Shown here: in pieces, positions 1-64,000 of the stretch | How the letters are laid out: every line of letters starts with the position of its first letter | Position numbering within the stretch: position 1 is the first letter of the stretch | Assembly (NCBI RefSeq): GCF_902652985.1 | Contig: NC_047021.1 | Span: 39,990,001 to 40,054,000, forward strand | Origin: Pecten maximus | Lineage: Eukaryota | Reading direction: 5' to 3' | Length of the DNA: 64,000 nt | Notes under the pieces: model-generated | The model's input: the letters and a program-made list of their open reading frames with translations, nothing else | Database searches by the model: none | Told to the model about the DNA's origin: nothing | Made by a program: the position numbers and the translations under genes

Positions 1-281
1 AATATTATGACCCTGGGCCTCTTGGTTGTTGAGAAGTTGTTTAAGATTGTAACACATTTGAGTGATTTGACCCATGTGAAGTTGAACATAATGCCAAGGT
101 CATCGATTTGAACAAAGTTTGTAACCTTATATCCTAGTATGAAATTTACCCAATAACATGACCCTGGGCCTCTTGTTTATTGAGAAGAAGTTGAAAATGT
201 AAATTGTTTAAGACAGATGACGTAAGACAAAAGGCGATCACAGCATAGGTCACTTGAGACGTCATCTCAGATGACCTAAAA
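1..281 (-). mobile_element. Fragment of non-autonomous Helentron/HINE-like repeat, cut by the window edge
   Basis: Ends in a hairpin ggtcacttgaga..tctcagatgacc plus an A-run (taaaaa). Contains internal repeats 'atgaccctgggcctct'. Similar sequence occurs at about 26170-26362 and 49418-49930. Confidence 0.5.
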
Positions 282-414
282 ATACAAAGCACTCCATACC
301 AAAAGACACCACTAAAGCAATGTGTGTATCAGGTTTTGTAAATTATCTTTAATGATTTTGGAGATATGCATCGAAAAAGGCAGAGCCCAATGTAATACCT
401 CAAAATGCATTTCC

Positions 415-620
415 TGTCACTCTGACCACATGTCTGTATGTTGTGTCTGTACTATGTGTACCTGTGTCACCCTGACCACATGTCTGTATGTTGTGTCTGT
501 ACTATGTGTACCTGTGTCACCCTGACCACATGTCTGTATGTTGTGTCTGTACTATGTGTACCTGTGTCACCCTGACCACATGTCTGTACTATGTGTACCT
601 GTATCACTCCGACCACATGT
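415..620. repeat. 50-bp minisatellite, about 4 copies
   Basis: Unit cctgtgtcaccctgaccacatgtctgtatgttgtgtctgtactatgtgta, read directly. Confidence 0.85.
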
Positions 621-621
621 C

Positions 622-972
622 TCGATCATTGGTGAAGGTGGTTCAATTGGAAGAGCATCGGGCTAGTGTTCGGAGGTCCTCGGTTCAAACCCCAGTCTGG
701 CCATGCATTTTTTCAATCCAAACACATTTGGTGCCTGTGACCAAACCATGTTTAAAGTGAGGTGTTAATACTTGACAAGGGGATACCCGAACCTGGGTTG
801 TGACTTGTCAGGTCTTTAGGGTCAAAGACTTAATACGGGCGGGAAGAGTGTAGCAGAACTGAATCGGGTGATCATCGGCGACCAGGTAGATCAATTGGTA
901 GAGTGTCTGGCTAGTGTACGGAGGTTCAGGTTTCGAAACCCCTGTCTGACCCTGCATTTTCCCACTCCTACT
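622..972 (+). mobile_element. 5'-truncated, diverged copy of the tRNA-LTR TRIM (Helenus-like)
   Basis: Partial tRNA-containing LTR, then PBS tttggtgcctgtgacc, internal ggggatacccgaacctggg, PPT gggaagag, and a second LTR starting tgtagcagaac at 849. Colinear with 4491-4843. Confidence 0.8.
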
Positions 973-3900
973 AGTCCTATAGTCAACATACTTACGTCAC
1001 TTCACAGGTGCCTGACTCGTTTTATAAAATAATAACATATGGAATACATATAAATCTCATTTATATGTACTCTATATGTTATTATTTTATAAAACGAGTC
1101 AGGCACCTGTGGTCACTTACAGATCTGATAGCTACCGAATAGTTGAAAGTTCTTATTACACATATTTCGCCATATATATGTCTGAATTCTCAATGGCAGC
1201 CACTGTTACCGAAAGTTTATTCTTTAAAGACATGATTAAAACAATTACAACACACGCCATGAATGATCATTTCGTCGGCTCAACGATGACTAACACAAAA
1301 TACGACTGTTATTTTTCTCGGTCAAGGACGAATATAGCTCTACATGTTTGCTAGATAATTTTTTAAGTGTTCACCAAATCAACAAACATGATATAGACCT
1401 AGGCCCTATTTATAATCATACGGAAGATTCAAAATGTAAGCACATATAACAAAAATTTAAATGATACTTACATATCATGATACTGTTAGACCAAGATCGG
1501 AAGCAAACAAATCGTTTCCATTGAGAAACACAATTCTACGCCTCGTTTCCCAGTTTCCCGTCCAAACGTGTAAACATTACAGGTAAGGTGAAGTCCAAAG
1601 GCATTCCGAGGGTGTAGACGTACAAAATTAAAACCGACGTATACCGTTCAGGAATCCGTACTATGCATAACTTTAATTAGTTACCGATGTGCTTTAATAA
1701 CATTGATGATGATAAGTTATTTTTACTATGTATTAAAATAAATTATTTCTTTCAGAAGGCATCGCGCCTTTAATTATTGTTTCATTTCCAAGTTACTTAT
1801 ACTAGTTTATTGTGAAACGTGGAGTAATTATGTCCCCTTACAAAATTGCCTGGCAGATTGAATTTGCCCATGCAGAGGTAGGTAAAAGTGCAGATTATTT
1901 TCCTGTTTTATGCTGTAGTGATGACTTCTATTTTCGTTGCACGGAATAAATTGATTACTTCTCCGCTATAAAAAGTATAGAATACGATATGTTATCGGGT
2001 AACTTTTAATAAAGCAGTAGAATAATTGCAAATATTTTTGAACTATATTTCATCACAGTGTGGAGCTCGTGCGTCCTACCGATCTCGTGACCTCTTGTCT
2101 TGTTCTAATTGGCTAATTTAGTGTATACATGCCGTTTTAATTACTAGTTTTTATTTACATTTGTTACTCATGCATCGTATTCTTGTTTGCGTTAGTATTA
2201 ATTGAGGCATGGGAAGGGGAAAATGATTCTAGTTAATTAATTATATAAGTAGATCTACTGGCCACAGGGACTTGACACAATTTCCAATAAACAGTCCATA
2301 TATATATTTTTTATGTAAATTGTATTATCTATAAATGAATTCAAGTGTCACATGCATTTTTTTTTTTTTTGCAATTCAATCCTGCTTTGATTTAATTTGT
2401 GTAAATTACACGATGTTGATATATTGTTTAATTCCTGACACTAAATTAAGCTTGCCTTTTAATAATTATCAGCATGATAATGAGGGACATACAAAGAGGT
2501 ATTAGAGACTCCCACTAGTTTAGAGACGGTGACCGACACATATATGTCAGCTTTTGTAACTACCACTATATCACTATATACCTGCAGACATTAGGTAAAA
2601 TTGGATATATTTATCAGAGGTCTGCTATTTGAAATAAAATTAATTGTTAACTTCAAAATCATTTGCTATTAAACTTGATTAAGCAATGTAAACATATTCA
2701 GCTTTTAATTGATTCAATAAAAATAAATGAATAAAAAATTGATGAATATTTTTTAAGAAAACTTGCTAAAATAAACTATATTTGATGCAAAATTTTAATA
2801 ACTTTATAACAAAAAATTGTTTCAAAAACTTAATCAGTGCCAATGGAATTTATTCAGCTTAATTGTTCATAATCCCAAAATGAAAAAAAAATTGTATGAG
2901 TATTCTTTGTGAAATGTGGTTCAAAATAAGGTACATTGTAGTATATATTTCAATGATATTTGTTATTTACTATGAACACTAAGATATTACATAAAATCAG
3001 AGACATATATCTGTATATATGTCTCTGATAAAATCAGTGATTATTTATGCAAAATTTTAATTATTTGCTCAAAATCATTCACTGCAAAAACTTAATCAGT
3101 GCCCATGGAATTTATTCAGCCTTTTATAGATTCAAAAATTGAAATGATTGGATGAGAACCACATAAGTTAGTGTAGTTAACTCAATGTCATCTCGCTACG
3201 CCATTACTAACAGATAGAGACAGTTTCCAATCTCTGTATGTATGTCCCTGTTAATACAAACATTGTAGGAAACGGATAAGTCTTTCATAAAAATTAATAA
3301 AAATTCAGTGGTTAGAGGTGACGTATGACACTCAAAGCTAGATTTTGTATCTACTGTTGTAGCAGAAATTAATTAAGCATTTAATATATTTGAAAAAAAG
3401 TGTCAAATGATTCAGATTTTCGGGCCAACTGGGGTTTATTGGTTCTTAAAGCAATCATATGTAAATCTGGAGACTTTTCACGAAAGTTCTTAAGTTTTAC
3501 ACTTAGAGTGGGTTATGTGTTCTCGTAGACTAATACAATGAATTTTGCACATACAATTTTCGTAAGTTCTTTTGTGAAAACCACCATAATCAGAAATTTA
3601 CTTTTACAATCAAAATTGCACTTACAGAATTTTCTTAGGCTAGGTCTCCTGATCTTTTCTCCCCTTTCCTATGACAACAAAGTTGTTTGTATTAACAAAT
3701 TTACAAATTAACAAATTAAGACTTTATTTTCTTCTTATAATGTAGAGATAAAAAAGAATCAATCTACAAGTAAATTCACGTTATTTTAAAGATTTTTAGA
3801 GAATTGAAGTGATTATATAACAAAGCAGTTTTGTTTATTTAGTCGAAAATTTGATAATGAACAATTAGGGAGCATGGGGAACCTACCAATCAAATTTGAA

Positions 3901-4243
3901 AATGATAAATGAAATAAATCAGGGTAAATATCAAGATAAAATTTTATTTGCCAGAATTCAAGATGGCTTACTGTCAGCCATTTTGTTTTCCTGAACATGC
4001 ATAACATGGGTTTAAGGAAAACCAAGACTATATGCGAAATATGAAAAATGATCCACCTTCTGAAAAATGTTGACATAATTGTTGACAACAGTCTTCTACT
4101 GTCAAAATTTAAAATGGCTGCCAGTCGGCCATCTTAGGCCTGATCCATGAAACACTTTCTACTGATGTCCTACATGATTTCCTATATTTGTTGTCTTGCA
4201 GAGTTTGTTGCCCATTTTGATGTCCTGACAAAACAACTTGACC

Positions 4244-7200
4244 ATGCCATCTGAACAAGGCCTGGTGACACTGGATGATGTCCTGAGAGCCAAAGAAGTT
4301 CTGAAGAGTAGCTCTCTGGGTGTGTGCAGGACACCGTTGATAAAAAACACTGACATGTTCCCAGGCTTAGAGAATTCTGAGGTGTACCTGAAACTGGAAA
4401 ACATGCAGACTACTGGTACATGGTCATTCAGCCTTTTTACATAAATCAGTGGATTCTAATCTATGTCAATGGATACCTTAGTAGAATATATGTAGTGGAA
4501 CTGGACCGGGTCGATCATCAGCGACCAGGTAGCCCAATCGGTAGAGCATCCGGCTAGTGTTCGGAGGTCCTGGGTTCGAACCCTGGTCTGGCCGTGCATT
4601 TTTCCACTCCTATTACATTTGGTGCCTGTGACCAAACCTTGTTTCAAGTGAGGTGAATACTTGACACGGGGATACCCGAACCTGGGTTGTGAGTTGAAAA
4701 AAATAGGAGGGAAGAGTGTAGCGGAACTGGACCGGGTCGATCATCGGCGACCAGGTAGCTCAATCGGTAGAGCATCCGGCTAGTGTTTGGAAGTCCCGGG
4801 TTCGAATCCCGGTCTAGCCGTGCATTTTACCACTCCTATTACATATATAGCTATTTGTTCTCATTTGAAGATTATTGTGATTATTATCTTTTTATTTTTT
4901 TTAATTCCAACCTTTGATTGATGGATATCTGGGTTTAATGGCATATAAGAGCACATGGGTACTCGAAATACTGTAATCCTGACATTTACAGTGCACTGGA
5001 GAATTCCCGCTTTTTTACACCTCAAATCCTACGTCATTCTATTTACAGTAGGAGTGTATATTTCTGATTTACCAAATCTCAAGTCCCTATTCTCGCATAT
5101 AGAAAGTACCCATTTTATATGTCATTTACTCAGGAAAACAGCTACAAACGTAAGAAACACCTTTTCCTCAGGGACTTAGTTCAGGTGAAACACTTAGTTC
5201 AGGTGAAACACCAGCTGATTGGCTGATTTAGTTGTGGGAGTCCCATAAATGCAATTTGTGGAAGATATAAAATATTGATGTTGCCATAGCTACATTACAC
5301 CTGTATATATACTACCTTCATTAATTTGTAGGTTCTTTTAAGATCCGAGGAGTAGCCAACCAGATGGCTGTTATCCCAGAGGAAGTAAAACGAGGGGAGA
5401 AAAAGTTAGTTACAATATCTGCTGGAAATTATGGGAAGGCGTTCGCTTATGCCCTCAACAAGTTTAGTCTTCCTGGACTCTGCCTGATGCCTTTAACAGC
5501 ACCTTCAAGTCGCGTTCAGCTCATCAAGGTAGTAGACTGAATGTAATTGAGGTCAACACTATTTTATTTCATATTTCATGAAAATGTTTTTTGAGCTGAA
5601 ACATTTACTTTGATGGATATCTATTATGCAAATACAGATTTTGTTGAGGGCAATCCATGGTTTTACGACCTGACCTGGACAATATTTCCCGAGGCTGAAG
5701 GCCCGAGGGGGATATAGTTCAGGGCAGGTCCGTAAAACCATGGATTGGCTGAAACTAAAGTCTGCATTTACATTGTTATATGATTTATATTAATTCAAAA
5801 ACAAAAAAAACTAAGAAAGTTTCTTTTGAATACCTCATCACATCATCGGGAGGTTAATATAAAACTTTGACAGGTTCATGGAATGTTATATTAACCTCTG
5901 CTAAAAATACATCTCAGCACAGACGACATAATTTCTATTTTTAGCAGGAGTCAATACAAGATTCCACAGACCTAACAAAACGTTATAATGACTCCTCAGT
6001 GATGTCATGAGATATTTTCAAGGAAAAAATGATGTCATGTGATCTCATTAGGACCAATGAGTGATAGTGTTACATACCAATCATATAATAAAAGATTTTA
6101 TAACTGATTTCAAAAATCCAAATGCTGTTGACTTCAATGGGTGTTCAGGATATTTTGTTTGCCAATATTGGCAGTGATATACTTTAACAAAATGTGACAA
6201 AATATTTTATACATTACATCAGAAGTCAAACAGTGAAATCCTTCTAAATACTACTCTTACATCTCCCCACCTGTGATTTACCTGTCCTAGCAGTGACACC
6301 TCTCTCTATTCCTCGGTTACATCTCCCCGCCTGTGATTTACCTGTCCTAATGGTGACCCCTCTCTCTATTCCTCGGTTACATCTCCCCGCCTGTGATTTA
6401 CCTGTCCTAATGGTGACCCCTCTCTCTATTCCTCGGTTACATCTCCCCACCTGTGATTTACCTGTCCTAGCAGTGACCACTCTCTCTATTCCTCGGTTAC
6501 ATCTCCCTGCCTGTGATTTACCTGTCCTAATGGTGACACCTCTCTCTATTCCTGGGTTACATCTCCCCACCTGTGATTTACCTGTCCTAATGGTGACACC
6601 TCTCTCTATTCCTCGGTTACATCTCCCCCACCTGTGATTTACCTGTCCTAGCAGTGACCACTCTCTCTATTCCTTGGTTACATCTCCCCACTTGTGATTT
6701 ACCTGTCCTAATGGTGACACCTCTCTCTATTCCTCGGTTACATCTCCCCACCTGTGATTTACCTGTCCTAATGGTGACACCTCTCTCTATTCCTGGGTTA
6801 CATCGCCCCACCTGTCATTTACCTGTTCTAATGGTGACACCTCTCTCTATTCCTCGGTTACATCTCCCTCACCTGTGATTTACCTGTCCTAGCAGTGACA
6901 CCTCTCTCTATTCCTGGGTTACATCTCCCTGCCTGTGATTTACCTGTCCTAGCAGTGACACCTCTCTCTATTCCTGGGTTACATCTCCACGCCTGTGATT
7001 TACCTGTCCTTATATTAACTCATCCCTCTATTCCAGGTTTACCCCCCCCCCCCCCCCCCTGTGGTTTGTCTGTCCTAATAGTTAATAGTGACCCCTCCAT
7101 CTATTCCAGGTTTACCCCCCCCCCCCCCCCTGTGGTTTGTCTGTCCTAATAGTTAATAGTGACCCCTCCATCTATTCCAGGTTTACCCCCCCCCCCCCCC

Positions 7201-10200
7201 CCCCTGTGGTTTGTCTGTCCTAATAGTTAATAGTGACCCCTCCATCTATTCCAGGTTTACCCCCCCCCCCCCCCCCCCACCCCTGTGGTTTGCCTGTCCT
7301 AAAAGTGACCCCTCCATCTATTCCAGGGTTGTGGTGTTGATGTAGAACAGCTCCCCACCAGTGATTTAATGTTGACAGTGGATAAATACGTAGCAGAAAA
7401 AGGCTACACTTTCCTGCATTCATTTGATGAATCCAACCTCATTGCTGGTTATGGAAGGTACTGACCACAGAAACTGACCACTAACTACCACAGAAACTGA
7501 CCACTAACTACCACAGAAACTGACCACTAACTACCACAGAAACTGACCACTAACTACCACAGAAACTGACCACTAACTATCATAGAAACTGACCACTAAC
7601 TACCACAGAAACTGACCACTAACTACCACAGAAACTGACCACTAACTATCACAGAAACTGACCACTAACTACAACAGAAATTGACCACTAAATACCACAG
7701 AAATTTACCACTAACTACCACAGAAATTGACCATTAACTATCACAGAAATTGACCACTAACTACCACAGAAATTGACCACTAACTACCACAGAAATTGAC
7801 CACTAACTATCACAGAAACTGACCACTAACTATCACAGAAACTGACCACTAACTACCACAGAAACTGACCACTATTAATCAAAGTAATTGATCACCAACC
7901 ACCATGCTAACCACTAATTACCATAAAAAAAGATTGACCATATGAAACTGACCAATTATCACCACAGTAACTGACCATCAATCACCATGGAAATTGACAA
8001 CAGAAAGTGACCACTAAACTACTGTACATAAAAACTGACCACACAGAAACTCATTTCTAATTACCACATAAACTGATCACTAATTATCACAGAGACTGAC
8101 CACAGAAACTGACCAATTATCACCACAGAGACTGACCACTAATAATCACAGATACTGACCACAGAAACTGACCAATTATCACCACAGAGATATTGACTAC
8201 AAGAACTGACCATCAATCACCATTAAATCTGACCTCTAATAAGCACAGAGATTGGCCACAGTCTCAGAAAATGTCTTCTAATCACAGTAGAAATATGAAA
8301 ATTTACAACAAAAACTGACCACATAACTACATAGAGACTGACCACTAATCACTGTAGAAACTGGACACATGCCTCTGAAACTGACCTGGAATCTAAAAGT
8401 AGAAACTGACAACCACTCACATGGAATCTCAACATAAACTGACCACTAATCACCATGGCAACTGACGTCTAAACACAACAGAAACTGACAACCAGACACC
8501 ATGCAATGTGAAAGTAGAAGCTGGCCGATAAATTACATAGAATCTGACCACAGAAACTTACCAATGATCACCACAAAACTGACCACTAATCACAATAGAA
8601 ACTGACCAATTACCACAGATGGTATACAGTAGATATTTACCAGTACAGATGGTATACAGTAGATATTTACCAGTACAGATGGTATACAGTAGATATTGAC
8701 CAGTACAGATGGTATACAGTAGATATTTACCAGTACAGATGGTATACAGTAGATATTTACCAGTACAGATGGTATACAGTAGATATTTACCCAGTACAGA
8801 TGGTATACAGTAGAAATTTACCTGTAGAGATGGTAAACAGTAGATATTTACCCAGTACAGATGGTATACAGTAGATATTTACCAGTACAGATGGTATACA
8901 GTAGATATTTACCTGTAGAGATGGTATACAGTAGATATTTACCAGTACAGATGGTATACAGTAGATATTTACCCAGTACAGATGGTATACAGTAGATATT
9001 TACCAGTACAGATGGTATACAGTAGATATTGACCAGTACGGATGGTATACAGTAGATATTGACCAGTATAGATGGTATACAGTAGATATTTACCTGTACA
9101 GATGGTATACAGTAGATATTTACCCAGTACAGATGGTATACAGTAGATATTTACCAGTACAGATGGTATACAGTAGAAATTTACCTGTAGAGATGGTATA
9201 CAGTAGATATTTACCCAGTACAGATGGTATACAGTAGATATTTACCAGTACAGATGGTATACAGTAGATATTTACCACTACAGATGGTATACAGTAGATA
9301 TTTACCAGTACAGATGGTATACAGTAGATATTGACCAGTACAGATGGTATACAGTAGATATTTACCAGTACAGATGTATACAGTAGATATTTACCAGTAC
9401 AGGTGGTATACAGTAGATATTTACCCAGTACAGATGGTATACAGTAGATATTTACCCAGTACAGATGGTATACAGTAGATATTTACCAAATAAAGATGGT
9501 ATACAGTAGATATTTACCAGTACAGATGGTATACAGTAGATATTTACCTGTAGAGATGGTATACAGTAGATATTGACCAGTACGGATGGTATACAGTAGA
9601 TATTGACTAGTACAGATTGTATACAGTAGATATTTACCAGTATGGATGGTATACTGTAGATATTTACCCAGTACAGATGGTATACAGTAGATATTTACCC
9701 AGTACAGATGGTATACAGTAGATATTTACCAGTACAGATGGTATACAGTAGATATTTACCAGTACAGATGGTATACAGTAGATATTGACCAGTATAGATG
9801 GTATACAGTAGATATTTACCAGTACAGATGGTATACAGTAGATATTTACCAGTACAGATGGTATACAGTAGATATTTACCAGTACAGATGGTATACAGTA
9901 GATATTTACCAGTACAGATGGTATACAGTAGATATTTACAGTACAGATGGTATACAGTAGATATTTACCAGTACAGATGGTATACAGTAGATATTTACCA
10001 GTAGAGATGGTATACAGTAGATATTTACCCAGTACAGATGGTATACAGTAGATATTTACCAGTAGAGATGGTATACAGTAGATATTTACCAGTAGAGATG
10101 GTATACAGTAGATATTTACCCAGTACAGATGGTATACAGTAGATATTTACCAGTAGAGATGGTATACAGTAGATATTTACCCAGTACAGATGGTATACAG

Positions 10201-13200
10201 TAGATATTTACCCAGTACAGATGGTATACAGTAGATATTGACCAGTAGAGATGGTATACAGTAGATATTTACCCAGTACAGATGGTATACAGTAGATATT
10301 TACCCAGTACAGATGGTATACAGTAGATATTGACCAGTATGGATGGTATACAGTAGATATTGACCAGTACAGATGGTATACAGTAGATATTTACCAGTAC
10401 AGATGGTATACAGTAGATATTTACCCAGTACAGATGGTATACAGTAGATATTTACCAGTACAGATGGTATACAGTAGATATTTACCAGTACAGATGGTAT
10501 ACAGTAGATATTTACCAGTACAGATGGTATACAGTAGATATTTACCAGTACAGATGGTATACAGTAGATATTGACCAGTACAGATGGTATACAGTAGATA
10601 TTGATATACTTCAGAGTTATGGCTGCCATACTGAAGCGGTTCTTACTTCTGAACTAGAAGCAACAATTTCTGTCCACCTGCACTCACATGGCAGTCTTTT
10701 TTTCCACCCATTTGATGATTTGGAATTGATCGCAGGTTACGGAAGGTAAATTAGCATGCAGAATGATGCGAGATCCTTTTTACTCTCCAAACCTAAGCAG
10801 TTCAGATTGTTAATTTGGATATAAGCATTTTTGCCACAACACCGAAATATGAACCTTGTTATCCCTGGTTAACTGTATAAGGTACTACCCGGAGTAATTA
10901 ACAATAATAAACCCACTTTTGTCTAACAATTCACTGAAAATGCTAACAAATTATATTTTGCTGTACCTGAGAATACTATTACCCCAGTAAAGGTCCTGTA
11001 CCAGAGAATTACATTATCCCAGTAAATATCCTGTACCAGAGAATTACATTACCCCAGTAAAGTTACGACCAGAGAATTACATTACCCCAGTAAAGTTACG
11101 ACCAGAGAATTACATTACCCCAGTAAAGGTCCGACCAGAGAATTACATTACCCCAGTAAAGTTACGACCAGAGAATTACATTACCCCAGTAAAGTTACGA
11201 CCAGAGAATTACATTACCCCAGTAAAGGTCCGACCAGAGAATTACATTACCCCAGTAAAGGTCCTGTACCAGAGAATTACATTACCCCAGTAAAGGTCCG
11301 ACCAGAGAATTACATTACCCCAGTAAAGTTATGACCAGAGAATTACATTACCCCAGTAAAGTTACGACCAGAGAATTACATTACCCCAGTAAAGGTCCGA
11401 CCAGAGAATTACATTACCCCAGTAAAGGTCCTGTACCAGAGAATTACATTACCCCAGTAAAGGTCCGACCAGAGAATTACATTACCCCAGTAAAGTTATG
11501 ACCAGAGAATTAAATTACCCCAGTAAAGGTCCTGTACCAGAGAATTACATTACCCTAGTAAAGGTCCTGTACCAGAGAATTACATTACCAGTAAAGTTCC
11601 TGTACCAGAGAATTACATTACCAGTAAAGGTCCTGTACCAGAGAATTACATTACCCCAGTAAAGGTCCTGTACCAGAGAATTACATTACCCCAGTAAAGG
11701 TCCGACCAGAGAATTACATTACCCCAGTAAAGGTCCTGTACCAGAGAATTACATTACCCCAGTAAAGGTCCTGTACCAGAGAATTACATAACCCCAGTAA
11801 AGGTCCTGTACCAGAGAATTACATTATCCCAGTAAAGGTCCGACCAGAGAATTACATTACCCCAGTTAAGGTCCGACCAGAGAATTACATTACCAGTAAA
11901 GTTACGACCAGAGAATTACATTATCCCAGTAAAGGTCCTGTACCAGAGAATCATACATTACCCCAGTAAAGTTACGACCAGAGAATTACATTATCCCAGT
12001 AAAGGTCCTGTACCATAGAATTACATTACCCCAGTAAAGGTCCTGTACCAGAGAATTACATTACCCCAGTTAAGGTCCTGTACCATAGAATTACATTACC
12101 CCAGTAAAGGTCCTGTACCAGAGAATTACATTACCCCAGTTAAGGTCCTGTACCAGAGAATTACATTATCCCAGTAAAGGTCCTGTACCATAGAATTACA
12201 TTACCCCAGTAAAGGTCCTGTACCAGAGAATTACATTACCCCAGTTAAGGTCCTGTACCATAGAATTACATTACCCCAGTAAAGGTCCTGTACCAGAGAA
12301 TTACATTACCCCAGTAAAGGTCCTGTACCAGAGAATTACATTACCCCAGTAAAGTTCCTGTACCAGAGAATTACATTACCCCAGTAAAGGTCCTGTACCA
12401 GAGAATTACATTACCCCAGTAAAGGTCCTGTACCAGAGAATTACATTACCCCAGTACAGGTCCAGTACCAGAGAATTACATTACCCCAGTAAAGGTCCTG
12501 TACCAGAGAGTTACATTACCCCAGTAAAGGTCCTGTACCAGAGAATTACATTACCCAGTAAAGGTCCTGTACCAGAGAATTACATTACCCCAGTAAAGGT
12601 CCTGTACCAGAGAATTACATTACCCCAGTAAAGTTACTGACCAGAGAATTACATTACCCCAGTAAAGGTCCTGTACCAGAGAATTACATTACCCCAGTAA
12701 AGGGCCTGTACCAGAGAATTACATTACCCCAGTAAAGGGCCTGTACCAGAGAATTACATTACCCCAGTAAAGGTCTGACCAGAGAATTACATTACCCCAG
12801 TAAAGTCCTGTACCAGAGAATTACATTACCCCAGTAAAGTTCCTGTACCAGAGAATTACATTTTCCCAGTAAAGGTCCGACCAGAGAGTTACATTATCCC
12901 AGTAAAGGTCCTGTACCAGAGAATTACATTACCAGTAAAGGTCCTGTACCAGAGAATTACATTACCCCAGTAAAGGTCCTGTACCAGAGAATTACATTAC
13001 CCCAGTAAAGTTACGACCAGAGAATTACATTACCCCAGTAAAGTTACGACCAGAGAATTACATTACCCCAGTAAAGGTCCTGTACCAGAGAATTACATTA
13101 CCCCAGTAAAGGTCCTGTACCAGAGAATTACATTACCCCAGTAAAGTTACGACCAGAGAATTACATTACCCCAGTAAAGGTCCTGTACCAGAGAATTACA

Positions 13201-16050
13201 TTACCCCAGTAAAGGTCCTGTACCAGAGAATTGCATTACCAGTTAAGGTCCTAAACTGATCCTTTGCGGTATATCAAATTTATAAAATCACTGAAATGTA
13301 TCCATTTATGCATTATATTGTATTCCAACAAATATCATAATGATTTGAAATTTGACCTCTTGCTGTGACCTTTACGTTTAGGGCTATAAACCCAACGGTT
13401 TATTTGTGGGTCATTATTCAGCCATACTAATATCCATGTTTGAAGATTTACTATAGAATATATAATGTACCATAGTACTTGTAGGTCTAGAGTAACATAC
13501 CTTTAGTCAGTCACATTTGACTGGAAGGGACTGTTGATATAGATAACAAATAATCTAATGATTAAATGTTGGGTTTCAGATTTCAAAGCAGGGATTTTCC
13601 TACAGTAGAATCTTGGTCCATCAGAAGGACCCTTTCCCTAAAGAAAACTGAAAACTCCCAAACTAGAGGTCAATTTTTCAAGATTAAATATGCTTGATGT
13701 GAAAAGACCTCAGGCAATTTTGAATAGATAACAGATGTAAATACCAACTGAAATAAAAATTAATAAAGGTGAAATCTATTAAGAAGAACATGAATCGTTT
13801 GAATTTCACTTTCTTCTGTTTTCCCAATTTCACATTTTGTCACGTAAAAAATTCCCAATTTAATGAACCCTGGACAAAAAATTGTAGGAAAATCCCTGAA
13901 AAGTGAAAGTTATTTAAGATTCGGAATCTGAATATGTAAAATCTATAAACTCTGAACAGCAGTTTTACTCAAAGGAGACAATCTACATCTTAAGCTTGTT
14001 TAAATATTAATCTTGATTAGTTCATTTTCAATTCTTTATTCCTCTTGTTTATTGTTGACAGTGCATCTCTAGAGATTCTGGAGGATGGTGTTAAGCCTGA
14101 TGTTGTGATTGTCTGCTGTGGAGGAGGAGGGCTGGTGTCTGGTGTGGCTGCAACCTTTAAACTGTCTGGGCTTCCCAACTGTAGAGTGTATGCTGTGGAA
14201 CCAGAGGGGTGTAAGTTCAGAGGTTAAAGGTCAAATTATCTGGTCTGCCCAACTGCAGAGTGTATGCTATGGAACCAGAGGGTGTAAGTTCAGAGGTTAA
14301 AGGTCAAATTCTCTGGTCTATGCTGTGGAGACAGAGGGATGTAAGTTCAGAGGTAAAATTCTTTAAGTGGTCTTCTCAAATGTAGTGTATGCTGTGGAAC
14401 CAGAGGGGTGTAAGCTCAGAGATTAAAGGTCAAATTATCTGGTCGACCAGAAAGTGTAAGTTAAGAGGTTAAAGGTCAAATTCTCTGGTCTATGCTGTGG
14501 AAACAGAGGGTAGCAAGTTCAGAGGTCAAATTATCTGGTCTTGCCAACTGTAGTATATGTTGTGGAACCAGATAGATGGAAGTTCAGAGATTAAAGGTCA
14601 ACTAATCTTATCTTACCAACCATAGTATATACTGTGGAACCAGTAGGGTCAAATGCTCCAGTCTTCTCAAGTGTATTCCCTGGTATCTGATTTACTTTCC
14701 CCATGGGACATTAAGTTTAAGGACTGGATGACACAGTGGTAACACACTTGCCTTTCACCTTAGTCGTTAGGGTTTGATTCCTGAACGAACATGAAATGTG
14801 GATACATGCCAGACAACATGGATTTTCTTTAGACTCTAACAGTAAGACCCTTAATTTGCATGCTTCCAACTGGGCCGACAAAATTGATTGATAAAGTTGG
14901 TATAGTTTGTTTCACAATTGTTGTGAAATATATAAAGTTTACATACATTCAGTTAAAGGACTCTTTTGATATTCAGACAATGTTCATATCAAAATAAAGG
15001 GTTGATTATTTGTGGCTGAAGAATATATATAGATTCAAATCTAGCGGAAACAGATAACTACACAAGGTAGAAATACTCCATCAAAATTGAACTACACAGA
15101 ATACAATGACATCATCATATTGTGTGTACTTACAGCTCCTACCATGTATGAAAGTTTTAAGAAAGGTGAGGCTGTCACCATACCGACAGTAAAATCTGTA
15201 GCTGGAGGTCTCTCGCCGCCATTTGCAGGTATGTTCCATCCGACGGTTACTACCATTGTAAACTAAAAGCTACTTCATACCAAAACCTTTTTAACGGATG
15301 TCAGTTAAGGGGGATAACTCTATGAAAAAAATTGAAATTAGAAATTAATTGAAAGATGTTTTACAAGAGAACAAGGAATTGTAGTCCGAGCTATCTTGAT
15401 ATAGGGATATCTTCAAAGGGACATAACTCTCAGTGATAAAACATTGAAATGAAAGAAAACATCAGTTACACAAACAACCTCATGTACTGTTATCCTATAC
15501 ATGAAGTTGGAGTAAGTCAATTTTAAAATCTGCCAATCTTCAGACATGCAGAAACTCTGATTCATTTACGGGTTGTGAAGATGGAAGTTTGTCCGATTTT
15601 AAAACTAGCAGTACTCTTTTCTCTTACGGGGTTGTAAATTTCACAAGAAAAGGAGTACACTGCTAGTAAAAAATTGCAAGCCTTCCACTTTTTGAAATTA
15701 TAAAAGAGGGAAATTTTCCATTTATTGAATTTAATTGAATTTTTCTGTTCATTTTAACAACTTTGTGAATATGTTGTAGATATTATATCTTAAATCTTCG
15801 TTCAACAGGCAAACTGACGTACCAACACTGTAAAAGATTTGTGGAGGATGTTGTCTTGGTTACGGACAAAGAATTAATAGAGACCATGGCAATGTTTTAC
15901 AAGCGTGGATTGGTTGTAGAACCCTCCGGATGTGCTGCTATGGCTGCTCTTATCAACGGACACATTCCTGACGTAGCCGGGAAAAAGGTTGTGGTTTTCG
16001 TGACAGGAGGGAATGTCACGCCCGAAGAGATGGCAGTTCACCTCAAATAA
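4244..16050 (+). CDS. PLP-dependent serine/threonine dehydratase-like enzyme (serine racemase / threonine deaminase family, fold type II), 327 aa
   Basis: Exons 4244-4415, 5332-5528, [7327-7457 OR 10615-10745], 14062-14210, 15136-15228, 15809-16050. All introns are GT-AG with compatible phases; 984 nt in total. Motifs: LKLENMQTTGSFKIRG (PLP lysine), SAGNYG, CCGGGGL phosphate loop, AVEP, VVEPSG, VTGGN. There is no C-terminal ACT domain. Confidence 0.93.
4523..4594 (+). pseudogene. tRNA-Thr(AGT)-like sequence inside the 5' LTR
   Basis: A box tagcccaatcgg, anticodon arm tccgg-ctAGTgt-tcgga, B box ggttcgaac. Part of the TRIM, not a standalone tRNA gene. Confidence 0.7.
4749..4820 (+). pseudogene. 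tRNA-Thr(AGT)-like sequence inside the 3' LTR
   Basis: gaccagg-tagctcaatcggtagagc...ctAGTgt...ccggg-ttcgaat-cccgg-tctagcc. Intact Pol III A and B boxes. Confidence 0.7.
6257..7326. repeat. About 60-bp minisatellite ending at the exon 3a acceptor; the last units have poly-C expansions
   Basis: Unit ttacatctccccacctgtgatttacctgtcctaatggtgacacctctctctattcctcgg. The final unit supplies tctattccag|. Confidence 0.9.
7327..7457 (+). CDS. Alternative exon 3a of the dehydratase-like gene
   Basis: ccag|GGT...GGAAG|gtac, 131 nt, GCGVDVEQLPTSDLMLTVDKYVAEKGYTFLHSFDESNLIAGYG. Confidence 0.85.
7460..8615. repeat. 23-bp minisatellite that starts at the exon 3a donor and degenerates distally
   Basis: Unit ccacagaaactgaccactaacta. 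Homogeneous to about 7870, then diverged. Confidence 0.85.
8617..10603. repeat. 30/31-bp minisatellite ending just before the exon 3b acceptor
   Basis: Unit agatggtatacagtagatatttaccagtac. Confidence 0.95.
10615..10745 (+). CDS. Alternative exon 3b of the dehydratase-like gene
   Basis: ttcag|AGT...GGAAG|gtaa, 131 nt, SYGCHTEAVLTSELEATISVHLHSHGSLFFHPFDDLELIAGYG. Confidence 0.85.
10960..13250. repeat. 35/33-bp minisatellite
   Basis: Unit ccagagaattacattaccccagtaaaggtcctgta, with shorter gttacga/gtccga variants. Confidence 0.95.
13589..13898. mobile_element. MITE with 16-bp TIRs (hAT-like CAGGG termini)
   Basis: cagggattttcctaca ... tgtaggaaaatccctg. No clear TSD. Confidence 0.5.
14211..14645 (+). 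repeat. Degenerate tandem copies of the exon 4 3' end and donor site
   Basis: tatgctgtggaaccagaggggt|gtaagttcagagg is repeated. Donor-like gtaag occurs at 14284, 14341, 14410 and 14456. Confidence 0.8.
14722..14948 (+). mobile_element. Degenerate tRNA-derived SINE
   Basis: A-box-like gacacagtggtaa, B-box-like ggtttgattcc, body, and a (tac)a-type tail after taaag. Confidence 0.5.
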
Positions 16051-16467
16051 AGAAATCTGTATCGCCGTGAAGCTTGTAATTTTTAATTATGTGATGAAAA
16101 TCAATCCTTATCTGTGATTAACAAAATTTCCAATATTTTTTATATCATGTAATTATGTTTAATTATTATCTTCAAGTTCCTAACGGGAATTTCCGTCGTT
16201 TTCCAAGATGGCGGACATTGAGAATTGACGATCTTTTTTTCTGTAAAAAAATAATCGAAAATGTCTCTACCTGTATAATTTGCGCACCCCCAACTTAAAA
16301 CTTTATTTCAGTACAAAAAAACTGTGCAAATTACATTGCACTATAAGGTTTTAGTTCCATGATAATATATATATATTGGATCTTAAATGAGTTTTCATAT
16401 CATGAGATTTTATGAAACCATTCTTATAATTTTTTTTCTTCAATTTTTGCCAGTCTTGGAAAGTAAA

Positions 16468-16627
16468 TGTAACAGAGCGCAGGAATTATATAAATTTAAA
16501 TCACTGCCTCCGCTAGGGATCGAACCCGGGACCTCTGGCTTACTAGTCTCACGCTCAACCGATCGAGCTAAAGAGAAGATCTCTCTAGCCGAGCGGTATA
16601 TTGCGGCTAGTATTTACCAGGGTTACA
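16468..16627 (-). mobile_element. Solo LTR (160 bp) of a second tRNA-containing TRIM family
   Basis: TGTAAC...GTTACA termini; 4-bp TSD TAAA at 16464-16467 and 16628-16631. The minus strand carries tagctcgatcggttgagc...ctAGTaa...ggttcgatcc. Nested in a MITE-like inverted repeat (atgagattttatgaaac/gtttcataaaatctcat). Confidence 0.8.
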
Positions 16628-17415
16628 TAAATATGAAAACTTGGAGACAAGTTTCATAAAATCTCATACAAGATAATAACAAATTTAAGATACTTTTTAT
16701 CGCGTACCTTGGTTGGTCTATTACCAGATTAACAGTAAATACAATTCCAATCCCAAGTGTGAGTGAATGTGAGATATCCATATTTTCTAGAATGACTAAT
16801 CACTGTGCCTGGAATGGTACTGCTTTTCCACATAGAAATCCAGAGGTTTGTAAATATGCTTGATTGAAGAATTTGAAGTTGATTTGGTGCAATAATATTT
16901 TATGTGAATTAATCATGAATCTAATCAAGTAAGAATATTTTATAATGATGACATTAATGTTTTCCTGTGTTTTGTAGCAGAAAATGTTTAGAGAGTTGTG
17001 TTGACAATATATAAGAATTTTGTCAAAATACATTGTAATATATATTTTTTAACTCATTGTTATTGATTTAATTAAAAGTGTTGATCCGCTTAATTTTGAT
17101 GTGTTGAAATACTAAACCATTGGGTTCTTTGCTTAACAATGTATTATTGATAAGTTCGTGTTTGTTTGGTCATATCTTCTTGAACGCCTTACACTTTACA
17201 AATGTCAATCATACACTTGTTAAAATGCCTAATAAAACATGGAAATGTGATTCAGTCTCTTGCATTTATTAAGAAAATATCCTACTCAAAATATGTTTTC
17301 ATTGCTTTCAACTACACTACACTCTGTGCACACTCTGGTTCTCCTACTCGAACTTCCTGGCTGCCAGGAGGGAAAGACGAAATACAGGAATCGGGCTCTC
17401 CTCACTGGAAGCAAT

Positions 17416-17544
17416 TGTAGCGGGACTGGACTGGGTCGATCATCGGTGACCAGGTAGCTCAATTGGTAGAGCATCTGGCCAGTGTTCGGAGGTCTCGGGT
17501 TCAAACCCCAGTCGGGCTGCTACATTTTCTCCTCTCCTGTTACA
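17416..17544 (+). mobile_element. Solo LTR related to the 4491-4843 TRIM
   Basis: tgtagcgggactgg...ctcctgttaca with an internal tRNA-like sequence. 4-bp TSD CAAT at 17412-17415 and 17545-17548. Confidence 0.85.
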
Positions 17545-17664
17545 CAATAAATGACTTCAAAATAAGGAAGACTTTGTCTCACACCAATAGGTATGGCTTA
17601 TATGATGGCAGCTAGACCTGCAAATTTGCATTTAGATTGTGATTGAAAAATGGCCCTGGTATAC

Positions 17665-17841
17665 ATTGAAAACCTAAATTATCAAAATCAATAAATTTAA
17701 AATTACAAGGCTGGTTAATTCATTTCTTCATCCTCCATTGGGACTGGCCTAATCATTGAAAACCTAAATTACTGAAATTAATAAATTTAAAATTACAAGG
17801 CTGGTTGATTCACTTCTTCATCCTCCATTGGGACTGGCCTA
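17665..17841. repeat. About 90-bp direct duplication
   Basis: attgaaaacctaaatta...tccattgggactggccta occurs twice. Confidence 0.75.
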
Positions 17842-18358
17842 AGAGTGAGACTTTTATGGAGAGTACACATACAACAACATTTATACTTAATTGAAATAAA
17901 ATAGCAATTTATTTACATGATACAAATTTATTACAAATTCAATACAATGCTTGGTAACAAAATTAAAAAAAATATATATGCAACCTTTAAAAATTCAGCT
18001 AAGCTGTATTTATAGAATTAATGATAGTTATAAACTGGTAGATACTAGTTTATTACGAACCATTAATTCAGGAGTATTACAAGATAAAAATTTCCAAAAT
18101 TAATATAAATACACTGTTTAGTTGTTAAATATCACGGGTATAATATTTTGCGGCTGCCCCAGTCTGACCTAATTTGAAGCTGATAGATTTCGCACAACTA
18201 CACCTTGTAAATATTTTGCAGTAAACTTTACAATTCTATACATGTTTAAGTATATAAAGCTGCAAATTTATTTTTGTCCTATATTTAAAGACCACCAATA
18301 TCGAAATTAAATCCCCCACAAATTTTACCAACTATACAGTATATTGAAATCTATAAAA

Positions 18359-20502
18359 AACAAGAGATCCCAGAGGGATCTTGGCGCCCACCATTGAATG
18401 ATCTTTATAGGTTCCATGTCAGATTGATCTTTTCTCTACTTTTCCCTTCCTCTAAGTCTTACTAATCTGTGTAAATTCAGAAACAGCCCTCTAGTACTTT
18501 TCAAACAAGGGTAACCTATATATAAAATTTAAGATTTGGCGATAATGGCTGTCTGTTGTTTTCGGATTGGTCCCAAAATGCAACACCAGGGACCAAGGGG
18601 AACCTACATATGAAATTTCAGAAAGATCCCTTCAGTACCTTCTGTAAAATAGCGATAACAAACTTCAATTGTCAAAATACAAGATGGCTGCCTGTCGGGC
18701 AGGTTGTTTTCTGACTGGTCTCAAAATGCAATATGCATAACTAGGCACTGAGGGCAATCTACAAATGAAATTTCAGAAAGATCCCTTCAGCAATTTCTGA
18801 GAAATAGCGATAACAAACTTCAATTGTCAAAATCCAAGATGGCTGCCTGGCGGCCATGTTGTTTTCCGCCGATAGGTCTCAGAATGCAATATGCATAACT
18901 AGGCACCAAGGGGAACCTACATATGAAATTTGAGAAAGATCCCTTCAGTACTTTCTCAGAAATAGCGATAACAATCTTAAATTGTCAAAATCCAAGATGG
19001 CTACCTGTCGGCCATGTTGTCTTCAGATTGGTCTCAAAATGCAATATGCATAACTAGGCACCAAGGGGAATCTACATATGAAATTTGAGAAAGATCCGTT
19101 CAGTACTTTCTCAGAAATAGCGATAACAAACTTCAATTATCAAAATCCAAGATGGCTGCCTGTCGGCCATGTTGTCTTCCGATTGGTCTCAAAATGCAAT
19201 ATGCATAACTAAGTACCAAGGGGAGCCTACATATGCAATCTGAGAAAGATCCCTTCAGTGCTTTCTCAGAAATAGCGATAACAAACTTCAATTATCAAAA
19301 TCCAAGATGGCTGCCTGTCGGCCATGTTGTTTTCCGATAGGTCTCAGAATGCAATATGCATAACTAGGCACCAAGTGGAACCTACATATGAAATTTGAGA
19401 AAGATCCCTTTAGTACTTTCTCAGAAATAGCGATAACAATCTTAAATTGTCAAAATCCAAGATGGTTGCCTGTCGGCCATGTTGTCTTCCGATTGGTCTC
19501 AAAATGCAATATGCATAACTAAGTACCAAGGGGAGTCTACATATGAAATCTGAGAAAGATCCCTTCAGTACTTTCTCAGAAATAGCGATAACAAACTTCA
19601 ATTATCAAAATCCAAGATGGCTGCCTGTCGGCCATGTTGTTTTCCGATAGGTCTCAGAATGCAATATGCATAACTAGGCACCAAGTGGAACCTACATATG
19701 AAATTTGAGAAAGATCCCTTTAGTACTTTCTCAGAAATAGCGATAACAATCTTAAATTGTCAAAATCCAAGATGGTTGCCTGTCGGCCATGTTGTCTTCC
19801 GATTGGTCTCAAAATGCAATATGCATAACTAGGCACCAAGGGGAACCTACATATGAAATTTGAGAAAGATCCCTTTAGTGCTTTCTCAGAAATAGCGATA
19901 ACAAACTTCAATTATCAAAATCCAAGATGGCTGCCTGTCGGCCATGTTGTCTTCCGATTGGTCTCAAAATGCAATATGCATAACTAAGTACCAAGGGGAG
20001 CCTACATATGAAATCTGAGAAAGATCCCTTCAGTACTTTCTCAGAAATAGCGATAACAAACTTCAATTATCAAAATCCAAGATGGCTGCCTGGCGGCCAT
20101 GTTGTTTTCCGATTGGTCTCAAAATGCAATATGCATAACTAGGCACCAAGTGGAACCTACATATGAAATTTGAGAAAGATCCCTTCAGTACTTTCTGAAA
20201 AATAGCGATAACAAACTTCAATTATCAAAATCCAAGATGGCTGCCTGTCGGCCATGTTGTTTTCCGATTGGTCTCAAAATGCAATATGCATAACTAGGCA
20301 CCAAGGGGAACCCACATATGAAATTTGAGAAAGATCCCTTCAGTACTTTCGGAGGATTAGCGATAACAAGAATTGTTTACGGACGGACGGACGGAGGGAC
20401 GGACGGACGGAGGGACGGACGGACGGAGGGACGGACCACGGACCACGGACGCAGGGCGATTTGAATAGCCCACCATCTGATGATGGTGGGATGGTGGGCT
20501 AA
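18359..20502 (-). mobile_element. Non-autonomous Helentron (HINE)-like element carrying a 155-bp satellite array
   Basis: On the minus strand: T-run, agcccaccatc hairpin/subTIR, (TCCG)n microsatellite at about 20380-20450, about 11-12 units of 155 bp (caagatggctgcctg recurs at about 155-bp intervals), ggtgggcg subTIR, then a terminal gatcc/ggatc palindrome and cttgtt. Confidence 0.85.
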
Positions 20503-21747
20503 AAAAACAGGTCTTGAAAAATGATAATTTTCCTAACAAAAAATCTGATATATGATATGGCTTTCTGCTTAATATGTGTATCTGCGGTTAATGATCAACT
20601 GAAAGACAAAAATGCATTTTTTTGATTCTATGGCTGAGAGAAATATGCATTTAGCTTACATCTTAAATGCCATGTTTTAGTACAATTCAATATTTATAGC
20701 TGATTAAAACCATTTTATTCAATGTTTTTCGTACATAAACAATGCAAAATGATTATGATATTTATCTGCAAATAAGGCCCAACCCTTCTTCATTTTTGCA
20801 GAATCGTAAATTTTTAAATGATAGCTAACTGTGGTTCGTAAATAAGCCCTCCCCAAATCATAATACAGTAAAAATATCTGACCCTAATGGAGAGTGCTTA
20901 TTTGAGGATAAATACGGTATAGGCACTATTATAAACACAAATTGTCTTCTCCCAAAAGAGGAAATATCTGAAAATGTTTCAACCTGTAAGATTTAAATAC
21001 AGTGGACCCTCGATAATCCAGACACCTTCATTCCCAGCCCAAACCATCCAGATTACAAGTTTTCCGGACTGCCTAATTTCGCCGACTTTATAAATAGATC
21101 TGTCCCGAAAGAGTTATTTCCCTTGATTATGTACACTTGAAAACATTTAATTGACACTTCATTTATAGTTTGGGAAATTTTTCATGAACATATATATACA
21201 TATGTTAAAAAATGCATGTTTGAACCAATCGCTGATTCAAACTGACCAGAGGTTTACTGTATTTAATAATTATATAAGCTCATCAAAATACAGCATAACA
21301 CAAAACACAATGAAACTGTTTAACATACTTGTAACTAAGTCAGTCATAGGTAAGCACCATCACTTGATATGATTATAATAGGACAAGGATGGTAAGAACC
21401 ATCAATCATTACACAATTCTCTTTAATATGAATCCTGTAATCACAATTTTTTCTCTGTATATAATTTAATTTTGCTTGTAACAAGTATTTTCATTGGCTC
21501 AAAAAGTTATGTTATCATCTCATAACATAAATAATGACTGTGACGTCAGCGGAGTAATTGTTGTTCATGGGATTTTGTATTTATTGATGTGTTTTTAAAT
21601 ATCTGGAGCAAAATAAACATGTTAAACTTAATGAAAATGTTTCTTATCGTTGTTAATTAAATTATAAGGGTTAACTGCAATATTTTTTTTACGTTATTGA
21701 GCAATAACACAAAAAACTGGGGTGTACTCTTTTCATAAACCGCTTAG

Positions 21748-23258
21748 CAAAGCTAGGTCATTCCTGTAACAGTAGACAAAGCTCGTTCATTCCTGTAACA
21801 GTAGACAAAGCTGGTTCATTCCTGTAGCATTAGACAAAGCTGGTTCATTCCTTTATCAGTAGACAAAACTCGGTCATTCCTGTATCAGTAGACAAAGCTA
21901 GGTCATTCCTGTAACAGTAGACAAAACTCGGTCATTCCTTTAACAGTAGACAAAGCTAGGTGATTCCTGTAACAGTAGACAAAGCTAGGTGATTCCTGTA
22001 ACAGTAGACAAAGCTAGGTCATTCCTGTATCAGTAGACAAAGCTAGGTCATTCCTGTAACAGTAGACAAAGCTCGGTCATTCCTGTAACAGAAGACAAAG
22101 CTAGGTCATTCCTGTATCAGTAGACAAAGCTCGGTCATTCCTGTATCAGTAGACAAAGCTAGGTCATTCCTGTATCAGTAGACAAAGCTAGGTAATTCCT
22201 GTAACAGTAGACAAAGCTCGTTCATTCCTGTAACAGTAGACAAAGCTCGTTCATTCCTGTAACAGTAGACAAAGCTCGTTCATTCCTGTAACAGTAGATA
22301 AAGCTTGGTCATTCCTGTAACAGTAGACAAAGCTAGGTCATTCCTGTAGCATTAGACAAAGCTCGTTCATTCCTGTACCAGTAGACAAAGCTAGGTCATT
22401 CCTGTATCAGTAGACAAAGCTCGGTCATTCCTGTAACAGTAGACAAAGCTATGTCATTCCTGTAGCAGTAGACAAAGCTCGGTCATTCCTGTAGCAGTAG
22501 ACAAAGCTCGGTCATTCCTGTAACAGTAGACAAAACTCCGTCATTCCTGTAGCAGTAGACAAAACTAGGTATTTCCTGTAACAGTAGACAAAGCTCGTTC
22601 ATTCCTGTAACAGAAGACAAAGCTAGGTCATTCCTGTAACAGTAGACAAAACTCAGTCATTCCTGTAACAATAGACAAAGCTAGGTCATTCCTGTAACAG
22701 TAGACAAAGCTTTGTCATTCCTGTATCAGTAGACAAAGCTCGGTCATTCCTGTAACAGTAGACAAAGCTAGGTCATTCCTGTATCAATAGACAAAGCTGG
22801 GTCATTCTAGTATCAGTAGACAAAGCTCGGTCATTCCTGTATCAGTAGACAAAGCTAGGTCATTCCTGTAGCAGTAGACAAAGCTAGGTGATTCCTGTAA
22901 CAGTAGACAAAGCTTGGTAATTCCTGTAACAGTAGACAAAGCTCAGTCATTCCTGTTGCAGTAGACAAAGCTAGGTCATTCCTGTAACAGTAGACAAAGC
23001 TCGGTCATTCCTGTATCAGTAGACAAAGCTCGGTCATTCCTGTAACAGTAGACAAAACTCGGTCATTCCTGTACCAGTAGACAAAGCTAGATCATTCCTG
23101 TAGCAGTAGACAAAGCTCGGTCATTCCTGTAACAGTAGACAAAGCTAAGTCATTCCTGTACCAGTAGACAAAGCTAGGTCATTCCTGTAGCAGTAGACAA
23201 AGCTCGGTCATTCCTGTAGCATTAGACAAAACTAGATCATTCCTGTATCAGTTGACAA
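21748..23258. repeat. 29-bp minisatellite
   Basis: Unit gacaaagctaggtcattcctgtaacagta. Confidence 0.95.
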
Positions 23259-24039
23259 ACACATTTTCAGAAATAACACATTCTCAATTAAAATGCCAAG
23301 AAGATCAGTGATGCTGCATATGAAGGACTTAAAGAAAGGAATAATAAGAGAAAGGAAGTGTTAAATTGTACAAGACGCAATGGTAAGAAACATTTAGGAA
23401 CAAAACATTGACTCCCCTCATTAGCCAGTCTCATTTGCTGTTCTGATAGTGACAGTTTTCTTCAAAATTGTGTTGTTCATCGAGCTTATGGTGTGATGGC
23501 ATTAAGCTTCAAATGTGATGGAGATTTGTGGCATCAAGCTTTTGATGTGTAATGGACATTTGTGGCTATAGTGATTTCGGATAACATGTTTATGATTATC
23601 TTGAATACATCAGTCATACATTTGTCATCTAATTATATCTTTTCTTCGTTTCTGTCACCGTTGAAATGTTTTCAATTCATTTTGACCGATGATAAACATT
23701 TCTATTCAAACACTACAGAATAATGAGCAGATTAGGTCATTTGTACATGTTACAATGTTATATAAGTTAAAATATGGTAAAATATATTATTAAAATCAAA
23801 TTTAATACAAATGGCATTTTAATATTTTAAACATGCATTTATGTGTTCCTATGGCACATTCATTTTACATGGATGGCTTTGATTTCATTTAAAAAAAAAA
23901 AAATCTGATTCTCCCTACTCATGCCATCCCTAGAGATAGACTTGCACAAGTTTGTAGGTAAAACAGAATTCAAGACATGGCCTGGACAAAGCAGGGTTGA
24001 CTAAGGGCCATACATCTGTTTATATTTGGAATGTATCAA

Positions 24040-25660
24040 GATTGCCATCCCAGGACATACTGACGTTGCCATTACAGGACGTACTGACATTGTCATCCCA
24101 GGATGTACTGACGTTGCCATCCCAGGACGTACTGACATTGTCATCCCAGGACGTACTGACATTGTCATCCCATGATGTACTGACATTGTCATCCCAGGAT
24201 GTACTGACATTGTCATCCCAGGATGTACTGACATTGTCATCCCAGGATGTGCTGACATTGTCATCCCAGGATGTGCTGACATTGTCATCCCAGGATGTAC
24301 TGACATTGTCATTCCAGAATGTACTGACATTGTCATCCCAGGACGTACTGACATTGTCATCCCAGGATGTACTGACATTGTCATCCCAGGATGTACTGAC
24401 ATTGTCATCCCAGGATGTACTGACATTGTCATCCCAGGATGTACTGACATTGTCATCCCAGGATGTACTGACATTGTCATCCCAGGATGTACTGACATTG
24501 TCATCCCAGGATGTACTGACATTGTCATCCCAGGACGTACTGACATTGTCATCCCAGGACGTACTGACATTGTCATTCGAGGACATACTGACATTGTTAT
24601 CCCAGGACATACTGACATTGTCATTCCAGGACATACTGACATTGTCATCCCTGGATGTACTGACATTGTCATCCCAGAACGTACTGACATTGTCATTCGA
24701 GGACATACTGACATTGTTATCCCAGGACATACTGACATTGTCATTCCAGGACATACTGACATTGTCATCCCATGATGTACTGACATTGTCATTCGAGGAC
24801 ATACTGACATTGTCATCCCAGGTCATACTGACATTGTCATCCCAGGATGTACTGACATTGTCATCCCAGGACGTACTGACATTGTCATTCGAGGATGTAC
24901 TGACATTGTCATCCCAGGATGTACTGACATTGTCATCCCAGGATGTAATGACATTGTCATCCCAGGATGTACTGACATTGTCATCCCAGGATGTACTGAC
25001 ATTGTCATCCCAGGATGTACTGACATTGTCATCCCAGGATGTACTGACATTGTCATCCCAGGATGTACTGACATTGTCATCCCAGGATGTACTGACATTG
25101 TCATCCCAGGATGTAATGACATTGTCATCCCAGGATGTACTGACATTGTCATCCCAGGATGTACTGACATTGTCATTCCAGGACATACTGACATTGTCAT
25201 CCCTGGATGTACTGACATTGTCACCCTGCAATGTTTAGACATCCGAGGATGTAATGACATTGTCATTCCAGGACATACTGACATTGTCATCCCAGGATGT
25301 ACTGACATTGTCATCCCAGGATGTACTGACATTGTCATCCCAGGATGTACTGACATTGTCATCCCAGGATGTACTGACATTGTCATCCCAGGATGTACTG
25401 ACATTGTCATCACAGGACATACTGACATTGTCATCCCTGGATGTACTGCCATTGTCATCCCCGGACATACTGACATTGTCATCCCAGGATGTACTGACAT
25501 TGTCATCACAGGACATACTGACATTGTCATTCGAGGACATACTGACATTGTCATCCCAGGACGTACTGACATTGTCATTCGAGGACATACTGACATTGTC
25601 ATCCCTGGATGTACTGACATTGTCACCCTGCAATGTTTAGACATCCGAGGATGTAATGAC
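24040..25660. repeat. 24-bp minisatellite
   Basis: Unit acattgtcatcccaggatgtactg. It generates the spurious (SSQDVLTL)n and (STSWDDNV)n ORFs. Confidence 0.95.
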
Positions 25661-26058
25661 ATGCAAGATAGGTCAATGATATACCAGTATATAGTATAAT
25701 GGTCGAGACAATTCAATGTACAGACAGAGAAGACCAGTCCCCTTAGGTGGTACATACACTAGCAAGGTCTTCACACACAAATAGTTCACAATTATCACAG
25801 ACTCATTATCACAGACATTTTATCCTCCAGGTGTCGCCTCACATCATCAAAAAATACGGAAATATCTGTCAATACACAAACATTTGCCTTTCTGATTTCT
25901 GTGGTCACAGTTGTGGATTAAAATTTCACTTTCATTCATCCTATCATGAAACCAATGGATTCTTCTACCACAGCTGTCGTCCTGTGATCAAAGGGGTGGA
26001 TTCTGATGTCACAGTTTTCATTTCATGATTGAACTAGTGGATATTTGTGCCACTTTTT

Positions 26059-29000
26059 TCAAACTGGTTGTTTATTAAGTCGCTGTTTTCTTCCTGTGAT
26101 CAAACTTGTCGATTCTGATATTGCTGTTTCAAATGCTGAAAAATATCAAGTAAACAACAGATTTGAAAATAATACATTTGACCCATGTGACCTTGAATGT
26201 AGGTCAAGGTCATTCATTTGAACAAACTTGGAAGCCCTTCATCCCAGTATTCTACTGGCCCAATTACATGACCCTGGGCCTCTATTGAGAAGAACTTAAA
26301 AATGTGAATTTGTTTATTGTAAATGGCTATCACAATAAGTCACTTCAGACTTTGTCTCAGGTGGGTTTTATGTTTTTGCGATGTTTTTTATTATTTTCAT
26401 TCTCGCAAGTGATGCATTTGACTTTGTATGAGTACTGATGAACAGATGTGCATTAAATTTTTCACATCCAAAATCAAATATGGCCACCACTGATTCTGAT
26501 TGGCTATAACTTTAAATCTGTACCATAAGACATAATGGATCTCAAAAGTATCTGCCATGGGGAGGTGTCTGATTGTCTGAAATCCAGATTTGGCTGATTT
26601 TATTCGAAACTGGTATGTAGGTGTATCATGACATAAAAAACAATAGCTCCTTCTGTTTTTCTAACAATGACAGTATGTACAAGATCAATACCTACCAATC
26701 TCTTTAAGTCCGTTGCCAAAGTTTTTACACACAATGTATAGCTCCACCATTGTTATTATCCAAACCAGTATAGCCAGGATACCTGTAATCAGAGATTTAC
26801 ATACTCCTCAGAATACCTGTAATCAGATATTTACATACTCCTCAGAATACCTGTAACCAGAGATTTACATACTCCTCAGAATACTTGTAATCAGAGATTT
26901 ACATACTCCTCAGAATACCTGTAATCAGAGATTTACATACTCCTCAGAATACCTGTAACCAGAGATTTACATACTCCTCAGAATACTTGTAACCAGAGAT
27001 TTACATACTCCTCAGAATACCTGTAATCAGAGATTTACGTACTCCTCAGAATACCTATAATAAGAAATTTACATATTCCTCAGAATACCTGTAATCAGAG
27101 ATTTACGTACTCCTCAGAAAACCTGTAATTAGAGATTTACGTACTCCTCAGAATACCTGTAATCAGAGATTTACATACTCCTCAGAATACCTGTAATCAG
27201 AGATTTACATACTCCTCAGAATACCTGTAATCAGAGATTTAGATATTCCTCAGAATACCTGTAATCAGAGATTTACATACTCCTCAGAATACCTGTAATC
27301 AGATATTTACATACTCCTCAGAATACTTGTAATCAGAGATTTACGTACTCCTCAGAATACCTGTAATCAGATGTACTCCTCAGAATACCTGTAATCAGAG
27401 ATTTACATACTCCTCATAATACCTGTAATCAGATATTTACATACTCCTCAGAATACCTGTAATCAGAGATTTACATACTCCTCAGAATACCTGTAATCAG
27501 AGATTTACGTACTCCTCATAATACCTGTAATCAGATGTACTCCTCAGAATACCTGTAATCAGAGATTTACATACTCCTCAGAATACCTGTAATCAGAGAT
27601 TTACGTACTCCTCATAATACCTGTAATCAGATGTACTCCTCAGAATACCTGTAATCAGAGATTTACATACTCCTCAGAATACCTGTAATCAGAGATTTAC
27701 ATACTCCTCAGAATACCTGTAATCAGAGATTTACGTACTCCTCATAATACCTGTAATCAGATGTACTCCTCAGAATACCTGTAATCAGTGTAGGTGACAT
27801 TTGATCTTAAAAGTAGGTACACACCTTTGGTCAATATAGCATAGGTGATTGCTGACCTCAAGAGTTTGTACATACCTGCAATCAGAGTTGTGTAAGATAG
27901 TTGACCTAACGAGTTTGTACATACCTGCAATCAGAGTTGTGTAAGATAGTTGACCTCACGAGTTTGTACATACCTGCAGTCAGTATTGCGTAGGTGATAG
28001 TTGAGCTTTGATCTAGGTTATCATCAATATTCACATACTCCTGGAAAATAAAATAAAAAACATATAATCATTTACATAGAGACTGCAACCTTCACACAAA
28101 AACACTCATCAAATCAACAGATCGCCTTCACACAAAAACACTCATCAAATCAACAGACCGCCGCCATTTGATAAAGAGACTGCAAACTCTGATGTAGAGA
28201 AGGAAATGACTGACGAAGTACTAGGAAGGGTGTCATTGGATGTATAGCTATACTTACGTTTACCAGCTTGTAGATATAGTATGAAGGTTTAGCCAGGCCA
28301 AGGAAAGCAAAGATCCAAGCTCCTGTCAGCCATTCTTTCTTTAGCTAAAATAGTAACAACACTTTATAAATAGGTGATCTAGGTGATTTGAAGTCCTGTT
28401 TATGACTTACACCTGATCAATGTTATCTTCGGGAGAAATCAGATATATTTTCTTACAGAATTACGATAAAATAATGACAATTCCAGTGTGCGTACTCACC
28501 ACAACAGAGCCGAGTATATTCCAGATGATGGAGTATGGAATTCCGACTCCCAGTACAACCTGTTCCAGGATGTTCAAATCAGTGCCCTTCCTCAGGACAA
28601 GCACAACCATACTAATCTATAAAACACAATTGGAGATCTCAACAGTAGCCAGCAGACCGGGGTTGTAACTTTCTTCCACTCAGATGATTATACATAAGAC
28701 ACACAAGTTATTAGCACATGTCAAGCAAAGTGAGAGTTAGATACAGTACAGTCAAAGTGAGAGATAGATACAGTAGAGCCAAAGTGAGAGATAGATACAG
28801 TACAGCCAAAGTGAGAGTTAGATACAGTACAGCCAAAGTGAGAGTTAGATACAGTACAGCCCAAGTGAGAGTTAGATACAGGTCAGCCAAGTGAGAGCTA
28901 GATAAAGTACAGCCAAGTGAGAGCTAGATACAGTACAGCCAAAGTGAGAGTTAGATACAGTACAGCCAAAGTGAGAGTTAGATACAGTATAGCCAAAGTG

Positions 29001-32000
29001 AGAGTTAGATACAGTAGAGCCCAAGTGAGAGATAGATACAGTACAGCCGAAGTGACAGTTAGATACAGTACAGCCCAAGTGAGAGTTAGATACAGTACAG
29101 CCAAAGTGAGAGTTAGATACAGTACAGCCCAAGTGAGAGTTAGATACAGTACAGCCCAAGTGAGAGATAGATACAGTACAGCCCAAGTGAGAGATAGATA
29201 CAGTACAGCCCAAGTGAGAGTTAGATACAGTACAGCCAAAGTGAGAGTTAGATACAGTACAGTCAAAGTGAGAGTTAGATACAGTACAGCCAAAGTGAGA
29301 GTTAGATACAGCACAGCCCAAGTGAGAGTAAGATACAGTACAGCTCAAGTGAGAGTTAAGTACATTAGAGCAAAAGTGAGAGTAAGATACAGTAGAGCAA
29401 AAGTGACAGTTAGATACAGTACAGCCAAAGTGACAGTTAGATACAGTACAGCCAAAGTGACAGTTAGATACAGTATAGCCAAAGTGACAGTTAGATACAG
29501 TACAGCCAAAGTGACAGTTTGATACAGTTCAGCCCAAGTGACAGTTAGATACAGTATAGCCAAAGTGACAGTTAGATACAGTACAGCCAAAGTGACAGTT
29601 AGATACAGTACAGCCAAAGTGACAGTTAGATACAGTACAGCCAAAGTGACAGTTAGATACAGTACAGCCAAAGTGAGAGTTAGATACAGTACAGCCAAAG
29701 TGAGAGTTAGATACAGTACAGCCAAAGTGAGAGTTAGATACAGTACAGCCAAAGTGAGAGTTAGATACAGTAGAGCCCAAGTGAGAGTTAGATACAGTAC
29801 AGCCAAAGTGAGAGTTAGATACAGTATAGCCAAAGTGAGAGTTAGATACAGTATAGCCAAAGTGAGAGATAGATACAGTACAGCCAAAGTGAGAGTTAGA
29901 TACAGTACAGCCAAAGTGAGAGTTAGATACAGTATAGCCAAAGTGAGAGATAGATACAGTACAGCCAAAGTGAGAGTTAGATACAGTACAGTCAAAGTGA
30001 GAGATAGATACAGTATAGCCAAAGTGAGAGTTAGATACAGTAGAGCCAAAGTGAGAGTTAGATACAGTACAGCCCAAGTGAGAGTTAGATACAGTACAGC
30101 CAAAGTGAGAGTTAGATACAGTAGAGCCCAAGTGAGAGTTAGATACAGTACAGCCAAAGTGAGAGTTAGATACAGTATAGCCAAAGTGAGAGTTAGATAC
30201 AGTATAGCCAAAGTGAGAGATAGATACAGTACAGCCAAAGTGAGAGTTAGATACAGTACAGCCAAAGTGAGAGTTAGATACAGTATAGCCAAAGTGAGAG
30301 ATAGATACAGTACAGCCAAAGTGAGAGTTAGATACAGTACAGTCAAAGTGAGAGATAGATACAGTATAGCCAAAGTGAGAGTTAGATACAGTAGAGCCAA
30401 AGTGAGAGTTAGATACAGTACAGCCCAAGTGAGAGTTAGATACAGTACAGCCCAAGTGAGAGTTAGATACAGTACAGCCAAAGTGAGAGTTAGATACAGT
30501 ACAGTCAAAGTGAGAGTTAGATACAGTACAGCCAAAGTGAGAGTTAGATACAGCACAGCCCAAGTGAGAGTAAGATACAGTACAGCTCAAGTGAGAGTTA
30601 AGTACATTAGAGCAAAAGTGAGAGTAAGATACAGTAGAGCAAAAGTGACAGTTAGATACAGTACAGCCAAAGTGACAGTTAGATACAGTAGAGCCAAAGT
30701 GACAGTTAGATACAGTACAGCCAAAGTGACAGTTTGATAAAGTACAGCCAAAGTGACAGTTAGATACAGTACAGCCAAAGTGAGAGTTAGATACAGTACA
30801 GTCAAAGTGAGAGTTAGATACAGTACAGCCAAAGTGAGAGTTAGATACAGCACAGCCCAAGTGAGAGTAAGATACAGTACAGCTCAAGTGAGAGTTAAGT
30901 ACATTAGAGCAAAAGTGAGAGTAAGATACAGTAGAGCAAAAGTGACAGTTAGATACAGTACAGCCAAAGTGACAGTTAGATACAGTATAGCCAAAGTGAC
31001 AGTTAGATACAGTACAGCCAAAGTGACAGTTTGATAAAGTACAGCCAAAGTGACAGTTAGATACAGTTCAGCCCAAGTGACAGTTAGATACAGTATAGCC
31101 AAAGTGACAGTTAGATACAGTACAGCCAAAGTGACAGTTAGATACAGTACAGCCAAAGTGACAGTTAGATACAGTACAGCCAAAGTGACAGTTAGATACA
31201 GTACAGCCAAAGTGACAGTTAGATACAGTACAACCAAAGTGAGAGTTAGATACAGTACAGCCAAAGTGAGAGTTAGATACAGTACAGCCAAAGTGAGAGT
31301 TAGATACAGTACAGCCCAAGTGAGAGTTAGATACAGGTCAGCCCAAGTGAGAGTTAGATACAGTATAGCCAAAGTGAGAGATAGATACAGTACAGCCAAA
31401 GTGAGAGTTAGATACAGTACAGTCAAAGTGAGAGATAGATACAGTACAGCCAAAGTGAGAGTTAGATACAGGTCAGCCCAAGTGAGAGTTAGATACAGTA
31501 GAGCCAAAGTGAGAGTTAGGTACAGTAGAGCCAAAGTGAGAGTTAGGTACAGTAGAGCCAAAGTGAGAGTTAGATACAGTACAGCCCAAGTGAGAGTTAG
31601 ATACAGTACAGCCCAAGTGAGAGTTAGATACAGGTCAGCCCAAGTGAGAGTTAGATACGTACAGTATAGCCAAAGTGAGAGTTAGATACAGTACAACCAA
31701 AGTGAGAGTTGGATACAGTATAGCCAAAGTGAGAGTTAGATACAGTACAGCCAAAGTGAGAGTTAGATACAGTACAGCCAAAGTGAGAGTTAGATACAGT
31801 ACAGCCCAAGTGAGAGTTAGATACAGTACAGCCAAAGTGAGAGTTAGATACAGTAGAGCCAAAGTGAGAGTTAGATACAGGTCAGCCAAAGTGAGAGTTA
31901 GATACAGTACAGCCAAAGAGGGAGTTAGGTACAGTAGAGCCAAAGTGAGAGTTAGGTACAGTACAGCCAAAGTGAGAGTTAGATACAGTACAGCCAAAGT

Positions 32001-35000
32001 GAGAGTTAGATACAGTACAGCCCAAGTGAGAGTTAGATACAGTACAGCCAAAGTGAGAGTTAGGTACAGTAGAGCCCAAGTGAGAGATAGATACAGTATA
32101 GCCCAAGTGAGAGTTAGATACAGGTCAGCCCAAGTGAGAGTTAGATACAGGTCAGCCCAAGTGAGAGTTAGATACAGGTCAGCCCAAGTGAGAGATAGAT
32201 ACAGTACAGCCAAAGTGAGAGTTAGATACAGGTCAGCCCAAGTGAGAGATAGATACAGTACAGCCCAAGTGACAGTTAGATACAGTACAGCCCAAGTGAG
32301 AGTTAGATACAGGTCAGCCCAAGTGAGAGTTAGATACAGGTCAGCCAAAGTGAGAGTTAGATACAGGTCAGCCCAAGCGAGAGTTAGATACAGTAGAGCC
32401 CAAGTGAGAGTTAGATACAAATCGAGTCAAAGTGAGAGTTAGATACAGTAGAGCCAAAGTGAGAGTTAGATACAGTACAGCCCAAGTGAGAGATAGATAC
32501 AGTACAGCCAAAGTGAGAGTCAGATAGAGTAGAGCAAAACAAAATAAACTGCAGCATACAGCTAGATAGCCAAAAACTAAGTCAAGGGATATCCAAATCT
32601 GGATGGGGAGGGGCAAATGACCAATGATTCAATAAATTTGAAAATTTTCAATACTGAATATCAAAAGAACATTAAGAATATGACATTGTGTATACAAATG
32701 TATTACCATTGGTGAACCAAATCCATGAGGAAACATCAACACATATTTTCCATAAATCAGGATTGAATTTGTTTTAGGATGGAATGTCAGTTCAACAGTG
32801 TATATGGTAGTATGGATGTAGTTGGCAAAGTATCATTTCATTTTTGCATTTCAGTTTGCTTTCTTACAGAAGGCAATATGTAAAATACTTGGGTAATTGA
32901 TTTTTCAAAATTTTATTGAATTACATTGTAAATATTTAACGTATTGTAAAATATTAATAATATATTCATTCTCAAATAAACCCCTCCCCTAGTGTAAAAG
33001 TTGATTACCGTATACATCCTCAAATAAACCCCACCCCAGTGTAAAATTTGATTACTGTATTCATTCTCAAATAAACCCCACCCCAGTGTAAAATTTGATT
33101 ACTGTATTCATTCTCAAATAAACCCCACCCCAGTGTAAAATTTGATTACTGTATTCATCCTCAAATAAACCCACTCTCCTAGTGTAAAAGTTGATTACCG
33201 TATTCAACCTCATACAAGCGCCCTCCCCAGTATAAAAGTTGATTACCCTATTCATCCTCATAATTTTTATAAGCCCCCTCCCCCAGTGTAAAAGTTAAGT
33301 ACAGTATTCATCTTCAAATAAACCTTCTCTCCAAGTGTAAAGGTTCAGTTTTAAACTTTGAGAGGGCTTATTTGTGAACCATTCATAAGAGCTTACTATT
33401 AGTAAATTGATGATTCTGCAAAAATGATGAGGGGGACTTATTTGAGCTCGGACACTTTCTTTACCAACACACTGTCACATCCGACAGATAAAATCAGGTT
33501 TCATTGTAAGTTCTGAATTTTTTTTACCATGATTTAAAATTTAGAGATTCATTTCAATTTTTTATTTATATGACATCAATACATTCCTTTCTGTTTCATC
33601 AAGGTCATTCACATGGACCTTTTATAAAACTGTATTAAAAAATCCAAAATTATAAGTATAATAACATGTTTTTCAATATTTTACTGCCCAAATGGACTGT
33701 TCCACTTAAAACATCAAAGATTGCCCCTCCAGCAGTTTACTTACCGTGACTTGAACATCAAACTTCAATGCACAGCTAAATATCGAAGCCTGGGCATACA
33801 GATCTGAAAAGTGGAATTAGGAGAGTGATGGGACTTTGTTTCACTTTCAGAATCGAAAATCAGAAATTCAAAATCTGTCAGTTATAGATTATAATCGGTT
33901 TTCTAAATTTAGCACAAAATGACCCTTTTGTTGAAAATGTATGTACATCTCAAGTATATTCATTACACGTCTTAGCCTTTGTTATCAATATATTTAATAC
34001 TGAACACAAAGCATTTAACGGTTGTTAATATATAAATCTCCTTAATGGCTTGTAAAGAGCCAATTAATATATTGGTAAAATACAAGATCATCTACTTCTT
34101 GGTTCTTTAACATTACAAAAATACGCAAAGCTAAAGATTTACAGAAATATTGATCTTTATGCAGCAACTTTAATTCAACTGTGATTTGAGTTATCTCCCC
34201 TTAAATCATATGGTTGGTAGTTCTCTAGAGCCAGAATAACTGGTACATAGTATTATATACTGTACACATCGGACCTTAGGTACATAGTATTATATACTGT
34301 ACACATCGGACCTTAGGTACATAGTATTATATACTGTACACATCGGACCTTAGGTACATAGTATTATATACTGTACACATCGGACCTTAGGTACATAGTA
34401 TTATATACTGTACACATCGGACCTTAGGTACATAGTATTATATACTGTACACATCGGACCTTAGGTACATAGTATTATATACTGTACACATCGGACCTTA
34501 GGTACATAGTATTATATACTGTACACATCGGACCTTAGGTACATAGTATTATATACTGTACACATCGGACCTTAGGTACATAGTATTATATACTGTACAC
34601 ATCGGACCTTAGGTACATAGTATTATATACTGTACACATCAGACCTTAGGTACATAGTATTATATACTGTACACATCAGACCTTAGGTACATAGTATTAT
34701 ATACTGTACACATCAGACCTTAGGTACATAGTATTATATACTGTACACATCGGACCTTAGGTACATAGTATTATATTCTGTAAACATCAGACCTTAGGTA
34801 CATAGTATTATATACTGTACACATCAGACCTTAGGTACATAGTATTATATACTGTACACATCAGACCTTAGGTACATAGTATTATATACTGTACACATCA
34901 GACCTTAGGTACATAGTATTATATACTGTACACATCAGACCTTAGGTACATAGTATTATATACTGTACACATCGGACCTTAGGTACATATAGTATTATAT

Positions 35001-38000
35001 ACTGTACACATCGGACCTTAGGTACATAGTATTATATACTGTACACATCGGACCTTAGGTACATAGTATTATATACTGTACACATCGGACCTTAGGTACA
35101 TAGTATTATATACTGTACACATCGGACCTTAGGTACATAGTATTATATTCTGTAAACATCAGACCTTAGGTACATAGTATTATATACTGTACACATCAGA
35201 CCTTAGGTACATAGTATTATATACTGTACACATCGGACCTTAGGTACATAGTATTATATACTGTACACATCGGACCTTAGGTACATAGTATTATATACTG
35301 TACACATCAGACCTTAGGTACATAGTATTATATACTGTACACATCAGACCTTAGGTACATAGTATTATATACTGTACACATCGGACCTTAGGTACATAGT
35401 ATTATATACTGTACACATCGGACCTTAGGTACATAGTATTATATACTGTACACATCGGACCTTAGGTACATAGTATTATATACTGTACACATCAGACCTT
35501 AGGTACATATAGTATTATATACTGTACACATCGGACCTTAGGTACATAGTATTATATACTGTACACATCGGACCTTAGGTACATAGTATTATATACTGTA
35601 CACATCGGACCTTAGGTACATAGTATTATATACTGTACACATCGGACCTTAGGTACACAGTATTATATACTGTACACATCGGACCTTAGGTACATAGTAT
35701 TATATACTGTACACATCGGACCTTAGGTACATAGTATTATATTCTGTAAACATCAGACCTTAGGTACATAGTATTATATACTGTACACATCGGACCTTAG
35801 GTACATAGTATTATATACTGTACACATCAGACCTTAGGTACATAGTATTATATACCATACACATCAGACCTTAGGTACATAGTATTATATACTGTACACA
35901 TCAGACCTTAGGTACATAGTATTATATACTGTACACATCAGACCTTAGGTACATAGTATTATATACTGTACACATCAGACCTTAGGTAAATCATAGTTAA
36001 TAGGATTCCTACATATATACACAGAGAAATCAAATGGCCCTGATACAGCTAGATTTAATATACATCATTCTTATAGCTGTGCTTCATTGTCATTTTTAAA
36101 ATACTAAATGACCTACAATCTAAATCCATACAATATCAATAGTAATCAATCTTTAAATACAATTTCTGAAATATTGTTTTCATCTGTTTGTTATACTAAA
36201 ATTATTAAGACTCCAATGGACTCTCATATAATCATATTGCTATAATCTATGACAGCACATTGTGTTTTGTTTTTTGTTTTTAATTGAACCCAAGGTAAGA
36301 ATAAATATGACTTTAGATTTATGTCATACTGATTTTAATATTGTACGTAAGTTATTCAGGGAAGATTTGTATCATAGTTTGTTTTTATAATCATTTTACG
36401 ATTCATCCACAGCTGAAAGTCATTTAGAGCTAAGTAACACCATGCAGATGATCTGGACAGATTCATAACCACCAAAAAAAAAGTACCTATGAATATTAAA
36501 CATTACACAGATTACAAGGATAAAATGGTCGTTTTCAGCATCATACTGACGTTGTAGAAATTCTGAGGCTCCAACGATCCTGAATTGGAGGTATCCAAAG
36601 TTACGGGCCACATTCCATGCTAGGAAGATGTTTGGAAGAGCCAGAACACAAACTAGAATCATACGCACCTAAAAATTTGTGAAAAATAAAATATGGCGGT
36701 AGTTAATAGTAAATCAGGTCAATAATATGATAAATTGTCCTGAGCCTTTAGGTAACTGACATATTGAATTTACTAAACAAGTTAGATAAATTTCCCTTCT
36801 GCATTCACAAAAGTATGAGATTCTATTTATCACATAAAATCCACTTATAAAATTCATATGACAAAACATAACCTGTTATGTGGTAAATGATTTAATACTA
36901 GTATAAAGATGGTTATTACCAGTTTAAATGTTTTTCTGCCTTTTACATTCACCCCATACTCCACTGTACAGTAAAGGACAACGACGATGATAGCAATGAT
37001 AAGGACATAAAGCTCATAGATCCTTTCACGGAGCGTGCCATGGAATGCGTAGAAAAGACAGAACACTGAAATGAAAGACAACATATATTACCAGAGGTAT
37101 TAGAGAGACGAATAACTGATTTAGCATTAGATTTTGTCTGGCAATACCAAAAATTTCATGGTGCCAAAATAAATTGTTTAAAGTGTATCAGATAATATGA
37201 ATTACCATTATTTCAGATAAAAGTATCATTAATCTATAATATCATACATATGTTAAATATCAGTTGAAGAATAAAACCATTAATGCCACCATCCCATCTT
37301 TCACAGTAATTGCAGAGCTGAACAAAAGGCCCAGAGGGCCTGCATCACTAATCTGGATATTTCACTGATTATAAAGCAAAACACTCCCATTTCAGTTGTA
37401 TATCAAAAATACAGGGACTTTTCTGGCTATTTTGGGTATTGTCAATTGGGTCTTTATCAGGTTTATCTTATGTAGTTTTCGATTATATTTGGAAAAACAC
37501 AAGAATAAAGCTAATACTTTAACAATTTTTTAAAAATGTAAACATCTCAGCATATCAGTGAAATTGGAAATAATCTGCACAGCAATGATATCTGAACAGG
37601 AAAGAACATTCAGGCAAAGTACCAGCATTCTATCATTTATGATTTATAAAGAGTGAAGGTTGAACTCAAGTCGGAATTTCAACTACGGAAATTTACCTGC
37701 ATTGATGAGAAGTAGAAGAGCAAAAGTGAAATCAGGAACCGCTGGGTCATTCCGGATGACTTCGATGAAACTGTACAATGTCAACCCAATGGCTGTCAAT
37801 ATGTTAATAGTGGTCACCAGAAGAAAGGACCACTCTGTACGACTCAGCCCAGCTAAGGTCTTGGTCTGGTAACAAAAGATAAAGATATGACTGTATTGGT
37901 TTTCCTCCAATAACCCCTGGGTCAACAACAAAAATTGACTTAAAGAATTATCGAAGGGGTTGGGTAATTATTCTTAGTAAACATTTGTAATCATCATGCT

Positions 38001-38563
38001 AAAATAATTAGACTCTGAAAGGCTGCTAATTACCACATAATGGAATTGCAATACATATTAAAAGTATTATAAATGAAATAGAAATAAAATCTTTATTTAG
38101 CAATGAAACGGGAGACTGGTTCACTTACATTGTTTCTGTTTCTACCATCAAATTTCATTGATGATTATATTATGTAGGGTGAAGGTTAAAACTAGATTAA
38201 ATCTATTTTCATGAATAAGGTTTGAGAAAACTAAGCACCGACGGGTCGACTGGAATCTTACTGATTTCAATCATGTGATCTCGGTTTGTGAGGGTTAATA
38301 TATTTAACAAGCAATTCCCATCCTGATGCTTATTTTTGTAATTCTTTGGAAAGCTACAATTCCCATCTGAAATATATAGATCCGTACTCGGTAAGGTTCC
38401 AGAAACGAATCGAAAGTAAACTTTATGTAGCCAGGTAAGTTCGTAAGGTTACCTGCCCCCACGACGTAGCTATTGATGTTTTCGGGATATCTGTGATTCC
38501 GTATTTGCTGTAACCTGTTGATTCCTCTTTTTCCTTCGGACGATCGTTTGTTTCTCCTTGCAT
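26059..38563 (-). CDS. Uncharacterised multi-pass membrane protein, 345 aa, about 8 TM (possibly UPF0658 Golgi membrane protein-like)
   Basis: Exons 38563-38453, 37865-37697, 37065-36920, 36668-36551, 33803-33745, 28616-28500, 28344-28258, 28040-27974, 26782-26696, 26135-26059. All GT-AG with compatible phases; 1038 nt with no internal stop. Motifs NFGYLQFRIVGA, LKFD and NFGNGLK recall, from memory, the UPF0658 family. The family call needs an HMM search. Confidence 0.85.
26779..27787. repeat. 34-bp minisatellite containing the exon 9 splice acceptor
   Basis: Unit tacctgtaatcagagatttacatactcctcagaa, with some shorter variants. The first unit overlaps the real acceptor at 26783-26784. Confidence 0.95.
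28727..32535. repeat. 27-bp minisatellite (3.8 kb, intronic)
   Basis: Unit aaagtgagagttagatacagtacagcc. Source of the (VRVRYSTAK)n, (LYLTLTLAV)n and (SNSHFGCTV)n ORFs. Confidence 0.95.
32965..33345. repeat. 47-bp minisatellite, about 8 copies
   Basis: Unit cattctcaaataaaccccaccccagtgtaaaatttgattactgtatt. Confidence 0.85.
34242..35988. repeat. 37-bp highly homogeneous minisatellite
   Basis: Unit ggtacatagtattatatactgtacacatcggacctta. Confidence 0.95.
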
Positions 38564-38601
38564 GGCTTGAAAATAGCAGCACTTATATATCCTACAGTAA
38601 G

Positions 38602-38684
38602 CATCTTCGCTAACCAAGGGTTACTCTACGCTAAGCTCCATTTCACCCTTGGCTTCGTTCATTTCATATTTGACGCCTCCCGCT
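38602..38684 (+). repeat. Left terminal inverted repeat (83 bp)
   Basis: Exact reverse complement of 47792-47874. Confidence 0.95.
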
Positions 38685-38779
38685 ATCGCCACCTAGCGAG
38701 CGCAAGGTTTACCTCCCCTTACAGCAAGTTTCCATTAGCCAATCAAATCGCTTGTACTATCTTGCATCACTTTGCAAAA

Positions 38780-40970
38780 ATGGCTGCGGTCATAGACGAC
38801 TCACTTCGACAGAATCTGTGCGATATTTTCAAAATACATGAACTGAGACCACACCAAAACCGTGCAATTCAAGCTCTTAGTGAAGGAAAGGATGTGTTTA
38901 TAGGTACCAGAACAGGAAGCGGCAAGTCGCTTGCATATGAATGCTATCCACTCGTCTCCAAAGGCGCTATTGTGCTAGTCATTGCTCCGTTAGTAAACAT
39001 TATGTCAGAGCAATGCAAACGGTTGATTGACCATGGATTCAAGGCAACTTATATAGGCAAAGACCACCATGATGATGAGAGAATCGCAGAAGGGTATTAT
39101 GATTTCGTGTTTGGAAGCCCAGAATGTTTTTTAGATGACACAAAGTGGCGCAACATGCTCAAATCGAGTGTTTACCAAGAGAGACTAAAACTGATTGTTG
39201 TTGATGAGGCCCATACCGTGATACAATGGTAAGTGTTAGTATATAATATGTAGTATAATGCAAACACCTGCATACAAATTATATGGGTGTTGATAATTAT
39301 TTAATTAGTTGATATCACTGCAAACAAGTGAGCTTGCAATTGAGTCAGTATATCTAAAAGTACTAACTACAATTTAGTGTGTAACTACAAGTACTAACTA
39401 ATTAATAAGTAACAATACATGTACATGATGTACATGTGTCTCTATTATATTTCAGTAACATAATACTGCTTAATATGTAATGTTATTTTTTTGTACTGGT
39501 TAGGTAATGTATTGTTGATGAGTGAAATATCAATAATCTTATAATAAACAATAAATTATGCAACGACTTAAATGAAGGCCTATTAAAATTTTGTGGAGAA
39601 GTTTTAATTGTTTAACATATGCATTTAATTAAACAAAACTTAATTAAAAAATTGGTTAAGAAGTAACAACTTAAATTGACTGTTATTTGCAATTAAAACA
39701 AGGTGTTAACAAGACGATGTTAAACCTGAACTCTTTCACTCATTCCTGCAACGAAATTGAAATTGCAAATCATATCTAACAATTTTCATAATTTTTCAGG
39801 GGTGAGAGTTTGAAAGGAGAGGATCCGTTCAGGGTGTGTTTTTCAAGGATTGGAGAACTTCGTTCTTTATGCAAAAAAGCTAAAGTCTTAGCACTAACAG
39901 CAACTTCTGGCCCAACACAGAGGAGGAAAATCATGAGGACCCTTTGTTTCCTACCCAATAATGATGTGATTGTTGAATCGCCCGACAGAAATAACATCAA
40001 GATCACTACCATGTGTATTCCAGTTACTCATGACTTGGAAGACACTTTCCGATTCTTACTGAATGATCTTGCAAGATTAAAGGAAAATTTACCAAGGCAT
40101 GTGATCTTTTGTGAAACAATTGTAAATGTTTCAAAGGTTTATTCAATCTTTGTAAAACATTTCGGTCAGGCATGCGAAATGATAAACATGTATCATAGCA
40201 AAACAACAGAGAAAGTAAAAGAAAAAATAAGAAATGATTTGGCAGTAGATGGGAAAATTCGTATTCTGATATGCACAAATTCAGCTGGAATGGGTGTGAA
40301 CTTTTATGGTTTAAACAACATCATTCACTACGGATTGCCACGAGAGATGGACACTTTTGTTCAACAGATGGGTCGAGCTGGACGAGATGGCAATTTTGCA
40401 CATGAACTTGTTTTGTACACTGCCCACAAGAAACATTTAAGTCGCGTTGAAGATGACCTCGTGAAACTTGTGAAGGACGAGTCCCAGTGTAGACACTATT
40501 GCTTATGCCATGCCTATGCGACAAATCATGAACAAATTGAACCAAAACACAATTGTTGTGATGTGTGCCAGAAAATTTGTAAGTGTAGTGAAAGTGTTTG
40601 TCCGCGCCAACATGCAGTATTTGATCTGGAACACACTGATGGTGACAGTACATGTAGTGATGTCATGAAACGGTTGGTGTCTGATGAAGAGAGAAAGTTT
40701 TTGAGAGATAAGCTCTTTGCATTTAAGTTTTCCCTTTGTACACCTTCTCAACCAGAGCTTATTCATGGACTCACAGACAAAGTTATTGAGGATATTGTGC
40801 AAAATTGTGACATTGTATTCACATCAGCTGATATACTCAGTTCATTTGCAATATGGTCATGTGATGTAGCAGTTCAGATTTTTAATATAATTTCTGAAGT
40901 GTTTGGTGAAACAGAAATGCTGGAAATGCCTTTGACAAGTGACAGTGAGGAAGAATCGGAGGACAAATGA
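38780..40970 (+). CDS. Transposon-encoded RecQ-like SF2 (DEAH) DNA helicase, 539 aa
   Basis: Exons 38780-39228 and 39800-40970 (TG|gtaagt..ttcag|G), 1620 nt. Motifs TRTGSGKS, IAPL, VVDEAH, QWG..FR, LTAT, AGMGVN, QQMGRAGRDG, and RQC-type Zn ligands CR..HNCCDVC. Acidic C-terminus. Confidence 0.92.
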
Positions 40971-41403
40971 ATTTGTTTCTACAGAAAGATATGTGACTGA
41001 AATGAAATTTTTTTTTTGTCAATTCCATCTCAGATTTTGGAGTTTCTTAATTAAGAGGCAATTTTTTGCATCACAAGAAATATTACTGATTCTATATTTT
41101 GATATATATATATATAACAATATTAAATCAGCAAATTAAAAAAACTTGCAAGGGCTAAAAATTGCTTCCTGAGATTTTTAGCTATGATACACAGTACACA
41201 AACAATTGTATGCCAGTATGTAAATGTTAAGAAAAGTAAATATAATATTAATGTTTCATATTTGTGTCTTTATTATCTTTATAAACATATACATATCCCT
41301 AATCAGCATACACAGAAAAGTACGATGTAGACATGTTGTGTATTTTGGATCTAGAGCGAAGATCAGGTTACCAAATGCACATGCATACGTTTGTAATCAC
41401 AAA

Positions 41404-44400
41404 TCAAACAATTTCATATGACAAACGTTCCTTTCCTTTGGAAATCCAATCATGAAGTTCATTGATTCTGACACGGGAGTAAATATCAGCAAACTTTGGG
41501 AAAGCATTATACTCTCTTCCATTTATATTGTCCATCACATTTGCTGACTGAAGTTCTTTGACCATCGCAACAATGTCATTCAGTTTCGACACCTCCGGTC
41601 TCTTACTACCGGATACTTTCATATGGCATTCATGCTGTATGTTTTCCTTGATTTCATGTTGCACTTGAGTGGTAAGTGCTGCTCTTCGTGCACTTGCGTA
41701 AGTACAGTTTGCTCCTTGGTCGTGAATTTTTTTTTTAATTTTCTGTACTTGAATCTCGACGAGGTTATCGTTTGGAATATTGTGTCCTATGCCACCGTGT
41801 AAATTTGACGTACAGTTCCATTTGTACTCGTATGACATACGGGGAGAGAGCAATGCGACTATATATGCTAAGAATCGAAATAGCCACAGCTGATATTTGG
41901 TGTGCCTGCCAACATGGGAAAGGAGCAACTGAAATTTTGCATTTTCAGTTATTCTGTCACCATCTGCCATCTTGTATGCGTCGTTTGTATCCCTGAGTAA
42001 AAGAGCACACTTCATAAAAGATCCCCTGTACAGTGCAATACAGTCTTGCATAGAGGATTGTGGGTCACCTACTTCTTTTACCCAATTATGATTAGCTTGT
42101 AAATGTCGTGTCAAATGACCTGTTGTCTTGTATCTTTTTCTGCAATAACAACAATTGTATTTTTCTTCCTCCTTGTTATACATGTTTGCAATTGCATTTT
42201 TCTTGAGATCAAGTTCTGCAGACCTCTGCTGAATATTGTCCAATTCTACAAATAAATGCAAACAGTTTATTACATCATTTTTTTTATTTCAATGTAAACA
42301 AGAGGCCAAGAGAGCCTGCATCACTCACCTGGATATTTCAGTAATTACTGCTAAATGATTTAAGATATATTTAAATATTTTCCCATTTTAAATGCCTCTC
42401 CCAGCAATGGTTCAAAGTACAAATTGACTAAATCCTGTCATTCTTGAAAGTTTTGCTATAATTTCTTTTCTCACACCCCAAGAGTGTCACGTCCTTCATT
42501 TATGCAATATACAACATTGCCAAATAATCTTCAGACCAAATTTTATCAAAATCCATTTAGTTTTTGGGACGAGTAGTGTTTAAAAAGATATACTTTTTGG
42601 GCAAGGTGAGGATAAACATTGTTACCGGGTTAATAATAATATTAAAAAAAGAGGACAATAACTCTGTAAGTTAATGTCAAATGATTTCCATTTTAAAACT
42701 CATTTAGATCTTGTGGATATATTGCATACAGAATTTCATCAAACTCTGTTCACATTTCAAACTTGGTTGATATTTACTCTACTTATTGAGTTCACAAGGT
42801 AATTGTTGATAGACAGACGGATGCCGGAGGCCATTGTATGGCATAAATTCACTTGGTCCTTTGAACCAGGTGAGCTAAAAAATATTTACCAGTTTTAATT
42901 TCTTAAACAGTAATTTACACTCAATTATTGTTACAATAAATCAATATATGTTTTTAATGTATTTTTAAGATTGGCTGTATGATTAACACCAGTTATAAGT
43001 TGTTTTGGCAATATATTATCACGTTATAAACCATAGATGAAGTCTGGATCTGTGTATGTCACAAAAGTTTACATGTAACATAATCAGTATGATTGCAGCT
43101 TGCATTAAAAATGGGTGTCAATATGTACTAACTTATGACAGTACGAACTTATGAGAGACATAAAAATACTTGAGAAAATTAAACCACTTGCCATCAACAC
43201 ATTTGATATATTTATCAAGTATTTCTTCGGCAATAGTGTGGATAAACTGGTATCTCTGTTCATCTCCAAGTGCATCAAAAAGTACTTGTTTCCTTGTGGG
43301 ATCTGATTCCATTTCAGCCATGTCAAGTAAATGCATACATGCTGCAACTATATATGCATCAAGGGTGTCTTCTACAAAGGAGTAGTGTGCCCTGAAAATT
43401 CCAAAGCAGTGTATACATGTATGTGTGAAATTCATACATATACGATAAACTATTGAGTTAAAGATAGTCTTTGTAGATACCTGTAGGTTATTAGCTTAAG
43501 CCTTGTAATACAAATATATGTTTTTAAACAAAATTACCAATATGCATGTGACACTACAGTACATATTTCACCATTTTGTTGAAGCAAAGCTGTTCCTGGG
43601 ACCTCTAATTCATTTTTTGTATCAATATGTAATTACAAATGTATTGTGTAACAAATGCATTTCTACTTAATATAAATTTTTACCTGTATTTTTCAATCAC
43701 CTGATCAGGACCCTGGATATCTACGCGTCCAATGATGTTTCTCAAATTTGCTAGAGTACCCTGGTCTGTCGCTGACTTTATCTTGTAGAATCTTTGATAA
43801 ATGAACTGAATTGAAAGATAAAACAAAAAAAGATTAAATTGTAATCTATACATCTTTGTCATCAATGTGGAAAATACACAAACACATGAATACAATACAC
43901 ATTATTTGAAACTTATCAAAATACTGTATAAGTATATATTATACATTTGTATTTATTTTAATTCAAAACAGATTTAAAAGTTATAAGTTAGGACTGATGT
44001 GATAGTCAAGATTCATAAATATATTGATAAATGTGGACATTTTCACTGAGAGATAATTTTTTTGTACATCTTTTTACTGTTTCAGTTTGTTTTTAACAGT
44101 ATAAAGTTTCATGGAAAAAAAACACACACACAAAAAGAACTTCATTCTAACAAAACTGAGACCTTCCCTGTTATAAGATATATATCACTTGCAGCTTTTA
44201 AAATAACCAAAAATACATTTGTAATAAATATATATTACATACTGTATGTACCCATCCCAGTATGATTTTTGAATTTTTCATAACAGGGAAAGTGAATTTT
44301 GCAACTAATGTAATATACTACAATTCAGATTTTACAAAAGCTTAAAGAGGCTAGTACTTCTCACTCAAGTTTAAAGAACTGAAACAAAGTATAACACTTT

Positions 44401-47400
44401 ATGTGGATGTAATTAGTTAGACCCCCTTGGCTGAAAGACATTCTATAAAAGATAATAACAATCAATGTCAATTTATCTGTGAACTTTTTTAACTTAAAAT
44501 TACCACATGACTCAAATGAGCATATTAAGCCTCTTGGACCTCTTGTAAATTAAAGCCCTTTATGGCAAAAACTGCACAAATGTACAGTATTTTAACAAAT
44601 TAACTTTCTTAAATTCTATCTATTTTCTAACAAAAGTGAATAACTGAAACAATATTAGTTAACTATTATAAACTGACACTAAGTTAATTCCTAGAAAAAA
44701 TAACACATGCCTTTTCATAACAGAACAGAATCAATTGCTATGAACTCTGATACCAATAGCAGGTTCATCATCCTATGTAGGCCTTCAGGTCTGTGAATGA
44801 CACCTGCCAGTCTTTCATAATCTGTTGGACTGTTCAACATGGCTAACTGAGCTGAATAAGCTCGCTCATTGGTTAAGACATCACCACCAAATACTTTTCT
44901 TTGGATGACTGTTGGATTTTCGTCTTTGGTATGTGGCACATACTTCTCATGTACATGCTCCAATATGGAAATCATGTCCTCGGACTTATTTTCACTTTTA
45001 TCAAGTAAGTCAAGAATAGAATAATCTGACTTTTTTGACGTTTCTTTAATATGAGGGTTAGACAGCCACTTTGGAAGACAATCACTGTATTTTTTGAAAC
45101 AGACTAAGTATTTCGCCATTACCTTCATTATATGGTAAATGAAGTGTTCGTCCAATGTTTTGCATTCTGTTGTGTTTGGTACAAATTTGCTGTTTTCAAT
45201 GCCCATTATATCCGATATTGGACCACTGTCATCTAAAGTAGTGTTCAGAACTCTTTTCTCAACACCAACCAAAAGGAACCAATGCCAGCTTTGCCTCTTC
45301 CTGTCTTTGGTCATCTGTGATGGACTACGCGTTATATCGATATTGTCTCCAATAATTTCAGAACATTTAAGTTCATCTCTTAACATACCTGAGGGAGCTT
45401 CAAGTTCTTCCTTCTCCTCCATCATCAACGCCTTGGTATGGACTAACTGTCTCTCCACCAGTTCCTTCTTTGTTCTGGTCATTGCAGATGTAGACACACA
45501 CATTCCAAGTTTGTTGAGAATAGAAATGGTCTTAAATGAAAGAAAAATATAACTTCATTTCTTCAGTAACAATGTACAAGTACATATAAGTATTTTAACA
45601 TAACAGCAGTATTCAATTAGAAAACCAGTGTGAATGCAGATGAAAAAGTGATTTTAGCAAAACCAATAAAATAGCATAAATATAAATGCTATTATCAATA
45701 ATGTCTTTGTTTTAATTTTTTTTTTCTAACAAACCCTTAATATTGTACAGTTAATGTGTGGGACCTAGTGATGGTTGAAAAAGATTCCTTAAGTTGCTAA
45801 AAAAGAAGAGTCTATGGCAGCCATCTTGGATTTCAGAATTTGCCAAAAAACTTTGTGTATTCTTTTGATTTTTAGTTTGAAGTTTTTCTGTCTTTCTATT
45901 ATGATTATTTCTTTATAAATGATAAAATTAAACATTGAAAACACTGACTCTGCAAAATGATGGGCAAATATTAACTTAAGTAACATACTTCAGTCATTGG
46001 CATGGATGAGTGAAAATTACAGGTAGTACAATCTTCAGTGGCATATATGTATATATCTGCCTGAAATTATGTACGGCAACACTTAATGTACAAAAGTTCC
46101 TCATGTTTATAACAAACCTCATCAGTAGCTCCACTATGGTCCAAAATTTGGCTGATAACATGTTGAAAAGCAGTCATGTGTTTATTATGAAACTTCAATG
46201 AAATCGCAGAGACAACAGCTGTTCCAATGGCAGAGTCTTTCACAATCGTTGAGATACATTCATGAAAAAAGGGTGCCCAAATCTTGATTTCTGTATTAAG
46301 ATTTGCAAATTTGAATGTTCCTAAACTTTTGCTATCATTTCTTCTTAGCACTGACATGTTCAGGGTCGATGTTAATTTGGTTATTTCATTTCTTATCTCT
46401 TTCAAGACTCTTTTGGTAACAGCTTCCTTCAATGTAGACTCCATTATGATTTTAGCAGTTCTGTCCTTTGAATTATGCATTGCAATATTTTTGATAATTT
46501 GCTTTGACTTTCCATCCTGAACCACTTTTGCTCTTATCTTTGAGTCTTTTTTTGTTCTAAACATGACCTGAAACAAAATAAGAAATGCATATCTATGAGA
46601 TTAAAAAAGTGTGGCAGAATGTTCCATGTACAAAACAATACCCATGTATGTATTGTATGGTAACAAAATTTGAAATATAGATATAATGATTATAAATCTA
46701 TTTCATCTAATTAAATTTACATGTGTATATACATGTGCATGACTGTTTATACATGCACACATGTATTTTCATGCTCAATATGTATATACATGTATGTGCA
46801 TGACTACTGTACATATATGTATACATGACTGTATATACATATATGTATTCATGACTGTATATACATATTATTCATGACTGCAGAGACATATATACAGAGT
46901 ATACATACATATATGTCTATAATGAATGTATATACATGTACATATGAGTACACATTTACATATTGTACATCACTGTGTATCCTTGACTGTATAAACGTGT
47001 GCATGGCCGTGAATATGTACATGCATTTTATATTTGTACCGTTTAAATAGTAGATTTTAATAGTAAATTTACGCAGTGAACCAAAAATGTTCAATCCTCA
47101 AGTTTTTGACAGATTAGAATAATACATCTGACTATTAATATTAGTTATCTACTTTACCTTCACTTTGTTTGGAGAAAATGATGTCTTTAACTTCACTCTT
47201 GACTCAGGCATATTGTCTGCTATTGCCGTCGAACCCGATGCATGGACCATGACCATTTGCTTGGGAGTATCACTAGTACTTATGGAAGTCATGTCAGGTG
47301 TCGTGCGTGTCTTAGTAGGGGTCTTAAACAACGCTTTTTTTGTTTTTCTTGGTGTTGGCGAATGTAACATAACTCGTTTTTTGTGACTGCGTACTGGTGT

Positions 47401-47709
47401 TACAGGTGGTTTTTGTATTTGCCTGGCATTTTTAAGTTTTTCCTTCAAAGCCGAGATGATAGTTATTTTTTCCGATCTCAAAGCATCCAGCTTGTGCATT
47501 AGATCGTAATCGATTTTGTGCAGTTTATTCAACTTATTGAAGCAAAACCCGCATACAAATCTCGATAAACCGTCGTTTGGTTTAGCGACATAGCTTAGTA
47601 CCTGTGACAGCTGGTCAAAAACCCCAAATGTATCGCCAAATACCGTCCGTCTTTGCTTTTTAGTCAATATTTCCCCACAAACGCGACAGTCGTCGATGGG
47701 TGCAGCCAT
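41404..47709 (-). CDS. Academ-type transposase (DUF6589-like core) with an N-terminal C2C2 Zn domain and an internal C2H2 finger, 980 aa
   Basis: Exons 47709-47158, 46567-46118, 45530-44754, 43805-43684, 43391-43192 (GC donor), 42245-41404; 2943 nt, open throughout. Motifs CRVC..CGFC, LNKLGMCVS, IIGDNID, GGDVLT, PEGLH, CCYC..H..H, NIPNDNLVE. Confidence 0.85.
42297..42881 (-). mobile_element. HINE/Helentron-like element nested in transposase intron 5
   Basis: aacaagaggcc..gcc..ctcacctgg at one end; gacagacgg microsatellite remnant and hairpin tcacttggt..accaggtgagctaaaaa at the other. A related end occurs at 37321. Confidence 0.7.
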
Positions 47710-47791
47710 GTTTGTTATGATTTTTGGCCTGTGCTGTATTCCGCGTTACGATTGGTGCACGCAAAATGCTGTGCATCCAATCAAAACGTGC

Positions 47792-47874
47792 AGCGGGAGG
47801 CGTCAAATATGAAATGAACGAAGCCAAGGGTGAAATGGAGCTTAGCGTAGAGTAACCCTTGGTTAGCGAAGATG
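47792..47874 (-). repeat. Right terminal inverted repeat (83 bp)
   Basis: Exact reverse complement of 38602-38684. Confidence 0.95.
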
Positions 47875-48470
47875 ACAGTAAGGGGCAGACGCTGCAAGTC
47901 ATGTGAAAATGACACACATCTGTCACAAAAGCGCTTGCATCGTAGAAGCAGCGATGCAAACTTTTCCAAGATGCAGATATCACTTATTTCGGATGTTTCT
48001 AGATTTATCCAATCCTTAATGCTTTTGTTTCGACAGTTGCGCGGGAATAAGCACGGACTAAACCCGTGGCAAGAGGTAAGAACTCATGCAGCTAAATTTT
48101 ACTTTGAGGGACCGACAATCTTATCATTATTTAACGCAATTTACTTTAATTACTGTAAAGAGTTATACAAATTCTGAGGAATGTTTATAGGCGAATATTT
48201 CATTTTAGCCATTTTCTAAACAAACTTTTCATTTTATTCTTTTTTTTTTAAATTATTTATAACTAATATTAATGATTTTACAAATAACAGTGTATTGACT
48301 TTTGAAAATTCTCACATATAGAATCTAGACCTATAATATATTACAGAAGCCAAACTGTGACGTTTTTTTTGGTTGGGGGGGGGGGGGGGGGTGTAATTAT
48401 GTACCATTGGTAACTTCGTCTAGCTGATTCAGAAAATAAATACCATGTTGAATACATTCAAGCTCTTCAA

Positions 48471-48894
48471 CAGGTAGGGAGAAACTGCCAACTTGCGTAT
48501 TATACGCCAATTGAGGTACAGTATGATTTTGTTACTAAAAGTAGCCAAAATCACTCTAAATTTAAAAAAATTTATCTAAGTCACATTTATTTAGTCATAA
48601 CACATCATGGTCATCATACATATGCAAAAAAAGGATTCATTGCAAAGTACCAAAAATTAATGCAATACTTCCAGTAGTGTAACACAAAATTTCAAGGTAT
48701 ACAACACTTTCAGTTAACATATTTTAGTAAATTAATACTTACTTTGTCATAAATTAAATCCTCATTAAATAATATATTTCAAAATTTACTGTTTAATCAA
48801 TTTTGGTTATTCTTATTAACTAATTCATACACGAACTGGCGTATACTATGCAAATTTGTGTATTATACGCAAGATGGCAGTTTTCCCGAACCTG
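48471..48894. mobile_element. MITE with imperfect TIRs of about 35 bp (hAT-like CAGG termini)
   Basis: caggtagggagaaactgccaacttgcgtattatac ... gtattatacgcaagatggcagttttcccgaacctg. No TSD evident. Confidence 0.55.
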
Positions 48895-49417
48895 TTCAGA
48901 GCTTATGTTACATGTAAAACTTTTAAAAACAGATTGTTCTGTATCTGTATACCTTTTTTCAGGGATAATTTTGTAATGTGAGAGTGTCTTGCGTTTCTGA
49001 TACTGCCTCAAAAACGTGGGGGATTTCCTAAACTGTACTCCAGTCCATGCTTTACATGAATGCACAGGGGTATATGGTCCACAATGAAATGTTTCTGGCA
49101 ATGAAAGGTCTGACCCCCACGATAACTTATTTGGGATTCGGGGAATTTTTGTGCGTTCAGGAGGTATTAACGTTTCAAATACTGCTCTGAAGCTTTTTCT
49201 CCCAAAGACACCATATTGAAAACTAGAATTTCGCATTTGTTTCTCAAGAGCAAACCAGTTTTAGTTTACAAACCGTTTTGAAAACCAGGTTTAAACCATA
49301 CACCCAAACCTAAACCAGTTTATTTGCAACAAATTTGCCCTAAGTGCTGTGCAAGCACATCCACCTTTTGCAGCTCAGTGTGGACCAATTCATTCGGATC
49401 CTAATTTAAACACTACA

Positions 49418-49930
49418 TTTTTACCTCACCTGAGGCTGACCTATTCTGATCGACTTCGTTGTCGCCCTTCGTCCATTCATAAACAGTTTACATTTTCGAC
49501 TTCTCAATAAGCAAGAGGCCTAGAGACCCGACATGGGCATTATATAGCATGCTTTGGTGAAGGGCTATCAAGATTGTTCAAATTAATGACCTTGACCTTT
49601 ATTCAAGGTCACAGGTCAAATATGCTAAAATCTTTAAATAATTAACTTCTCATTAAGCAAGAGGGCCAGAGACCTGATATTTGTCCTATTGCATGCTTGG
49701 GTGATGGGCTATCAAGATTGTGCAAATAAATGACCTTGACCTTCATTCAAAGTCACAGGGGTCAAATAGGCTAAAATCTTTAAATATCTATCTTTTCACT
49801 AAGCAAGGGCCCAGAGATCTGATATTGGGCCTTAGGTTGGGTGAATGACACTGACTCAAATTCAATGGAATGAAATCTGCCAATATATATAAAAACTCAG
49901 GGGACCGTTAAGGCCCATGGGCCTCTTGTT
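49418..49930 (+). mobile_element. HINE/Helentron-like element with short internal repeats
   Basis: Starts tttttacctcacctgag, contains repeated aatgaccttgacctt..tcaaggtcac units, and ends aggcccatgggcctcttgtt (palindrome plus T). Confidence 0.65.
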
Positions 49931-50124
49931 TATTAATATGACGAAGTTAACCTGGCATTGATGGTAAAAAAAGAAATTCTACACGATCAACATCAGCAAT
50001 GATCTAGGAATGCACAATTTATTCAGAAACTAAAACCGTCTTCCTATTTCCTGTCATTTATACTACTTTCTTTTCTCCTTCATCACATAGGATACACCTA
50101 GGCCTTGGCACTTTGACAATTGAA

Positions 50125-50352
50125 TTTCTAAAGACAAGTTCCTGCCCTTGTCAATTATAAGTGATGTTGTGGAGGGGTTGGGGTGTCACATGTGAGGGTT
50201 AAATTATTTCTTTCTTGGTCATAGAACATTTCATTGAATTTCTTATGACAATTAATGTTCCTGCCCTTGTCAATTATAAGTGATCTTGTGGAGGGGTTGG
50301 GGTGTCACATATGTGAGGGTTAAATTATTTCTTTCTTTGTCATAGAACATTT
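50125..50352. repeat. About 120-bp direct duplication
   Basis: gttcctgcccttgtcaattataagtgat...catagaacatttca occurs twice. Confidence 0.8.
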
Positions 50353-50564
50353 CAAGCCCCTGTGTATGAAATGTGCACATGCATTAGCTGTATATTATTT
50401 GGTGGGAAGTTATGAATGCTATTTGAAACCATAAGATTAAATTTTATTAAGAGATTATTTGGTGTCCTTAAGACACTGAGGGGTAGATCTGAAGACAGAA
50501 AAATATTTTTATAAGGACACAGACTGCTTTAAATTTTGTAACTTTTGAAATTATGCAGTCACCT

Positions 50565-51970
50565 GTATGGCAAGCCGACTCTATTTAATTAGAGATATCT
50601 GTAATTTAAATAAAGATATCTCTATTTAAATAAAGATATGTCTAATTTAAATACAGATATCTCTATTTCTACTGAAAATAGAGATATCTTCTTTTAAATT
50701 ACAGATATCTCTATTTCAAATTCAGATATCTCTATTTGAATTACAGATATCTTTAATTCAAATAGAGATATCTGTATTTGAAATAAAGATATCTGTATTT
50801 CTACAACAATTAAAGATATCTTTATTTAAAATAGAGATATCTCTATTTGAATTAAAGATATCCCTATTTTAAATAGATATCTTTAATTTTGTTTAAATAG
50901 AGATGTCTTCATTTTAAATACAGATATCTCTAATTCAAATACAGATATCTCTAATTCAATTAAAGATATCTCTATTTTAAATAGAGATATCTTTAATTGA
51001 ATTAGAGATATCTGCAATTACTTTGCAATACAGATATCTCTATTTCAAATACAGATATCTCTATTTGAATTAAAGATATCTGTATTTACACGTGTTTGCT
51101 CAGTGCGAAGATTAATATTGAAACACAAAGAAAATAATGATTACTCCCTAATCCTGATCAGTGTTAACGAAACGCTTGTAATTACTGTAAATTGGACTAT
51201 CCGGATCCCATATGCATGCATGAGAGATGTAGGTCTAAACCGATAAACTTGCTACTTGGAGGGGATTTCTAAAGAACAGAACATGGCAACTGTTCTACGG
51301 GAAATAGAGCGAACTGTTGCGGCTATACGCAGTACCATTGAAAGCAGCACACGGTCTGCATTTCCCGCCATTTTGCGTCACTAGTGCTTTACTTCCGTCG
51401 TGCGCAAAAGGGAGAATCAAGGGAGCAGTCGTTTTTCCTATTTGATGGTTAAATACAGATATCTCTATTTCATGTCAAATAAGGATGTCTTTAATTCAAA
51501 TAGAGATATCTGTATTTAAAATAAAAATATCTGTATTTCTACAACAATTAGAGATATCTGTATTTGAAATAGAGATATCTTTAATTGAATTAGAGATATC
51601 TGTATTTGAATTAGAGATATCTGTATTTGAATTAAAGATATCTTTATTTTAAATACAGATATCTTTATTTACAATGAAATGCAGATATTTCTAATTAAAA
51701 TAAAGATATCTTTAATTGAATTAGAGATATCTGTATTTGAATTAGAGATATCTCTATTTCGTGTTTAATTAGAGATATCTGTATTTTAAATAAAGATATC
51801 TCTAATTCAAATACAGATATCTCTAATTCAATTAAAGATATCTCTATTTAAATTAAAGATATTTCTATTTGAATTAAAGATATCTTTAATTTCTATATTA
51901 ATAATGATATCTTTATTTTGAATACAGATATCTGTATTTAATAGGTAAAAACCCAAACGGCTTGCCATAC
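50565..51970. mobile_element. Non-autonomous foldback-like DNA transposon with GATATC-core subterminal arrays
   Basis: TIR gtatggcaagccg/cggcttgccatac; 4-bp TSD ACCT at 50561-50564 and 51971-51974. Two arms of about 500 bp made of about 21-bp aaatacagatatctctaattc units in both orientations surround a unique core (about 51090-51450). Confidence 0.8.
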
Positions 51971-54900
51971 ACCTGCAGTTAATTTCTGCTTCATCCTGAA
52001 ACCAGTTCTAGCACTAAAACATGAAATATTCACTGTTTTACAGCTAACTAGGTGATTCCAGTTTTAACAAAGCTATGTTGTCTTAATCTGCAAATAAATG
52101 GAAATTCATTAATTGTTTTCCAATACATTTCAACATGAAAATATAAATTTCTAGATTTCATTTTTGCATTTGCAAGCTAGACACACACCTACGGAATACC
52201 TTATGATTAAACATTAGAAAACATGAATGTATAAGTTGCACTAAGCTTAAAATACTTTTATTTAAGAAGCTTAACATACTTTGAATAAAAGACCAGTGGG
52301 TTTTACCCGTTAACGTATAGTATGTATTGTGTACCATTATCATGCATTGTGTAAATTGTAGTATAGGTAATGTTAAGACTGACAATTACGATGCGTAACA
52401 ACGCGTAACTTGTGAATTGAATGTAATTTTGTCTTTATGTCTCTAGGTATTGTACAGACTTTTCATAGCCTCGAGTACCCGGCATCGTAATTACGTGGTT
52501 GGATTGCTAGTACGTTGTATTGTTCATAATTGATTGTACATTTTCACCTGTGGAGAAGTCGGCTAACCATAACACTCAAGCAAGGCGAAGCCTAAAGGTA
52601 GGTTGTTGATTTTTAACCATTTTGATGCTTTGTAACTGTTTCACATGTCAAATCTTGCATATGTCGCATGTTCTAAGTGTCAAATTAAAGGTGATATTTC
52701 CGGTCATTATTGGTTACTGGAATTTAATCTCAAATTATGATATGAAAAAGTATGGTCAGAAGAGATTTATTGTCTCTGATGGTATTTACATATGCTAGAT
52801 GACTGTATTGATTTGTTCAGCCATCGATGTATTTTATGTTGTAATCTTTGTCAGTACATGTATATATATACATAAACAATTTCAGAAGTTGGAATGGATA
52901 TTGATTCCAGTATTAGGAAATCTATACAGTTGTTGCCATATGTAAATAAGGAAAATTTGAATCTACTTGTTATTATTTGTATTATCAACTTTCTCTATCA
53001 ATTACCCAGATTTCATTCATGGATGTATTTTAATGAAATTTTGTGTGTTTACAAAATTTCCTTATGTAATTTAGTGGTGTGTAATACTGCATATGTTGCA
53101 AGATATTGAAATTAAAATTTACAACAAAACCAAATTTACTGCGGCTCCATGTTCCTGAATACCAAAGTCATGTCAAAATGGCATTGCAAATATTTCATGT
53201 TGTTAATAACTTTTTGATTTCTCGTTAATGGCAACAGAAATTAATGAAAACACTAGGAAGGAACTTCAAACCAATAGCTTTCGGTGTGAAAAATTTGGCT
53301 AAATTCGACCAATCAACAAATTCAGGAAAATTAACCCGAAAAAAAGTTTATACTGTAAGATAATATTGTAGAATTGAATTTTACAATCTTGCATGTACTT
53401 TAGGCAAAACAACTGTACGATGTAGATTTAAAGATCTATTACAAGTTTTGTCCTTTTGACATTAAACATTAACACAGAAAGGACACCTGGAATGTTTTAG
53501 CTGCAGATCAAACCATAAACAATTGTTTAAATCTGTTTGGTCTGTTTTAGTGAACAAAATATACAGTGTATGATATAATGTGGTTATTTAAGTCCTGCAC
53601 AAAAAGCAAGCATTGTCGTTGAAATTCTACCCAAATGGGTTTTAAAAAATGGGTTTAAAGTATTCTGTGTTTATTTAAAGGTGAGTTTTAAAAAATGGAC
53701 CTCATAGTGGAATAACTGTATGGTTGGACAATGCGGGAGTGCCGAGCTATTTTAATTTAAGCTTTTCTGAATACAAAAGGTTTTAAATTTCATTATATTT
53801 CCTGCAAACATTGTTCTATCGCTCTTGTCTTTCAATATTTACATATGAACAAGGGTTCCAAGCCACACTGTTTGTGATTATCCCAATCAAATAGGTGGAA
53901 CTTTAAATTATGAAAATATTAAAAAGAAAACTAGGCTAGTTTGGGGTCAGATGTTTTGTGAGTTTACGGATGTATGGCTTTGGTAAACATTAGTTTGTCT
54001 CGATTCCCCGTCATTACCCCGTAAAATGGATTGACCCAATGTCCAGGCGCTTGTGTCCTGTGGAATGTCACAGATATACAAATCACTTAATCTGAAACGA
54101 CCCAATACACGGTGGACTCGCTTCAGTGAACCTCAAGGGAGAGGGTAATTTTAACCGTCTACACCTATTGTGACTTAGCGGATTATCTCAAATCTCCTGT
54201 TCTTCGATTGTGTGTTTGACTAAGTATAAAGCAGTGAGGTTTATAACCAGCGACACTTTGTGGGCAGACAGGTATACAAAACTACCCGAGATTTTATCCA
54301 GGTAGGAATTTTATTATTTATACGACGAGCTAAGATAATTAATTATTCATGCACAGTATGTAATTGTTTGTATATTGTTATACTAAATAGATTTCATTAC
54401 AGGGACAATATTGATTTGTGATCAATGCTTCAAGCATATATTTCAGTAGACTTGATGAGGCTTCAAGTATGCCTCAAATATATTTCAGATGTGGTTCAGG
54501 AAAGTTTGAACCTTAGGATATATGATGTATTTGAAATTAAGGGTCGGCAATGATTTATTAGAAATTTAGATAATGAAGAGAATGGGACATCTTTACAGAA
54601 GAAATATGTTCGGATTCACACAGGAAGATTGTTCATCACATAACTGGCATATCATATGTCATATGAATGACATATGTAATAACACTATTATGACATCAAC
54701 AACAAAATTTGTGTTTGCGTGACATGAACGTTTTGATGGTGGAAAACGTTAACATACTGTTTGAATCATACTAGCCAGACTTATACTGTAAACTTACATA
54801 TTTTAGTGGTAAATGTGATTTTAGCACTAGAAGCATTATGCTAAATTATGATTGGACTAATTGTACTTTCGATCATCTTTCAAGATTATCAGGTTTATCA

Positions 54901-57900
54901 AGATTTTTTCAGAAGTAAACTGCAAATTTTGGAAATTTGGCTAAAATATAAAATAATTTCAATTGGAAATCTGGACTTTTTAAGACTTAATTAAGTCTAC
55001 AGCAGCCTGTTTCGACCAAGCCTGGAATATTGTCGCATTGTAGTATTGACATCTCAACACGTCCTCTATAGATTGTGAGAATTTTGATTTTCTGGTGTAT
55101 TTTCGTGTTAAAAGCCTTAGATTTTGGGTTGTAGATTTATTCTGGACAAGTTACCGATACGTTTCATTGCATATTTCTGCAAATCCTTAAGGTGTGACCA
55201 GGGTACCGTGCAACCTGTGACTGTCATACAAATGACACTTGAGAGATTAGGAGGGATAATCTTGTAATGCTATAACAATTAGTTCCGTTTTAGTGTTCTT
55301 CAATAAGCCCATCCCTGATCGTGATATATCATAGCATTGCATATCAACACAATTATATCTGTCTCACAAAATATAGTTTATAGAAAAAAATTCAATGAGA
55401 TTTTCAGATCTATGGGAGAGTCTATTATGGAATCAAGGGTATACAGGATGAAACTCTATGGGAGAGTCTATTATGGAATCAAGGGTATAAAGGATGGATC
55501 ACTTACAATTAAATTCTTACACAGGGGGCAATTAATACATGATCATTATATCATTCATTTAAGTGGAAATTAAAAGAGTTCAGTCATTAAAGAGCTTTAA
55601 TCATCATTTCATTCTTTATTTTTGACATCGAAATTTTTTCTCCTTATATATATACCTGTCAATTTAAATACCAGAAAGAAGCACATAACTGACCTAGTTT
55701 TTATGATGGAGATAACTGGACTGTGAAGTACAGAAACCTAGCCCTTTAATTCTGGTTAAATAGAGACAGTGTACATGGTTTGTTAAGAGTGCTCGACCGA
55801 GATACCTAAATCCTTCAACAAAATAATACTTTTGTCGCTCGGATGACCTTAACAGAGCATCGGGTTACAGGAGGTATTTACTGAGGTAGATAGAAAAATT
55901 AGGGGGATAACAATACAAATATCGTCATCAGTGGAAAGGATCAGAAGAAATCAATCAGTATCGGTTTAAAAAGAAAAATATTTGGAAGGAGTTTTGGTTT
56001 GGGAGTTATAATTTTGGTTTGAATTCATCTTTAAATCTATTAATTATAAATTTTCATAATCTTTGAACATGTAGATCAGGGTCAGATGAAATCTTGAAAG
56101 TCTTCAAAATCTTGGCACAATAGGAATAAGTACAAAACAGAATCGTGCTGTTTTGATTGTAAGTTATGAAAGCCAGAAACCATCTGTTTGTCTGGAGTCT
56201 ATATTAACTCTAAACCTGACAGATATTTATCAGGAAAATCAACACTTGGTTGAGGAATTTGTGTGCCTTTGGTCTTATTTAGCCGACTGAGCTTTGCTGT
56301 GAAAAATAAATATTAGACTTCGCCAGAGAATATTGGCCTAATTTGGAATAAAGAGATGTCACTCCCGAGCCTGACATGACTCGCATTCAAAACCTGGAAC
56401 CCCAAATCGGCTGAATTGTCATACGCTTTGTTGAACATGACTGTTTTAGCAGGATCCATATATCTCTCCACACAGAAATGACTTTTGTTACAATGTTATA
56501 GGTATAGAGGCTATTGTAGTTGTCTATAAGTTGCATTGTTTAGCACCGTCAACAAACTCATTATTTCGTTTGTTTGAATATGAATATTTCAAGGCTGAAA
56601 TTCTGGCAGATTGCCAGTTGGTTTACTTTTTCTGTTCACACATATAGAGTACATACAAACAGTCTAAAATGTTAATGCGGCCACAGATATGGAGACTTCA
56701 GCTAGCATTAATTATAATAACCACTTTGTTCCCAGTGTGACATGCATTTTTCTTGCACCAGTAAGACATTTAAAATTCAGTTCCATTCAAAAGTTTTAAC
56801 ACAACTGCAAAAATTCCTTCTGAACTTTGACCTATTGAACTTAGACTTCAGTTACGATTCCATATTATTCTAAAGTAAAAATCTACCATATTATTTCAAA
56901 ATAAAAATGTTACTAGTCATTATTGTAACCTTTGACCTTGAATTCCTAATACCAATGCTTTCAATGTTATTGAAAAACCTTGGTCAAGTTGACCATATTT
57001 TGTGTAACCTAGATTTTATGACCATTTTGACTCCTGATTTTGTTGGCTTGAAAATAACCGGACATTGACCTTTAATTAACCTGCAGTTGCTTTTGACCCC
57101 AACAGGGTTGTGATGTCATGGTAACCTCTTGACTCCCGAGAGTAGATATATTGATTACATGATCAGTATATAAATGTCGGAGCGGGTAACATAACATTGC
57201 TACATATTGATCACGTTATTGGGATTCATACCGTCATGTGCTGCTAGTACCGTATCAGTTGTCTTTACAGAAACAAAGCTATTCTGTATGAATTTTTCAT
57301 ACGAAAATCAATAAAAAAGGTCGCTGAATTTGTACCAACATATGCTTAGTCACTGTGACCAATATCAAACATCTACATTTACTAAAATTATGAATGCTAC
57401 TGGGTATATGTGATTATACAGGGAAGAAAATATGCGGTGGGGGGAGGAGGAGCTCGAGGGGGGATTAATATGGTCGCTTACAACAGAGGTTCACCTGATA
57501 GAGATGGTCGCTTGTACAGATTCGACTGTGTTTATAACTAGTGATGTTTCAGTTAGAAAATTTTCCAAACAATTTAACTGCTGGGAAAAAAGTAGAGATA
57601 AATTGTTGTAGTTATTGCCGTTGCTGTCACATAAAAAAGAATTACCTATTTCTCAGGTACTCCAGTTTCCTCATAATGTTTATTTGGTTTACTAAATATT
57701 TGTTTATACACAACACTTTACCTTTCCCCTGCGCGTATGTATATATAAGTAGTTCTATTCAACTCCAACATCCTCACATATCACGTGACTCGGTTGACCA
57801 ATGGTCAATAAGCCAGAGGGGTTCAGCCCCCCACGACACCAGCCACAGCAGTCTAGGCAGCGTCATCGTTCATAGCAGCAGTGGTTTTTTCATCTAATGC

Positions 57901-60900
57901 GCTGTCAGACGAGTGTTGAGCAATCTGCAGTTAAAGTTATAGTGCTATAAATATGGAATTATAACCCAGATTTACACATTCCCCATATCAAGTTTCATTC
58001 CTACTCATTCATATCAAATTGACGAATGAGGTTATAAGATTTTATAATTAAATATTTACTTGGATTTTCTTATCAGCTGATGGATTTTAATAACTAAAAT
58101 ATTCAAGCACATTATGACCCAAATATTTATGCTAATATGCCATTTATGGATTCAATGTCCCTTGACATGGCCGACATGTTTACAAATAACTAGTGTTTTG
58201 TGAATTGGTATCTACCCGTGACTGGCTGAAAGGAAGTTATGATAGCATCTTTAAAAATCTCTGCATACAGCTTTTTTTTTTTTTTTTTAAAAAGGTTTAA
58301 AAAATAAAAACTTTACTACTCGAAGTGTATTCAGCTTTAACTATATATAAAGAAAATTTGAAACTTATGTTTTAGAAGCTTTTTGCAAAATCATATTTTG
58401 AATTAAAACTAATTCAATTAATTAATTAATTATTCAAAAATATATTACATGCAGAATATGATGTCCTCTTGAAAAAAGCTAAAAACAAAGAGCCTTGTAC
58501 ATCCTCTTTTTCTGCCTTGATGTGTTAAGATTTGTTAGCTTGATTACAAATGAACATTATGTTTCAACGAATTTGTTTATTTAAAAAAATGTTTAAAAAT
58601 CTTACTTCAAACAATTTCACAAGATGGTTAAAGACAGAGATCTTTTATTTATTGTTTTATTATTGTTTTTTTTTATCATTTATTCAAAATATTATAGTAA
58701 AATTAAACTAAATAAGATATTAAGCTGATGTGACTTCATACTTTTTGTGTGACTGAAATATCATACGTAGTATTAGGTTCGTATTTGGTGATCATAATTC
58801 ATAAATTGTAATGAGTGTCACGAATACCAGTCTGTGTAAGGTACCCTAGGTAGTCTATGACATTCCTTTATATCAACATATGGTTTTAAATCTGATTCTC
58901 AAACAGGATGTCGGTTATTGAAAGTTAAGCTGTTGTAGAATTATTTGAGGAGGATTGTGAATTATCGGTTTCCTTTATATAAATAAAGTTATTTGTTTAC
59001 TAGTGCCAGATTTTCTCTGAACTAGGTCAAGTATTCTAACAAAACTTAATATACCATGGGTATATATGGATCTATATACCTGTTACCGAGTTCCGAGTTC
59101 CCATCTGTTCTGTTTGAGGTAGAAAAACGGGGCTAGAGTGTAAAAATTGATTTCATTTTCTCATCAGAATCAAAGTTGACATTTAAAAAGACCGACTTAG
59201 AGAAATTGATATGGTGATATTGAACGTATTTGTAAATAAATCACAATTTTATTGTCAATGACTTGTAAAGCATGCTTGGTGAATGGTGTATATTTAAGCT
59301 TGAATAAAAACATCTCACATTCCGTATTGTATTGACGGTCCTCTTGACATCTAGGACTTTCAATCTGCATGATTTTTGTACTTTTTTGCTCAAATTTGAA
59401 TAACTATTGATAAGATATTGATACATTAGAGAATCATTAGGTTACATTCTGCCAGCAAGGTTTGGGCTAAACATGACAAGAGTTTTTCTCTCAACAACCT
59501 TTTTTATTTTTGGAGAAGATGAGTGTGTAGAATCGAACCACTTCAACAGTCAAAGCTCAAAACCTGTTTTTGAATATGACAGATTGGGGGAAAATACACT
59601 TATATATCTCATTGACAGCCAGCTGGGTTCAGGTAAAGAGCGAGAGTAAATTCCAAGATACCTCTCATAGAACGCGCCGTATGTGGTCTAGAGTAATGCA
59701 TGCATGTATGCAACATTTCTGCAGACATATTGTGGTGTAGAAGATTGATTTTTTCGTCTGGGAGAATAATGGCTTCTGCATGAAGTATATATGAGACTTC
59801 GTGCATGAGTGACTGCACTATTGTAGACTTTGGACATTGAGTTCAGTTTGACGTCTGCTCACGGGGCACAGCAAAACTACAGGTGCAGTTCTATCTATCA
59901 GTTAAGTCCTCACCTGTCCACACCTGGTTCTGCCTCAGTGATTCGGTGTATATCAATTAGCCATAGGTGAACGGTTGATTGGAGCTCGGCCTTCTTCAAG
60001 TCTCTATACACTCTCCATTGGGATCCAGGGATATTTAGATTGATGAGGCTGTACTGAAAGATCCGGAATACACCTTTTACATCTCACGATCACAAAAAGG
60101 TCTGGTTGCCTGCGACAATGATCCTGTCATCCCGTACACTGAGGAGGTGATATCTACATGAATAAACCGCTCGTTAACTTTTTCTGATTAGTGCTTACAT
60201 TTCCAAACCGACCTCCGACCTCTTATATGTTGTATCATGTTACAAAACTTTCCTTATAGGCATATGTGAATGCGACAGGCATCAGAAGCTTGACAGATCC
60301 TGCTCGGGGAAAAAAATACTCCTGCAATTACATGGTGTTATATCGTAAATCCAGTCACAGTGTGAATTTGAAAGTCTGGACGTGAGAAACTTAACAATTT
60401 GTCAAAGGATTTGGTAATATTTATACTGTGTGACTTGAACTCTCAAGAAAGATGACACGACACCCAAAATTATACTGGACAATTCATGATGGGAAGTACA
60501 ATGGAACTTATAAGGTAGGAGTCCTTAATCTAGCCGAGATTATACTGAATTTGTTCTTATTTTAAATACTAAAAGATTTGGATATTTTATTAATTTTTAG
60601 AAATAGAAATTTTAAGTTTGATAAAATGTCCAGCTCAATTGGAGATGAATTGCATGCAAGTTTAAGGAGTTTTGGAATGTCATTACAAGAATATGTAATC
60701 TTTGATTGTTGATGGTTAATTATTTAATGTTGTAATTCATTACAATTTTAGTTGGCATATTCTGGATTATAGGAATTTTTTTTTTTTTTTTTTGTCAGGA
60801 CATTTATACATATATGAATAGTGAGGCATTCAAAATTTTAATAAAAAAATGACGGATAATCTTTCCAGATTCAAAAAATGACCCTATATATCTCAGAAAA

Positions 60901-61879
60901 TAAGTACCGTATCTTCCTCCCGTGTGAAAAGAATTTGCATTGGTAATTAAATTTGGCACTATCTGTCTGAAGAGATTTTCTGGGCTACAACTTGAAAACT
61001 GTTCAATTGATCTCTATACAAAACTTTGTACACATATCCAGCTGGTGCCCTATTTGCTATGGTGAGATTTCATGACATTTTCTCTGTCAACTCATGTCAA
61101 CTGTAAATAACTCCTACAAGATTGACATATGTATGTGCTTTGATTTTCATACCTAGTTGGGCACAGGTGATAATACCATGCTTTGTGACTCCTTGTTAAG
61201 AGAAAGCTTTTGGAGTTTTAATTTATCAGGGATGGTGACGTAAAATGATGGCCTTGTGTTTAATGGGAGTAATATAAGGAAAATTGTCTTAAATGCACCT
61301 GTATTCGAAGTGTGTTACTATGATCTGTTCTGCTGAACCTAATAATATGCAAACTTCCTCGTGTATGTCACAGAAAAAATATGAAGTCCAGCCAAGATCA
61401 TGAAATTTCCTGTATTATGGAGAAGCTATAAGTAAAATCAGGTGTAGCAGTTTTCAATATCTCGGGTGCTTAAAACTACTACAACTCTGTATTAATGTAA
61501 TACATTCATAATGTTTGTGTATATAACTAATAAACTTTGAAGTGTTTGTGTATCAGATGGTAGGCTAGCGAAGAGCTATTAGCAGACTTTTTAGCTATAT
61601 ATGCTTATTGGTAGAGTTGTTAGCAGACAATCAATCAATCAATCAAACAAATATTTTCATTAAAGTGTCACACATCAGAGCATGCTGCATATACATAGTA
61701 AAATATGAGTTCGTGTAAAAACAACACATTCTCAATACAACACTTAAATCTGATGTCCATTCCACATTGGAATTATGAGACTCTATGAGTTAAAATAACT
61801 TAAAAATAAAACACAATTACTACTTTTTGTCTCCATTGACATAAAATATTATAGCACTTTTTGGCAGTATATAGATAAC

Positions 61880-63325
61880 ACTATTAGCAGGCTATATCTA
61901 TAGGTAGAACTATTAGCAGGCTATATTTATAGGTAGAAGTATTAGCAGGCTATATCTATAGGTAGAACTATTAGCAGGCTATGTTTTTAGGTAGAACTAT
62001 TAGCAGGCTATATCTATAGGTAGAACTATTAGCAGGTTATGTCTATAGCTAGAACTATTAGCAGGCTATATTTATAGGTAGAACTATTAGCAGGCTATAT
62101 CTATAGGTAGAACTATTAGCAGGCTATGTTTATAGGTAGAATATTAGCAGGCTATATTTATAGGTAGAACTATTAGCAGGCTATATCTATAGGTAGAACT
62201 ATTAGCAGGCTATATTTATAGGTAGAAGTATTAGCAGGCTATATCTATAGGTAGAACTATTAGCAGGCTATGTTTTTAGGTAGAACTATTAGCAGGCTAT
62301 ATCTATAGGTAGAACTATTAGCAGGTTATGTCTATAGCTAGAACTATTAGCAGGCTATATATATAGGTAGAACTATTAGCAGGCTATATCTATAGGTAGA
62401 ACTATTAGCAGGCTATGTTTATAGGTAGAATATTAGCAGGCTATATTTATAGGTAGAACTATTAGCAGGCTATATTTATAGGTAGAACTATTAGCAGGCT
62501 ATATTTATAGGTAGAACCTATATCTATAGGTAGAACTATTAGCAGGCTATGTTTTTAGGTAGAACTATTAGCAGGCTATATTTATAGGTAGAACTATTAG
62601 CAGGCTATATCTGTATAGGTAGAACTATTAGCAGGCTATATTTATAGGTAGAACTATTAGCAGGCTATATTTATAGGTAGAACTATTAGCAGGCTATGTT
62701 TTTAGGTAGAACTATTAGCAGGCTATATCTATAGGTAGAACTATTTTGCAGGCTATGTTTTTAGGTAGAACTATTAGCAGGCTATATTTATAGGTAGAAC
62801 TATTAGCAGGCTGTATTTATAGGTAGAAGTATTAGCAGGCTATATCTATAGGTAGAACTATTAGCAGGCTATATTTATAGGTAGAACTATTAGCAGGCTA
62901 TATTTATAGGTAGAACTATTGGCAGGCTATATTTATAGGTAGAACTATTAGCAGGCCATGTCTATAGGTAGAACTATTAGCAGGCTATATCTATATATAG
63001 AACTATTAACAGGCTATATCTATATATAGAACTATTAGCAGGCTATATCTATAGGTAGAACTATTTTGCAGGCTATGTTTTTAGGTAGAACTATTAGCAG
63101 GCTATATCTATAGGTAGAACTATTAGCAGGCTATATTTATAGGTAGAACTATTAGCAGGCTATATTTATAGGTAGAACTATTGGCAGGCTATATTTATAG
63201 GTAGAACTATTAGCAGGCCATGTCTATAGGTAGAACTATTAGCAGGCTATATTTATAGGTAGAAGTGTTAGCAGGCTATATTTCTAGGTAGAAGTATTAG
63301 CAGGCTATATTTATAGATAGAACTA
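61880..63325. repeat. 29-bp minisatellite
   Basis: Unit ctattagcaggctatatttataggtagaa. Confidence 0.95.
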
Positions 63326-64000
63326 ATAGGCTATGTTTATTCAAGAAAAAACTGCTACATAATAATGTAGGTAATTGATCAATGATGAAAACATCAAAAG
63401 TTTTCTTTTTACTTGTAGGAAATAATGAATTCTCTTGGTCTGAATATATTAATGTGATAATCCATGTTGTAGTTCCAGGTAAATTTTCCTTGTCATGAAT
63501 GTCTATGATGCATATATAATGTGTAACGTCCATATTGACGAGGTCATTAAGTGTGCACATGAAAGTGAGTCATTATATTTTAAGCTTTAAACTTTCACGT
63601 GCCCTAACAATGCACAATTGACATTACAGCTTATTTGATATACTTCCTATAATTGAATAACCACTTCATGTAAATGAGTGAATATTAATTATATAGCACA
63701 CTTAAGCTTTTAATTATTTGTCGGTTTAATTAATTCAGGGCTGTTCGCTCTATTTCAAGGAACAGTTTTATACAGACTGAATGAAGTGTTAGATTATCAT
63801 GTTTGACACTTGGAACTTCCGCCTTGACGGGCGTTGCCCTGACGTCTATATGCTAAATCAGAAAAGAAAAAAAATTATTGATAAGACCAGGAAATATGTA
63901 GATTATTGATTATTACGATTTACGTAGACTTTATTTCATGAACTCATTATCCCAAACGTTGGCGTATGAAAATGTTAAATCCTAAACATAGATGCATGAA

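What the first reader, a model, noticed from the sequence alone, without database searches (positions are those of the whole stretch)
7327..10745. Mutually exclusive paralogous exons swap the active-site loop of a PLP enzyme (HSF vs HPF)
Seen: two exons of exactly 131 nt with the same phases (0 to 2), intact splice sites and open frames. Both end LIAGYG/AG|gt but are otherwise highly diverged (..GYTFLHSFDESNL.. vs ..GSLFFHPFDDLEL..). Including both or neither shifts the frame, so only one can be used per productive mRNA. Established: this H-P-F/N position corresponds to the 'triple serine loop' that influences substrate preference in the serine/aspartate racemase family, and the exon also encodes part of the mobile small domain. 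Inference: one gene yields two enzymes with different substrate specificity or kinetics through a splicing switch. I do not know of this being described for the family. Divergence with preserved frame suggests both exons are under selection.
Basis: partly seen in the sequence, partly recalled or inferred. Interest (0 to 1): 0.8.

Follow-up and report, generated by a model that had tools for sequence, protein, structure and literature searches.

The report
Alternative exon pair in scallop PLP enzyme
A king-scallop gene for a vitamin-B6 (PLP) amino-acid dehydratase-like enzyme has two old, diverged copies of one 131-base exon, and each mRNA uses only one of them, so the gene makes two enzyme versions that differ in a 43-residue piece next to the active site. 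The pair is real and conserved in scallops, oysters and mussels, is already listed as automatic database isoforms, and is a tidy but not unprecedented case of alternative splicing.

Summary
Observation confirmed. The window is Pecten maximus. A six-exon PALP-fold gene at 4244-16050 (+) has two versions of exon 3, at 7327-7457 and 10615-10745. Each is 131 nt, runs from phase 0 to phase 2, has AG/GT boundaries and an open frame; they share 41% of residues. Using both or neither gives an early stop codon.

RefSeq already lists both forms: XP_033745239.1 (X1, exon 3a) and XP_033745240.1 (X2, exon 3b). A transcript contig joins exon 2, exon 3b and exon 4 exactly.

The same ordered pair is intact in two other scallops, two oysters and a mussel. 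It was not found in Solemya, Mactra, Haliotis or Lingula, so the duplication dates to stem Pteriomorphia. Both copies are under purifying selection (dN/dS 0.2-0.4 in scallops). Amphioxus duplicated the same exon independently.

The exon does encode the 'triple serine loop' position and part of the mobile small domain. However, HSF versus HPF is not the conserved difference, because Mizuhopecten 3b also reads HSF. The enzyme also lacks the racemase base Ser84 (its motif is S-A-G-N), so it looks like a TdcB-like dehydratase, not a Ser/Asp racemase. Different enzyme properties for the two forms are inferred, not shown.

Verdict: new member of a known kind, moderate interest. The scan has found other mutually exclusive exon pairs in this genome.

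The parts
4244..4415 (+). Exon 1: start codon at 4244, ends in phase 1
   Evidence: Exact match to residues 1-57 of P0161 / XP_033745239.1; sequence read
5332..5528 (+). Exon 2: holds the PLP-binding lysine (S-F-K-I-R-G) and the S-A-G-N loop; ends in phase 0
   Evidence: Pfam PALP positions 36-98; alignment to human serine racemase places Ala opposite Ser84
7327..7457 (+). Exon 3a: 131 nt, H-S-F loop, the ancestral-like version, used in RefSeq isoform X1
   Evidence: closest to the single exon 3 of non-pteriomorph relatives
10615..10745 (+). Exon 3b: 131 nt, H-P-F loop, the derived version, used in RefSeq isoform X2
   Evidence: a transcript contig joins exon 2 end, 3b and exon 4 start
14062..14210 (+). 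Exon 4: tetraglycine PLP-phosphate loop; begins with the base that completes the split codon left by either exon 3
   Evidence: Pfam PALP positions 147-194; its first 25 bases are the loose end behind 10745
15136..15228 (+). Exon 5
15809..16050 (+). Exon 6 with the TAA stop codon at 16048-16050
   Evidence: Pfam PALP positions 229-295
7458..10614 (+). Intron between the two alternative exons: 3157 nt, almost entirely 23-nt and 30-nt minisatellites. The 30-nt array ends 13 nt before exon 3b.

Best explanation
This is a mutually exclusive exon (MXE) pair made by an ancient tandem duplication of exon 3. The gene is single-copy and encodes an animal fold-type II PLP enzyme of the TdcB / serine-racemase-like clade.

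Shown: each productive mRNA carries exon 3a or exon 3b. Both exons are 131 nt, which is 2 mod 3, so using both or neither shifts the frame onto an early stop codon. Inferred: such transcripts are removed by nonsense-mediated decay.

Shown (from sequence alignment and a structure model): the cassette encodes residues 124-166. It comprises one beta-strand, the solvent-facing helix of the mobile small domain, the H-x-F-D loop above the PLP-substrate imine, and the start of the helix that returns to the large domain. The gene therefore makes two isozymes with the same catalytic core (Lys61, S-A-G-N loop, GGGG loop) but different lid-and-loop modules.

Inferred: the two isozymes differ in substrate preference, kinetics or regulation, and possibly in dimer pairing. 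The enzyme is more likely a beta-eliminating dehydratase/deaminase than a racemase.

Shown: the duplication arose in the stem of Pteriomorphia, and both copies have been kept by selection. The same exon was duplicated independently in amphioxus.
For: The gene model is identical to RefSeq X1 (P0161), and X2 (P0268) differs only at residues 124-160, by 26 residues. In run X1 a 186-nt contig covers 10613-10745; its overhangs are the last bases of exon 2 and the first 25 bases of exon 4. A contig in run X7, from a different study, joins 3b to exon 4. Double use or double skipping gives stop codons. The ordered pair is intact, with AG/GT boundaries and lengths of 131 or 128 nt, in Mizuhopecten, Ylistrum, Crassostrea virginica, Saccostrea and Mytilus. 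Only one exon 3 is found in Solemya, Mactra, Haliotis and Lingula. The six 3b copies form one clade with support 91/87. In scallops dN/dS is 0.20-0.27 for 3a and 0.21-0.39 for 3b, against 0.06-0.08 for the rest of the gene. In oysters 3b has far fewer non-synonymous than synonymous changes per site (Fisher p 7e-8). Flanking introns do not align beyond about 50 nt. X1/X2 pairs are annotated in three scallops. Mussel transcripts of both types exist: P0172 is 3a-type and P0190 is 3b-type. AlphaFold2 gives both isoforms mean pLDDT 92 and the same secondary structure. The gene is single-copy in the genome. Amphioxus has its own variant and canonical exon pair with matching isoforms.
Against: No enzymatic data exist for either isoform or, as far as I found, for this animal family. 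No read-level junction counts could be obtained, because only contigs were available and the cap was one call; so isoform ratios, tissue specificity and the absence of double-inclusion transcripts are unknown. Exon 3a inclusion in P. maximus itself rests on the RefSeq model and on a related scallop transcript (P0159), not on reads laid here. For oysters I found no transcript or model that uses 3b alone. The clade of 3b copies sits on long branches in a 43-column alignment. The AlphaFold models share one alignment, so their equal confidence is weak evidence that 3b folds equally well.
Confidence: 0.78

Rival explanations
1. One reading: the enzyme is a serine/aspartate racemase, and the splicing switch toggles racemase substrate specificity through the Ser-versus-Pro change in the triple-serine-loop position.
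For: The H-S/P-F residues align with hSR H152-P153-N154. In the review's Table 2, Ser substitutions at hSR 153/154 raise racemisation. The best sequence hit in the PDB is S. pombe serine racemase.
Against: The residue aligned with the re-face base Ser84 is Ala in this gene and in at least 90% of 36 relatives. The residue aligned with the metal ligand Asp214 of S. pombe SR is Thr. The S/P difference is not conserved: Mizuhopecten and Mytilus 3b read HSF. The best structural match is TdcB.
Confidence: 0.1
2. Exon 3b gives a catalytically weakened or regulatory subunit, not a second enzyme. It would act by pairing with X1 in the dimer, or by tuning productive mRNA output.
For: 3b evolves faster than 3a relative to outgroups, with long branches. 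It replaces the family's invariant Val with Thr near its start. Oyster 3b and the amphioxus variant lose the nearly invariant His of the loop, reading DPI and NQ-DN. Relatives with solved structures are dimers (titles).
Against: Scallop 3b keeps H-P/S-F-D-D and L-I-A-G-Y-G. In Mytilus the 3b-type is the form in most RefSeq models. dN/dS is well below 1.
Confidence: 0.12
3. The two cassettes are functionally equivalent. The pair persists because the exons have split regulation between them (different tissues or conditions), not because the proteins differ.
For: No functional data separate the two proteins. Synonymous divergence in both exons (dS 0.3-0.6) is lower than in the rest of the gene (0.7-0.9), as expected where splicing signals constrain an exon (small sample).
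Against: About 20 of the 43 positions are fixed differences between 3a and 3b across three scallops, including charge changes on the helix and a His-rich H-x-H-x-H stretch found only in 3b. Equivalent cassettes would not be expected to hold such lineage-wide differences under purifying selection.
Confidence: 0.1
4. Exon 3b is an unused, decaying duplicate that gene predictors pick up.
For: None after testing. This was the null hypothesis at the start.
Against: 3b is spliced into transcript contigs from two studies. It has an intact frame and splice sites in six species separated by hundreds of millions of years. dN/dS is below 1.
Confidence: 0.01

Closest known systems
Mutually exclusive exon pairs from tandem exon duplication (textbook case in a metabolic enzyme: pyruvate kinase PKM exons 9/10; from my own knowledge)
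   Same: The two exons are adjacent and homologous, have the same length and phase, and one is used per mRNA. Each swaps a short structural cassette in an otherwise identical enzyme. Frame incompatibility removes double or zero inclusion.
   Different: The enzyme family is different (fold-type II PLP). The lineage is different (pteriomorph bivalves, and independently amphioxus). No regulator, tissue pattern or functional difference is known yet.
Serine/aspartate racemase family and its 'triple serine loop' (Uda et al. 2016, 2017, as reviewed in PMC6424897)
   Same: The fold is homologous, at about 27-33% identity. The swapped exon contains the residues aligned with hSR 152-155, where substitutions change the reaction and substrate preference.
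   Different: The second catalytic base (Ser84) is replaced by Ala, and the Asp metal ligand is replaced by Thr. The loop reads H-S/P-F-D and never S-S-S. In the racemase family diversity arose by gene duplication, not by alternative exons.
Catabolic threonine deaminase TdcB (PDB 2gn0) and other threonine/serine dehydratases
   Same: TdcB is the best structural neighbour (TM 0.89). It shares the S-A-G-N loop. NCBIfam per-exon hits are to threonine/serine ammonia-lyases and 3-hydroxyaspartate ammonia-lyase.
   Different: Identity is only about 32%. The loop is P-P-Y in TdcB and H-x-F here. This is an animal clade running from sponges to fishes, named inconsistently by pipelines, with no biochemical characterisation that I found.
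Other mutually exclusive exon pairs reported by this scan in the same genome (SERCA, MsrB3)
   Same: Same genome and same architecture. They are likewise present as automatic RefSeq isoforms and conserved beyond scallops.
   Different: The genes are different. Those claims were not tested here.

Membership tests
Mutually exclusive exon pair (tandem exon duplication) | Two adjacent exons that are homologous to each other | tested here: met
   41% identity over 43 aa without gaps. Each is the only match of the other in the 918-Mb genome.
Mutually exclusive exon pair (tandem exon duplication) | Same length class and same phases, so either exon fits between the flanking exons | tested here: met
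   Both are 131 nt, phase 0 to phase 2, with AG/GT boundaries.
Mutually exclusive exon pair (tandem exon duplication) | Mature transcripts contain one exon and not the other | tested here: met
   A contig joins exon 2, 3b and exon 4 and skips 3a. The exon 2-3a-exon 4 form is RefSeq X1 and is seen in a related scallop transcript, P0159. Absence of double inclusion could not be tested with reads.
Mutually exclusive exon pair (tandem exon duplication) | Double inclusion or double skipping is non-productive | tested here: met
   Stop after 13 codons of 3b, or after 10 codons of exon 4. Removal by NMD is inferred.
Mutually exclusive exon pair (tandem exon duplication) | Both copies conserved under purifying selection | tested here: met
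   Six species carry both copies intact. dN/dS is 0.2-0.4. In oysters the non-synonymous rate is far below the synonymous rate.
Mutually exclusive exon pair (tandem exon duplication) | A dedicated exclusion mechanism (competing RNA pairing, steric hindrance or incompatible spliceosomes) | tested here: inconclusive
   The intron between the copies is 3157 nt, so there is no steric block, and both exons are GT-AG. No above-background duplexes were found between windows 150 nt from the exons in three scallops. No conserved deep-intronic blocks were found. Both are weak tests.
Fold-type II PLP enzymes (Pfam PALP, PF00291) | PLP-binding lysine, Ser-x-Gly-Asn substrate-carboxylate loop and tetraglycine phosphate loop | tested here: met
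   K61, S87, G89, N90 and G187-G188 are invariant across 36 relatives; G189 and G190 are conserved in at least 90%. Per-exon PALP hits. The model has pLDDT 92 and TM 0.83-0.89 to TdcB and serine racemase structures.
Serine/aspartate racemase family (SerR/AspR) | Second (re-face) catalytic base Ser84 (hSR numbering) | tested here: not met
   The aligned residue is Ala, and Ala in at least 90% of relatives. The role of Ser84 is taken from PMC6424897.
Serine/aspartate racemase family (SerR/AspR) | Divalent-metal site (Glu208 and Asp214 in S. pombe SR; residue roles from my own knowledge) | tested here: not met
   The alignment places Glu opposite Glu208 but Thr opposite Asp214.
Serine/aspartate racemase family (SerR/AspR) | Racemase activity on Ser or Asp | not testable with these tools
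   Needs recombinant protein.
TdcB-like threonine/serine dehydratases | S-A-G-N loop and the closest fold | tested here: met
   NCBIfam per-exon hits are to threonine/serine ammonia-lyases, all far below the whole-protein cut-offs because only single exons were scanned.
TdcB-like threonine/serine dehydratases | Deaminating beta-elimination of Thr or Ser | not testable with these tools
   Needs an enzyme assay.

The most novel reading that the evidence does not exclude
The cassette encoded by this exon (small-domain strand and helix plus the loop over the PLP imine) is a modular specificity or regulation unit of an uncharacterised animal PLP dehydratase family. It has been turned into a splicing-controlled switch at least twice independently, once in pteriomorph bivalves more than 400 million years ago (date from my own knowledge) and once in amphioxus. 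On this reading the two isoforms act on different substrates, or one of them modulates the other within a heterodimer.
Probability: 0.3. Interest if true: 0.6.

Novelty: new member of a known kind. Interest (0 to 1): 0.45.

Why it matters
The finding gives a clean natural experiment on which part of a fold-type II PLP enzyme tunes its behaviour. Selection has kept two alternative versions of one 43-residue module in a single gene across scallops, oysters and mussels, and amphioxus reached the same arrangement on its own. The module includes the loop that mutagenesis in serine racemase has already tied to reaction choice. Comparing the two natural isoforms would test that idea in a related but uncharacterised animal enzyme family whose database names are inconsistent. 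The finding also corrects the label: the protein is more likely a dehydratase than a racemase. It does not reveal a new kind of mechanism, since mutually exclusive exons from tandem duplication are well known and both isoforms are already in RefSeq.

Tried and rejected
Junction 5528>7327 and any 7457>10615 double inclusion were therefore not examined with reads. Runs X5 and X8 gave no contig on 3b, which is not evidence of absence.
- The look-up of encoding contigs for the X2 proteins of Mizuhopecten and Ylistrum found nothing on record, because only one product per gene is indexed. The X1 proteins gave the loci instead.
- The search for homologous proteins restricted to the 3b residues of P0268 returned nothing. 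The library holds one representative per 90% cluster, so X2 isoforms are hidden behind X1. This says nothing about how common 3b is.
- The protein-representative search with exon 6 did not return the species' own protein, but it gave the Lingula relative that led to the RefSeq entries.
- The search for competing RNA pairing timed out on the first script. A smaller one showed no duplex beyond shuffled controls in any of three scallops. blastn found no conserved intronic blocks away from the exons.
- Literature searches for this exon pair or for a characterised animal family member found nothing relevant.
- Rejected ideas: a decaying pseudo-exon; a second gene copy as the source of 3b; a shared origin of the amphioxus and bivalve variants (the amphioxus variant groups with the amphioxus canonical exon at 99/95, although the AU test alone, p 0.16, does not exclude the alternative).
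Single exons were searched by reference, and full-length searches used the database proteins P0161 and P0268, which equal the two spliced models.
Full report
WHAT IS THERE

The window has no N runs. It is G000:C7:39990001-40054000 of a 918-Mb assembly in 3983 contigs. The gene's product is identical to a Pecten maximus RefSeq protein, so the window comes from the king scallop.

Reading the sequence gives a six-exon gene on the + strand:
- exon 1, 4244-4415
- exon 2, 5332-5528
- exon 3a, 7327-7457
- exon 3b, 10615-10745
- exon 4, 14062-14210
- exon 5, 15136-15228
- exon 6, 15809-16050

Every exon except 3b is found exactly in P0161 (XP_033745239.1, 'serine racemase-like isoform X1'). P0268 (XP_033745240.1, 'L-threo-3-hydroxyaspartate ammonia-lyase-like isoform X2') is the same protein with 3b in place of 3a. 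The two proteins differ at 26 positions, all between residues 124 and 160.

Both exons are 131 nt, are flanked by AG and GT, and are open in the required frame. They are 41% identical in protein and 50% in DNA. Both align to the same segment of solved relatives. The Pfam PALP profile leaves room for only one of them between exon 2 (profile position 98) and exon 4 (profile position 147).

Reading 3b in the frame left by 3a gives a stop after 13 codons. Reading exon 4 directly after exon 2 gives a stop after 10 codons. Only single inclusion is therefore productive. Removal of the other forms by nonsense-mediated decay is an inference.

BOTH EXONS ARE USED

In run X1 a 186-nt contig covers 10613-10745. 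Its overhangs are the last bases of exon 2 on one side and the first 25 bases of exon 4 on the other. In run X7, from another study, a contig joins 3b to exon 4. This is direct evidence for the exon 2-3b-exon 4 mRNA.

Exon 3a inclusion in Pecten rests on the RefSeq model. It is also seen in a Logan transcript-length contig of a related scallop (P0159, 89% identical, 3a-type).

In mussels both types exist. RefSeq models use the 3b-type (P0190 and its cluster). A transcript-derived protein with 19 member sequences (P0172) uses the 3a-type.

AGE AND SELECTION

Genomic loci of relatives were fetched through their X1 proteins. tblastn and a check of the splice sites show the same pair, 3a-like first and 3b-like second, in five species. 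All copies have AG/GT boundaries and open frames, and lengths of 131 nt (128 nt for oyster 3b):
- Mizuhopecten yessoensis
- Ylistrum balloti
- Crassostrea virginica
- Saccostrea echinata
- Mytilus galloprovincialis

. A UniProt model of Magallana gigas (P0167) reads through both copies and the intron between them.

Solemya, Mactra, Haliotis and Lingula have the same six-exon structure but only one exon 3, which resembles 3a. The six 3b copies form one clade (ultrafast bootstrap 91, SH-aLRT 87). The branches are long and there are only 43 columns. All 3b copies also share a Gly-Cys at positions 3-4 that no other copy has. A single duplication in the stem of Pteriomorphia is the simplest reading.

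Among the three scallops dN/dS is 0.20-0.27 for 3a and 0.21-0.39 for 3b, against 0.06-0.08 for the rest of the coding sequence. Fisher tests of synonymous against non-synonymous change give p from 0.0005 to 0.075. Between the two oysters, 3b has changes at 26% of non-synonymous sites and 84% of synonymous sites (p 7e-8). Intron sequence beyond about 50 nt from the exons does not align between scallops. Both copies are therefore maintained by selection, each under somewhat weaker constraint than the constitutive exons.

WHAT THE CASSETTE ENCODES

AlphaFold2 models of both isoforms have mean pLDDT 92 and the same secondary structure. The two models share one alignment, so their equal confidence is only weak support. 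Residues 124-166 comprise:
- a strand (128-132)
- a helix (134-148)
- a short strand
- the loop 153-158 with H-S/P-F-D
- the start of helix 159-174

By alignment to S. pombe and human serine racemase, this corresponds to roughly hSR 122-164. That is the last part of the mobile small domain (hSR 78-155; PMC6333871) together with the H152-P153-N154 'triple serine loop' that lies over the PLP imine (PMC6424897).

The emphasis on HSF versus HPF is not supported. Mizuhopecten 3b reads HSF, Mytilus 3b reads HSF, and oyster 3b reads DPI or HPY. The differences fixed across all three scallops lie mostly in the strand and helix. They include Val to Cys at cassette position 4 and Pro to Leu at position 10. 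A hydrophobic residue is replaced by Glu at the position that sequence alignment places opposite hSR Arg135; this equivalence is tentative. The 3b helix also ends in an H-x-H-x-H run.

WHAT KIND OF ENZYME

Full-length hits in the PDB are, in order, S. pombe serine racemase (170 bits), TdcB (154), other serine racemases (133-151) and aspartate racemase (108). The best structural match is TdcB (TM 0.89).

The residue aligned with the racemase's re-face base Ser84 is Ala. S-A-G-N is conserved in at least 90% of 36 relatives. The residue aligned with the Asp214 metal ligand of S. pombe SR is Thr.

Relatives with about 50-60% identity to one another run from a sponge and corals to fishes and a salamander. 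Their pipeline names disagree: serine racemase-like, TdcB-like, threonine ammonia-lyase-like, phenylserine dehydratase and L-serine deaminase all appear.

I therefore file the protein as an uncharacterised animal TdcB/SerR-like PLP enzyme, probably a dehydratase. It is not a member of the Ser/Asp racemase family. The gene is single-copy in the scallop genome. The next PALP gene, on contig C1, is only 29-33% identical and also has S-A-G-N.

A SECOND, INDEPENDENT ORIGIN

Two Branchiostoma lanceolatum proteins, P0012 (isoform X2) and P0157, differ almost only in this region: 24 of their 27 differences lie there. The locus L015 carries a 128-nt variant exon at 2840-2967, with N-Q-D-N in place of H-P-F-D-D. 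It lies upstream of the canonical 131-nt exon at 3390-3520, and both have AG/GT boundaries.

The variant groups with the amphioxus canonical exon (99/95), not with bivalve 3b, and the order of the two copies is reversed. An AU test alone does not reject a common clade (p 0.16). The same exon has thus most likely become a mutually exclusive pair twice.

HOW EXCLUSIVITY IS ENFORCED

Frame incompatibility is shown. The intron between the copies is 3157 nt and both exons are GT-AG, so steric or spliceosome-type exclusion is unlikely. I found no sign of docking/selector RNA pairing and no conserved deep-intronic elements. Both tests are weak, so the choice mechanism is unknown.

NOVELTY AND VERDICT

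The isoform pairs are automatic RefSeq models in three scallops. I found no paper describing them and no biochemical work on this animal family. This scan has reported other mutually exclusive exon pairs in the same genome, so the architecture is not rare here.

This is a new, well-supported member of a known kind. It has two points of added interest: the cassette carries an active-site loop known to steer reaction choice in a related enzyme, and the arrangement evolved independently in a chordate. Functional divergence of the isoforms is plausible but untested.

Noticed in passing
window 6257-7277; L005 5930-8750; L006 4400-5370: The minisatellites just upstream of exon 3a are built from the exon's own acceptor region plus its first ~40 nt. 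In Pecten these are a 60-nt unit x12.5 and a 71-nt unit x3.5. In Mizuhopecten more than 20 copies with a 77-nt period translate like the start of exon 3a. Ylistrum has a similar array. The arrays place many decoy 3' splice sites ahead of exon 3a. Whether they affect exon choice is unknown.
   Followed up: partly
window 14165-14444; L006 9936-10484: The 3' end of exon 4 together with its donor site and the first intron bases is tandemly repeated 2-4 times just downstream of the real donor, in both Pecten and Ylistrum. This creates extra donor-like sites.
   Followed up: no
L015 2840-2967 and 3390-3520 (Branchiostoma lanceolatum): Amphioxus has an independent tandem duplication of the homologous exon. 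The variant copy (128 nt, loop N-Q-D-N) lies upstream of the canonical copy (131 nt, H-P-F-D-D). The matching annotated isoforms are P0012 and P0157.
   Followed up: yes
window 10684: RNA-derived contigs from two studies read A where the assembly has T. This changes codon 24 of exon 3b from Ser to Thr and is probably a polymorphism.
   Followed up: no
P0167 (UniProt A0A8W8LNF0, Magallana gigas, 395 aa): This database model reads through exon 3a, the intron and the 3b-like exon in one frame. It is an annotation artefact, but it happens to reveal the oyster 3b copy.
   Followed up: partly
window 10675-10689 (residues 144-148 of isoform X2): Exon 3b of all three scallops ends its helix with an H-x-H-x-H run that is absent from 3a and from oyster and mussel 3b. 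It could be a metal- or pH-sensitive patch.
   Followed up: no
window 7464-13252 and 18574-35988, 61880-63329: The window is unusually rich in long minisatellite arrays with 23-37-nt units and 18-141 copies, plus one 155-nt unit x11.6. These arrays fill most of the gene's introns and much of the downstream region.
   Followed up: no
L014 (G000:C1:37333300-37336300): The next most similar gene in the genome is a second PALP-fold gene, 29-33% identical, encoded in two long open frames and also carrying S-A-G-N. It is not a canonical serine racemase either.
   Followed up: partly
P0001 (744 aa): The top hit of the exon 6 search is a 744-residue protein that matches the query in 7 separate stretches. 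It may be a model with repeated exon copies.
   Followed up: no

What the first reader, a model, noticed from the sequence alone, without database searches (positions are those of the whole stretch)
38602..47874. Intact, young helicase-carrying DNA transposon (AcademH-like) with an atypical 8-bp TSD
Seen: perfect 83-bp TIRs, a perfect TSD, and two uninterrupted spliced ORFs pointing inward from the termini: a RecQ-like helicase with all SF2 motifs and the Zn site, and a 980-aa transposase with candidate catalytic acidic motifs (GDNID, GGDVLT, DNLVE). Established: AcademH elements pair an Academ transposase with a RecQ-like helicase and are reported with 9-10-bp TSDs; as far as I know the helicase's role is untested. 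Here the duplication is 8 bp (ACAGTAAG) and extension by one base mismatches on either side. Inference: a potentially active member, possibly of a distinct sublineage, and a good substrate for testing helicase-assisted transposition.
Basis: partly seen in the sequence, partly recalled or inferred. Interest (0 to 1): 0.75.

Follow-up and report, generated by a model that had tools for sequence, protein, structure and literature searches.

The report
Helicase transposon leaving 45-base end scars
This is a real, young jumping gene with its own DNA-unwinding enzyme; its 8-base target copy is only a rare variant of the usual 9, but its relatives leave tiny scars holding about 45 bases of each end, which likely means it cuts itself out with a very long offset that the enzyme would unwind, and the RNA found for its cutting enzyme is spliced so that the active site is dropped.

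Summary
The element is real: 83/83-bp TIRs, 8-bp TSD, a 539-aa RecQ helicase and a 980-aa DUF6589 transposase frame. The 8-bp sublineage idea fails. Both sister copies have 9-bp TSDs, and 85 of 100 further related two-ended elements are 9 bp, 5 are 8 bp.

Two other features matter more.

(1) RNA contigs of 4 of 4 runs join a strong donor upstream of the first candidate catalytic Asp straight to exon 4. This removes two candidate catalytic aspartates and gives a 414-aa product. The same join appears in a second family (2 of 4 runs) and in an oyster RefSeq isoform.

(2) Three families have dozens of tiny TSD-flanked remnants whose arms stop at TIR base 45-46, just before an inner CCTTGG motif. 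I predicted this for the third family and found it at 14 of 14 loci. The remnants resemble P-element excision scars (17 nt), and a homolog's predicted fold matches P transposase best.

Inferred mechanism: a ~45-nt staggered cut that the helicase unwinds, throttled by splicing. No cut was observed and no element/scar allele pair was found. The scan noted AcademH elements and P-type scars separately in other genomes.

The parts
38594..38601 (+). left target-site duplication (8 bp)
   Evidence: empty allele with one copy in run X11
38602..38684 (+). left TIR, 83 bp; outer CCAAGG at TIR 13-18 and inner inverted CCTTGG at TIR 46-51
38646..38647 (+). boundary (TIR base 45/46) where arms of tiny remnants stop; predicted nick on the non-transferred strand (mirror position 47830/47829)
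   Evidence: arm lengths; the nick itself is inferred
38780..39228 (+). RecQ-like helicase exon 1 (Walker A, DEAH)
39800..40970 (+). RecQ-like helicase exon 2 (motifs III-VI, Cys-rich Zn site); protein 539 aa
41404..42245 (-). transposase exon 6 (C2H2-like finger, DNLVE with D860/E864)
43192..43391 (-). transposase exon 5 (followed by a GC-AG intron)
   Evidence: 4 of 4 runs
43684..43805 (-). transposase exon 4; read in the +1 frame in the short isoform, stop after residue 414
44754..45388 (-). catalytic-core segment of exon 3 (GDNID D396, GGDVLT D551, PEGLH E583/H586); 635 nt skipped in the RNA seen; ends at a weak donor (4/9 match to the U1 consensus)
45389..45530 (-). constitutive part of exon 3, ending at a strong internal phase-1 donor (8/9)
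46118..46567 (-). transposase exon 2
47158..47709 (-). transposase exon 1 (zf-AD)
47792..47874 (-). right TIR, 83 bp
47875..47882 (+). right target-site duplication (8 bp)
37698..38601 (-). host gene whose first exon is interrupted: exon 38453-38601 with ATG at 38563, spliced to exon 37698-37865 (hydrophobic; weak DUF7789, E 0.011, below cut-off)

Best explanation
A young, intact AcademH-type cut-and-paste transposon of a 9-bp-TSD family, which likely excises like a P element but with a predicted ~45-nt stagger that its RecQ helicase would unwind, and whose transposase is likely held down by a splice that drops the catalytic core. SHOWN: the anatomy; 9-bp TSD as the family rule; the core-skipping join; remnant arms capped at base 45-46. 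INFERRED steps: (1) transposase binds the CCAAGG/CCTTGG motif pair in each TIR; (2) it cuts the transferred strand at the tip and the other strand just before the inner motif; (3) the 45-bp duplex between the nicks (calculated Tm about 75 C) cannot melt unaided, so the 3'-5' helicase separates it; (4) the element inserts with a 9-bp, rarely 8-bp, stagger; (5) the donor keeps two 45-nt 3' tails whose end-joining leaves TSD + up to 45 + up to 45 + TSD scars; (6) full-length mRNA needs the weak downstream donor and is probably rare or germline-limited, while the short mRNA is degraded or makes a zf-AD-bearing repressor.
For: TSD: 7 of 8 full-length copies in three families are 9 bp; 85 of 100 smaller two-ended elements 9 bp, 5 8 bp, 0 10 bp, 10 uncalled. 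Arm cap: longer arm is 42-47 bp in 25 of 26 window-family remnants (only 1 of 52 arms over 47, TIR 83 bp) and 12 of 19 in family 3; BLAST ranking favoured longer arms, which works against the cap. Prospective test in family 2: 14 loci, gaps 0 (8), 1 (3), 2 (2), 18 (1, a templated duplication); reversed-pattern control 0. The cap moves with the inner motif: 46 gives 45, 47 gives 46. Window remnants show 22 distinct geometries in 26: 7 blunt, 7 microhomology, 12 with inserts. Both TIR variants of the parents recur among remnants. The amplified 479-bp MITE is uniform and keeps the inner motif; most remnants lack it. P(wa) repair products have the same form with 17 nt (PMC2895639, passages). A homolog's model matches P transposase best: Z 10.2, rmsd 6.3, 365 aligned; Hermes 8.8. 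Splice: 4 of 4 runs; family 3 in 2 of 4 runs, the other two lacking cover; Ostrea edulis XP_056022455.1 ends with the same +1-frame exon-4 peptide; family 2 has a 7/9 donor at the same place.
Against: No cut, end or excision was observed. No locus was found with element and scar as alleles (0 of 4 flank searches). Eight family-2 loci share the exact 45|45 join, which a mobile 90-bp family would also give. 4 of 38 family-3 arms exceed 47 bp. The fold match is moderate, within about 1.5 Z of Hermes, and Foldseek gave no E<=0.001 hit. RNA data are contigs of unknown tissue that drop rare forms; one X6 contig (44899-45418) reads through the short donor into the core. RNA support for the oyster isoform was not checked. 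The window protein has N at a His that is invariant in 29 of 29 homologs (residue 492), shared by all three copies. The defining paper (Kojima 2020) could not be read.
Confidence: 0.55

Rival explanations
1. The tiny elements are remnants of abortive gap repair (SDSA). After a near-blunt excision, copying from the sister stalls at transposase bound to the inner motif, or at the 13-18/46-51 hairpin, and the ends are joined. The helicase does something else, such as target capture or complex disassembly.
For: Some remnants have one arm at the cap and one much longer (L009 45+~74; L091 69+44). The 62-64-bp remnants use the inner/outer motif microhomology. Incomplete synthesis plus end-joining is the usual outcome after P excision (PMC2895639).
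Against: The outer copy of the same motif would be met first. A stall should be broad, yet 25 of 46 family-2 arms are exactly 45 and many joins are blunt 45|45 with no microhomology. One-long-arm products also follow from a 45-nt tail extended on one side.
Confidence: 0.2
2. The tiny elements are a mobile ~90-bp palindromic MITE class (a minimal substrate) whose copies later lost bases at the hairpin centre.
For: Exact 90-92-bp palindromes occur at several unrelated TSDs. That perfect palindromes are unstable at the centre is established knowledge (recalled).
Against: It needs the same breakpoint to arise in three families and in at least two TIR variants of families 2 and 3, so it still requires a defined break at the inner motif. 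It cannot yield remnants with an arm over 47. The true MITE is uniform in length while remnants are not. Nine identical or near-identical family-3 copies share one TSD, so they were carried by another repeat.
Confidence: 0.17
3. A distinct 8-bp-TSD sublineage of AcademH.
For: The window TSD is a true 8-bp duplication.
Against: Its 99.4%-identical sisters have 9-bp TSDs; 8 bp is 5 of 100 across families.
Confidence: 0.02
4. The core-skipping join is an accidental cryptic donor, or it means the family is now dead, rather than regulation.
For: The full-length join was seen in 0 of 4 window-family runs and 0 of 4 family-3 runs. The short mRNA has a premature stop upstream of two introns.
Against: A phase-1 donor a few codons before the first candidate catalytic Asp is kept in three families with 59-67% protein identity and in an oyster, even after an extra intron in family 3. 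The families moved recently (0.2-0.6% divergence). Mizuhopecten RefSeq models carry the long join.
Confidence: 0.2

Closest known systems
AcademH lineage of Academ (Kojima 2020, Mob DNA 11:15; not held, known only from citing passages in PMC10045372 and PMC10799480)
   Same: DDE-type transposase plus RecQ-like helicase, TIRs, 9-bp TSD; bivalve-rich superfamily (PMC10294476, passages).
   Different: About 5% of insertions are 8 bp and none 10 bp here. The 45-capped remnants and the core-skipping splice were not found in print; Kojima 2020 itself and Repbase entries were unseen and may describe short non-autonomous forms.
Drosophila P element (review PMC7776569, passages; PMC2895639, passages)
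   Same: Best structural match for the transposase. Donor scars made of capped TIR stubs between TSDs, with microhomologies and templated inserts. Splicing yields a truncated, non-catalytic product.
   Different: 17-nt stagger, 8-bp TSD, THAP domain, GTP cofactor, no helicase; control is by intron retention. Here the cap is 45-46 nt, the N-terminus is zf-AD and control is by an alternative 5' donor inside the exon.
KolobokH and Kolobok-1_CCri (PMC9587614, passages)
   Same: DDE transposase with a RecQ helicase, in one case on the opposite strand.
   Different: KolobokH is reported only from fungi. The Kolobok TTAA target rule is recalled, not from a call; here TSDs are unrelated 9-mers.
AcademX
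   Same: Same superfamily.
   Different: Encodes a nuclease and makes 3-4-bp TSDs (PMC10045372, passage).

Membership tests
AcademH | Encodes a RecQ-like helicase | tested here: met
   DEAD + Helicase_C; WRN/RecQ/BLM best PDB hits; spliced in RNA
AcademH | 9-10-bp TSD | tested here: met
   Family level: 7 of 8 full-length copies and 85 of 100 others are 9 bp. The window copy alone is 8 bp.
AcademH | RNase H-like DDE transposase with TIRs | tested here: met
   Conserved D396, D551, E864; fold like P/Hermes/RAG1; 83-bp TIRs
AcademH | Transposase groups with Repbase Academ proteins in a tree or profile | not testable with these tools
   No Repbase or Academ profile held. Pfam gives DUF6589 only; the link DUF6589 = Academ is recalled and echoed in an unchecked scan note.
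P superfamily | N-terminal THAP domain | tested here: not met
   Pfam finds zf-AD, no THAP, in exon 1 and in full-length homologs
P superfamily | 8-bp (7-8) TSD as the rule | tested here: not met
   9 bp is the rule
P superfamily (works-like) | Long staggered cleavage leaving TIR tails on the donor | tested here: inconclusive
   Scar pattern fits with 45-46 nt; cleavage not observed; no allele pair
KolobokH | TTAA-type target duplication (recalled) | tested here: not met
   TSDs are diverse 9-mers

The most novel reading that the evidence does not exclude
AcademH elements excise by a helicase-dependent ~45-nt staggered cut, nearly three times the P-element stagger that reviews call unusually long. 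The second nick is set by an inverted inner motif in the TIR, and the element's own RecQ peels the 45-bp duplex. A splice switch conserved across bivalve families removes the active site by default, a convergent counterpart of P-element splicing control.
Probability: 0.45. Interest if true: 0.88.

Novelty: new member of a known kind. Interest (0 to 1): 0.72.

Why it matters
No role for the AcademH helicase was found in the papers searched; the IS481EU paper only links it loosely to TSD length. The scars give a base-precise prediction (second nick at TIR 45/46) and a reason to need a helicase. Both can be tested with this copy, the only one of three with both frames intact. The splice finding warns that a cDNA from ordinary RNA would give a dead 414-aa protein, so assays need the long isoform. 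It also adds a second, independent case of splice-limited transposase.

Tried and rejected
8-bp sublineage: rejected.

A shifted boundary giving a 9-bp TSD: none within +/-4 bases.

An extra exon near 42760-42875: it has an open frame but is skipped by the RNA join 42245-43192; the region matches other repeats.

A non-canonical GT-AA intron in family 3: it is a private change in the C14 copy; 3 of 4 copies have AG.

Allele pairs (element vs scar) through four unplaced contigs: nothing usable. One met an assembly gap and three lay in repeats or had no partner.

Foldseek on the whole model: no E<=0.001 hit.

Lack of contig cover over 44572-44901 in the RNA runs is not taken as evidence; only the joins are.

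No labelled transposase tree was built, for lack of Repbase references.

Kojima 2020 and one further paper id were not held. Supplements of these, and curated bivalve TE libraries (PMC10294476 supplements, not opened), may already list the tiny elements.

Full report
OBSERVATION. The element spans 38602-47874. Its TIRs are 83/83 identical and an 8-bp duplication flanks it; no other length from 2 to 14 and no shifted boundary gives a longer one. An RNA contig from run X11 crosses the empty site with one copy of the 8-mer (13 nt beyond it, one contig). So the insertion is probably polymorphic and the 8 bp is real. The helicase (539 aa, two exons) is RecQ-like. The transposase frame (980 aa, six exons) has zf-AD, DUF6589 and conserved acidic residues D396, D551, D860, E864. 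Named homologs are mostly from bivalves, with lancelets and a hemichordate further down, at 32-78% local identity over exon 3.

COPIES AND TSD. The genome holds three full-length copies with identical TIRs, each 52 substitutions from the window copy over about 9,230 bases. The sisters have 9-bp TSDs. One has a 4-bp deletion late in the helicase, the other a 1-bp deletion in transposase exon 5, so only the window copy keeps both frames. Two related helicase-transposase families were found: family 3 with four copies and family 2 with one; all five have 9-bp TSDs. Of 100 further two-ended elements, 66 have exact and 19 one-mismatch 9-bp TSDs, 5 are 8 bp (one ambiguous, one with a mismatch), none 10 or 11 bp, and 10 could not be called. 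Before this count I dropped duplicate loci, copies sharing one TSD, loci with only one recognisable end and one remnant of another family. The searches score only the best 40 candidates, so these are samples. The 8-bp TSD is a minority product of a 9-bp enzyme.

SPLICING. Four RNA or RNA-like runs were laid on the element (one is RNA on record, two are guessed, one unlabelled; all are contigs). The helicase intron and four transposase introns match the model. The fifth does not: all four runs join 45389 to 43805, and none joins 44754 to 43805. This removes 635 nt with the first two candidate catalytic aspartates, shifts the frame and ends the protein at 414 aa. The donor used matches the U1 consensus (recalled) at 8 of 9 places, the unused one at 4 of 9. 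Family 3 has an extra intron there, yet two runs again join a phase-1 donor just before the GDN motif to exon 4, predicting about 395 aa. The other two runs had no cover there, and the long join was not seen. An Ostrea edulis RefSeq isoform ends in the matching +1-frame peptide (XP_056022455.1); its RNA support was not checked. Family 2 has a 7/9 donor at the same spot, untested by RNA. Against over-reading: contigs drop rare forms, tissues are unknown, one X6 contig reads through into the core, and Mizuhopecten models carry the long join. P elements restrict transposase by splicing and make a truncated repressor (PMC7776569, passages). I infer a convergent throttle here; decay versus repressor is open.

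TINY REMNANTS. The TIR search returned many 56-170-bp elements made only of two TIR stubs between TSDs. In 25 of 26 the longer arm is 42-47 bp although the TIR is 83 bp. A uniform-breakpoint null gives p about 1e-27, a crude null. Family 3, with a different TIR, shows the same cap one base further in: 12 of 19, with 4 of 38 arms longer. In each family the cap sits just before an inverted copy (CCTTGG) of the motif at TIR base 13. I then predicted the cap for family 2, whose TIR search gave 1,070 candidates and whose sampled copies were mostly a uniform 479-bp MITE. A pattern allowing 0-19 extra bases beyond base 45 found 14 loci: 8 with none, 3 with one, 2 with two and 1 with an 18-nt templated duplication; the control found 0. 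A second pattern gave 100 loci against 20 control; only the first 50 were listed, about half of them unrelated repeats, and 15 were fetched. That pattern limits arm sums to 93, so its arm counts are partly forced. Junctions are heterogeneous (22 geometries in 26), with microhomologies and templated inserts, and both parental TIR variants recur.

MECHANISM. P-element excision leaves 17-nt 3' tails on the donor, and end-joining gives TSD + up to 17 + up to 17 + TSD with microhomologies and templated inserts (PMC2895639, passages; PMC7776569). The remnants here have that form with 45-46. An AlphaFold model of a pearl-oyster homolog (pLDDT 75; the window protein itself was not folded) matches P transposase best: Z 10.2, rmsd 6.3, 365 aligned; then Hermes 8.8, ISCth4 6.8, RAG1 5.4. 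A 45-bp duplex (calculated Tm about 75 C against 55 C for the first 17 bp) would hold flank and element together after nicking, which gives a 3'-5' RecQ a job. The nick and the helicase's role are inferred. Stalled gap repair and a mobile 90-mer remain live rivals. Four searches for an element/scar allele pair failed.

CONTEXT. The element sits 31-38 nt upstream of the ATG of a spliced host gene on the minus strand. The empty-allele contig continues on the far side, so the insertion splits the first exon.

KNOWN AND NEW. It meets the AcademH features I could test, known second-hand because Kojima 2020 is not held; phylogenetic membership was not testable. Searches (listings and abstracts; passages only for PMC10045372, PMC5751038, PMC10799480, PMC8290104, PMC10294476, PMC9587614, PMC7776569, PMC10983969, PMC2895639) showed no report of Academ excision scars or splice control. 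Scan notes describe AcademH elements and P-type scars separately in other genomes; I had formed both ideas before seeing them.

VERDICT. An ordinary member by anatomy, not an 8-bp sublineage, but a useful one: interest 0.72; mechanism 0.55.

Noticed in passing
window 37698-38601 (-): The element interrupts the first exon of a transcribed host membrane-protein gene 31-38 nt before its ATG, so the insertion allele may cut the gene from its promoter.
   Followed up: partly
window 40970-41404: Helicase and transposase transcripts converge; contigs of X6 and X11 run across the gap, so 3' UTRs may overlap and could form double-stranded RNA (contigs cannot show strand).
   Followed up: no
G000:C10:29640094-29640184 and eight other loci (L110-L113, L115-L118 and C4:30814185-30814269): One family-3 remnant with the same TSD recurs at many places, so it was copied inside another repeat.
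   Followed up: no
L126-L150, e.g. G000:C5:39840472: A uniform 479-bp MITE with family-2 ends, 1,070 candidate end matches, mostly 9-bp TSDs; its only autonomous relative found (C3) has frameshifts.
   Followed up: partly
G000:C14:7076097-7087629 (L100/L098): An 11.5-kb element with related TIRs whose inner motif lies at base 48; it predicts a cap at 47. No own remnants were identified.
   Followed up: partly
G000:C16 copy, at window-equivalent 42644 and 46831: Carries 530-bp and 871-bp insertions in introns.
   Followed up: no
window 42299-42860: Intron 5 holds fragments of a high-copy repeat (very high contig depth, many loose ends).
   Followed up: no
L203 (G000:C3076): A 90-bp remnant with three substitutions mirrored on both arms: arm-to-arm conversion or a separate parent.
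   Followed up: no
G000 C17, C16, C8, C4 and others (L056-L067): More distant DUF6589-type transposase hits (26-36% identity), probably other Academ families.
   Followed up: no
window 6257-35988 and 50579-51939: Many long minisatellite arrays (23-155-bp units; a 27-bp unit x141) and an inverted array of a 21-bp unit.
   Followed up: no
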